Part shown: positions 1 to 64,000 of the stretch, piece by piece | How the letters are laid out: every line of letters begins with the position of its first letter | How positions within the stretch are numbered: position 1 is the first letter of the stretch | Assembly: GCA_950097015.1 (NCBI GenBank) | Contig: CATNEN010000038.1 | Location: forward strand, 35,216,001 to 35,280,000 | Direction: 5' to 3' | Origin: Macrostomum hystrix | Taxonomy: Eukaryota > Animalia > Platyhelminthes | Length of the DNA stretch: 64,000 nt | Position numbers and translations under genes: made by a program | Notes under the pieces: generated by a model | What the model saw: only the letters and a program-made list of their open reading frames with translations | Told to the model about the DNA's origin: nothing | The model's database searches: none

Positions 1-1035
1 ACGAGAGAGATGAGACGGAGAAATATGAGACAGGAGAAAGATGAGACAGGAGAGAGATAAGACTGGAGAAAGATGAGACACGTGAGAGATGAGATACGGG
101 AGAGATGAGATACAGGAGAGATGAGACACGGGAGAGACGAGACACGGGAGAGATGAGACACGGGAGAGATGAGACACGGGAGAGATGAGACACGAGAGAG
201 ATGAGACGGAGAAATATGAGACAGGAGAAAGATGAGACAGGAGAGAGATAAGACTGGAGAAAGATGAGACACGTGAGAGATGAGATACGGGAGAGATGAG
301 ATACAGGAGAGATGAGACACGGGAGAGACGAGACACGGGAGAGATGAGACACGGGAGAGATGAGACACGGGAGAGATGAGACACGGGAGAGATGAGATAC
401 GGGATAGATGAGACACGGGAGAGATGAGACACAGGAGATATGAGACACGGGATAGATGAGACACGGGAGATATGAGACACGGGAGAGATGAGACACGGGA
501 GAGATTAGATACGGGAGAGATGAGACACGGCAGAGATGAGACACGGGAGAGATGAGACACGGGAGAGATGAGATACGGGAGAGATGAGACACGGGAGAGA
601 GGAGGCACGGGAGAGAGGAGGCACGGGAGAGATGAGACACGGGAGAGATGAGACACGGGAGAGATGAGACACGGGAGAGATGAGACACGGGAGAGATGAG
701 ACACGGGAGAGAGGAGGCACGGGAGAGATGAGACACGGGATAGATGAGACACGGGAGATATGAGACACGGGAGAGATGAGACACGGGAGAGATTAGATAC
801 GGGAGAGATGAGACACGGGAGAGATGAGACACGGGAGAGATGAGACACGGGAGAGATGAGATACGGGAGAGATGAGACACGGGAGAGAGGAGGCACGGGA
901 GAGAGGAGGCACGGGAGAGATGAGACACGGGAGAGATGAGACACGGGAGAGATGAGACACGGGAGAGATGAGACACGGGAGAGATGAGACACGGGAGAGA
1001 GGAGGCACGGGAGAGATGAGACGGGGAAGATATGA
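1..1035. repeat. 16-bp purine-rich minisatellite (ATGAGACACGGGAGAG)n
   Basis: Direct tandem periodicity of 16 bp; runs off the window start. Confidence 0.95.
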
Positions 1036-1509
1036 GATGTAGACAAATGTTACTTTATCACAAAATTAAAGGTGATATTTCTAATTGTGAGCAGAAAATA
1101 GCCGAAATTCCCCTTCGGCCCGTAGAGTTAAAAAACGAAGCTAGTATGCTGAGAAGTATAACGCATAATTTAATCCATCGCCAGTAATGCCCCTATATTT
1201 CCTTTGTCTCTGGCCTTCCAAAAGTGCAAAGCTTCTAGTTTCACATTTACTAAGCATATTTGTCTGTATCTGAGTTGTGCTAAGAAGCATGCCGATAGCA
1301 ACTAAAAGCAGATACCTACCTGTTGTACTGAGTTGAATAGTTGTTGAAAGCAATTTACCTATTCTTATTTCGGTCGTTGGGTAAAAACATAGATAAAGTT
1401 GATGAGAAAGAGTCGCTAGTATACTGGATAACTATGAAATATATAGTATAAAATCGGTTTTTCCGAGGAATATACTCAAAACAAAACGAAGGAATAAATT
1501 CTAAAATGT

Positions 1510-2140
1510 TAAAGGAATAGATTCAGGAATATGACAGAAATAGATTCTGGAATATGAGAGGAATAGATTCAGGAATATGAGAGGAATAGATTCTGGAATA
1601 TGAGAGGAATAGATTCTGGAATATGAGAGGAATAGATTCTGGAATATGAGAGGAATAGATTCTGGAATATGAGAGAAATAGATTCTGGAATATGAGAGGA
1701 ATAGATTCTGGAATATGAGAGGAATAGATTCTGGAATGTGAGTGAGGAATAGATTCTGGAATATGAGTGAGGAATAGATTCTGGAATATGAGAGGAATAG
1801 ATTCTGGAATATGAGAGGAATAGATTCTGGAATATGAGAGGAATAGATTCTGGAATGTGAGTGAGGAATAGATTCTGGAATATGAGAGGAATAGATTCTG
1901 GAATATGAGAGGAATAGATTCAGGAATATGAGAGGAATAGATTCTGGAATATGAGAGGAATAGATTCTGGAATGTGAGTGAGGAATAGATTCTGGAATAT
2001 GAGGGGAATAGATTCTGGAATATGAGAGGAATAGATTCTGGAGTATTAGAGGAATAGATTCTGAAATATGAGAGAGGAATAGATTCTGGAATGTGAGAGA
2101 GGAATATTCCACAATATGGTAGAATGTGAGAGGAATGCAT
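1510..2140. repeat. 23-bp minisatellite (GAATAGATTCTGGAATATGAGAG)n
   Basis: Tandem units visible directly; explains ORFs 1501-2146. Confidence 0.95.
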
Positions 2141-3149
2141 GCTCAATATGGCACTGAGACACTCAGATAAACAAGCTGATGTTTCAAGAAGAAGAACTGC
2201 ATTCTAGTTAAGAAATGCTGCACTAATAATGCTTGGTGGCAGTCGTTAGGCCGTGAAAAATAAAATTGGCATAAAACCGGATGGATCGACACAGACACTA
2301 GCAATAGCCGCATACTTTTGGGAAGATTATCCCACCATGGCTTTGGGAGAAAAACTTTTCCCGGTGTCACCCTGCATGGGCCAACATAAGAATTGTAAAA
2401 TCCTTGGCTCGTGCAGAGGGACTGGAAGCTCCCCCCTCTACTCAACCGTGTCTAATGGCTTGCCGGCACACAGAGCAGCTGACTCATCTGAGCCCGCAGA
2501 TCCCAACGGTGTGTGATCCCATCTGAGAACAGTAGTCTGCGGATAATCCTGGGCTTCTTGGGAGAGCAACACCATTAGTTGCTAGGGCTCACCATTGTTC
2601 ACAAAGACAGTAGATTTAAAAGTATCATTATTCGTAGCATATCCATTATTGGTTAACATGTTTAATGATTCCACTGTTAGTTATCAACAAATAGTAAGTA
2701 TCTAAAATTGAGAATCACAGTCAATTTCAAGCTGCATTAAAAACAATCAACAAAAGAATCGGATTTTTTAAAGAAAAGATTTCGATTTCTATGCTTTTTT
2801 GCAAAGAATATTTTTTAGGCTTTCAAAGATACTGAGAAAACCGCGAATCACAATGGAAACATATACATTTTTAAAAGCAATTATTCGATTTTAAATTATT
2901 GTTTTAGATTTTTCTAAGAACTTCAATAGTATCAGCTTACTTTGAACTAAAATGCACACTTTAATGAAAATAAAATCGCAAGGATCGTGACCCTTAAATT
3001 TAGGATTTCGAAAAAACTGTCATTTTTTCAGGAAGAAATAAAAAAATAAGTCTAAATTGAAATTCAACTCATCGTTTGTCAACTTTTCAACTTCGAACCT
3101 GTCGCCTTAACTTTTAGCGAAACCTGTTTTGAATTACTAATCAATCAGC

Positions 3150-3335
3150 CTCTCACTCACTCTCACTCTCACTCCCACCCTCAATCTCGCTCTCACTCTC
3201 ACTCTCGCTCTCACTCCCACCCTCACTCTCGCTCTCACTCTCACTCCCACCCTCAATCTCGCTCTCACTCTCACTCTCGCTCTCACTCCCACCCTCACTC
3301 TCGCTCTCACTCTCACTCTCGCTCTCACTCCCACC

Positions 3336-3427
<92 letters not shown>

Positions 3428-3431
3428 CACC

Positions 3432-3487
<56 letters not shown>

Positions 3488-3491
3488 CACC

Positions 3492-3535
<44 letters not shown>

Positions 3536-3572
3536 CACCCTCACTCTCACTCTCACTCCCACCCTCACTCTC

Positions 3573-3631
<59 letters not shown>

Positions 3632-3659
3632 CACCCTCACTCTCACTCTCACTCCCACC

Positions 3660-3696
<37 letters not shown>

Positions 3697-3701
3697 CCAC
3701 C

Positions 3702-3738
<37 letters not shown>

Positions 3739-3797
3739 CCACCCTCACTCTCACTCTCACTCTCACTCCCACCCTCACTCTCACTCTCACTCCCACC

Positions 3798-3871
<74 letters not shown>

Positions 3872-3930
3872 CTCCCGCCCCCACTCTCATTCTCACTCTC
3901 ACTCCCACTGTCACTCTCACTCTCACTCTC
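3150..3930. repeat. (CTCTCA)n hexamer microsatellite ending at the 3' splice site of a class C GPCR intron
   Basis: Hexamer run with CCCACC/CTCGCT variants, ending just before CTGACGCAG|ATC. Confidence 0.95.
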
Positions 3931-3941
3931 ACCTGACGCAG

Positions 3942-5244
3942 ATCCCACAGATCAGCTATGCTTCCACCAGTCCTGAGCTGAGCGACAACAATCGGTTCGA
4001 CTATTTTTTTCGAGTCGTGCCACCTGACAACTATCAAGCCAAAGCTATGGTGGCCATTGTGAAAAGCATGGACTGGAATTATGTGACTGCCATCTACGAT
4101 GAGGGCACCTACGGAGAGCGCGGCTTCCAGGAGTTCAAGAGCCACGCCTCAATGCAAGGTGAACATTAATCATTTGGCAGTTAACAGGTGTGACTGAAAG
4201 CCTGTGTCTAGCGTGTTAGATTCTGTGTCTAACATGTGAGATTCTAGACGTCTATACTCCGTATTTAACAGGTTAGACTTTGTATCTAACAGGTTAGACT
4301 TTGTATCTAACAGGTTAGACTTTGTATCTAACAGGTTAGACTTTGTATCTAACAGGTTAGACTTTGTATCTAACAGGTTAGACTTTGTATCTAACAGGTT
4401 AGACTTTGTATCTAACAGGTTAGACTTTGTATCTAACAGGTTAGACTTTGTATCTAACAGGTTAGACTTTGTATCTAACAGGTTAGACTTTGTATCTAAC
4501 AGGTTAGACTTTGTATCTAACAGGTTAGAATTTGTATCTAACAGGTTAGACTTTGTATCTAACAGGTTAGACTTTGTATCTAACAGTTAAGACTTTGTAT
4601 CTAACAGTTAAGACTTTGTATCTAACAGGTTAGACTCCGCATCTAACAGGTTAGACTCCGTATCTAACAGGTTGTATCTAACAGGTTAGACTCCGTATCT
4701 AACAGGTTAGACTCCGTATCTAACAGGTTGTATCTAACAGGTTAGACTCCGTATCTAACAGGTTCTAGCAGGTCGGGTCCTATGTTTTATTGTTTCGATC
4801 CTGTATCTAACATGTTAGATTCTTTGTCTAACAGGGTATTCAACAAATTTGATTCTGCGTGTAACATGTAAAGCTCTGTCAAACTGTCAGGCAACAATTG
4901 AGTCCCTACCCTCCCACAGGTATCTGCATTCGGACCTATTTCGTCATTCCGCGAAATCCTCGCAACGACAGTCTGGCCAGCATCGCTGGCGGCCTATTGA
5001 AGTTAGACAAGTCGCGCGTGGTTGTCGCCTTCTGCCAAGCCGAGTCGCTTCGCTTGCTGTTCGGCCAGCTCGGCAGCCGATTGGCGAAGCGCAGCTTCTT
5101 CTGGGTGGCCAGCGACGCCTGGGGACGGAAGACAGACCACCTCCTGGGCGAGCAGTTCCTGGCCGAGGGAGCCATCAGCTTGCTGCCGGAGCGGAGGGCC
5201 GTGGCTGGTGAGTCCTGGCTGTGAAAATGAGGGTGAGAGTGAGG

Positions 5245-5278
<34 letters not shown>

Positions 5279-8200
5279 CAGTGAGAGTGACAGTGACAGT
5301 GACAGTGACAGTGACAGTGACAGTGACAGTGACAGTGACAGTGACAGTGACAGTGACAGTGACAGTGACAGTGACAGTGACAGTGACAGTGAGAGTGAGA
5401 GTGAGAGTGAGCGAGTAACACTTTGTCAAACCGTACTCACCCAGGCTTTGACGAGTACTTTCGAAACCTGACCCGTGAGCATCATCTGCTGAATCCGTGG
5501 TGGCCAGAGTTCTGGGAGAGCCATTTTCGATGCAGCTGGGACGGCCGGCCGGGCACTGGGATGAAAAACTGTACAGGTGAGAGTGAGGATAAACATATGA
5601 GATTAATATTGTGGGTTATGTTTGTTTTTTTCAAAGAGAAAACAACACTTTTATCAGTGCGCCAGTATTTACGTGCCCATTCTAGCCTCGAACCCTATCC
5701 TAACCGTCATTGGACAAACTCTCTTTCCCGTTGAAAATCTCTAACCCCCCAGACATTGCAACCACCCCAACTCCGGAGCTGCGATTCGCTGAAATGTTTT
5801 CTCCCTAGTATACAAATAGTAAATAAGTCACAAGGCATTTTGGCACATGAGAAAAGGTAGTAAAAATAAAATTAATAATAAAGTAAAATATATTTTCTTA
5901 TTTAATAAATCAGGGGGTGAGTGACAGACCGCTTTAACGCGTTTGCCGCTCGCACCAATGTCCCGGAGCTCGATTCTGCGACGAGGCCATATTCATTTGG
6001 GGGCGCATGCCAACCTCCAAGGCACAGTGAGAGTGTACACTGCCTGACGATGAGAAAGTCGGGGCAGATGTACATACCTGTGTGAGCGTATGCCTGAGTA
6101 CAGTATCTTTGTGCGTGCGTGCTCAGGTGTCAGAGAAATGGGCAGAATTGCCTCCTCGCTGGCTGCAGGTCTAGTGTCACCAAATGATGCACCATTACCC
6201 GCAGCCCTTCCGCAATATATTGACATAAGACGAGACTTTAGTAGGCCTCCAGTCAAACAAAGGCACTAAATTTGTGCAGAAAAGGGAACAATTCTGATCT
6301 TCGTGTTGCATTTTTTTCGGCGAAAACCAAGAACAGAAACGTTTTCAAAGAAACGCAGTTTCCTGTCCTAAGCAGTACAAAGACCAGGGGGGCATTTCAA
6401 ATAGCCAGCATTTTCCTTTTTTCTATATTTCCTAAACATCGGACGGCTTTGTAAGTTAGTTCATCCAAAAGGGCGGGAAACTGCGTGGTATTTCTACTGC
6501 TGATCAAGGCGCCCCCATACTCAGTGCAGCCTGTGCGAACCCAAACAATGCTCAGGCCAGGAGCAAATCGGTGCCAACAGCCGGTACGAGCAGGAAGGCC
6601 TAGTGCCGATGGTGGTGGACGCCGTGTACGCCATGGCACACTCTCTGGACAACATGCTGCGCAGCCTCTGCCCGGGATTCGAGCCTAAGACCTGCCTGGA
6701 GCATCATCAGAAGCTGAACGGCACCCAGTTGCGCAATCACATCCGCAATGTCAGCTTCGTTGGGACGTCTGGAAATCTGCTTCGGTTCAACCAGAAAGGC
6801 GATCGAGAGTCGCTGTACGAAATCTTCCAGTTTCAACGGACAGGCAACGGCTCGGCCTTCGAGTACGTCAAAATTGGCACCTGGGGCGACGACCAGCTGC
6901 AGCTGGACAATAGCAGCCTCAGGTGGGGAACACCTGGAGAACTGACGCCCAGATCAGTGTGCTCCGAGCCGTGTGGCTTGGGCAATAGAACAGTGGCGCC
7001 TAATAAAGAGGCCGCCACATGCTGCTGGGAATGTGTGCCGTGCGATAACAAATACCAGATTGTGCTCAACTCGACACTGTGCTCAGAGTGCAAGCTCGGC
7101 TCCGTGCCAAATCGATTCTTCAACGAGTGCCAGCCGCTTCCGGTTGAGACGATTCAACTGGGCAGCGTGTGGGCCCTGCTGCCAATGACCTTCAGCCTGC
7201 TGGGTCTGGTCTGGACAGCATTCGTTCTGGTGGTGTTTGTTCGCTACAATAACACGCCGCTGATTAGAGCATCAGGCAGGGAGCTATGCTATGTCATGCT
7301 GGCTGGAATCTTCATGTCCTACTGCATGACCTTCATCATGCTGGCGCCTCCAACACCCGTCACCTGCGGCTTCTTCCGCATCTTCAATGGCCTGAGCTTG
7401 AGCATTATCTACTCGGCTATCTTTACAAAGACCAATAGGTTGAGCAGAATCTTCAATCGCGGAATTAAGTCGTTGATGAAGAAGCCATCCTATACCAGCC
7501 CGAAGTCGCAGCTCATCCTCTGCTGCTGTCTCGTCGCCGTCCAGGTAATGATGCTCATGCTCATGCTCATGCTCATGCTCATGCTCATGCTCATGCTCAT
7601 GCTCATGCTCATGCTCATGCTCATGCTCATGCTCATGCTCATGCTCATGCTCATGCTCATGCTCATGCTCATGCTCATGCTCATGCTCATGCTCATGCTC
7701 ATGCTCATGCTCATGCTCATGCTCATGCTCATGCTCATGATGATAAAGATGTTCTCGACAACAAAGAACATAAAAATAATTGCAGGAGGGCTGCGGGCAA
7801 CGGCACATAATTTGGTGACACTAGACCCGCAGCCAGCGAGGAGGCAGTTCTGCCCATTTCGCTGACTCCTGAGCACACACGCACACAGATACCGTACGCA
7901 GGCACATGCTCACACAGGTGTGTACATTTGCCCTGACTTTCTCATCGTCAGGCAGTGTGCACTTCACTGTGCCTTGGAGGTTGGCCCTCAAGGGCGTAAA
8001 TTTCACGACAAGCCCCCAAAGCCTTCTCTCCGCGGCTGCGCCCCAAATGAATGTGGCCTCGCCGCGGAATCGAGCTCAGGGACCTTAGTGCGAGAGGAAA
8101 ACGTATTTGAACGCTCTTCACCCCTCAATAAAGAACGTGGTTTCATGGTTTTTTTATATTACAGCTTTTAGCTACAATAATTTATATTTCAAACTTAGCA

Positions 8201-11200
8201 CGGCAATGCCCATGCTGTTAGCCTTCTGATTTGCCCAACAGGTAATCGGAGACATGACCTGGCTAGGCATGGATCTGCCAAGAACCAGATTCGATTATCC
8301 CGATCGAGATCACAAAATTCTGCGCTGCGCTGTGGACGATGTGGCCATTGTGGTCTCACTGCTGTACAACATGATTCTGATTGTGCTGTGCACTCTGTAC
8401 GCCTTCAAGACTAGGAATATTCCTGAGAACTTCAACGAGGCCAAGTACATCGCCTTCACAATGTACTCAACCTGCATTGTGTGGCTCGCATTTATAGCCA
8501 TCTACTTCGGATCCTTGAGGAATTTCCGCGTGAGATTATTTGTTTTTTCACTCTTGTTACATTTAGATGTTCTGTCTAACAGTCTAGGAACCATGTCTAA
8601 CAGGTTAGGAACTGTGTCTAACAGGTTAGTAAATGTGTCTAACAGGTTAGGAACTGTATCTAACAGGTTAGTAAATGTGTCTAACAGGTTAGGAACTGTG
8701 TCTAACAGGTTAGTAAATGTGTCTAACAGGTTAGGAACTGTGTCTAACAGATTAGTAAATGTGTCTAACAGGTTAGGAACTGTATCTAACAGTTTTAGGA
8801 AATGTGTCTAACAGGTTAGGAACTGTGTCTAACAGATTAGTAAATGTGTCTAACAGGTTAGTAAATGTGTCTAACAGGTTAGGAACTGTGTCTAACAGGT
8901 TAGTAAATGGGTCTAACAGGTTAGGAACTGTGTCTAACAGGTTAGCAAATGTGTCTAACAGGTTAGAAAATGTGTCTAACAGGTTAGGAACTGTGTCTAA
9001 CAGGTTAGGAACTGTGTCTAACAGGTTAGTAAATGTGTCTAACAGGTTAGGAACTGTGTCTAACAGGTTAGAAAATGTGTCTAACAGGTTAGGAACTGTG
9101 TCTAACAGGTTAGTAAATGTGTCTAACAGGTTAGGAACTGTATCTAACAGTTTAAGTAAATGTGTCTAACATGTTAGGAACTGTGTCTAACAGGTTAGCA
9201 ACTGTGTCTAACTGAATGTGTCTAACATGTAAGGAAATGTCTAACAGGTTAGTAAATGTGTCTAACAGGTTTGCAACTGTGTCTAACTGAATGTGTCTAA
9301 CATGTAAAGAAGTGTGTCTAACAGAATGCGTCTAACATACTAGGGCCTGTGTCTAACCGTTTAAGAACACTATCCAGCATTTTTGAGCTGTGTTCCCAAA
9401 CAGCGACACGAGTGGTTTTGGACTCCGCCCAAACAGGCGAGTTTAAAGTAAAAAAATAAAATTTCGAACTTTATTTCAAAAACCCTTTCTTAAGCAAATT
9501 AGCACCAGAAGAAATTGGATTGCAAAAGCAGAAGTTCAGGAAACTGATCTAGAAAAAAGGACTCAAATTTAAAATTCTGTGGCGGTGTCTCACTCAGCTG
9601 GGATTAAAGGCGAGGGACCGCCCGTCCCTGTGACCTAGAAGCTTCACTATGCATCAAACGCTTGGACGGAAGTCAATTAGCTGAGAGGCTACCTCTCCCT
9701 GTTCGACGCAGAACAATGCTAAAAGTGCAAACAGTAGCCTTTGACAGAAAAAGCGAAGCGCCTGTCAGATTAGAGTGAGCTTATGCTCAGATTGAGCTTA
9801 TGCAAAAACTTTTCCGGAGTGCTTTTTCATCCACTATCCTACTCAGATGATGACACAAATGTCACACCAGCTTCTAAATTTGTCCATTCTGATGTGTTCT
9901 TTATACTCGTAGAGCATCAGTTGAATGATCTTAATTACAGGCAGCAAATTAGCCTGCTCTGCTACTTCGCGCATATTTTACAACAGATTATAAACAAATT
10001 TACCTGGTGTTGTGAACAAATAAATGGCTTTGAATGTGTCTAACAGGTTATGAATGTGTCTAACAGGTTATGAATGCGTCTAACAGGTTATGAATGTTTC
10101 TAACAGGTTATGAATGCGTCTAACAGGTTATGAATGCGTCCAACAGGTTATGAGTGCGTCTAACAGGTTATGAATGTGTCTAACAGGTTATTAATGTGTC
10201 CAACAGGTTATGAGTGCGTCTAACAGGTTATGAATGTTTCTAACAGGTTATGAATGTTTCTAACAGGTTATGAATGTGTCTAACAGGTTATGAAAGTTTC
10301 TAACAGGCTATGAATGCGTCTAACAGGTTATGAATGTTTCTAACAGGTTATGAATGTGTCCAACAGGTTATGAATGTGTCTAACAGGTTAGAAGCCAGTC
10401 TAATACCCAAAAGCCACAGAACATTGTGCTGAAAATCTCGCAGATCAAGCTGACTTCACTGTGCATGTGCATCAGCATCAGCGCGTCTGTCACAGTCGGC
10501 TGCATGTTTGTGCCCAAGATCTACATTGTGCTGTTCCAGCCTCATAAAAACGTCCGCCGCTCGAACAACACCGCCGGAGGAGGCGGCGTCGGCGGCGTCG
10601 GCAGCCAGACGGAGCGGCGGGGGCTGTTCTCGCCGACTAGGAAGCCGCTGCTGCTGGCCGAAGGACAGTGCAGTCGCAGCGAGGCCGCTTCGCCTTGCGT
10701 CAGGGACGCCTGCCATGAGCCGTCGACTTCGGCCGCAGCGAATGTGGCCGCTGACATCTCCGCTGAAGGCAGCGTCAAAGGAGCTGGCTTCGGTAGGGAA
10801 TTCTTGGGCGGGAAGTCGCATTTTTTCTCCCCTCTCAAAGCCCCGGTTGCTATGCCTTTGCTCCACTTTATTTTCCCAAAGCTAGCGTGGAATTGAATCC
10901 CAATTTTTTTCTGCTAATCCCCTCAATGCTAAAGATAATCCCAATGGCCAGCGGAGGCGACAACCGGAAGAAGCTCCGAAAATCGGGCAGTTCATCCTTT
11001 TCAACCGAGTCACCTGGTACATTGATGATGAGGCAACAATGACAGTCGATGCCCAACCTGCTGAAGAAGCGCATTGTAGGTGCCCCCTAGCAACTCCACT
11101 AATCTACTCAAGTCTGACTGCTCAACTATTCTCACTTAAAAATTATCTTTTAAGTTCCATCACGTCATTTACTTTCTTTTCATACTCATTGTTTAATCAA

Positions 11201-12725
11201 GCAATAAATCAATCGATTTCTTAGAAATTGGACTTCTAAATTGCACTATAGTTAGCTAACCCAATAATTTCTGTGAGAATAACTTTTCTAGTTATTTTTT
11301 CCGCAAAACCTAATTGTTTTAAGGTAGGAAATAGATGACTTTCTATTTTTTTAGAAATTACATGTGCTTTGCTTGCTGTGAAGCATATCAAAAGTCAACA
11401 GTTATTGATAACATAGCATTCATAGCAAAACAAAAACTAAACTGGGAAAGTGAGTTTCAATTTTTCTTGCGTGAAGAAACATTGTACTTGTTGGTGCAAC
11501 GAAACCAACTTTATATACCAAACCTCTTTGATCGACTAAAACCATTTTTGGATTAACGAAATCCCAATTAATCACAGATATAAAAACTCAAAGAGTAAAC
11601 ACTCAAATATGTTGAGTATACTACACTGCTGACAGACAGTCACAATAGATCTCTCGTCTTATCGTTGTATTTTTAGGCTGCAATCATACTAACATCATAA
11701 GGAGTTAAACAAAAAATTCTGTCGTGAGGGCTGAAAAAAGGAATGGGTGCGATAAGGAGGACGGGTTGAGAGTGGCTATAGTGCAGAGCCACTCTCAGTG
11801 CAGTGCGGAGGGATGGGTGTGTTAAACTAGCGAGACTTGAGAGTGGGTATAGAGGAGGGGGGAGGGGTGGGTTTGTTAAACTGGTGAGACTTGAGAGTGG
11901 GTATAGAGGAGGGCGGAGGGGTGGGTGTTAACATCGTGAGACTTAAGAGTGGGTATAGAGGAGGGCGGAGGGGTGGGTGTGTTAACATCGTGAGACTTAA
12001 GAGTGGGTATAGATAAGGGCGGAGGGGTGGGTGTGTTAAACTGGCGACACCTGAGAGTTGGTATAGAGGAGAGCGGAGGGGTGGGTGTGTTGAACTGGTG
12101 AGACTTGAGAGTGGGTATAGAGAAGGGCGGAGGGGTGGGCGTGTTAACATGGCGAGACTTGAGAGTGGGTATAGAGAAGGGCGGAGGGGTGGGTGTGTTG
12201 AACTGGCGACACCTGAGAGTTGGTATAGAGGAGAGCGGAGGGGTGGGTGTGTTGAACTGGCGAGACTTGAGAGTGGGTATAGAGAAGGGCGGAGGGGTGG
12301 GTGTGTTGAACTGGCGACACCTGAGAGTTGGTATAGAGGAGAGCGGAGGGGTGGGTGTGTTGAACTGGCGAGACTTGAGAGTGGGTATCAATTGGACGTG
12401 CAATTAGGGGGCAAACTAGCTCTTACTTTTATTTCAAAATGCAAAGCTTAACTTACTACGAACTAAAAATAGTATTCGTTGTTATGGAATGTCTCCAATC
12501 AGTTTTTTGGAACCCGTGCTCAATCATGAACTCTACACTTAAATTGAGAATAGACAGGTGACACTTTAAACACCTGAATGTTTCTTAGAAAACATTTTAT
12601 GTCGCACACAATTCAGCACGGAAAATATAGGGAGCAATCTATTTGTTAAACTTTTAGCAGACAAAATTTTCCTTACATTTTTTACAGCTGGAATCGCATT
12701 TCTAATTGCCGGTCGACCCAAGCAG

Positions 12726-12769
<44 letters not shown>

Positions 12770-12935
12770 AAAGCAACCCTGCCCAAAGCAGCAATTAGTT
12801 ACCTTTTCCCCACTCACCTACCAAGTAAACAGCGAAATTTTGAACTCGAATAACTTCGACACAGAGGACGGCGATTCGTTCGACCTGCCGGACGAAATCT
12901 TCGCCAACCCGTGCGTTCGCGAGACTGCGCTTTGA
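3942..12935 (+). CDS. Class C GPCR, metabotropic glutamate receptor-like (mGluR / mXR-mangetout-like); 5' exons not found in window
   Basis: Phase-consistent GT-AG exons: 3942-4158 ([19 protein letters not shown]), 4920-5207 (WVASDAWG), 5445-5576 (NPWWPEFWE), 6556-7544 ([14 protein letters not shown], Cys-rich domain CCWEC, TM1-4, KTNRLSRIF), 8242-8529 ([24 protein letters not shown]), 10444-10792 (TM7, [12 protein letters not shown]). The tail exons 10935-11075 and 12688-12935 (poly-Q, ends ETAL*, a class I PDZ-binding motif) are less certain. Confidence 0.93.
4260..4770. repeat. 21-bp intronic minisatellite (TCTAACAGGTTAGACTTTGTA)n
   Basis: Tandem units inside intron 4159-4919. Confidence 0.95.
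5225..5412. repeat. (GAGAGT)n/(GACAGT)n hexamer microsatellite filling a 237-bp intron
   Basis: Direct periodicity between donor 5208 and acceptor 5444. Confidence 0.95.
5912..6220 (+). mobile_element. tRNA-derived SINE family A, degenerate copy with internal deletion
   Basis: Aligns by eye with copies at 7772-8125, 26705-27035 and 28209-28576; B-box-like GCTCGATTC; lacks the GCCGCGGAGAGAAGG..CCCTTGAGG segment. Confidence 0.8.
7548..7740. repeat. (ATGCTC)n microsatellite starting at splice donor 7545
   Basis: CAG|GTAATG followed directly by the hexamer run; produces the false ML-repeat tail of ORF 6603-7865. Confidence 0.95.
7772..8125 (-). mobile_element. tRNA-derived SINE family A
   Basis: Near-identical to 28209-28576; tRNA-like head at the right end, AT-rich tail at the left; candidate TSD CAAYAAAGAACRT at 7759-7771 and 8126-8138. 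Confidence 0.88.
8575..9360. repeat. 21-bp intronic minisatellite with alternating variants (TCTAACAGGTTAGGAACTGTG / TCTAACAGGTTAGTAAATGTG)
   Basis: Tandem units, partly a 42-bp higher-order repeat. Confidence 0.95.
10038..10392. repeat. 20-bp intronic minisatellite (TCTAACAGGTTATGAATGTG)n
   Basis: Tandem units ending about 50 nt before acceptor 10443. Confidence 0.95.
11800..12390. repeat. 54-bp G-rich intronic minisatellite
   Basis: Unit GAGAGTGGGTATAGAGAAGGGCGGAGGGGTGGGTGTGTTGAACTGGCGAGACTT, about 11 copies. Confidence 0.93.
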
Positions 12936-13170
12936 CACCACTTTCAGGCTGCAAATATCTAATATGACTACTACGAGTAGCATAGAAAGTAGTTTGCTAT
13001 TTTTTATTTAAAAATTGCAAAGAATCATGCACATGCGAATCATATTTTACCTCAAAATTTTAAATAGTTTTCTTTTTTATTTGAATAAAACAAAATGATC
13101 GTTAATACGATTCTTGTCGATGACAAGGACAACTAACATTGCTGTGTATAAACAACCCTATCCAAATCTC

Positions 13171-13703
13171 TATCTATCTATCTTATCTATCTATTTGCAG
13201 GGGGGCCCGGGGCACTTGTCGCACAAGCGACGGAGCGGCACGCCCCCAGACCGGCGAACTAGGCACCCAGGCACCCAGAATAGGCAGCAGTGCCCCCCCA
13301 CCCCAGCCCCACACGCACAGAGCAGACCAAGCCGGGGCGGAAGGCTGATAAGAAATCAGTCCTCAGGGGGGGGCCGGTTGATGAGTGTACACTTATCCAA
13401 TCGCGCTGACGGAAGTCCAGAAAGTGCGCGGCGGTGTACACCCGCCCTCCAGCCACCCCCCGCAAGGTCTCACGCCCCAGCGCCAACGCACACAACTCAC
13501 ACAACGCAGAACAGGCACACAGAAGGCGGGAGCGAAGCTATTTTTCAAGCTTTGATTGCACGAAATATGGTGCACCTCCGCCGGTCGCTACTGTCCAAAC
13601 CCCCCAACAAGTCCCGAAATTAATCGTGACTTGAAGGGTGAATCGAACTAGCGTCCTTTGGAGTGCGAGGCAGCGACGTTAGCCGCTGACCCACTCGCCC
13701 CCT
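13171..13703 (-). mobile_element. tRNA-derived SINE family B (~530 bp) with (GATA)n tail and 13-bp TSD
   Basis: Minus-strand head GGGGCGAGTGGGTCAGCGG..GTTCGATTC (A/B boxes); (TATC)n tail at 13171-13193; perfect direct repeat CTATCCAAATCTC at 13158-13170 and 13704-13716. Confidence 0.8.
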
Positions 13704-14319
13704 CTATCCAAATCTCACTATCCTCATAAAGCAAGTTATTAAATAAAATAAGCAACTCAATTACCAGCTCGTTTCTCTTTTTTTTGCCAGGCCTTCTTTA
13801 CTTCACGGACTAATCTAGGTGAAACAATGTATATTTGAATTCTCAAACTGCAAATAGATTAGCTTAATAATAGTCACAGCGATCAGAAGACAGATAATGA
13901 AATCTGTAAATTCCCATAGCAACCGCCTACCGAAGCTTAGCTAATAGAAATAAACAGTTTTCATATCTACTTTGACAGCTCGTGCGTGAAAAAAAGATGT
14001 GCTGCGTGAAAACACCTTCTGCGATTGGCCCTAAGAATTCTCGTTCGATTGAGAAATTAAAAAACAATTTTTATTGAACGAAAATCAAATGAACTTAATT
14101 CCGATATTGCTAGCCAATCGCAGACAAGGTCAAACGTTGTTTTGAATTTCTTGGCGTGCAATCCGGTGCGTCTGTTCAACTGGCTATAACTAATTAACCT
14201 GTCAAATCTCCTCTGAGGGACATAAGCCAGATCTTTTGCTGCAGCTAAGCATATCATCCAATAATTTATTCTGAGTTCCCATCCTGTCCTAACAATTCCT
14301 TCATCAAAATCTAATTGTT

Positions 14320-14560
14320 TAGATCTCAACTCTCCCACATCTAATCCTCATAAATCTCAACTCTCCCACATCTAATCCTCATAAATCTCAACTCTCACAT
14401 ATCTAATCCTCATAAATCTCAACTCTCCCACATCTAATCCTCATAAACCTCATCTCTCCCACATCTAATCCTCATAAACCTCATCTCTCCCACATCTTAT
14501 CCTCATAAACCTCATCTCTCCCACATCTTATCCTCATAAATCTCAACTCTCATATATCTC
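14320..14560. repeat. 31-bp minisatellite just downstream of the opsin stop codon
   Basis: Unit TCTAATCCTCATAAATCTCAACTCTCCCACA. Confidence 0.9.
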
Positions 14561-14614
14561 ATCTCTCAGTCTCAATCACAGTTGAACTCATCTGCCAGAG
14601 ATTCCTCCGCGCAG

Positions 14615-17600
14615 TCACACTCGATCTGTCTCGAAGCTCCTGTTGTCGTTGCCCTCGGTGATGGCCGGCGGGGCGGCTTTCATTTCGCCGTCATCGTGAC
14701 CGCCGGGGCCACGCTGGCTAGGAAAGCCGCTGTCCTTCTCGGTGTCTCGCCTCGAGAACTTGCTGCCGCCACTGCTAGTCGCCTCACGCTCCTAAATTAG
14801 TCGAAGGTCGTTGTGGATGATTTTACAGCTGGTAGAATGAAACACATTGAAATTAATTGTCTTTTTCATGGACATCTATTGTACCAAGAATCGAACTCCA
14901 AACGCTATGAAAATCCAGAAAGTGGGGTCTTCGACAAAATCGCTGAACATCTCGACGATATCTCTGACGTCGGACGGCTTTGAAAGTTAAGTTCATCGTA
15001 GTTATGGGTGAAAAATTTTGATTCATGTGGTGGACTTTCACGAAAATCGGTCATTCGGTATTCGAAATACACCGTGGTATTTTCCCAAGGGGGAAAATAG
15101 TGTGTTCTTTCTGCTGTTGATAAGATTACCTTAGCCTTGGGTGGGCAGCAGCAGAGAAGCCACGGGAATTTCTTCTCGAGAACGGCTCGAAATTTCGGAT
15201 GGCTCAGCGAGTAGATGATCGGATTGTAGATTGCTGAGGTCTTGGCAGCCAGAACCGGCAGCTCTGCGGTGTACGGGTTCAGATGGTCCCGCTTCCCAAT
15301 CAGGGATAGGAAGGCCACGATGGCGTACGGAGTCCAGCTGAGTATGAACAGCGAGATTGTGATCAGGGCGATCTTGGCCGTCTTCAGGTCGTTTTTTTGA
15401 TCGGCTACGGGGGTCGATTAAAAATACGCAGCTTTTTAAATACTAAAGTTAAATTTTTACTGTACGCCAATTAGCAATTTATACATATTTCTCATAAGTC
15501 AATTCAGAATGTTAATGTATCAATTCAGATTTCTCATAGATCAAAGCTCATTTCTCATCGATCAAAGCACATTTCCTGATAGATCAATGAAAATTTCTCG
15601 TAGATCAATGCACAATTCACATACATCAATGCACATTTCTCATGTCAATTCTCACCGGATTTCATGCTGTGGCCGCCCATCCTGGTGGCCATCTTGATCA
15701 GCTCCAGTTCGTGATTGCGAACGGCTCGTACAATTTTGTAATAGCAAAAGAAAATGATGGACAGCGGCAGCATAAAGCCGCAGGAGTACATCAGTCCGCT
15801 AAAGATCAGGTTGCCCTTGTCCTGGCTCAGGTAGTCAAAGGTGCAGGATGTCTGAAAGCCTTCGGGAACATAATAACCTGGAGGAAGAGGCAAAAAAATT
15901 GTGAACAGAAGTTTATATCAGTGTTTGTCTCGCATAACGGGCGAAGTGACGTAGCTTTCTAAAATTAGCATAAAAAGTGGGATTGGTTGGGACAGCGGCG
16001 TGAGGTGGGTGTCCGAATGCTGCAGCCAATAGAAGTGATGCTACATCTGCCGTGACAATTTCGTCATCAGACGTGACGTAATTTGATATAAATAGCATCC
16101 TAGGGCAGTTTATAGATAGAATGGGGGCGTGAGGCGGGCGTACGAATGTACATTTATGGCTGCAGCCAATGAGAAGTGAGCCAGGGTGCACAGTGCAGGC
16201 GACAAATTACCGTATCCGAAGAATGGCGGAATGGTCCAAAGCAGCGACAGCGACCAGGCCAGGAACACCATGACAGCGGCCCGGGTGTAAGTCAGCCGCT
16301 TCAACGCTTCGAACGGCTGGGCGATGACAAAGTAGCGATCCATGGAGATCAGCGCCAGCGTGTGGATCGATACCATGCCGAATACACCGCCCAGGAAGCC
16401 ATAGAGCTCACAGGCTGCTCACGGGAATCAGCGACAACTGGTTTGTGCCTTTGCCATACACAACAGTTTAAACTTGACTCAATAGAATGAGCATGCTCTA
16501 ACTCACCCAGCCTGCCCCAGGCCCAGCGCCCGTTGAAACTCGAGATGGTTAGCAGGGGGAAGCCCTGGATGGCCGAGAACGACAGGTCGGAGATTGCCAG
16601 ATTCACCAGGAAGAAGTTTGGCGGTGTGCGCAGCGCCTTCGTGCTGCAGTGGGATACGAAAGGTTCAGTTGGAATTGTTCAGCATCAGTTAACTCGCGAG
16701 CTAGCTGCCCGAACCTGTCTGCTCTGCCGTCTAATGCCCTGATTCTCCCCTTTCTTCTTCCTCTCCTTTTGAAATCCTAATCTCTTCCTTGAAATCCCAC
16801 TGTCTCTCTATTTGAAATCACACTCTTTTTCCTAAAATCCCACAGTCTCTCTTTGAAATCCCACTCTCTTCCTTTAAAATCCCACTCTCTCTCTCTTTAA
16901 AATCCCACTCTTTTCCCTGAAATCTTACTCTCTCTCTTTGAAATCCCACTCTCTCTCTTTGAAATCCCAATCTCTCTCTTTGAAATCCCACTCTCTTCCA
17001 TTAAAATCCCACTCTTTTCCCTGAAATCCCACTCTCTCTCTCTTTGAAATCCCACTCTCTCTCTCTTTGAAATCCCACTCTTTTCACTGAAATCCCACTC
17101 TTTTCACTGAAATCCCACTCTTTTCACTGAAATCCCACTCTTTTCACTGAAATCCCACTCTTTTCACGGAAATCCCACTCTTTTCACTGAAATCCCACTC
17201 TTTTCACTGAAATCCCACTCTTTTCACTGAAATCCCACTGTCTCTCTTTGAAATCGCAATGTCTCCCTTTGAAATCCTACTCTCTTTCTCTTTAAAATCC
17301 CACTCTTTTCCATGAAATCCCGCTGTCTCTCTTTGAAATCCCAATCTCTCTCTTTAAAATCCCACTCTCTCTCTCTTTGAAATCCCACTCTCTCTCTCTT
17401 TAAAATCCCACTCTCTCTCTCTTTGAAATCCCACTTTTTTCACTGAAATCCCACTCTTTTCACTGAAATCCCACTCTTTTCACTGAAATCCCACTCTTTT
17501 CACTGAAATCCCACTCTTTTCACTGAAATCCCACTCTTTTCACTGAAATCCCACTCTTTTCACTGAAATCCCACTCTTTTCACTGAAATCCCACTCTTTT

Positions 17601-17966
17601 CACTGAAATCCCACTCTTTTCACTGAAATCCCACTCTTTTCACTGAAATCCCACTCTTTTCACTGAAATCCCACTGTCTCTCTTTGAAATCCCACTCTCT
17701 CTTTAAAATCCCACTCTCTTCCCTTCTACTCACGTCATGAAGATAAACAGGACCAGAAGGTTGCCAATGTCGCCAATGATGCCGACAACGCTGATGTAGA
17801 TGCCCACCAGGTAGTGGTGCAGCTCCGGCACAGGCGGGAACTGGCGCCAGAACGGATGGATGATGGCCTCGAACTCCGGGTCCCAGGCCCAGAAGCGCTG
17901 GTCGGTGGTGGTGCCATTCTGGCCCCAGGCGGCCAAGCTGGAAGGTGTGAAGCCGCTGGTTGTCAT
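14615..17966 (-). CDS. Rhabdomeric (Gq-coupled) opsin, ~415 aa
   Basis: Exons 17966-17734 (HPFWRQFPP), 16643-16507 (LRTPPNFFLVNLAISD), 16414-16211 (CELYG..MDRY), 15877-15656 (YVPEGFQTSCTFDY, E181 counterion), 15404-15130 (SWTPY..AAKTSAIYNPIIYSLSHPKFR: retinal Lys296, NPxxY, HPK r-opsin motif, CCC), 14791-14615 (tail). All junctions GT-AG and phase-consistent. Confidence 0.96.
16770..17722. repeat. ~20-bp intronic minisatellite (GAAATCCCACTCTTTTCACT)n in opsin intron 1
   Basis: Tandem units reaching to within about 12 nt of the donor at 17733. Confidence 0.95.
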
Positions 17967-18419
17967 GGCGACGTTTCGCTGAGCGCTTCCCCCCACCTGC
18001 CGGATGAGTATTTTGTGGCGGCACCTGCAGACTTCCAATTTATAGGCGAGGTCCGGGCGTGTCTGAGGTATTGGTCACGTGACTGAGGGGATTTGTGTCA
18101 CGATTCGAAGGCCCAAGGGGAGGCAGTTTTGATGCCCGCCGCGTGACGGCTGGGAACTCTGTGTGCTCAAATTTCACCAACCAACCGACAGGCGCGAATT
18201 GTTTCGATAAGAAAAAATATGTGGAAGTAGAAAGTATCTTTCTGATGTAAAATTGATGCAAAAAGTCAACAAGAAAAAACATGCGAAAGAAATGAATGGA
18301 CAGTTGCTGAATTGCTAGACGCGAAAATCAAAGGAACAAAGCAAAACAGGTGCGTGAACTTTGGATCTTAGAAATAACAACGGGATAGAGCAGACTGGTG
18401 TGATTGGATAAAGGGGAGT

Positions 18420-19470
18420 TGGGGATTTAAAGAGGATAGAAGATGGATGCGGGTTTAGAGGGGAGAAAGGAGAGATGGGATTTAAAGAGGAGAGATGGGG
18501 ATTTAGAGAGAAGAGAGGGGAGATTGGGGGTTTAGACAGGAGAGAGGGGAGATTAGGGATTTAGACAGGAGAGAGGGGAGACTGGGGGTTTAGACAGGAG
18601 AGAGGGGAGATTAGGGATTTAGACAGGAGAGAGGGGAGACTGGGGATTTAGACAGGAGAGAGGGGAGATTGGGGGTTTAGACAGGAGAGAGGGGAGATTA
18701 GGGATTTAGACAGGAGAGAGGGGAGACTGGGGATTTAGACAGGAGAGAGGGGAGATTGGGGGTTTAGACAGGAGAGAGGGGAGATTAGGGATTTAGACAG
18801 GAGAGAGGGGAGATTGGGGATTTAGACAGGAGAGAGGGGAGATTGGGGATTTGGACAGGAGAGAGGGGAGATTGGTGATTTAGACAGGAGAGAGGGGAGA
18901 CTGGGGATTTAGACAGGAGAGAGGGGAGATTGGGGGTTTAGACAGGAGAGAGGGGAGATTGGGGATTTAGACAGGAGAGAGGGGAGACTGGGGGTTTAGA
19001 CAGGAGAGAGGGGAGATTAGGGATTTAGACAGGAGAGAGGGGAGACTGGGGATTTAGACAGGAGAGAGGGGAGACTGGGGATTTGGACAGGAGAGAGGGG
19101 AGATTGGGGATTTGGACAGGAGAGAGGGGAGATTGGTGATTTAGACAGGAGAGAGGGGAGACTGGGGATTTAGACAGGAGAGAGGGGAGATTAGGGATTT
19201 AGATAGGAGAGAGGGGAGACTGGGGATTTAGACAGGAGAGAGGGGAGACTGGGGATTTGGACAGGAGAGAGGGGAGATTGGGGATTTAGACAGGAGAGAG
19301 GGGAGACTGGGGATTTAGACAGGAGAGAGGGGAGACTGGGGATTTGGACAGGAGAGAGGGGAGATTGGGGATTTAGACAGGAGAGAGGGGAGACTGGGGA
19401 TTTGGACAGGAGAGAGGGGAGACTGGGGATTTAGAGAGGAGAGAGAGGGGAGACTGGGGATTTAGAGAGG
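18420..19470. repeat. 29-bp G-rich minisatellite (GATTGGGGATTTAGACAGGAGAGAGGGGA)n
   Basis: Direct tandem periodicity. Confidence 0.95.
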
Positions 19471-19739
19471 AGAGTGGAAAGATGGAGATCAGACAGAAGT
19501 GTGAGGGAGATTGGGAAGGCAGTATTTCTGGCCGATGTTAGGTCATATTTCGCAGAACTAAAAGTCGCAGACTTCAGGTAGGATTGCCCGAATCTCTGGA
19601 AGAACATTTCAACCGCACCCATGATGTCAAAGTGAGTTGACGAGGCTAAATTTGGAATCCGCAGAAATGGGACACCCTAGTGCACCCACCCAAACTGCAT
19701 CACAACTCAGCTGTGGACCCTAGATCCTAAAAGATGAGA

Positions 19740-20105
19740 TGTTGCTGACACTACTGTTGCTGACACTACTGTTGCTGACACTACTGTTGCTGACACTACT
19801 GTTTCTGACAATACTATTGCTGACACTACTATTGCTGACACTACTGTTGCTGACACTACTGTTGCTGACACTATTGTGCTACTGTTTCTGACACTATTGT
19901 GCTACTGTTACTGACACTATTCTGCTACTGTTACTGACACTATTGTGCTTCTGTTACTGACACTATTCTGCTGCTGTTACTGACACTATTGTGCTGCTGT
20001 TTCTGACACTATTGTGCTACTGTTACTGACACTATTCTGCTACTGTTACTGACACTATTCTGCTGCTGTTACTGACACTATTCTGCTGCTGTTTCTGACT
20101 CTATT
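19740..20105. repeat. 15-bp then 23-bp minisatellite (CTGACACTA core)
   Basis: GTTGCTGACACTACT units turn into GTTACTGACACTATTCTGCTACT units. Confidence 0.9.
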
Positions 20106-20415
20106 GTTCGATTTTTTTTATTACTAAAGGAGAGAGGGCTTTTACGAGACAGAGCACTCGTAAAACAGTAAGATAATTTGTAGAAAAAAAATAAAAAAAG
20201 TTCAACAAATTTTTTATGGATGCGTTACTTGGTTACCTCGAGTAGGATTTATATTTAAAGTCAAATTTGTTAAAGTTGAAGTTTATTTGCTGTCCGGAAT
20301 TCAACAGTGCGTAGAAATATTTTTTGGATAAAAGTGTGTACCGAAGTACTTGTAGTAGTAAGTAGTGCAATTAATAAAACCGAAAACCGCTGATCAGAGG
20401 CATCCGAGCTTCAAT

Positions 20416-22758
20416 TCAATTCAAGCAGCTGCTGACCCTGCTCCAATAGCTGACCGTGCGCTCAATCTTGCAACCCTTGGGACCGCCATTGTGAATCCTT
20501 GCGTAGTCCTGACAATGTCATCAGGTTATAGTATATGTTAGCATTCACTTCTTCATAGTTCGTTTGTCCAATTTCAAAAGGAACTTGCAATCAATAAATC
20601 AATTCCCACCTCAAAGGTTGGCTCCTGACCGCCAGTGCAATACTTGCCGTAGCGCTCGAAATAGTTAAGCATAGTTCTCTTTGAGCAGTCCATGTTGTTG
20701 GCCCCCGTGGTGCAGGTCATCCAGTCTGAAATTAAAAAATAGACAAATAATGGGAAACATGTCACACATTCATACTCACTGTCACACATTCATACTGTCA
20801 CACATTCATACTCACTGTCACACATTCATACTCACTGTCACACATTCATACTCACTGTCACGCATTCACACTCACTGTCACACATTCACACTCACTGTCA
20901 CACATTCATACTCACTGTCACACATTCATACTCACTGTCACACATTTATACTCACTGTCACACATTCATACTGACTGTCACGCATTCACACTCACTGTCA
21001 CACATTCATACTCACTGTCACACATTCATACTCACTGTCACACATTCATACTCACTGTCACACATTCATACTCACTGTCACACATTCATACTCACTGTCA
21101 CACATTCATACTCACTGTCACACATTCATACTCACTGTCACACATTCATACTGACTGTAACACATTCACACTCACTGTCACACATTCATACTGTCACACA
21201 TTCATACTCACTGTCACACATTCATACTGACTGTCACGCATTCACACTCACTGTCACACATTCATACTCACTGTCACACATTCATACTCACTGTCACACA
21301 TTCATACTGTCACACATTCATACTCACTGTCACACATTCATACTCACTGTCACACATTCATACTCACTGTCACACATTCATACTCACTGTCACTCATTCA
21401 TACTCACTGTCACACATTCATACTCACTGTCACACATTCATACTCACTGTCACACATTCATACTCACTTTTACACATTCACACCCATTGTATTAGTGTGT
21501 ACCTCATTGTCACAAATTCATGCTTACTGTCACACATTCACACTCACTGTCAGAAACAAAGCTAGTCAAACAATCTGAGAACATGCTCACCGCCGCCAAT
21601 TGTCTGCCGAGCAAACTCTGACGCATCTTGCCAATACACACTCTTGATCTGGTAGGGGCCGCAAGACAAAGTGTCCGGATCATTCACACAGCCGATTTCG
21701 CGGTTACAATTTGACTCAGCTTCGCAGATGCAGCGAAAGAATTTGTCTGGCAGATCTGGCACACCTGAGAATGTATTAAGAATTGTGCTCTTGTAAATCA
21801 GAGCACATTTACTCCGTGTCTAAACTCTCCAATCTTCGTCAAACAAACTCCACTTCCTGTGTTTAACATCTCCTACCTTTGTCTAACATAACCATTCCCT
21901 GGGTCTAACATCTCCAATCCATGTCTAACATATCCATCTATAATCTGCCTAACACCTATACTACATTTCTAACTCCTTAACTCTATATCTAACACCTCAA
22001 CTCCATGTCTGACATCTTGACCCCATGTCTCACACCTATACTACTTGTCAAACACCTCAACTCCATGTCTAACATCTTGACCCCATGTCTCACACCTATA
22101 CTACTTGTCTAACACCTCAACTCCATGTCTAACATTTTAAGCCCATGTCTCACACCTATACTACTTGTCTAACACCTCAACTCCATGTCTAACATTTTTA
22201 GCCCATGTCTCACACCTATACTACTTATCTAACACCCCAACTCCATGTCTAACATCTTAACCCCATGTCTCACACCTATAATACTTGTCTAACACCTCAA
22301 CTCCATGTCTAACATCTTAACCCTATGTCTCACACCTATACTACTTGTCTAACACCTCAACTCCATGTCTAACATTTTAAGCCTATGTCTCACACCTATA
22401 CTACTTGTCTAACACCTCAACTCCATGTCTAACATCTTAACCCCATGTCTCACACCTATACTACTTGTCTAACACCTCAACTCCATGTCTAACATCTTAA
22501 CCTCATGTCTCACACCTATACTACTTGTCTAACACCTCAACTCCATGTCTAACATCTTAACCCCATGTCTCACACCTATACTACTTGTCTAACACCTAAA
22601 CTCCATGTCTTCTAACACCTAAAATTCACGCAAAGCACATAACATGCCAAAAATCGCATGTTTATATGAAAGTTTTACTCACCAAGCACAAAATGATTGC
22701 CAATAAAAGCAATATATACTGCGAAAATCAAAGCAACTGCACCTGCAATTCGAGCCAT
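20416..22758 (-). CDS. Invertebrate (i-type) lysozyme / destabilase, 152 aa, secreted
   Basis: Exons 22758-22683 (signal peptide MARIAGAVALIFAVYIAFIG), 21764-21591 (CICEAESNC..GCVND..LSCGPYQIKSVYWQD), 20725-20610 (WMTC..C..YFERY), 20508-20416 (DYARIHNGGPKGC..YWSRVSSC*). AATAAA on the minus strand at 20282-20287. Confidence 0.95.
20758..21552. repeat. 20-bp intronic minisatellite (CACATTCATACTCACTGTCA)n
   Basis: Fills lysozyme intron 2. Confidence 0.95.
21900..22620. repeat. 60-bp compound intronic minisatellite (TCTAACA/TCTCACA cores)
   Basis: 60-bp periodicity visible as aligned lines; fills lysozyme intron 1. Confidence 0.93.
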
Positions 22759-23634
22759 TGTTAATGCAATAAAACAGAGAACAAATAATAGTTTACGTGT
22801 GTCAAGAATGGCTTAACACTCCCTTAAACTTTGGTTGTTTTTATTGAACGCAGAAATGCACTTAATAAGGACTGCCAAGGTGTGAATAGTTTTAGGTCAC
22901 TATGTTTGGCTGGCGCAATTATTTATATAAAAATATTATTGATTTCAGCGCGAACTGAACAATCGTACTTTATGAATTATTTCTTATCTCACCTGCAAAG
23001 TCACCTCTAGACTGCTAGCCTATAGAGGTTGGTCACGATAAGTGAGTGATTGCGTAATCTTTAGCCCTTTATCGCCTTCGGGTGCTGTCTAATAACAAGT
23101 TTGGCTAAAGGTGTTAAAAATGTTTATAGTGCTATAAACTCATTATATCCTGTTTTGAAATGAGCATTTATCTACGAGCCGTAACAGGCATTTTTGTCAG
23201 TTCAATTAAATTAAAGTAAAATTAATTATATTTAACCATTTCCATTGATGGCAGTGGCGGCAACTTAAAGTTAGGATTGTTGCCACTCTTTCCTATGAAG
23301 CCAATTTCCTTCCTTTTTCATTAAATTCTAGTCACTTTCATTTGGTATTCATTTCATTTCATTTTACCTGAAAATGACTCAGTATGCTACTGAGTAGTGC
23401 TGTACGAGTATATGCGTATCTAAGATTTTTTAGTTGGCAAAGCCTTACATTGGCAGAATTTTTGTTACCAAGGTTGACGGTATTGCTAGAGTACTGCGTT
23501 GCAACTTCAGTCCATATTGAAGTTTTTACCTTCTAGTAGTGACTTGGGGATAGGCAGGACACCAAAACCAGACGGAATGACATGCCACAAAAACTGTCAA
23601 AAAGTTACCCAGAAACAGAGAAACAGTCAAACGG

Positions 23635-24275
23635 TACAGACAGATGGACACCCCGAACAGACAGATAGACAGCCAAAACAGACAGATGGACAGCCAAAAC
23701 AGACAGATGGACAGCAAAAACAGACAGATGGACAGCCAAAACAGACAGATGGACATCCAAAACAGACAGATGGACAGCCAAAACAGACAGATGGACAGCC
23801 AAAACAGACAGATGGACAGCCAAAACAGACAGATGGACAGCCAAAACAGACAGATGGACAGCCAAAACAGACAGATGGACAGCCAAAACAGACAGATGGA
23901 CAGCCAAAACAGACAGATGGACACCCAAAAAAGACAAATGGACAGCCAAAACAGACAGATGGACAGCCAAAACAGACAGATGGACAGCAAAAACAGACAG
24001 ATGGACACCCAAAAAAGACAAATGGACAGCCAAAACAGACAGATGGACACCCAAAACAGACAGATGGACAGCCAAAACAGACAGATGGACAGCCAAAACA
24101 GACAGATGGACACCCAAAACAGACAGATGGACAGCCAAAACAGACAGATGGACAGTCAAAACAGACAGATGGACACCCAAAAAAGACAGATGGACATCCA
24201 AAAAAGACAGATGGACAGCCAAAACAGACAGATGGACAGCCAAAACAGACAGATGGACACCCAAAAAAGACAGAT
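23635..24275. repeat. 21-bp minisatellite (CAGACAGATGGACAGCCAAAA)n
   Basis: Direct tandem periodicity. Confidence 0.95.
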
Positions 24276-24294
24276 TGATGTCCGGAAATAAGGG

Positions 24295-25112
24295 AGACAC
24301 CTGGAAAAGACAAGCAGACACCAGGAACAGACAAGCAGACACCGGGAACAGACAAGCAGACACCTGGAACAGACAAGCAGACACCAGGAACAGACAAGCA
24401 GACACCAGGAACAGACAAGCAGACACCAGGAACAAACAAGCAGACACCAGGAACAGACAAGCAGACACCAGGAACAGACAAGCAGACACCAGGAACAGAC
24501 AAGCAGACACCAGGAACAGACAAGCAGACACCTGGAACAGACAAGCAGACACCAGGAACAGACAAGCAGACACCAGGAACAGACAAGCAGATACCTGGAA
24601 CAGACAAGCAGACACCAGGAACAGACAAGCAGACACCTGGAACAGACAAGCAGACACCTGGAACAGACAAGCAGACACCTGGAAAAGACAAGCAGACACC
24701 AGGAACAGACAAGCAGACACCTGGAACAGACAAGCAGACACCAGGAACAGACAAGCAGACACCAGGAACAGACAAGCAGACACCGGAACAGACAAGCAGA
24801 CACCTGGAACAGACAAGCAGACACCTGGAACAGACAAGCAGACACCAGGAACAGACAAGCAGACACCAGGAACAGACAAGCAGACACCAGGAACAGACAA
24901 GCAGACACCAGGAACAGACAAGCAGACACCAGGAACAGACAAGCAGACACCAGGAACAGACAAGCAGACACCAGGAACAGACAAGCAGACACCAGGAACA
25001 GACAAGCAGACACCGGAACAGACAAGCAGACACCAGGAACAGACAAGCAGACACCAGGAACAGACAAGCAGACACCAGGAACAGACAAGCAGACACCAGG
25101 AACAGACAAGCA
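24295..25112. repeat. 21-bp minisatellite (GGAACAGACAAGCAGACACCA)n
   Basis: Direct periodicity; a related short array lies in reverse orientation at ~35680-35810. Confidence 0.95.
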
Positions 25113-25447
25113 GTCAAACTATATACAAGCGCACCCAATTATTTATTTACTAAATTCTTTCAACTTTAGTCCACAGAAATACGTATTTAGTGAGCTAAGA
25201 CAAGTAAGCGAAAAGACAGAACTCTATGAAAACTCAGCTGTGAAAACAGGTCGTTAAGGTTTCGCTTGGACGTTAAGTTTCCTTGGCCCGGCAAAGCACA
25301 TTAGTTTTATTTATCAATAATCTGACAGCGCTTAACAAATTACAACAACAAAGAAAATATCATTGCGCGTGGAATCAGGGATTCGGTATCGGGCGAGTCA
25401 GCTGTGAGATTCAGGAGTTCAGGAGGCAAGGACATCAGGGAATGTGG

Positions 25448-25843
25448 TCATCCGAAGCGCATCACATTGGGCCCGTAGCTCGAGCCGCCGCCGCCGCCGC
25501 CGCCACCGCGCTGCTGATGCTCGGCCTGCCTCGCGTGGTGCAGGTTTCTCAGCAGCGGCGAGATGAAGCTGAAGCCGCCGCGCCGTAGCCGCGGCAGCCC
25601 CCAGTCCGCCTGATCATCGCCGTCTTCTTCATCAGAGCTGCTGCTCGACTCGGCCAAGTCTGTGAGAGCGGCCGCCACAGCCAGACAGTCGGCAAAGTCA
25701 ACAGCCGAATGGCGCCAGTGAAACCGGAGGCAGTGATCGGCCGGCGATGCGGACACCGTCGAGGTCGCAGTCGGGGCCGCTGAGCCACAGGCCGGCAGGC
25801 AGCAGATCCCCACAAGGAGCAAAGTGACAGCTGAACGCATCAT
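25448..25843 (-). CDS. Neuropeptide precursor with a single C-terminal RFamide (..SYGPNVMRF-G-stop), 131 aa
   Basis: Signal peptide MMRSAVTLLLVGICCLPACGS, Cys-pair pro-region, acidic stretch, RR site, then peptide ending RFG* (Gly amide donor); AATAAA on minus strand at ~25306-25311. Start placed at Met 25843, not the ORF-track start. Confidence 0.88.
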   Translation of the reverse strand: MMRSAVTLLLVGICCLPACGSAAPTATSTVSASPADHCLRFHWRHSAVDFADCLAVAAALTDLAESSSSSDEEDGDDQADWGLPRLRRGGFSFISPLLRNLHHARQAEHQQRGGGGGGGGSSYGPNVMRFG

Positions 25844-26591
25844 CCACCTGCTGTGTGACTTCTGCAATCGGGGCTTCCAGATTCCAGGAACTCGGAGCAT
25901 TGTTCTGAAGCCATCGGGCCGACTGACTTTATGGCATATGCGACTCAACGCCCACACGCTTCTCTGCCTTAGTTTCTCTGGGCCCACGCTTTGACGAGAT
26001 CTGATTGGCTATGAAAATTGCATCCTTGAAGCCTTCTTGATTTACAGCCTTCGGTGGATAACACGGTCAGCAGCAGCTTATCGGGTCTGGTTATTGGGCG
26101 CAAGTCAAGGATGTTCTGCAAATTTATTCTTTGCTTGTGTAATTCTCTTGTTGAAACTTTGTCTTCTGACAACTTTTAAAATATAACAGGACATCCTGTT
26201 ATACGAGCCGTATTTCGAATTGAATGTCTCCAAGCACTTTCAGCTGCTTGTTGGAGAGTTAACAAGTCAAATTATTTGTTTAACTGTTAGCCGACGAGGA
26301 AGCTGTTTAATGCAGCCATCTCACCAGTGGATCATGACATCTGCTCATGAAATTTTGTGTCCACAAGGACTAGGAAAAGCTGAAATGATAAGCAAAGTGA
26401 ATATTTTGCATGACCGAGTTGAACATGTGTTTAACAAAACGTTATTTGCGATGGAAAGAGTCAGGACACAAAATGACTCCCTAGTTGCCAATCTTTAACC
26501 CGAAATTTAATTAATAAAAATAATCATAATATCATTTATAGGACTAAATTATTATACCTGCCCAAATTTGGGCCAGATTCATTGGTCCACA

Positions 26592-26652
26592 GGAGTCAGG
26601 AATCGAACCCATGACCTTCGAGAGTCCGATACTCTGACCACTAGACCACAAC
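26592..26652 (-). mobile_element. tRNA-like SINE head fragment (family C-like)
   Basis: Minus strand TGGTCTAGTGG..GGTTCGATTCC A/B boxes, similar to 61140-61203; no intact cloverleaf. Confidence 0.6.
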
Positions 26653-26704
26653 CTCTAAATTCTTCAATTTTGATAACAGTAGCACCCGTACTATAGACTA
26701 TAGA

Positions 26705-27035
26705 GGGAGGTCGGTGGCAGAGCGGCTATCGCGTTTGCCTCTCGCACCGAGGTCCCTGAGCTCGATTCCACGGCGAGGCCACATTCATTTGGGGCGCAGC
26801 CGCGGAGAGAAGGCTTTGGGGGCTTGTCGTGCAATTTACGCCCTTGAGGGCCAACCTCCAAGGCACAGTTAGAATGTACACTGCCTGACAATGAGAAAGT
26901 CCGGGCAGATGCACACACCCATGTGAGTGTGTGCCGCGTGTGTGCTCAGGAGTCAGCGAAATCCTCGCCGGCAATGGGTCTAGTGTCACCAAATGAGGTG
27001 CCATTGCCCGCAGCCTCCTGCAAATATTATTATTA
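26705..27035 (+). mobile_element. tRNA-derived SINE family A
   Basis: A box TGGCAGAGCGG, B-box-like GCTCGATTCC, shared body, (ATT)n tail. Confidence 0.88.
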
Positions 27036-27627
27036 TCACGCGTATCAATGCCCACCTTCGAATTACAGAACCTTGAAATTTGTAAATATTTTTGGCAAAT
27101 TAAACTTCAAAATGTGAATTTGAGCACAGAAAATTACAATGTCATTTTTGGGATCCTATAGCGGATCAGTCGAAGGTTGCCTAACATATTTTTTAACTCG
27201 ACCCGGGAAAATCTAATTTTTCAAATTGGATTTTAATGGCTATTTGGGCAGCTTGATAAGACTTTGTCTTCCGGAAAAAAGGCAATTGCAGCAATCTATT
27301 CGATTGATTTGTTGATCTTAAAGGCCTAAGGCCTTCTAGCCTAATTAAGAGAAGTGTGAGTCAGCACGCGAAAAAGATCTCAGTCTCAATTCTCGTTTAT
27401 AACTCTTGTTTCCTTGCTCTGCCGTGATTACTTAGAAGACTCTTCATTTGTTGCTTTGCTTTCTAGTTTCATGCACACACCGACATGCGCCATAAGGGAT
27501 GGTCACATTCGTTTTTTGTCAGAAAATAAAACAAAAAGAATGTTGATTGTTTTTTCATCAAATTTTTATAAGAACAATAATTTATAATTTCAGCTCCGAT
27601 TGGGTCAGATGTGCAGCGGACGGTACA

Positions 27628-27788
27628 GCCGCAGCTAATGCGCTGCTTAAGGCTGCTGACGGCTGTTCAGTCCATGGACTGGGGGGACGCCACACCCACC
27701 CTCAACTACCCCAGCTGATGCTGGCACCCATTTAACAGCGGGTTGAACTGAAGCAATGCAGAGTTAAGTGTCTTGCTTGAGTACACAA
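27628..27788 (-). mobile_element. CORE-type SINE family C, 5'-truncated
   Basis: Nearly identical to 60975-61125 (GCTGTTCAGTCCATGGACTGGGGGACGCC..AGTTAAGTGTCTTGCT). Confidence 0.8.
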
Positions 27789-28208
27789 TTAATAATTTAT
27801 AAATAGAATTTAGTAAATCCCCGTAAACTATTAAAACTAAAAAACTAATAGTAAAACTAAGGGGTTAGCAAAATATTATTACGTAAAACGTTTTTTAACC
27901 TCAAACGACAGAAAGAAAGAAAATCTTAACATGTATAAACTCGCATTGTGCTGATGCACAACAATCGCAAATCCAAAACATTTATTTGGATTTGAATTAG
28001 CGAGATCCATCGGAAAATGAATTTAATCTAGAAGAGTAAAACAAAAAATATGGTTTTGAAAGACCATGAAGGTATTTCTAATTCCTACGAATTGGCATCG
28101 CTGAGATATTAAATGATTCTCGTTGAGGTGTCTGGCGACAAGTACCACCAATTAATATAGGCATAATTTTTCTGCTCACAAAATTTCACATTGTAACCAT
28201 GTCCGCTA

Positions 28209-28576
28209 ATAATGATAATAATAATTGCAGGAGGGCTGCGGGCAGTGGCACATCATGTGGTGACACTAGACCCGCAGCCAGCGAGGACGCAGTTCTGCCC
28301 ATTTCGCTGACTCCTGAGAACACACGCACACAGATACCGTACGCAGGCACACGCTTACACAGGTGTGTACATCTACCCTGACTTTCTCATCGTCAGGCAG
28401 TGTACACTCTCACTGTGCTTGGAGGTTGGCCCTCAAGGGCGTAAATTGCACGACAAGCCCCCAAGCCTTCTCTCCGCGGCTGCGCCCCAAATAAATGTGG
28501 CCTCGCCGTGGAATCGAACTTAGGGACCTTGGTGCGAGGGGCAAACGCGTTAATCGCTCTGCCACCCACCCCCGTC
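28209..28576 (-). mobile_element. tRNA-derived SINE family A, full-length with TSD
   Basis: A/B boxes (TGGCAGAGCG, GTTCGATTCC), 3' stem-loop GCTGCGGG..CCCGCAGC, (ATT)n tail; TSD AACCATGTCSGCTA at 28195-28208 and 28577-28590. Confidence 0.9.
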
Positions 28577-29224
28577 AACCATGTCGGCTATCATTGCCGA
28601 CTATTTTGGATTAATTAAATAGTTCTTTTTTCATTTTTAACCGATATGGATTCGCCATAGGTCATTCAAATCGACGCATGACTGCCGTAGCAAAACAAAA
28701 ATGAAACTAATGCAAATAAATTAAAAACAGTAGCTACATTTTCATTTTTCTATTCAATTTCTATTCCGATTGTGTCCTAAGGAATGTCGTAGAAACGCTA
28801 AATTGTAGATGAAGTACAAAATCGCTTATTTTTTGCGATAGAAATACGAGTAAATTCATGCCAACCATTGTACTATGAGTAAACTGCAAGTGTATACAGA
28901 AAATGCAACTCAGATTTACTTCTCTTAAAAACGTATCAACCTTCCTAATAATTTTCTTCGTTGAAATCAGATTTTTTTTTGATTTTTTTCCATCCTATTA
29001 TTCGTAGGGTATAGTACCGCTTTGATGCGAGTAATTCTAGCTTCACATTAAGTAACACGCCTTTACTGAGTTTCCTAGAAAAATAAGATCCATTCAGTCT
29101 CATTTAGTGTCAACAAATTCTGTAATGCTAAGGAACATTTTTTATTCTCAGCTTTCAAAATGTAGTGAATTTAGAGTTTTCTCACGTACCACAACTGCTG
29201 GCCACACTTCATGCTCAGTTTATG

Positions 29225-31552
29225 CAAACCCTGCATCTCTCACACACCCTGCATCCCTCACACACCCTGCATCCCTCACACACCCTGCATCCCTCCCACA
29301 CCCTGCATCCCTCCCACACCCTGCATCTCTCACACACCCTGCATCCCTCCCACACCCTGCATCTCTCACACACCCTGCATCCCTCCCACACCCTGCATCT
29401 CTCACACACCCTGCATCCCTCCCACACCCTGCATCTCTCACACACCCTGCATCCCTCCCACACCCTGCATCCCTCACACACCCTGCATCCCTCACACACC
29501 CTGCATCCCTCACACACCCTGCATCCCTCCCACACCCTGCATCTCTCACACACCCTGCATCCCTCCCACACCCTGCATCTCTCACACACCCTGCATCCCT
29601 CCCACACCCTGCATCCCTCACACACCCTGCATCCCTCCCACACCCTGCATCTCTCACACACCCTGCATCTCTCACACACCCTGCATCTCTCACACACCCT
29701 GCATCCCTCCCACACCCTGCATCCCTCCCACACCCTGCATCTCTCACACACCCTGCATCCCTCCCACACCCTGCATCTCTCACACACCCTGCATCCCTCC
29801 CACACCCTGCATCTCTCACACACCCTGCATCCCTCCCACACCCTGCATCTCTCACACACCCTGCATCCCTCACACACCCTGCATCCCTCACACACCCTGC
29901 ATCTCTCACACACCCTGCATCTTTCCCACACCCTGCATCTCTCACACACCCTGCATCCCTCCCACACCCTGCATCTCTCACACACCCTGCATCTCTCACA
30001 CACCCTGCATCCCTCACACACCCTGCATCCCTCACACACCCTGCATCCCTCCCAAACCCTGCATTTCTCACAAACCCTGCATCCCTCCCACACCCTGCAT
30101 CCCTCCCACACCCTGCATCCCTCACACACCCTGCATCCCTCACACACCCTGCATCCCTCCCACACCCTGCATCTCTCACACACCCTGCATCCCTCCCACA
30201 CCCTGCATCTCTCACACACCCTGCATCCCTCCCACACCCTGCATCTCTCACACACCCTGCATCCCTCCCACACCCTGCATCTCTCACACACCCTGCATCC
30301 CTCCCACACCCTGCATCCCTCACACACCCTGCATCCCTCCCACACCCTGCATCTCTCACACACCCTGCATCTCTCACACACCCTGCATCCCTCACACACC
30401 CTGCATCTCTCACACACCCTGCATCCCTCCCACACCCTGCATCTCTCACACACCCTGCATCCCTCCCACACCCTGCATCTCTCACACACCCTGCATCCCT
30501 CCCACACCCTGCATCTCTCACACACCCTGCATCCCTCCCACACCCTGCATCTCTCACACACCCTGCATCCCTCACACACCCTGCATCCCTCCCAAACCCT
30601 GCATTTCTCACAAACCCTGCATCCCTCCCACACCCTGCATCCCTCCCACACCCTGCATCCCTCACACACCCTGCATCCCTCACACACCCTGCATCCCTCC
30701 CACACCCTGCATCTCTCACACACCCTGCATCCCTCCCACACCCTGCATCTCTCACACACCCTGCATCCCTCCCACACCCTACATCTCTCACACACCCTGC
30801 ATCTTTCCCACACCCTGCATCTCTCACACACCCTGCATCCCTCCCACACCCTGCATCTCTCACACACCCTGCATCCCTCCCACACCCTGCATCTCTCACA
30901 CACCCTGCATCTCTCACACACCCTGCATCCCTCACACACCCTGCATCTCTCACACACCCTGCATCCCTCCCACACCCTGCATCTCTCACACACCCTGCAT
31001 CCCTCCCACACCCTGCATCTCTCACACACCCTGCATCCCTCCCACACCCTGCATCTCTCACACACCCTGCATCCCTCCCACACCCTGCATCTCTCACACA
31101 CCCTGCATCCCTCACACACCCTGCATCCCTCACACACCCTGCATCTCTCACACACCCTGCATCTTTCCCACACCCTGCATCTCTCACACACCCTGCATCC
31201 CTCCCACACCCTGCATCTCTCACACACCCTGCATCTCTCACACACCCTGCATCTCTCACACACCCTGCATCCCTCCCACACCCTGCATCCCTCACACACT
31301 CTGCATCCCTCACACACCCTGCATCTCTCCTACACCGTGCATCTCTCCAACACCCTGCATCTCTCCTACACCCTGCATCTCTCCTACACCGTGCATCTCT
31401 CCTACACCCTGCATCTCTCCTTCACCCTGCATCTCTCCTACACCCTGCATCTCTCCTACACCCTGCATCTCTCCCACACCCTGCATCTCTCCCACACCCT
31501 GCATCTCTCCCACACCCTGCATCTCTCCCACACCCTGCATCTCTCACACACC
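29225..31552. repeat. 18-bp minisatellite (CACACCCTGCATCYCTCM)n
   Basis: About 130 tandem units; open in most frames only because the unit lacks stop codons. Confidence 0.97.
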
Positions 31553-32229
31553 CGGTATCGCTTCTTCCCAACATCTCTCTTAACTTGCTTTCTCTAATGT
31601 TTTCTCTTTGCATGATCCGCCCTTTATCTATCTGACCCTGCATCTTAGATTCCCCATCTGAGCTAGTAGATCAAGGCTATCTATTTAGAAGCTACTCACT
31701 CAAAGTATAAAAAATCTACCAAGCAGGGAACAGCGCAGGAGGCTTTGGCACCAAAAAACACGAGCGTGCAAACTATTTGGCAGTGTACTATTGTCCAGAG
31801 ACAAGAATAAAAAAAGTCCACTCAGCGGTTAGATTCAAACGGCACCGGAAGCAGAGACTCACAGACTCCCTGGAGGAAGCCAAACTCACGCACAACATTG
31901 ACTAGACTGAGATCACTTGAAAAAAACGTCAGCTTAATGCCACAATGTGTGAGCCCATGTAAACATAAATACCAAAATTTCAGGGCCAGACCCTGAGCTG
32001 TGTGCTTGACCTGGAGATGCTTAGCTGAGCAGAAATAACTTTTAAGCCACTTCTTCCTATGTACGACGGCATTAGATTAGTTTATTAGGACGATATGTAT
32101 AGAAAAATATTTATGCATGATGTAAGTGGTGTAGCGGTCAGATTTCATCCCATCTCATCTTCGAATATTCATCTCACCCCTATGCATCTATGATTCTTGA
32201 TTGAGTAGTGAATGGTTCCAAATGGAATG

Positions 32230-33205
32230 TTTCTTATGGAGTGTTCTATGGTTCTTAATGGAGTGGTCTATGGTTCTTAATGGAGTGGTCTATGGTTCTT
32301 AATGGAGTGTTCTATGGTTCTTAATGGAGTGTTCTATGGTTCTTAATGGAGTGGTCTATGGTTCTTAATGGAGTGGTCTATGGTTCTTAATGGAGTGGTC
32401 TATGGTTCTTAATGGATTGGTATTTGATTCTTAATGGAGTGGTCTATGGTTCTTAATGGAGTGGTCTATGGTTCTAATGGAGTGGTCTATGGTTCTTAAT
32501 GGAGTGGTCTATGGTTCTTAATGGATTGGTCTATGGTTCTTAATGGAGTGGTCTTTGGTTCTTAATGGAGTGGTCTATGGTTCTTAATGGAGTGGTCTTT
32601 GGTTCTTAATGGAGTGGTCTATGGTTCTTTATGGAGTGGTCTATGATTCTTAATGGATTGGTATTTGATTCTTAATGGAGTGGTCTATGGTTCTTAATGG
32701 ATTGGTATTTGATTCTTAATGGAGTGGTCTATGGTTCTTAATGGAGTGGTCTATGGTTCTAATGGAGTGGTCTATGGTTCTTAATGGAGTGGTCTTTGGT
32801 TCTTAATGGAGTGGTCTATGGTTATTAATGGAGTGGTCTATGGTTCTTAATGGATTGGTCTATGGTTATTAATGGAGTGGTCTATGGTTCTTAATGGATT
32901 GGTCTATGCAGTTCTTAATGGATTGGTCTATGCAGTTCTTAATGGAGTGGTCTATGGTTCTTAATGGAGTGGTCTATGGTTCTTAATGGATTGGTCTATG
33001 GTTCTTAATGGATTGGTCTATGGTTCTTAATGGATTGGTCTATGGTTCTTAATGGATTGGTCTATGGTTCTTAATGGATTGGTCTATGGTTCTTAATGGA
33101 TTGGTCTATGGTTTTTAATGGATTGGTATTTGGTTCTTAATGGAGTGGTCTATGGTTAATAATGGAGTGGTCTATGGTTCTTAATGGATTGGTATTTGGT
33201 TCTTG
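32230..33205. repeat. 22-bp minisatellite (TTCTTAATGGAGTGGTCTATGG)n
   Basis: Direct tandem periodicity. Confidence 0.95.
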
Positions 33206-33820
33206 GTTAAAACCAATTAAAAAGATAAAACAAATAAGCACAATTAATAGTAGAGTGCCTCGTGCCTTGTTTAAGGACACAAACTGTTTACTTCGCTCTA
33301 AGATTCGAACTCCTGATCTCTCGTTCAAGAAATCGAATTTCTAACTACTGTCATAAGAAAGGCACTCAATGACCTAATTATTAACCAAATTATGCAGGCG
33401 ACTGTATCCACGGCATACAATATTAGCATTATAACAGCAAAAACAAAAGCAGCAGCAGTCGCGGACTTCCTGGCCTGTGATTGGCTGATTCTAAGAACGC
33501 TCAGAGTCGCCGTCGCCGTCGGTGCAAGGTGTGGAGGGCCGCCTGCCTACACGGACTCTCGGCGCCTCGGGTCAGACTGGAATGGAGTGCAGATTGGGGA
33601 AACGGTCCACCCAAGGGAGGAGGCGCATCTGATGGGATCACATGTGTGAGAAAAGTAGCCGTAAGCCGAATGGAAGGAGGGGAATCGGCGGACGCTGGGG
33701 TGGGGATCATTTAGCCCCGAGGCCGATGGGAAGTGGAAATAAAGGGGGAGCGGCAAAGGAACCGGCCGAGAAGATGCGCTGAGATTGTCCCATGAGCACA
33801 GGACTCAAATTGCGAATATC

Positions 33821-34692
33821 ATGAAGACAGCGGTGAGTCAGCAGTCGTGTGCGGATAGGAGCAATATACTCAACAACGGCAGCAGCAGCAGCAGCCGAGT
33901 CAACTTAGTCGACTGCGAAGTACCTCCGACTCAACAGGCAAGGGTGAGCAGGCTTGAGTATAGATTGCTTCTAGGATGAGCAGGCTTGAGTATAGATTGC
34001 TTCTAGGATGAGCAGGCTTGAGTATAGATTGCTTCTAGGATGAGCAGGCTTGAGTATAGATTGCTTCTAGGATGAGCAGGCTTGAGTATAGATTGCTTCT
34101 AGGATGAGCAGGCTTGAGTATAGATTGGTTCTAGGATGAGCAGGCTTGAGTATAGATTGGTTCTAGGCTGAGCAGGCTTGAGTATAGATTGAGTATAGAT
34201 AGAGGCTGAGCAGACTCGAGTAATGACTGTACTCAAATCGCAAACAATCACCAGGAGCAGTCAGTCTCAAACGTAGCCAAGATTCGAGCCCGGCTGCTCA
34301 GTTTGAGCTGCTTGAGCATTCAGCCTGGCGAGCTGCAACGGCTGAACGAGACAGACAGTCAGGAACTGCTAATCGCGCGCCGCTACATCTGGATCTGCCT
34401 GACCTCCCTGGCGCTCCTGGTGGCCACGGCGATGGTCCTGAAGCCGCATCAGTTTCCTGGGTTCCCAATTCACCCGTCGGTGCTGCTGCTGACTTTGCCA
34501 GCCGCTGTCTGCATCCTGGGCGCCTGCACCGGCTGCTGCCTCCGTGCTAGAGTTTTTACCCGACTTCGCCGACGAACCAGAAGATGCGGCGAGTTGCCCG
34601 ACTTGGCTGACGGCTATTCGCTGCAGGGTGTGCAGCCGCACCAGCGGCTTCTGGTGGCTCAGAACACCATCGAGAGCCTGGCTGATGCCTGA
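33821..34692 (+). CDS. Hypothetical two-exon protein with two transmembrane helices, ~186 aa
   Basis: Exon 33821-33943 (AGG|GTGAGC) joins in phase to exon 34255-34692 (CCAG|GAG); GC-rich codon style like neighbouring genes; hydrophobic segments YIWICLTSLALLVATAMVL and VLLLTLPAAVCILGACTGCCL. No family recognised. Confidence 0.6.
33944..34195. repeat. 32-bp intronic minisatellite beginning at the splice donor
   Basis: Unit GAGCAGGCTTGAGTATAGATTGCTTCTAGGAT; the first unit overlaps GTGAGC. Confidence 0.93.
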
Positions 34693-34769
34693 CTGACCAG
34701 AAACCACGGAATCATCAGGACTTCAAGCTGATGAGGACCTCAGGAGACTCACTGATAGCGGAAACCTGG

Positions 34770-35340
34770 TATCTCAGAATCTGAAGCTGGGATATCAGAA
34801 TCTGAAGCTGGGATATCAGAATCTGAAGCTGGGATATCAGAATCTGAAGCTGGGATATCAGAATCTGAAGCTGGGATATCAGAATCTGAAGCTGGGATAT
34901 CAGAATCTGAAGCTGGGATGTCAGAATCTGAAGCTGGGATGTCAGAATCTGAAGCTGGGATGTCAGACTCTGAAGCTGGGATATCAGAATCTGAAGCTGG
35001 GATGTCAGAATCTGAAGCTGGGATGTCAGAATCTGAAGCTGGGATGTCAGACTCTGAAGCTGGGATATCAGAATCTGAAGCTGGGATGTCAGACTCTGAA
35101 GCTGGGATGTCAGAATCTGAAGCTGGGATCTCAGAATCTGAAGCTGGGATATCAGAATCTGAAGCTGGGATATCAGAATCTGAAGCTGGGATGTCAGAAT
35201 CTGAAGCTGGGTTGTCAGAATCTGAAGCTGGGATATCAGAATCTGAAGCTGGGATGTCAGAATCTGAAGCTGGGATATCAGAATCTGAAGCTGGGATCTC
35301 AGAATCTGAAGCTGGGATCTCAGAATCTGAAGCTGGGATC
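34770..35340. repeat. 21-bp minisatellite (GAATCTGAAGCTGGGATATCA)n
   Basis: Direct periodicity. Confidence 0.95.
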
Positions 35341-36189
35341 CCCGAGCTTGAGAGCTCAAGGACATTGCTGTCATCTGGGTTTAGAGTTGTGTTTTATGGG
35401 CCTTCTGAAAATGCACCCGATTTCTTAGAATCAGATAAGAAATATGTGTTTCCTCTGTACAAGCACCATAAATAAAGGACATTTTCCAGAAAATTACCTA
35501 AAAGTTCTTGCTTTTATCCATAAAATAAAAGTACAAAATAATTAACATAAAATATTTGCCTGTTGTCAAAAATTAAATCTGTCAATCCAATCAATAATTT
35601 ACTGACTTTCTTGTATTTTGTTATAAAGAGATATGAATGTTTTAGGTAATCTGAATATGAATGGATGTTCCATGTTTATTTGTTTTTGGTGTCTGTTTTT
35701 GGTGTCTGCTTGCCTGTTTTGATGTCTGCTTTACTGTTTTTGATGTCTGCTTGTCTGTTTTTGGTGTCTGTTTGTCAGCTTTTCTCTCCGTCTGCCGTCT
35801 GTCTGTCTGGTGGATCGCACAGGTTTTCAAACAGCAAGTGTGAAGGAGCGAGAAGTCCTTCGGAAGAGTTTGGGAAGCCATAAAATGTGCTTCATTTGAC
35901 TCTCAAAATATGTACACCAAATACGTAATATGACAGAAAGACTTCAACTTTTCTGTTTTGATATATGAGATAATGCAAAAAATATTTTCATTAAATTCGG
36001 AAGCCTAATGAATGCCAGGTAAAATTTCAAGCAGGTATGTGACACTCAACAGAAGCTATTTTAGCTCGATTGCTAAAACAATATGCCTCAGACACAATAT
36101 ACTCGAACAATGAAACGCTTAAAAAGCAGCGAAAAAAATAATTTAAATTAAGATATAAAAATGTACCAGTTAGAAATCGAGATTTACAT

Positions 36190-36450
36190 GCTGGACACCT
36201 GTTAGACTTTCAGATTTTTGTTAGACACCTGTTAGACACCTGATAGACATCCAGATTCACATGTTAGACATCTGTTAGACGCCGAGATTCACATGTTAGA
36301 CATCCAGATTCACATGTTAGACATCTGTTAGACGCCGAGATTCACATGTTAGACATCCAGATTCACATGTTAGACATCTGTTAGACGCCGAGATTCACAT
36401 GTTAGACATCCAGATGCACGTTAGACACCTGTTAGACATCGAGATTCACA
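36190..36450. repeat. Short GTTAGACA-core compound repeat
   Basis: ~55-bp units built from TGTTAGACA and GATTCACA. Confidence 0.85.
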
Positions 36451-36829
36451 ACAATGAAGGTCTGACAAATTTTCGGGACACAGCTGTCCGGTGTTACTGC
36501 CAGCAATTTTCTTTGCACTGATCTGACACTGAATACAAAGATTCAATGACATTCATTTCCTATTCATCCAATAAGTAAATCTGCCGGAAACGACCATTTT
36601 CGAAGCATCAAGTTTAAAGCATCAAGCAATGCTTGGCTGAGTGCCTGCCAATGCCAAAACTGATTAGCTGTTCAGGAAGATAATTTCAAAGCTTTTAAAG
36701 AGTGCCTGAATTTTACAGAACCCGATGAATTTAGGACATTTATTATACTCATCAGATACTGATCCCTGTTAAAAACCAAAATTACCCTGTAACACCCGAG
36801 ATTTGACATCCGTAATACCCAAAATTCTA

Positions 36830-39275
36830 AATCTGTAACACCTCCGATTTCGAATCTGTATAAAACAACTCAGATTTAGTATCTGTAACACCTCAGATTT
36901 CGAATCTGTATAAAACAACTCAGATTTAGTATCTGTAACATCTCAGATTCGGCATCTGTAACACCTCAGATTCGGCATCTGTAACACCTCAGATTCGGCA
37001 TCTGTAACACCTCAGATTCGGCATCTGTAACACCTCAGATTCGGTATCTGTAACACCTCAGATTCGGCATCTGTAACACCTCAGATTCGGTATCTGTAAC
37101 ACCTCAGATTCGTCATCTGTAACACCTCAGATTCGGCATCTGTAACACCTCAGATTGGGTATCTGTAACACCTCAGATTCGGCATCTGTAACACCTCAGA
37201 TTCGGAATCTGTAGCACCTCAGATTTACCATCTGTAACACCTCAGATTAGGAATCTGTAACACCTCAGATTCGGCATCTGTAATACCTCAGATTCAGCAT
37301 CTGTAACACCTCAGATTGGGTATCTGTAACATCTCAGATTGGGTATCTGTAACACCTCCGATTTCGACTCTGTATAAAACAACTCAGATTTAGTATCTGT
37401 AACACCTCAGATTCGGCATCTGTAACACCTCAGATTCGGCATCTGTAACACCTCAGATTCGGTAACTGTAACACCTCAGATTCGGCATCTGTAACACCTC
37501 AGATTCGGCATCTTTAACACCTCAGATTTATCATCTGTAACACCTCAGATTCGGTAACTGTAACACCTCAGATTCGGCATCTGTAACACCTCAGATTTTT
37601 ATCATCTGTAACACCTCAGATTTTTATCATCTGTAACACCTCAGATTTGGCATCTGTAACACTTCAGATTTATCATCTGTAACACCTCAGATTTGGCATC
37701 TGTAACACCTCAGATTGGGCATCTGTAACACCTCAGATTTGGCATCTGTAACACCTCAGATTCGGTATCTGTAACACCTCAGATTCGTCATCTGTAACAC
37801 CTCAGATTCGGCATCTGTAACACCTCAGATTGGGTATCTGTAACACCTCAGATTCGGCATCTGTAACACCTCAGATTCGGAATCTGTAGCACCTCAGATT
37901 TACCATCTGTAATACCTCAGATTAGGAATCTGTAACACCTCAGATTCGGCATCTGTAATACCTCAGATTCAGCATCTGTAACACCTCAGATTGGGTATCT
38001 GTAACATCTCAGATTGGGTATCTGTAACACCTCAGATTTCGACTCTGTATAAAACAACTCAGATTTAGTATCTGTAACACCTCAGATTCAGCATCTGTAA
38101 CACCTCAGATTGGGCATCTGTAACACCTCAGATTGGGCATCTGTAACACCTCAGATTTGGCATCTGTAACACCTCAGATTCGGCATCTGTAACACCTCAG
38201 ATTTACCATCTGTAACACCTCAGATTCGGAATCTGTAGCACCTCAGATTTACCATCTGTAACACCTCAGATTAGGAATCTGTAACACCTCAGATTCGGCA
38301 TCTGTAATACCTCAGATTCAGCATCTGTAACACCTCAGATTGGGTATCTGTAACATCTCAGATTGGGTATCTGTAACACCTCCGATTTCGACTCTGTATA
38401 AAACAACTCAGATTTAGTATCTGTAACACCTCAGATTCGGCATCTGTAACACCTCAGATTCGGCATCTGTAACACCTCAGATTCGGTAACTGTAACACCT
38501 CAGATTCGGCATCTGTAACACCTCAGATTCGGCATCTTTAACACCTCAGATTTATCATCTGTAACACCTCAGATTCGGTAACTGTAACACCTCAGATTCG
38601 GCATCTGTAACACCTCAGATTTTTATCATCTGTAACACCTCAGATTTTTATCATCTGTAACACCTCAGATTTGGCATCTGTAACACTTCAGATTTATCAT
38701 CTGTAACACCTCAGATTGGGCATCTGTAACACCTCAGATTCAGCATCTGTAACACCTCAGATTTGGCATCTGTAACACCTCGGATTTATCATCTGTAACA
38801 CCTCAGATTTTTATCATCTGTAACACCTCAGATTTGGCATCTGCAACACTTCAGATTTATCATCTGTAACACCTCAGATTGGGCATCTGTAACACCTCAG
38901 ATTCAGCATCTGTAACACCTCAGATTTTTATCATCTGTAACACCTCAGATTTGGCATCTGCAACACTTCAGATTTATCATCTGTAACACCTCAGATTCGG
39001 CATCTGTAACACCTCAGATTCGGCATCTGTAACGCCTCAGATTCGGCATCTGTAACGCCTCAGATTCGGCATCTGTAACACCTCAGATTCGGCATCTGTA
39101 ACACCTCAGATTCGGTAACTGTAACACCTCAGATTCGAAATCTGTAACACCTCAGATTTATCATCTGTAACACCTCAGATTTGGCATCTGTAACACCTCA
39201 GATTCAGCATCTGTAACACCTCAGATTCAGCATCTGTAACACCTCAGATTCGGAATCTGTAACACCTCAGATTGA
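36830..39275. repeat. 23-bp minisatellite (TCTGTAACACCTCAGATTCGGCA)n with higher-order block duplications
   Basis: The variant marker TGTATAAAACAACTCAG recurs near 36860, 36910, 37372, 38046 and 38395. Confidence 0.95.
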
Positions 39276-40211
39276 GATCTTTACCACGTAATTAAAGTGT
39301 GTGACACCCCAGCTTTGAAATCTGTACTGCAACAGGTCAGATATTTTTGTTAAAACCTCAGATTTTTCATACCTGCCAGGAATATTATTAACAGTTGATT
39401 GATAATTCAAAAGCGAGGCATTGTATTCTTATCCCGTAATCTTATTCGAATCCGAATTTGCGAATAAATGCAAATTAAAAATCTACCTGCATTGAAACAG
39501 CAATTCAATAATCCATAAATTTCACGCCCCTGTTAATCTGAAGCAGACCAAAAAGAGAAAGGTAATCACAGTCTCACAATGTTCGCTTACTCTTGTTTCA
39601 ATTAATCATTTTTTTGCTTTTTCAAAGACCCAGTCAACACGTGACTGATGGCAGCCTATCCAGCTAATGCACTAAAACAATAATCTAGTAGGCAAGCGGA
39701 TACTAATAACAAATAATTACATTAGCAACCCTGACAGCTAAGCCCGATAAGACCAACAGAGAAAATCTCGTATTTCAATACATATCGTGTAACATAAAGC
39801 TAGTCAGTTTAGTATGTTGATTTAGTCCATTTTCATGGCTGCGGACTGCCGTTAAATTTATTTAATTCTTGAAAGCTGATAACAAGAAAAACGCTTACAA
39901 TTATTACTACTTTACGTAGCAATGTTATAAACTTGTCACTAAATAAGCACACGTCAGAAATAAATGAAGGGTTAGAAAAAGAGTTATGCATTATCATGAT
40001 TCCTGTTATTGTCATATTATATATATATATATATGTGTGCGTGTGCATATAAAGTGCATGCAAAAAGTAAGTAAGCACATGAGTGTCTGTCATTTCAAGC
40101 AGCAAGCATATTTGTTCGGATTCTGGATACCAAGCGAATTCAGTGAAGTTAGGACTCAAAACTATTAGAAAAATAATTAAAGCACATCTATGCGAGGATC
40201 TAACAAAATGG

Positions 40212-40772
40212 TTGATAGTTTGACAGGTTAGTTAGAAGGATGTGATAGTTTGACAAGTTAGTTTGAGGGGTGTGATAGTTTGACAGGTTAGTTTGAGGGG
40301 TGTGATACTTTGACAGGTACGTTTGAAGGATTTGATAGTTTGACTGGTTAGTTAGAAGGATGTGATAGTTTGACAAGTTAGTTTGAAGGATGTGATAGTT
40401 TGACAGGTTAGTTTGAGGGGTGTGATAGTTTGACAGGTTAGTTTGAGGGGTGTGATAGTTTGACAGGTTAGTTTAAAGGATTTAATAGTTTGACAGGTTA
40501 GTTTGAAGGATGGGATAGTTTGGCAGGTTAGTTTGAAGGATGGGATAGTTTGGCAGGTTAGTTTGAAGGATGGGATAGTTTGACAGGTTAGTTTGAAGGA
40601 TCTGATAGTTTGACAAGTTAGTTTGAAGGATGTGATAGTTTGACAAGTTAGTTTGAAGGATGTGATAGTTTGACAGGTTAGTTTGAGGGGTGTGATAGTT
40701 TGACAGGTTAGTTTGAGGGGTATGATGGTTTGACAGGTTAGTTTGAGGGGTGTGATGGTTTGACAGGTAAGT
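40212..40772. repeat. 30-bp minisatellite (TGTGATAGTTTGACAGGTTAGTTTGARGGR)n
   Basis: Direct periodicity. Confidence 0.95.
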
Positions 40773-41307
40773 TGGGTCTGGTGTTACTTTAGGGACAGAT
40801 TTCACAGCAAAAGTTTAGATCTATGTCAATGAGTTTGACAGCTTAAACAGATCAGATGATCTCACTGATAAAGGACGCAGCCAGGTTAGCGTTTTGACAG
40901 TCAGTGCCAGCAAACCCGAAAACGATGAAATATGCTAAAGGCAAAGGCGTCAACAATAATAAACATCACGAAGGCAGCTAAAGTAAGAATTAAAAAAGGT
41001 AGCATTGCATTTTTTGCAAACAAAAGCACAGTTAAATACTAAATAAATATTCAGGTATAAAAATATAGCTACTACTTGTACTAGTAGTAGAATACACCAG
41101 AGGACAGAATAAAAAAACTAGAAATTCTAGTTAGTTCAGTTAAGTAACAGAAATCAACAAAAGAAATCAAAATTAGCACCTGGATTATCTATAGCTGAGA
41201 GTATCAATGCTGCTTTTAATGATTTGGGATACTTGTATACTATAATGTGCCACGATAATGACACTGTTATACACTTAATCAACTAATGAACTTTCTGTGG
41301 AATTTGG

Positions 41308-43050
41308 AAAACTGAGTGTTCAGAAAAGGGTCCCTGAAGAATAGGAGGATTTTGAGAACCGAGAGTTCAGGAAAGGGTCCCTGAAAAATCGGAGGATTTT
41401 GAGAACTGAGAGTTCAGGAAAGGGTCCCTGAAGAATAGGAGGATTTTGAGAACTGAGTGTTCAGGAAAGGGTCCCTGAAGAATAGGAGGATTTTGAGAAC
41501 CGAGAGTTCAGGAAAGGGTCCCTGAAAAATCGGAGGATTTTGAGAACTGAGAGTTCAGGAAAGGGTCCCTGAAGAATAGGAGGATTTTGAGAACCGAGAG
41601 TTCAGGAAAGGGTCCCTGAAAAAACGGAAGATTTTGAGAACTGAGTGTTCAGGAAATGGTCCCTGAAAAATAGGAGGATTTTGAGAACTGAGTGTTCAGG
41701 AAAGGGTCCCTGAAGAATAGGAGGATTTTGAGAACCGAGAGTTCAGGAAAGGGTCCCTGAAAAAACGGAACATTTTGAGAACCGAGAGTTCAGGAAAGGG
41801 TCCCTGAAAAATCGGAGGATTTTGAGAACTGAGAGTTCAGAAAAGGGTCCCTGAAAAATAGGAGGATTTTGAGAACTGAGTGTTCAGAAAAGGGTCCCTG
41901 AAAAATAGGAGGATTTTGAGAACTGAGTGTTCAGGAAAGGGTCCCTGAAAAATAGGAGGATTTTGAGAACTGAGTGTTCAGGAAAGGGTCCCTGAAGAAT
42001 AGGAGGATTTTGAGAACCGAGAGTTCAGGAAAGGGTCCCTGAAAAATCGGAGGATTTTGAGAACTGAGAGTTCAGGAAAGGGTCCCTGAAGAATAGGAGG
42101 ATTTTGAGAACCGAGAGTTCAGGAAAGGGTCCCTGAAAAAACGGAAGATTTTGAGAACTGAGTGTTCAGGAAATGGTCCCTGAAAAATAGGAGGATTTTG
42201 AGAACTGAGTGTTCAGGAAAGGGTCCCTGAAGAATAGGAGGATTTTGAGAACCGAGAGTTCAGGAAAGGGTCCCTGAAAAAACGGAACATTTTGAGAACC
42301 GAGAGTTCAGGAAAGGGTCCCTGAAAAATCGGAGGATTTTGAGAACTGAGTGTTCAGAAAAGGGTCCCTGAAAAATAGGAGGATTTTGAGAACTGAGTGT
42401 TCAGAAAAGGGTCCCTGAAAAATAGGAGGATTTTGAGAACTGAGTGTTCAGGAAAGGGTCCCTGAAAAATAGGAGGATTTTGAGAACTGAGTGTTCAGGA
42501 AAGGGTCCCTGAAGAATAGGAGGATTTTGAGAACCGAGAGTTCAGGAAAGGGTCCCTGAAAAAATAGGAGGATTTTGAGGAACTGAGTGTTCAGTAAAGG
42601 GTCCCTGAAGAATAGGAGGATTTTGAGAACTGAGTGTTCAGGAAAGGGTCCCTGAAAAATCGGAGGATTTTGAGAACTGAGTGTTCAGAAAAGGGTCCCT
42701 GAAAAATAGGAGGATTTTGAGAACTGAGTGTTCAGGAAAGGGTCCCTGAAGAATAGGAGGATTTTGAGAACCGAGAGTTCAGGAAAGGGTCCCTGAAGAA
42801 TAGGAGGATTTTGAGAACCGAGAGTTCAGGAAAGGGTCCCTGAAGAATAGGAGGATTTTGAGAACCGAGAGTTCAGGAAAGGGTCCCTGAAGAATAGGAG
42901 GATTTTGAGAACTGAGTGTTCAGGAAAGGGTCCCTGAAGAATAGGAGGGTTTTGAGAACCGAGAGTTCAGGAAAGGGTCCCTGAAAAATCGGAGGATTTT
43001 GAGAACTGAGTGTTCAGAAACGGTTTCTGAAGAATCGGGGGATTTTGAAA
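41308..43050. repeat. 47-bp minisatellite with internal inverted repeat TTCAGG..CCTGAA
   Basis: Unit GAGAACTGAGTGTTCAGGAAAGGGTCCCTGAAGAATAGGAGGATTTT; ends about 90 bp from the DHHC stop. Confidence 0.95.
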
Positions 43051-43140
43051 ACAGGGACGGAACAGAGGGTTTTTTAGTGAAGGTACCTTCAGGCTAGGCA
43101 TTTTCTCAAAATAGTGCAGGTTGAAATGTAAAGCTCACAC

Positions 43141-46100
43141 TTAGACATTGATCTTGCTAAGTCGGACAATCTCCTCGTCGATTAGGCGATCTTTGCGCCT
43201 ACGGCAGGGCACCAGCCAGAGCCAGGGGGAATCGTAGCCGAACACTCGCGAAGCCGATTCGAACACGTTCATCGGACGGCTGCGCTGCGGCGGTTCATCC
43301 TGCGGCAGTTGACGCCGGCGAACAATCTCCAACAGTTCCAAGGTGGTTCGGCTCTCCCTGATGCCGATGCACTGCACAGCCAGGAGCATTGACATGCCAA
43401 CTAGTGTGATGAAGCTGACTAATATCGCGCTGCCTAGCCGGAGAGAGCGATGCGACGGACAGGAGACTGTCAGCGGTGTCAATGACTTAAACAGAGAATC
43501 GGCTAACAGCGAAGTCGAAGCACTGATGGATGCCGCAGTACAGGTAGGTGAATAATAGCCCAGTGTATCGCGCCACAGGTGATACTGGGCTGCTAGGCAA
43601 AGCAAAACACCGTAGAATAAAAGCAGGATGAAACGCCATCTGTTGTGCTCGCCGACACAGTTGAGAACAAACGGGCAGTGATGGTCCATTTCTAGGACGC
43701 AACGGCCGCATCTGGGTTAGAAGAATAGTGAGGATTACACTATAAGTATATTAGCACCTTATTACCCCCCCAATGACCTGTGACTGAGTAGCTAATTATG
43801 CCTCTGACCTGACCTCAGTCTGGGTAGTTCATTCCCCAATCCCCAGTCTGATTTATCCCCAGTCTAGTATGAGTAGATTACTAGCACACTAAGCCCCCTT
43901 GGGGGGCACAACTGTTCAGACAAAAATATTGTGTAATGCAGAAGGACAAACCACACCTAAAAGCAAACAAAAACGAAAACTCTACTTCGTTAGTATTAAT
44001 TTCCTTGATTGCGAATATACGTGATTGCGATTCAACAAGAATTAGAATTCTCACTAAATATAAAAATAGTCAGTCTGAGCTTGAATACATCAGAGATATC
44101 CGGTCTGTACACCAACAGCCCAATTGGGGCAAAATTACACAAGTAACTTACATTTGATACAACTCAGCTAAATCCCCAATCTAGTATGAGTAGATTACTA
44201 TCTGGAATTTCAAGCCTGAGTAGATCATTATCCACAATCCCCAGTCTGAGCAGATCATTATCCACAATCCCCAGTCTGAGCAGATCATTATCCAAAATCC
44301 CCAGTCTGAGCAGATCATTATCCGCAATCCCCAGTCTGAGCAGATCATTATCCACAATCCCCAGTCTGAGCAGATCATTATCCACAATCCCCAGTCTGAG
44401 CAGATCATTATCCAAAATCCCCAGTCTGAGCAGATCATTATCCACAATCCCCAGTATGAGCAGATCATTATCCAAAATCCCCAGTCTGAGCAGATCATTA
44501 TCCACAATCCCCAGTCTGAGCAGATCATTATCCACAATCCCCAGTCTGAGCAGATCATTATCCACAATCCCCAGTCTGAGCAGATCATTATCCACAATCC
44601 CCAGTCTGAGCAGATCATTATCCACAATCCCCAGTCTGAGCAGATCATTATCCACAATCCCCAGTCTGAGCAGATCATTATCCACAATCCCCAGTCTGAG
44701 CAGATCATTATCCACAATCCCCAGTCTGAGCAGATCATTATGCGCAATCCCCAGTCTGAGCAGATCATTATCCACAATCCCCAGTCTGAGCAGATCATTA
44801 TCCACAATCCCCAGTCTGAGCAGATCATTATCCACAATCCCCAGTCTGAGCAGATCATTATCCAAAATCCCCAGTCTGAGCAGATCATTATCCACAATCC
44901 CCAGTCTGAGCAGATCATTATCCACAATCCCCAGTCTGAGCAGATCATTATCCACAATCCCCAGTCTGAGCAGATCATTATCCACAATCCCCAGTCTGAG
45001 CAGATCATTATCCACAATCCCCAGTCTGAGCAGATCATTATCCACAATCCCCAGTCTGAGCAGATCATTATCCACAATCCCCAGTCTGAGCAGATCATTA
45101 TCCACAATCCCCAGTCTGAGCAGATCATTATCCACAATCCCCAGTCTGAGCAGATCATTATCCACAATCCCCAGTCTGAGCAGATCATTATCCACAATCC
45201 CCAGTCTGAGCAGATCATTATGCGCAATCCCCAGTCTGAGCAGATCATTATCCACTATCCCCAGTCTGAGCAGATCATTATCCACAATCCCTAGTCTGAG
45301 CAGATCATTATCCACAATCCCCAGTCTGAGCAGATCATTATGCACAATCCCCAGTCTGAGCAGATCATTATCCACAATCCCCAGTCTGAGCAGATCATTA
45401 TCCAAAATCCCCAGTCTGAGCAGATCATTATCCACAATCCCCAGTCTGAGCAGATCATTATCCGCAATCCCCAGTCTGAGCAGATCATTATCCACAATCC
45501 CCAGTCTGAGCAGATCATTATCCACAATCCCCAGTCTGAGCAGATCATTATGCGCAATCCCTAGTCTGAGCAGATCATTATCCACAATCCCCAGTCTGAG
45601 CAGATCATTATCCACAATCCCCAGTCTGAGCAGATCATTATCCACAATCCCCAGTCTGAGCAGATCATTATCCACAATCCCCAGTCTGAGCAGATCATTA
45701 TCCACAATCCCCAGTCTGAGCAGATCATTATCCACAATCCCCAGTCTGAGCAGATCATTATCCAAAATCCCCAGTCTGAGCAGATCATTATCCACAATCC
45801 CCAGTCTGAGCAGATCATTATCCAAAATCCCCAGTCTGAGCAGATCATTATCCACAATCCCCAGTCTGAGCAGATCATTATCCAAAATCCCCAGTCTGAG
45901 CAGATCATTATCCACAATCCCCAGTATGAGCAGATCATTATCCGCAATCCCCAGTCTGAGCAGATCATTATCCACAATCCCCAGTCTGAGCAGATCATTA
46001 TCCACAATCCCCAGTCTGAGCAGATCATTATCCACAATCCCCAGTCTGAGCAGATCATTATCCACAATCCCCAGTCTGAGCAGATCATTATCCACAATCC

Positions 46101-49100
46101 CCAGTCTGAGCAGATCATTATCCACAATCCCCAGTCTGAGCAGATCATTATCCACAATCCCCAGTCTGAGCAGATCATTATCCACAATCCCCAGTCTGAG
46201 CAGATCATTATCCACAATCCCCAGTCTGAGCAGATCATTATCCACAATCCCCAGTCTGAGCAGATCATTATGCGCAATCCCCAGTCTGAGCAGATCATTA
46301 TCCACAATCCCCAGTCTGAGCAGATCATTATCCACAATCCCCAGTCTGAGCAGATCATTATCCACAATCCCCAGTCTGAGCAGATCATTATCCAAAATCC
46401 CCAGTCTGAGCAGATCATTATCCACAATCCCCAGTCTGAGCAGATCATTATCCACAATCCCCAGTCTGAGCAGATCATTATCCACAATCCCCAGTCTGAG
46501 CAGATCATTATCCACAATCCCCAGTCTGAGCAGATCATTATCCACAATCCCCAGTCTGAGCAGATCATTATCCACAATCCCCAGTCTGAGCAGATCATTA
46601 TCCACAATCCCCAGTCTGAGCAGATCATTATCCACAATCCCCAGTCTGAGCAGATCATTATCCACAATCCCCAGTCTGAGCAGATCATTATCCACAATCC
46701 CCAGTCTGAGCAGATCATTATGCGCAATCCCCAGTCTGAGCAGATCATTATCCACAATCCCCAGTCTGAGCAGATCATTATCCACAATCCCCAGTCTGAG
46801 CAGATCATTATCCACAATCCCCAGTCTGAGCAGATCATTATCCACAATCCCCAGTCTGAGCAGATCATTATCCACAATCCCCAGTCTGAGCAGATCATTA
46901 TCCACAATCCCCAGTCTGAGCAGATCATTATCCACAATCCCCAGTCTGAGCAGATCATTATCCACAATCCCCAGTCTGAGCAGATCATTATGCGCAATCC
47001 CCAGTCTGAGCAGATCATTATGCGCAATCCCTAGTCTGAGCAGATCATTATCCACAATCCCCAGTCTGAGCAGATCATTATGCACAATCCCCAGTCTGAG
47101 CAGATCATTATCCACAATCCCCAGTCTGAGCAGATCATTATCCAAAATCCCCAGTCTGAGCAGATCATTATCCACAATCCCCAGTCTGAGCAGATCATTA
47201 TCCACAATCCCCAGTCTGAGCAGATCATTATCCACAATCCCCAGTCTGAGCAGATCATTATCCACAATCCCCAGTCTGAGCAGATCATTATCCACAATCC
47301 CCAGTCTGAGCAGATCATTATCCACAATCCCCAGTCTGAGCAGATCATTATCCACAATCCCCAGTCTGAGCAGATCATTATCCACAATCCCCAGTCTGAG
47401 CAGATCATTATCCACAATCCCCAGTATGAGTAGGTCATTATCCGCAATCCCCAGTCCGAGTAGCTAATTATCCGCAATTCCCAGTCCGAGTAGCTAATTA
47501 TCCGCAATCCCCAGTCCGAGTAGCTAATTATCCGCAATTCCCAGTCCGAGTAGCTAATTATCCGCAATTCCCAGTCCGAGTAGCTAATTATCCGCAATCC
47601 CCAGTCCGAGTAGCTAATTATCCGCAATTCCCAGTCCGAGTAGCTAATTATCCGCAATCCCCAGTCCGAGTAGCTAATTATCCGCAATTCCCAGTCCGAG
47701 TAGCTAATTATCCGCAATCCCTAGTCAGAGTAGCTAATTATCCGCAATCCCCAGTCCGAGTAGCTAATTATCCGCAATCCCCAGTCCGAGTAGCTAATTA
47801 TCCGCAATTCCCAGTCCGAGTAGCTAATTATCCGCAATCCCTAGTCAGAGTAGCTAATTATCCGCAATCCCCAGTCCGAGTAGCTAATTATCCGCAATTC
47901 CCAGTCCGAGTAGCTAATTATCCGCAATTCCCAGTCCGAGTAGCTAATTATCCGCAATTCCCAGTCCGAGTAGCTAATTATCCGCAATCCCCAGTCCGAG
48001 TAGCTAATTATCCGCAATCCCTAGTCCGAGTAGCTAATTATCCGCAATCCCCAGTCCGAGTAGCTAATTATCCGCAATTCCCAGTCCGAGTAGCTAATTA
48101 TCCGCAATTCCCAGTCCGAGTAGCTAATTATCCGCAATCCCCAGTCCGAGTAGCTAATTATCCGCAATCCCTAGTCAGAGTAGCTAATTATCCGCAATCC
48201 CCAGTCCGAGTAGCTAATTATCCGCAATAATTAGTCAGAGTAGCTAATTATCCGCAATCCCCAGTCCGAGTAGCTAATTATCCGCAATTCCCAGTCCGAG
48301 TAGCTAATTATCCGCAATTCCCAGTCCGAGTAGCTAATTATCCGCAATCCCCAGTCCGAGTAGCTAATTATCCGCAATCCCTAGTCAGAGTAGCTAATTA
48401 TCCGCAATCCCCAGTCCGAGTAGCTAATTATCCGCAATTCCCAGTCCGAGTAGCTAATTATCCGCAATTCCCAGTCCGAGTAGCTAATTATCCGCAATTC
48501 CCAGTCCGAGTAGCTAATTATCCGCAATTCCCAGTCCGAGTAGCTAATTATCCGCAATCCCCAGTCCGAGTAGGTCATTATCCGCAATCCCCAGTCCGAG
48601 TAGCTAATTATCCGCAATCCCCAGTCCGAGTAGCTAATTATCCGCAATTCCCAGTCCGAGTAGCTAATTATCCGCAATCCCCAGTCCGAGTAGGTCATTA
48701 TCCGCAATCCCCAGTCCGAGTAGGTCATTATCCGCAATCCCCAGTCCGAGTAGGTCATTATCCGCAATCCCCAGTCCGAGTAGGTCATTATCCGCAATCC
48801 CCAGTCCGAGTAGGTCATTACTTGGAGCAGTGATGTGCTCGAGACGGCCGTTCCCTATTGCATTTGGGACAGAACTCCATGCTAGGCCGGTCGCGTATCA
48901 GAAATCTGGCAATATAACTCTGCAGATCAGCATCGCTCACGATATAGCCTGGATCTGTGCGGCTAGCTAGTAGGAAGCAGGCCATGGTCATGACTAGAAC
49001 GAATGCGTACCAGCCAAGCGATAAAACACTGAACTCAGCCAGGCGGGGAAGCATAACTAGGCGGGGCACTTCAATAGCACCGTAGAGCCAAACAAACCAA

Positions 49101-49141
49101 ACAGCAAAGTAGCTGAGCACATCTTGCCAGGCTATTCTCAT
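43141..49141 (-). CDS. DHHC-type palmitoyltransferase (ZDHHC family), 296 aa, two exons
   Basis: Exon 49141-48822 (TM1-2, TDPG, FCPKCNRERPSRAHHCS) + exon 43711-43141 (K-CGRCVLEMDHHCPFVLNCVGEHN, TM3-4, TTLE, WLWLVP). Phase-2 GT-AG intron of 5110 bp with CTAAC branch point before CCAG. Confidence 0.95.
44180..48820. repeat. 30-bp satellite (~4.6 kb) filling the DHHC intron; two subtypes switching at ~47430
   Basis: CAGATCATTATCCACAATCCCCAGTCTGAG, then TAGCTAATTATCCGCAATCCCCAGTCCGAG. Confidence 0.98.
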
Positions 49142-49481
49142 GGTGAGCAGCTGTGACAGGGTCTTCAGCGAATTTTAATATTCTATCTCTATTTTAAGCG
49201 ATTCAATTTTTACAGTTTTTTAGCTGAAAGAAGTGATTAGGTCTAATTTAGTATTGATCAACCAAACGCACAATTTACAAATGTAATTTTGTCATAGTTT
49301 CTTGCTACAAATTACAATGCTTTTCAAAAAATGGTTGATTAAGATAACTATCCAAAATATACTGCTTTTTAGTATTTTTGTGGCATATAATTGTATAAAA
49401 ATTTGTACTAAAAATTACATAAAATACAACATTAAAATCTTATTAAAAGAAACAAAGGAAATATAACCCTTACATTTTCAA

Positions 49482-50440
49482 CAGTGGGGGGCCTAAAAAT
49501 GGAAAATACACACTGTTTGTGTGTACTTTTTGATGTACTATATTTTTTCACTGTTAAGTGTAACATTTTATGGAAAGTCTGGAGCTTGTTGTTGTTTTTG
49601 TTGTAAGAAAATGAAGACCTGTTTGGCCAAGGAGTTTGTTAATTTGCCATGGCCATGCAGCTGGGAAAGTTGAAAACTTTCATCCAGCAAGCACTCAGGC
49701 ACCTCAACAATACTGGAGCAGCATAGGATATGCCTCATGACCTGGCAGGGCACCAAAAACTGACCGCTGACTGGATCAACAAATTTTGTGAATGTCCAAG
49801 TCTAACTGTCAGTTCACTGCTGTGGGCATCAGCCATAAACTTCTTGTATCCAGGAATGTCCAGCTGCACCCCATGACTGTCTGCCACCACATGGTAGCTA
49901 CTGGACTGCATGACCAAATTGCTAGGAAAAAGCCATTCATCTCCAACAAAACCTGAAGCATTGCTTGAACTAGAGAAAGTAGCACACCAGGGGACTGGAT
50001 CAAGGTCATCTGGAGTGACAAGAGCAAGTTTTCCTGCACTGGTTCTGATGGCCGCCCGAATGTGTGCTACCAAGCTAGTGAGGAATTTGATCCCAAGTGC
50101 ACCATTGGTACTGTGAAGCATGGAGGTGACAGTGTCCTGGTGTGGGATGCATTTTCCACAGCTGTACCTGGGGCCAACAACTTGCATTGAGGGCATCATG
50201 GACATTCAGCAGTACCGTGACATACTCATCAGCCACTGACCAGAAGTAGTAGATGTACTGCCACTGAGTGCAGTGAACAGCTGGCAGTTTCAGCAGGCAA
50301 TGATCCCAAGCACACCTCCAAGAATGTGAAGGCATGGCTTGCTGAGAACAATATCTGTACAATAAACTGGCCAGCAATGTCACCAGACCTCAAACCAATT
50401 AAGAATCTATGGAACTGGGTTGAGTGGGACATCTAAAAAC
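49482..50440 (+). mobile_element. Decayed Tc1/mariner DNA transposon (transposase pseudogene)
   Basis: CAGTG-like left end; broken transposase motifs RKKPFIS (~49924), KHGGDSVLVWDAF (~50116), FQQ-NDPKHTS (frameshifted, ~50288), WPAMSPDLKPIKNLW (~50368; catalytic Glu changed to Lys); stops and frameshifts; no right TIR seen. Confidence 0.85.
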
Positions 50441-53091
50441 AGTAAAACTATGCTTTAAACTGTACTTCCCACTCAAACAAATCAGCTTTTTGAACTAAAA
50501 ACTGATGAAATGTTAACCAAAATACTATACAACTAACTTAAAATAATGTCTTAACAAGTTTTACATTACATTTACTGCTTGAATTTAGCTTAAGGACCAG
50601 TGTGGCTAATAAATATATTTTTCTTAGTTATTAATTCATTGTGTACCACAGTACATTGGCCAATGCAATCACAAGCACCTGGATACAAAGCATGTAACCA
50701 GAGGAAGTCAACAGCAAAATGGAAATTCATCAAATTGTTAGCAAAACTGGACCTAGAGTGCTATGTAATCTTTAGACTTGAAGATTTCCATGTAGTATTG
50801 TCCACACACTTTATGATTTGAAATTACTATGACATTACTGCTTTTAATTGTCTTTTAACACTATGGATATCAGTAGGCCCTAGCATTATTTATTCAATTC
50901 CTAGTCTGCTGTCCTTTTACATAGTAGGACCATAATCTAAAGCTGAAGGCAGCCACTGAAGCCCTGATTATTAGTATATTACATATTTCAATTGACATCA
51001 TGAACACTGAGAATAACAATGGTAGTGCAAATACCTCCAAAAGTACAAATATTGACACAAATTATGTCTAGGAGACAAGTTTATAAGTGACACAGTTAAA
51101 ACATTTTGAGTTTGCTACACTTCACAGAACTAAATGTTAAAAGGTTCACATTTACTAAGAAATAAAAGGCCCCATCACATAGCCATCAACTGCACAAATA
51201 AACTGTATAGAGAAAACATCTTTTCACTTGGTGTCCCTTTGGTCCAAGCTGGCTCACCTATCTTACCAGACAGACCTAGTCTGCAATTACTAGGCCTAGT
51301 AATTCTACATTTCCATAATCCTACAAATGTAGGCCTACTTGGCCACCCAGCAACAGATGGCCAGAAAAACAGTTTAGGCCTAACAAAACGATCTGAAAAG
51401 AGTGCTGCCTACTCATTCTTATTGGGCCTATACTCGTAGGCCCCAATGTTATATGTAGAGATAGATAATCTCTACGTAATAGATACGCACTACGTTCTAC
51501 CTAAAATATAGCATTTATATAGCAACTCATATAGTTAGTACGCGGCTAGAACAGCTACATAAAAAGTCCTGCATCGTATTTGTAGCTATCTGAAGAAAAA
51601 GTTACGTCCAGATGCAGTGTGTCTTAGTTCAAATTGTACGGAATCGAGGTCGAGTTTCCATTGGACAGTAAAACAATTTTTTATTTACATTTTAACTGCT
51701 CGCATGCCGTGCTGTATAAAAATTAATAAACGTATAGTAATATGTTATTGATTTTTAATAAAGGCATCAATTTTTTTCGCAGTTTAGTTATTACTTTTTT
51801 CGCTTTTACAGGCGCCAATACGACCTCGATACAATCTTAGAATCACCGCAAATGTATTATCTCGTCATTTATTTTTATTATTACTATTAGTCTATCACCA
51901 TTGTACTATTTTCATTTTTACAATATTAACTATTTGTTTAGGTGCTGCTTTTTTAGTAAAGGAAATTTAATAATTAGAAAATTGATTTCGTTTTCTTCTT
52001 CTGCGTGACGCTTCGTGCAGATCCAATATTCGTACGAAATTCTAGGCTTTTAAGTTATTTCCTGGAGTGTTTCACATGATAATTTGTGATTTACGAGCCG
52101 AAAGTGGGATAGGGTGCTCCTTCTTACAGTACTTAAAATGCAAATGTTTTACATTGTAATAGAAATCAGGGACAACCTAGTTTAAGTAGGTAGTTTAAGT
52201 AGTCCCTGATACAATTAACTTTTACAGACTTCTCGACCTACCTTTTGTCTCCAGAATCTCTTAAATGCAAGGGTTTAATATATGTCTATTTATGCTATAG
52301 ATTTTGTGGTCAGGACCAACAGAAAGTTTTACATCCCGTTCCTATTCATCATTGCCTTGATACGGCTGCCACTGAACATCGAATAATTTACAAGTTTTAA
52401 GATAAATAGAGTCCTGAAGATTGGAGAGTAAAGCCCAGTACTGAATACTTCTATTCTATACGCTGTAACGATTAAACTAAAATCGATGCCCTTCAGTAAT
52501 TTAGTTTACGTGGAGAGCGTCTTTTAAACAGTTTTAAATAAATTTAACGGAAGCTGTAAAATCTGTATGCAAAATACTATGTAACAGATCACATAAAATT
52601 AGTAACGTGGTTTATGTTTATTATGTTTTTGTGCATCATTATTTTTGCATATTAAAATGCAGTTCAATCAATACTGCTAAATTTTTCGTTTCATTAGTTT
52701 GTAGCTGACTTGCTACAAATGTTGCTAGTTGAATTCAAGAGTCGGCAAAAGCTTGAGCTTGTTTATTTAGTTTTGACAGGTTTTGTCGTGGGGTTACATT
52801 CAAGTCTTAACCGGGCGACTGTACCTAACGATAACAAGGGTCATAGACAATTAGCGGTAAGGGGGAAAACAAATGTACCATTTGAATCTTTAAATATAAA
52901 GAGTTAAAAGAAAGAAGTGAATTTGCTGCTACAAGTTCTTTCTTATCACTACTCATTAGGTTTCAAATATTCAAAGCAACAAAGTAAGAGACACAAAGCT
53001 CATTTATTCTTAATTTATAATTCTATAAACTAAAGCTGCGCTCCTATAACTTCAAGGCACAACTTCATCGGCGGCTGGAACTTCCGTTGAC

Positions 53092-53862
53092 ATGCAGCAG
53101 GCACCAAGACAAGCGTTCTCTCTCCAAGCAGCTGCAGGAGGCGGCTATCAGTTCCTTAGTGCTCACACCGCAGACCTATCTGGGAATGCTACAGTGGAAA
53201 AGCAGAGCATTAGCTGTCTGGAGACGCTAACCCTGGACAAACTGGCCGCTGTGCCGCCTCAGGTGCAGAAACAGATGATTGCTGATCGACTGTACCCGCT
53301 AGTTAAAGATGTGCACTCTCACCTGGCTGGCAAGATCACTGGCATGTTGCTTGCCAATCTAGACAATGTCGAACTGTTGAACATACTCGAGTCTCACGAG
53401 GCACTGAAGACCAAGGTGAGAACAAAAAAATTGAGCTTTTATTAGTCATAAGTTGCTCATATAAAAAATTTGTGGCAGAACAAGATTGCTTAAAAATTTT
53501 ACGGAAGATTAAAGTAAGGCTATTATTTTAATATACTAATTTCATGGAGATTAATGACATGACGATAAAATGTTTAGAGCTTTCATTAAAGCACAATTCG
53601 AAAGTTACGAAACGTCTGGCGCAATTACATATTTGATTACCAAATGAATCTTGTTTAAAAGTTAGTCTATTTCTGTGGCTTATTTTAACGGCTTGCGATT
53701 GAGTTTTCTGGACAATCATTATTTTCCAATTAGCAATACGTATCACTGTTTTCAAAAGTTAATTGTAAAAATCGTGTCAAAACAATAAATATTCAACATA
53801 ATTTTCATGTGCAGGTAAATGAAGCTGAAAATCTGTTGCGCAAAAAAACAAAAAATCAGTGA
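53092..53862 (+). CDS. MLLE/PABC-domain protein (poly(A)-binding protein C-terminal domain), ~123 aa from the first Met; no RRM exons seen
   Basis: Exon 53092-53415 ([49 protein letters not shown]|GTGAGA) + exon 53815-53862 ([15 protein letters not shown]), completing the PABC KVxEA helix. An upstream acceptor at 53056 means more 5' exons are possible. Confidence 0.8.
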
Positions 53863-54984
53863 GCCAATTGAGTTCGGATGGCATGTATAATTAATGACTC
53901 CAATTGATGAATTTCCTTATCAAGAAACTTTTTTCAAAAAAAAGTTGCATATCTTGCGAATGTTGATATTGAAAGCATAGCCTTATTTCACATCTAGGCC
54001 ATAACTTATTATACTCGTGCAGATGAACCAGATTTGTTTATCTGTCTGTTGACCTATACTTTTCGCGCTAATGTAAATATTATTGACCCTGGTTTTGGCA
54101 ACTTTCTCTGGTTCAAAGGTTTATATTGGTCTATTAATGCTTTTTATTTAGCAGTTTTTCTGTATAGTTTGACGTACTTTGCCATTCTCGTTTTATATTT
54201 ATGTGTGAAACAAATGATGTTTTCCTTATATATTTCTAGCCAAAAATTTATTTGCTTTAGAACCACTGTAAGTAGGATCTTCTGCGCTTTCTTGGTACTT
54301 AGTTTACAGTGCTGTACCGCATGTAACCATGTGGGGTTACTTTCTCATTGTAATAAATTTTCACACTTATCTTTTTTCGGTTTTGTCTATGGTAAAATAG
54401 CTATAAAACGCGTTTGTGTCATTAAAATTTCGTAAGGAATCTAGAAAAATATGGGACACCTAAAGTATTATTCAAGATGTGACAAATGCTACATATTATA
54501 ATAGTATGATACAGGTTGGCAGTAACTATCACCTGTCAGACGAAAGCGAAGAACTATTTATTCCATATGAAATTATGAATAGTGCTGCAAGCAGTATTTT
54601 TATTTTGCTTCCCTCAAAGCAAAATCACAAGTCGAAAAAGATTAGTCATGTATTGCAAACTCTTTTCTTCGTTCTTAATACCAGCCTGTCGCTAAAAAAT
54701 AAAAACATACATTTACTGCTCCATCATTATACCTTTTTCTTCTGCTAGAATTTCTAGTAGGACTGATGTGTCCAGGGCGATGATTAGAATGCATTTTTGG
54801 ATGAAGAAAATTGATAAAAAAATCACAACGAGAGAAATTAATCCCAGAAGATAACTCACTCCCAGTCATTTCTAATATCAATTCTATCGGATATTCTTCC
54901 ATTAGAATGATGAGTTTTTCTCGACTTGAAAAAAGCACGAATTCATTTAGAAACGTTCAATTACGAAGTATTCGTCGAAGCAGT

Positions 54985-56570
54985 TGATGCCCCGTCCTCA
55001 AAGTCCATAGTGACGCCCCCTCCTCAAAGTCCATGGTGACGCCCCCTCCTCAAAGTCCATGGTGACGCCCCCTCCTCAAAGTCCATGGTGACGCCCCCTC
55101 CTCAAAGTCCATGGTGACGCCCCCTCCTCAAAGTCCATGGTGACGCCCCCTCCTCAAAGTCCATGGTGACGCCCCCTCCTCAAAGTCCATGGTGACGCCC
55201 CCTCCTCAAAGTCCATGGTGACGCCCCCTCCTCAAAGTCCATGGTGACGCCCCCTCCTCAAAGTCCATGGTGACGCCCCCTCCTCAAAGTCCATGGTGAC
55301 GCCCCCTCCTCAAAGTCCATGGTGACGCCCCCTCCTCAAAGTCTATGGTGATGCCAGCTCCTCAAAGTCCATGGTGACGCCCCCTCCTCAAAATCCATGG
55401 TGATGCCCCCTCCTCAAAGTCCATGGTGACGCCCCCTCCTCAAAGTCCATGGTGACGCCCCCTCCTCAAAGTCCATGGTGACGCCCCCTCCTCAAAGTCC
55501 ATGGTGACGCCCCCTCCTCAAAGTCTATGGTGATGCCAGCTCCTCAAAATCCATGGTGACGCCCCCTCCTCAAAGTCCATGGTGATGCCAGCTCCTCAAA
55601 ATCCATGGTGACGCCCCCTCCTCAAAGTCCATGGTGATGCCAGCTCCTCAAAATCCATGGTGATGCCCCCTCCTCAAAGTCCATGGTGATGCCAGCTCCT
55701 CAAAATCCATGGTGACGCCCCCTCCTCAAAGTCCATGGTGATGCCAGCTCCTCAAAATCCATGGTGATGCCCCCTCCTCAAAGTCCATGGTGACGCCAGC
55801 TCCTCAAAGTCCATGGTGACGCCCCCTCCTCAAAATCCATGGTGATGCCCCCTCCTCAAAGTCCATGGTGACGCCCCCTCCTCAAAGTCCATGGTGACGC
55901 CCCCTCCTCAAAGTCCATGGTGACGCCCCCTCCTCAAAGTCCATGGTGATGCCCCCTCCTCAAAGTCCATGGTGACGCCCCCTCCTCAAAGTCCATGGTG
56001 ACGCCCCCTCCTCAAAGTCCATGGTGACGCCCCCTCCTCAAAGTCCATGGTGACGCCCCCTCCTCAAAGTCTATGGTGATGCCAGCTCCTCAAAATCCAT
56101 GGTGACGCCCCCTCCTCAAAGTCCATGGTGATGCCAGCTCCTCAAAATCCATGGTGACGCCCCCTCCTCAAAGTCCATGGTGATGCCAGCTCCTCAAAAT
56201 CCATGGTGATGCCCCCTCCTCAAAGTCCATGGTGATGCCAGCTCCTCAAAATCCATGGTGACGCCCCCTCCTCAAAGTCCATGGTGATGCCAGCTCCTCA
56301 AAATCCATGGTGACGCCCCCTCCTCAAAGTCCATGGTGATGCCCCCTCCTCAAAGTCCATGGTGATGCCCCCTCCTCAAAGTCCATGGTGATGCCCCCTC
56401 CTCAAAGTCCATGGTGACGCCCCCTCCTCAAAGTCCATGGTGACGCCCCCTCCTCAAAGTCCATGGTGATGCCCCCTCCTCAAAGTCCATGGTGACGCCC
56501 CCTCCTCAAAGTCCATGGTGACGCCCCCTTTTCAAAGTCCATGGTGACGCCCCCACCCCAAAGTCCATGG
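54985..56570. repeat. 26-bp minisatellite (CCATGGTGACGCCCCCTCCTCAAAGT)n
   Basis: Direct periodicity. Confidence 0.96.
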
Positions 56571-57214
56571 GGATATTTAAGCTACGTACGACCTTGAGTA
56601 CTGTAAAACTTTTGTTTCATACTATGAGTTGCTATTTAAATTTGCGTGTGTCTGATTCCTTTTTATGAATATGATCTGAACAATCTAGCAAATCCTTTTT
56701 GTAGCTTTTTCTCACTTAGCTCAATCCACACAAGAAGTGATCGACATATTAACAATGCTTTTGATGCTCACGTTATAGCTTTATGTGCGTAAGCTCGCAT
56801 ATGGTTAATAGAAAGTTGCCTGATTTAGAATTGAACGTGTGTCTGTTCCTTGTGGAATCCACTCTGTCGTTAGACTCTGTGTCTGTGTTACAGGTTTGGC
56901 TCTAACTCGCGCACTCATTCGCGCAGAATATATGTTGACATATTGTGTAAAGGCAAGAGCTGGACCATAGACTTAAGAAATTTACTGTACGCTTCTATAC
57001 ATTCTTTAGTAGCATAGACTGTTAGTCGTTTTACAGCACACAATTGAGCGCTTTGCAACACTAGATATTATGTCTATGGCAAAACGCTAGTCTATGATCC
57101 AGCCCACCCCAAATTGAAAGGCTGGTCAAAAAATGGCCGGCCTAGTGCAAACTGGCGAAAAAATGGCCGCTTTAATTTTTTCATTTAACCATCGTTGTGC
57201 GCATTCTGATGCAT

Positions 57215-58555
57215 CCTAGCCAGCTAATTCTGGTCATTGCATCCAATCTAGCTTATTATGGACATAGCATGATAGCCAGCTCATTCTGGTCATTGCATCC
57301 AATCTAGCTTATTATGGACATAGCATGATAGCCAGCTCATTCTGGTCATTGCATCCAATCTAGCTTATTATGGCCATAGCATGAGAGCCAGCTCATTCTG
57401 GTCATTGCATCCAATCTAGCTTATTATGGCCATAGCATGATAGCCAGCTCATTCTGGTCATTGCATCCAGTCTAGCTTATTATGGCCATAGCATGATAGC
57501 CAGCTCATTCTGGTCATTGCATCCAGTCTAGCTTATTATGGCCATAGCATGATAGCCAGCTCATTCTGGTCATTGCATCCAATCTAGCTTATTATGGCCA
57601 TAGCATGATAGCCAGCTCATTCTGGTCATTGCATCCAATCTAGCTTATTATGGCCATAGCATGATAGCCAGCTCATTCTGGTCATTGCATCCAATCTAGC
57701 TTATTATGGCCATAGCATGATAGCCAGCTCATTCTGGTCATTGCATCCAGTCTAGCTTATTATGGCCATAGCATGATAGCCAGCTCATTCTGGTCATTGC
57801 ATCCAATCTAGCTTATTATGGCCATAGCATGATAGCCAGCTCATTCTGGTCATTGCATCCAATCTAGCTTATTATGGCCATAGCATGATAGCCAGCTCAT
57901 TCTGGTCATTGCATCCAATCTAGCTTATTATGGCCATAGCATGATAGCCAGCTCATTCTGGTCATTGCATCCAATCTAGCTTATTATGGCCATAGCATGA
58001 TAGCCAGCTCATTCTGGTCATTGCATCCAGTCTAGCTTATTATGGACATAGCATGATATCCAGCTCATTCTGGTCATTGCATCCAATCTAGCTTATTATG
58101 GCCATAGCATGATAGCCAGCTCATTCTGGTCATTGCATCCTATCTAGCTTATTATGGCCATAGCATGATAGCCAGCTCATTCTGGTCATTGCATCCTATC
58201 TAGCTTATTATGGCCATAGCATGATAGCCAGCTCATTCTGGTCATTGCATCCAATCTAGTCATTCTGGTCATTGCATCCAATCTAGTCATTCTGGTCATT
58301 GCATCCAATCTAGTCATTCTGGTCATTGCATCCAATCTAGTCATTCTGGTCATTGCATCCAATCTAGTCATTCTGGTCATTGCATCCAATCTAGTCATTC
58401 TGGTCATTGCATCCAATCTAGTCATTCTGGTCATTGCATCCAATCTAGTCATTCTGGTCATTGCATCCAATCTAGTCATTCTGGTCATTGCATCCAATCT
58501 AGCTTATTATGGCCATAGCATGATAGCCAGCTCATTCTGGTCATTGCATCCAATC
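57215..58555. repeat. 56-bp minisatellite with an embedded 27-bp derivative array (58240-58500)
   Basis: 56-bp unit TCTGGTCATTGCATCCAATCTAGCTTATTATGGCCATAGCATGATAGCCAGCTCAT collapses to TCTAGTCATTCTGGTCATTGCATCCAA. Confidence 0.95.
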
Positions 58556-58720
58556 TGTTCAGTCCATGAACTGGGGAGGCCGGCCGACTCACTTATCCAA
58601 ATTTCTTCCCCTATAGACACTGCGATCCATTTTACAGACGTGTGACCTGAATCAGTTGGAAATGAAGTGTCCTGCTCAATGAAAATCTCCTTCTTATTGA
58701 CTAAAATTCGAACTTCGGAA
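58555..58720 (-). mobile_element. Degenerate CORE-type SINE family C fragment
   Basis: CTGTTCAGTCCATGAACTGGGGA..CCATTTTACAG..AAGTGTCCTGCTCAA resembles 61001-61125. Confidence 0.55.
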
Positions 58721-59047
58721 CTCTCGTATATAGGATTTCTAAATGCCTAATACAATGGGTGATCTAATTCACCAAGGATCACTAGTGATTCATCTAATTC
58801 GAGTGTAAGCAGTAGTGTAATATTTTCATATTTAATCCTTGGAGCTTAGTATAACGATAGTTTGTAATAAATTAATTTTGAAAGATTTCTGAAAGCATGC
58901 AGGATCGAGTTCTCGGTTGATATACGAGTATATATAATTTGATAATATTACTTTGAACCTTCAGCTAAAATGAATAATAAATATGTCAGAGTCGTGGGCG
59001 ATTTCAGTCAGTTTCTGTTGCGGTCAGCGGCGGCAACAGTTGCTGCT

Positions 59048-59200
59048 CTACTTGCCACTGCGAAACCTTACACGCAGCCATCTGCTCAGCAGAAACTTCT
59101 TCTCAGCTTCGAAAGCCTTCGCCTCCGACGTCTCCTGGCTGGGTCTGGCGACTGCCAGAGCTGCCCAGATCAGGAGTCCGAGAACGAGCTGCCACTTCAT
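59048..59200 (-). CDS. 50-aa secreted prepropeptide; predicted mature amidated cationic 13-mer FLLSRWLRVRFRS-NH2 (antimicrobial/toxin-like)
   Basis: Manual translation MKWQLVLGLLIWAALAVA-RPSQETSEAKAFEAE-KK-FLLSRWLRVRFRS-GK*. ATCATG start context, no upstream ATG in the ~80-nt leader, TATATA about 100 bp upstream. Absent from the ORF track (<60 aa). Confidence 0.78.
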   Translation of the reverse strand: MKWQLVLGLLIWAALAVARPSQETSEAKAFEAEKKFLLSRWLRVRFRSGK

Positions 59201-59295
59201 GATGTAGCTGCTGCTGCTACTGCAGATGCTCGATGAAGCGGATGGTAGGAGCTGAGAGATTGGCTTGGATGTCTACTTGGCGCTCGGGGACCTGG

Positions 59296-59302
59296 TATAT
59301 AA
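59296..59302 (-). promoter_or_regulatory. Candidate TATA box of the 50-aa prepropeptide gene
   Basis: Minus strand GCTTATATACC in a non-AT-rich context, ~100 bp upstream of ATG 59200. Confidence 0.5.
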
Positions 59303-60973
59303 GCACTCCAACATGATAAGTGGGTCAATGTCAAATCAGGGATGCATGTGGCTTGTGTTCTGTGCCACTATCATTAAACCGTGTTCTCTTGATTATTTTC
59401 TCTCTCTATTTTCAACTGGCAAACTTTAAATTGTTCAGCTACGGTGAGTACGCTAACAAAACACGCAGTCCGGTTAGGGGCACTAAATTCAATGCGAGCT
59501 TTAATAAAGAACAGTCAAGAATAGCCGATGAAAAGAAACAGAAGAACTATCAAGGGGAATTTCCTCCCGCTTGACACTTTTTTCTGCTGCACCCGAACGG
59601 AACAACGCAAGTACGCGAAACTCAGGAACACGAACAAAATTTTGTTGTGCATCTTCTGAAACACGAATCAAGTCGCCAACTCTTCAGTCCGTCTAGGGGG
59701 AGGGGCCAGACAGTGGAGGCGGTGCACAAACTACCAAAGTCAAGCCACCAGCGCGCAGGGAGGGGTAGGGTTGTACGCGCTGGCCTGGTGGACGGCAAAG
59801 CTACGCAGACCTGATTGGCGGGAGGGGCAAAGTCACGCAGGGCTGGGGTAAAGGTTGGCAGACGATGACCGCGCCCAGCCAATCAGGTGGCGGTACAAGG
59901 CACACATAGCAGGGACAGGGGAGGGGGGTGAGAGAGGGCTAGGCCAAGGCTGAGCCAACTAAACCAACCTGAAACAATGGCCTTGGCGGGCAGTCGACAC
60001 TGCCCAACCGCCTAAGAAACAAAGACACTACACATGCGAACCGTAGCTTTTTGACAATAGCGTCACAATGTCAGACACTCACTGTTGACATGCATTATTC
60101 ATTCGTCGCTCTATAAGAATCCCAAAATTTGGATTCCATTGTATTTTTGTTTAAATAGATCGAGCAAGTTCTATTGAAAGCGCGCGTCGTCTCAGTCGCG
60201 ATCCCCGGATATGATTGTCTGGCTGAAGCTTCCCTGAATGCAGGCGAGGAATGCAAACAAGCCCCTTATTAGCAATTAATTGGAGCGCGTGAGACAGCAC
60301 TAACACGGCGGCTTGGAGTCGCCTCAAGCAAGCGCTGTGCTGTCCTAGAGCTTAGAGTGCAGACTCGACATCGCTTCGGCATCGATTCCAGCTGCCCTAG
60401 TCGATGAGAGAGAGAGTGTGTGTGGGAGGGACAGTCGGGAGAAATAGCAGTTCCAATTTCTGGGCCGTGTACGGTTAGACTCACAGTATACACAGACGGT
60501 AAGAAGTTGGCCCATCAAATTGAGCCAATCGTTCTTCGATGCGAATGTCCTGGAAACCGCCATGGGATTGGTTGCAGCCATGCAGGGATAAAAGTTATCA
60601 ACTGATCTCTAATCTCGCACCCCATCTGCTAAAAGTACGGGCAGCTGTGATTGGGAATCGTTTGAGCTGCTACACTAACTTGCTCTAGCCTATCGGTCAG
60701 TGAAATCTGATTGCGACTAATTACTCAGGTATGCATCCAATTGTTTGCTCAGCTGAATTGAATTGCTGTGTCTAATTTTCACCACGGGGTATTTCAAGTA
60801 AGTACCCACTGCCTACTTCACGACACCTTATGGATCAAGTTTTCCGCCCCTTGCGATAAACTAGCTCGTAGCTTTCAAAGCCATCCGACGTCAGCATCGA
60901 TGAGATATTCAGCGGTTCTTGTCGACGACCCTGGCGACAAGGACTATTTATTTTACATAGCCGATATACAATA

Positions 60974-61206
60974 GCCGCAGCCCATTGCGGCTGCGTACAG
61001 CTGTTCAGTCCATGGACTGGGGGGACGCCACACCCACCTTCAATTATCCCAGCTGATGCTGGTACCCATTTAACAGCTGGGTGAACTGAAGCAATGCAGA
61101 GTTAAGTGTCTTGCTAAAGGACACAAATTGTTCCAGTGGAGTCGGGAATCGAACCCCCCGACCTTCAAGTCGTTAGTCCGACGCCCTAACCACTAGGCTA
61201 CAGCGT
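60974..61206 (-). mobile_element. CORE-type tRNA-derived SINE family C
   Basis: Minus strand head TAGCCTAGTGG..GGTTCGATTCCC, then TGTGTCCTTTAGCAAGACACTTAAC..CTTCAGTT..CAGCTGTTAAATGGG, resembling the MIR/CORE domain. Confidence 0.85.
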
Positions 61207-61327
61207 CATAACTTAACTTAGCTGCGGGGGGCATCCTTCGGATGCAGCGGGGAGGCGTTGCCGCCCATTCCGCTAGCCCCTGGCGACCACGGGCAACTAA
61301 AGCTGCGGTGTCGCGCAGGGGGATCAA

Positions 61328-62400
61328 GGCTACAACCTTTCACAGGCTACAACCTCTCACAGGCTACAACCTCTCACAAGGCTACAACCTTTCACAGGCT
61401 ACAACCTCTCACAGGCTACAACCTCTCACAAGGCTACAACCTCTCACAAGGCTACAACCTCTCACAAGGCTACAACCTCTCACAGGCTACAACCTCTCAC
61501 AGGCTACAACCTCTCACAAGGCTACAACCTCTCACAGGCTACAACCTCTCACAAGGCTACAACCTCTCACAAGGCTACAACCTCTCACAAGGCTACAACC
61601 TCTCACAGGCTACAACCTCTCACAAGGCTACAACCTCTCACAAGGCTACAACCTCTCACAAGGCTACAACCTCTCACAGGCTACAACCTCTCACAGGCTA
61701 CAACCTCTCACAGGCTACAACCTCTCACAGGCTACAACCTCTCACAAGGCTACAACCTCTCACAAGGCTACAACCTCTCACAAGGCTACAACCTCTCACA
61801 AGGCTACAACCTCTCACAAGGCTACAACCTCTCACAAGGCTACAACCTCTCACAAGGCTACAACCTCTCACAAGGCTACAACCTCTCACAAGGCTACAAC
61901 CTCTCACAAGGCTACAACCTCTCACAAGGCTACAACCTCTCACAGGCTACAACCTCTCACAGGCTACAACCTCTCACAAGGCTACAACCTCTCACAGGCT
62001 ACAACCTCTCACAAGGCTACAACCTCTCACAAGGCTACAACCTCTCACAAGGCTACAACCTCTCACAGGCTACAACCTCTCACAAGGCTACAACCTCTCA
62101 CAAGGCTACAACCTCTCACAAGGCTACAACCTCTCACAGGCTACAACCTCTCACAGGCTACAACCTCTCACAGGCTACAACCTCTCACAGGCTACAACCT
62201 CTCACAAGGCTACAACCTCTCACAAGGCTACAACCTCTCACAAGGCTACAACCTCTCACAAGGCTACAACCTCTCACAAGGCTACAACCTCTCACAAGGC
62301 TACAACCTCTCACAAGGCTACAACCTCTCACATGGCTACAACCTCTCACAAGGCTACAACCTCTCACAAGGCTACAACCTCTCACAAGGCTACAACCTCT
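61328..62400. repeat. 17/18-bp minisatellite (GGCTACAACCTCTCACA[A])n
   Basis: Direct periodicity with a 1-bp length polymorphism. Confidence 0.96.
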
Positions 62401-62680
62401 AAAATATAAAATAAGTATAAAAAGAAACAATTTAATAAATAAAATACAATCAGCAAATACAGTCCACATGGTTACATGATGAAATTTTGTGAGCAGAACA
62501 ATTATGCCTACACTGGTGGCTTTTGCCCCCAGACATCCCGGCGAGAATCCTTGAATATCTCGACGATGCTCGACTTATATCTCGACTTTCGCGGCAAATG
62601 GTTGAATATTTTAGAAAATAGAGAAAAAACAAAGATATTGTTATTGGCCGTTAATTAAAAAAAAAAAAATTTTTTCAGGC

Positions 62681-63709
62681 ATGGATGGCAACTACAGTAC
62701 CAGCAGTCTGGGACCGCAGAACACCACAGATGCCACCGAGCTGGATGGCGTCGACCCTCCGTGGTTGAAGTTCGCCGACACATTCTTTCTCATTGTTGGC
62801 ATTTGCGCAGGCGTCTGCGGCAACCTGCTGACAATATTCTCAGTGACTCGCTTCAAACAACTCAAGTCGGCCACCAACTTCCTGGTCGTGAACATCGGCT
62901 TGGCCGACCTTCTTGTCAGCGCCTATTCGATCCCCACCATTCTGGCTAACAGGCTGGCTGAGAACAACATTTTCCACAACATCATTTGCGGCGTGAACGC
63001 CTACGCGCTTTTCACAGCCGCTGGCGTGTCGAACTTCAGCTTCACGCTAATCGCTGTTGCTAGGAACCTGTGTGTGCTGCAGCGAGCCATTTATCAGCGG
63101 CACTTCACAGATGCCAAGGTGCTGTGCTACTGTGCAGCTTGCTGGGTGATCTGGCTCAGTGTCAGCGGCCTGTTCTGGTCGCAAGGTGGCTTCGGCTACA
63201 TCCCGGAGGTGTTCATCTGCTTCTACTACGACAACGATTCGCCTTTCGCTTTGAGCTTCCTGCTCACTTTGCTGGGGGTGGCGGTGCCATCGCTGCTGGC
63301 GGCCGGTTGCTACATCTTTCTCTTCTTTCGACTGTTCCGCCTGAAAAGGGAGACATCGATTTCAATCTCTGGCGATGCTGGTGGAACAACCAGCGTCAGC
63401 AAGGAGTGGAAGGCCCTGGCCCCAGTGCTGACTGCCTACATTGTGTTCAACCTGTGCTGGGGACCGTACAGCATTCATGTTTACATTGACAAATTCGTGG
63501 CCCCAGTGGGCAGAATACCACACAAAGTGATCACATGGCTGGCCGTATTCAATTCTACGCTGAACCCAATTATCTACGGCCTGATGAACTCGCACTTCCG
63601 GCGATGCTACATGCGCCTTGTTCGCGCCGCTTTCGCTTACTGCGTATGCAAAAGATCCACAGCTATTGCGCCATTGGAGACAGGAGATTGCTCCACTGCA
63701 CGAAGCTGA
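62681..63709 (+). CDS. Intronless class A (rhodopsin-like) GPCR, melatonin-receptor/Tre1-like orphan, 342 aa
   Basis: 7 TM segments; GN (TM1), LADL (TM2), TM3/ECL2 Cys pair, CWGPY (TM6), NSTLNPIIYG..N..FR (TM7/H8), N-terminal glycosylation sequons. DRY position reads ARN; no opsin Lys296. Confidence 0.92.
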   Translation: MDGNYSTSSLGPQNTTDATELDGVDPPWLKFADTFFLIVGICAGVCGNLLTIFSVTRFKQLKSATNFLVVNIGLADLLVSAYSIPTILANRLAENNIFHNIICGVNAYALFTAAGVSNFSFTLIAVARNLCVLQRAIYQRHFTDAKVLCYCAACWVIWLSVSGLFWSQGGFGYIPEVFICFYYDNDSPFALSFLLTLLGVAVPSLLAAGCYIFLFFRLFRLKRETSISISGDAGGTTSVSKEWKALAPVLTAYIVFNLCWGPYSIHVYIDKFVAPVGRIPHKVITWLAVFNSTLNPIIYGLMNSHFRRCYMRLVRAAFAYCVCKRSTAIAPLETGDCSTARS

Positions 63710-63719
63710 GCTGGTCGTT

Positions 63720-64000
63720 CCTGAACTCATCGTCTCATCATTTCTCAGTCCCTGAGCTCATTGTCTCTGAACTCATCGTCCCTGAACTCATTGTCCCTGA
63801 ACTCATTGTCCCTGAACTCATTGTCCTTAAACTCATTGTCCTTAAACTCATTGTCCTTAAACTCATTGTCCTTAAACTTATCGTCCCTGAACTCATTGTC
63901 CCTGAACTCATTGTCCCTGAACTCATTGTCCCTGAACTCATTGTCCCTGAACTCATTGTCCCTGAACTCATTGTCCCTGAACTCATTGTCCCTGAACTCA
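63720..64000. repeat. 15-bp minisatellite (CCTGAACTCATTGTC)n starting just after the GPCR stop
   Basis: Direct periodicity; runs off the window end. Confidence 0.95.

What the first reader, a model, noticed from the sequence alone, without database searches (positions are those of the whole stretch)
59048..59302. Hidden 50-codon gene with temporin-like precursor layout: a candidate amidated cationic antimicrobial/toxin peptide
Seen in sequence: a minus-strand ORF too short for the ORF track, MKWQLVLGLLIWAALAVA|RPSQETSEAKAFEAE|KK|FLLSRWLRVRFRS|GK*, with a candidate TATA box ~100 bp upstream and an ATG-free leader. Established knowledge: signal peptide + acidic spacer + dibasic site + short peptide + GK-stop is how frog temporins (typically 13 aa, often starting FL, amidated via a GK end) and various venom peptides are encoded. 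Inference: the product FLLSRWLRVRFRS-NH2 is 13 aa with 4 Arg, no acidic residues, Trp/Phe/Leu-rich and an alternating RVRFR end, the chemistry of a membrane-active host-defence peptide. It does not end in an RF/RY/W-amide neuropeptide motif I recognise. I know of no such family in flatworm-like invertebrates, so it may be a convergent, undescribed defence peptide system.
Basis: partly seen in the sequence, partly recalled or inferred. Interest (0 to 1): 0.88.

Follow-up and report, generated by a model that had tools for sequence, protein, structure and literature searches.

The report
Orphan amidated-peptide gene in a flatworm
A 50-codon reading frame in a Macrostomum-like flatworm has the layout of a secreted-peptide precursor and likely yields a 13-residue, positively charged, amidated peptide with no detected relatives; it is more likely a nerve or gland signal than a frog-style antibiotic peptide, but neither role is tested.

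Summary
The ORF is there (minus strand, 59200-59048, 50 aa) and is probably a real gene. The full layout arose in 8 of 400 simulated windows, and in 1 of 400 with an acidic spacer. Its codon score beats all 179 non-coding control windows. The host is Macrostomum-like (neighbouring mGluR exon 86% identical to M. lignano). No homologue was found. The internal GT is probably not a used donor: only 4 of 1365 non-coding frames after a GT end in G-K/R-stop, and no coding-like second exon was found. The temporin comparison is not diagnostic. KK-peptide-GK-stop also ends 2 of 51 planarian neuropeptide prohormones, and several planarian neuropeptides are as Arg-dense. The 13-mer is not a clear amphipathic helix (moment 0.29 versus 0.553 for temporin-FL). 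Flatworm antimicrobial peptides with acidic propieces are already known from tapeworms. Best reading: an orphan prohormone-type signalling peptide (0.45). A defence peptide stays open (0.25). No expression or activity data were obtained.

The parts
59296..59301 (-). TATA-like box, 96-101 nt upstream of the ATG (inferred promoter element)
   Evidence: one base off the strict consensus; the opsin gene in the window has a TATA about 75 nt before its ATG
59201..59270 (-). inferred ATG-free 5' leader; the start site is a guess, about 30 nt below the TATA-like box
   Evidence: only upstream ATG at 59314
59147..59200 (-). predicted signal peptide, residues 1-18
   Evidence: hydrophobic core mean KD 2.64; (-3,-1) rule allows a cut after 16 or 18; codon score +0.34 bits per codon
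59102..59146 (-). spacer, residues 19-33, net charge -2
59096..59101 (-). Lys-Lys, predicted convertase site
   Evidence: KK sites also occur in planarian prohormones
59057..59095 (-). predicted mature 13-mer FLLSRWLRVRFRS (4 Arg, about 1735 Da as the amide)
59048..59056 (-). Gly-Lys-stop, predicted amidation signal
   Evidence: 4 of 1365 non-coding frames after a GT end this way
59066..59071 (-). donor-like GT hexamer inside the ORF, probably unused
   Evidence: the 7 codons after it score -2.08; no good downstream exon
58831..58836 (-). ATTAAA, candidate poly(A) signal 212 nt after the stop (weak)
   Evidence: first AWTAAA on this strand downstream of the stop; the motif is common, 137 matches in the window

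Best explanation
The sequence holds a 50-codon frame with a hydrophobic start, a short spacer, Lys-Lys, a 13-residue Arg-rich stretch and Gly-Lys-stop; it is likely a single-exon prohormone gene whose predicted product, FLLSRWLRVRFRS-amide, would most likely be released from neurons or gland cells as a signal acting on a receptor. Shown: the frame, its motifs, its codon bias and the host clade. Inferred from general prohormone biology: signal removal after Ala18, a cut at KK by a PC2-type convertase (a PC2 homologue is reported in M. lignano, PMC4490696), trimming of the last Lys, and conversion of Gly to the amide. Untested: transcription, processing, cell type and receptor.
For: Real gene: (score 12.3; 0 of 179 non-coding stop-free windows reach it, maximum 2.97; GC3 0.70 against 0.55-0.86 in the exons). 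Unspliced. Signalling role: the layout is shared with planarian prohormones (KK-peptide-GK-stop in 2 of 51; G-K/R-stop in 7 of 51), 13-15-residue amidated peptides and similar Arg density occur among them. Five of the 9 Atlas rows shown are neuropeptide or hormone precursor families (PDH, DH31, NPF, PrRP, UTS2B) and none is an AMP family (all under 0.9, a lead only). No paralogue in the window. A second single-copy, intronless-looking RFamide precursor lies in the same window, so single-copy precursors occur in this genome.
Against: No match to any known neuropeptide: 0 hits for six motifs in the planarian supplements and none on reading Table S5. None of the amidated peptides in that table ends in Ser, and this precursor is shorter than the shortest of the 51 (57 aa, counted by eye). 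Net charge +4 from side chains, with Trp, Phe and Leu, fits a membrane-active peptide; the N-terminal 8 residues have a helical moment of 0.56 and the C-terminal 8 a strand moment of 0.70. The last 7 codons score like non-coding DNA (-2.08; 58 of 1327 exon windows are this low; likelihood ratio 2.8 toward non-coding). The overlapping plus-strand frame is open and scores higher (20.5) than the peptide frame, whereas in 11 of 11 control exons that shadow frame scored lower and had stops.
Confidence: 0.45

Rival explanations
1. The same gene and processing, but the amidated 13-mer would be a membrane-active defence peptide (antimicrobial or anti-predator) secreted into mucus or the gut, convergent in layout with temporins.
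For: Four Arg, no acidic residue, mean hydrophobicity 0.62; single copy behind an acidic spacer; Ser-amide end unlike the planarian neuropeptides. Temporin precursors have an acidic spacer, a dibasic site, a 13-mer and Gly-Lys (PMC8560897 passages). Tapeworms have AMPs with acidic propieces and Arg-rich peptides.
Against: Whole-peptide helical moment 0.29, not above shuffles (P 0.54), and strand moment P 0.30; temporin-FL is listed at H 1.004 and moment 0.553 (the paper's scale was not checked against mine). No paralogue in the window, while the Hymenolepis fAMP-LP-17 group has several near-consecutive gene ids. No AMP family among the Atlas rows shown. No related sequence among the six rows hit by motif search of the flatworm AMP-candidate table. 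Composition is a poor predictor: 12 of 20 predicted helminth AMPs were inactive in PMC10414684.
Confidence: 0.25
2. A fast-evolving reproductive gland product (prostate or seminal-fluid peptide) that would act on the mating partner.
For: M. lignano has 76 prostate-limited transcripts; 38 of 65 with an ORF carry a signal peptide and several have no homologue (PMC5977470 passages). Planarian prohormones are also expressed in copulatory glands.
Against: No sequence link: 0 motif hits in the two supplements held for that paper (10,448 characters, which may not hold protein sequences). Nothing in the sequence points to the tail region.
Confidence: 0.12
3. The frame is the first exon of a spliced gene. 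A donor at 59071 would replace the last 7 codons; alternatively a split inside the Arg codon of R-V-R-F, the conserved NPY/NPF intron position, would join an F-G-K/R exon.
For: GT-A-A-G donor-like site; codon score falls from about +0.33 to -0.30 per codon after it; an acceptor-like AG ends at 58965; NPY genes carry an intron in that Arg codon (PMC2953531).
Against: The nearest acceptor gives 30 codons at -0.53 per codon and GC3 0.30. None of 135 acceptor/phase candidates between 59030 and 53450 outside tandem arrays is both longer than 5 codons and coding-like. The NPF exon-2 pattern has 8 matches in the window, only one on the minus strand, at 16706-16717, beyond the DHHC and lysozyme genes. 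A G-K-stop after a GT arises in 4 of 1365 non-coding frames. The strength of the donor was not scored.
Confidence: 0.09
4. Not a functional gene: a chance or decayed frame, or the shadow of a plus-strand frame.
For: No homologue anywhere; many windows are scanned; the plus-strand frame 58946-59233 is open for 96 codons and scores higher.
Against: 1 to 8 of 400 simulated windows give the layout; TATA-like box and ATG-free leader on the minus strand; the plus frames have no Pfam match and begin in DNA of 23-45% GC; the shadow frame shares third codon positions, so its score is not independent.
Confidence: 0.09

Closest known systems
Planarian prohormones Smed-spp-1, spp-2, ppl-1 (PMC2953531 Table S5, read in full)
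   Same: Signal, acidic spacer, KK site, short basic/hydrophobic peptide, G-K-stop end.
   Different: These carry several related copies, are much longer, and their amides end in Met or Leu; no sequence similarity to the 13-mer.
Frog temporins (temporin-FL; PMC8560897 passages)
   Same: Signal + acidic spacer + dibasic site + 13-mer starting with Phe + Gly-Lys.
   Different: Temporins: Lys-Arg site, net 0 to +3, helical, a conserved frog N-terminal region. Here: KK, +4 from side chains, weak helical moment, no homology.
Tapeworm AMPs fAMP-LP-17, fAMP-LP-5 and mesco-1/2/3 (PMC10414684, PMC11546468)
   Same: Flatworm origin; signal + acidic propiece + Arg-rich hydrophobic peptide; two of the three mesco genes are described as intronless.
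   Different: Precursors of 109-147 aa in the fAMP-LP-17, -26, -34 and -40 rows seen, peptides of about 22-40 aa, mesco charge +11 to +13, an AGW-RR-type junction in most of those rows, no G-K amidation end, several paralogues.
NPY/NPF family (planarian npy-1 to -11)
   Same: Single amidated peptide near the C-terminus; an R-x-R-F motif is present (RVRF).
   Different: RVRF is followed by RSG, not G-KR; no GRPRF/Y; no second exon of the NPF type nearby; no Pfam Hormone_3 match.

Membership tests
Temporins | mature peptide of 10-14 residues with a Gly-Lys amidation end | tested here: met
   13 residues + GK-stop; definition from PMC8560897
Temporins | net charge 0 to +3 | tested here: not met
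   +4 from side chains alone
Temporins | amphipathic alpha-helix | tested here: inconclusive
   computed moment 0.29, shuffle P 0.54; no structure measured
Temporins | homology to the conserved frog precursor N-terminus; Lys-Arg site | tested here: not met
   0 Pfam families at E<=1; 0 phmmer hits at E<=0.001; the site is KK
Temporins | antimicrobial activity | not testable with these tools
   needs synthetic peptide
NPY/NPF | C-terminal RxRF/Y-amide | tested here: not met
   RVRF is followed by RSGK
NPY/NPF | intron in the Arg codon, second exon starting F/Y-G-K/R | tested here: not met
   no matching exon before the next genes
Flatworm peptide prohormones (npp/spp type) | signal peptide | tested here: met
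   hydrophobicity and (-3,-1) rule only; SignalP not run
Flatworm peptide prohormones (npp/spp type) | dibasic cleavage site and Gly amidation donor | tested here: met
   compared with Table S5
Flatworm peptide prohormones (npp/spp type) | sequence match to a named planarian peptide family | tested here: not met
   and reading of all 51 entries; the M. lignano peptide list in McVeigh 2009 was not held
Flatworm peptide prohormones (npp/spp type) | neural or gland expression; peptide seen by mass spectrometry | not testable with these tools
   no reads could be laid on the locus
Tapeworm linear AMPs (fAMP-LP-17, mesco) | long acidic propiece, AGW-RR junction, 22-40-residue peptide | tested here: not met
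   15-residue spacer of net -2, KK junction, 13-mer

The most novel reading that the evidence does not exclude
A free-living flatworm makes a temporin-sized, amidated, Arg/Trp-rich antimicrobial peptide from a 50-residue precursor, arrived at independently of frogs and missed by gene annotation because of its size; it would be the first member of a hidden defence-peptide family in Macrostomum.
Probability: 0.25. Interest if true: 0.62.

Novelty: new member of a known kind. Interest (0 to 1): 0.38.

Why it matters
If real, it is an unannotated peptide gene in a genus used to study regeneration and reproduction, and it shows that 50-codon prepropeptide genes escape the protein databases. As a signalling peptide it adds one orphan ligand, of modest interest. 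As a defence peptide it would give free-living flatworms a short amidated AMP, where the flatworm AMPs with measured activity in the two papers read come from tapeworms. A 13-mer is cheap to make, so the question is easy to test.

Tried and rejected
Homologue searches found nothing: word-seeded search of 27-88-residue proteins, phmmer on 1.84 billion representatives, exact look-up, Pfam, PDB sequences at E<=10, metagenome contigs. A conserved 13-mer inside a diverged 50-mer could be missed by all of them, so this is no evidence of absence in M. lignano. The neighbouring RFamide precursor also gave no Pfam hit at E<=0.01 and no metagenome hit. RNA runs: no RNA holder listed. No whole genome is held, so paralogues outside the window and synteny were not examined. 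Earlier findings: 5 look-ups, all empty. Rfam at E<=1 on 56500-62700: 0. ARAGORN: 0 tRNA genes. Full-text search for six peptide motifs gave 3 unrelated papers; searches on Macrostomum with neuropeptide or AMP terms listed no paper whose title or abstract start describes this peptide. PMC2749192 (McVeigh 2009, cited) was not held and may list a Macrostomum relative. Of the 343 M. lignano mentions in the flatworm AMP-candidate table I saw only motif-search rows and 30 of 123 'Prioritised' rows. No structure or complex prediction was run: a 13-mer without an alignment would not inform. Rejected: temporin membership, NPF membership, the nearest acceptor as a coding exon, nesting in the MLLE gene (no continuation exon matched my pattern; left open).

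Full report
Observation. A TATA-like hexamer lies at 59301..59296, the leader holds no ATG, and the first AWTAAA downstream is at 58836..58831 (a common motif, weak evidence). The locus is unique sequence between a 56-bp tandem array (57217-58493) and an 18-bp array (61325-62400).

Host. The mGluR exon at 6522-7550 is 86% identical to a Macrostomum lignano protein, and the first non-Macrostomum hits are at 42-49%. The host is therefore inferred to be a Macrostomum-like free-living flatworm, probably not M. lignano itself. No genome is held.

Is it a gene? In 400 order-3 Markov simulations of the window's 35,078 non-repeat bases, an ORF with a hydrophobic start, a dibasic site, 4-30 residues and G-K/R-stop arose 8 times, once with an acidic spacer. 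A synonymous-codon score trained on 1393 codons of neighbouring exons gives 12.3; none of 179 stop-free non-coding windows reaches it (maximum 2.97), and 6 of 39 in-sample exon windows score lower. Against: the plus-strand frame over the same DNA is open and scores 20.5. It shares third codon positions, so it is not independent, but in all 11 control exons that frame scored lower than the sense frame and had stops. It has no Pfam match. I put the chance that the minus-strand ORF is not a gene at about 0.09.

Is it spliced? A GT at 59071 looks like a donor, and the 7 codons after it score -2.08, which 58 of 1327 exon windows match or undercut (likelihood ratio 2.8 toward non-coding). On the other side, only 4 of 1365 non-coding frames that start at a GT end in G-K/R-stop, against 7 of 51 planarian prohormones (counted by eye). 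The nearest acceptor (58965) gives an AT-rich, non-coding-like frame, and none of 135 downstream candidates is both longer than 5 codons and coding-like. The R-V-R-F motif suggested an NPF gene with the conserved intron in the Arg codon (PMC2953531, passages), but the only minus-strand match to an NPF second exon is 42 kb away, past two other genes. Donor strength was not scored. The unspliced form is favoured.

Relatives. None was found, and none in the window. These searches have little power for a 13-residue conserved core. The Atlas gave only scores under 0.9; 5 of the 9 rows shown are neuropeptide or hormone precursors and none is an AMP family, a lead only.

Mechanism. Shown: the motifs. 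Inferred from established prohormone biology: secretion, a cut after Ala18, a convertase cut at KK, trimming of the last Lys and amidation, giving FLLSRWLRVRFRS-amide of about 1735 Da. A neural PC2 homologue is reported in M. lignano (PMC4490696, passages).

Signal or defence? The layout does not decide it. Temporin-FL has signal, acidic spacer, Lys-Arg, a 13-mer and Gly-Lys (PMC8560897, passages). Smed-spp-1 and spp-2 likewise end KK-peptide-GK-stop (PMC2953531 Table S5, read whole). Composition does not decide it either: 4 basic residues in 13 (0.31) matches GLRILRMamide and AVRLMRLamide (0.29) and AKYFRLamide (0.33). The whole peptide's helical moment is 0.29 (shuffle P 0.54) and its strand moment 0.40 (P 0.30), against 0.553 listed for temporin-FL. 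For defence: the N-terminal octamer alone has a helical moment of 0.56, no amidated peptide in the planarian table ends in Ser, the precursor is shorter than all 51 there, and it is single-copy. That table came from methods that favour multi-copy precursors, and this window holds another single-copy precursor ending in an RFamide, so single copy is weak evidence. I commit to a signalling peptide at 0.45, defence 0.25, reproductive gland product 0.12, spliced 0.09, no gene 0.09.

What is known. Flatworm AMPs are not unknown. PMC10414684 (passages; parts of supplement S5) reports fAMP-LP-5 and fAMP-LP-17 from tapeworms with antibacterial activity and shows precursors with long acidic propieces. 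PMC11546468 (passages) reports mesco-1 to -3. They are longer and lack a G-K amidation end. A motif search of S5 hit six unrelated rows. Full-text searches found no mention of the peptide and no listing that describes it (listings only). McVeigh 2009, which may list Macrostomum peptides, was not held. For PMC5977470 and PMC10468722 I read passages only, plus a motif search of two supplements of the former.

Verdict. It is a new, family-less member of a known kind (small amidated-peptide precursor). It is not a temporin and not an NPF. Its function is open, with signalling ahead of defence. Interest 0.38; 0.62 if the defence reading holds.

Noticed in passing
window 25843..25448 (-): A second intronless-looking prepropeptide ORF of 131 aa: signal, two Cys, acidic stretch, RR site and a Gly-rich peptide ending NVMRF-G-stop (an RFamide), with AATAAA at 25311-25306. 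Codon score +0.40 per codon. Atlas top scores 0.88-0.90, mostly neuropeptide precursors; no Pfam hit at E<=0.01 and no metagenome relative. Likely an unnamed neuropeptide gene.
   Followed up: partly
window 21819..20577 (-): Exons of an i-type lysozyme (Destabilase), an immune or digestive gene, 37 kb from the peptide ORF; a tandem array fills the intron between them.
   Followed up: partly
window 17966..15050 (-): A multi-exon rhodopsin-family gene that reads like a rhabdomeric opsin (7tm_1; the opsin label is from recalled motifs), with a TATA box about 75 nt upstream.
   Followed up: partly
window 3933..10900 (+), 49142..43141 (-), 62681..63709 (+), 53050..53445 (+): mGluR, DHHC palmitoyltransferase, an intronless rhodopsin-type GPCR whose only relative at E<=1e-20 is 36% identical, and an MLLE-domain exon whose other exons I did not find.
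   Followed up: partly
whole window: About 45% of the window is tandem minisatellite, much of it inside introns and often starting within a few bases of an exon end; several arrays share a short core near the mGluR and lysozyme genes.
   Followed up: no
window 61200..61000 (-): A stretch that reads like a tRNA-headed SINE (recalled resemblance; ARAGORN and Rfam found nothing). A 22-nt piece at its end recurs at 58555-58576 and 27663-27684.
   Followed up: no
window 49969..50433 (+): Broken Tc1/mariner-type transposase fragments (DDE_3 match in the second piece).
   Followed up: no
window 58946..59233 (+): A 96-codon stop-free frame antisense to the peptide ORF; no Pfam match; unexplained, probably a shadow frame.
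   Followed up: partly
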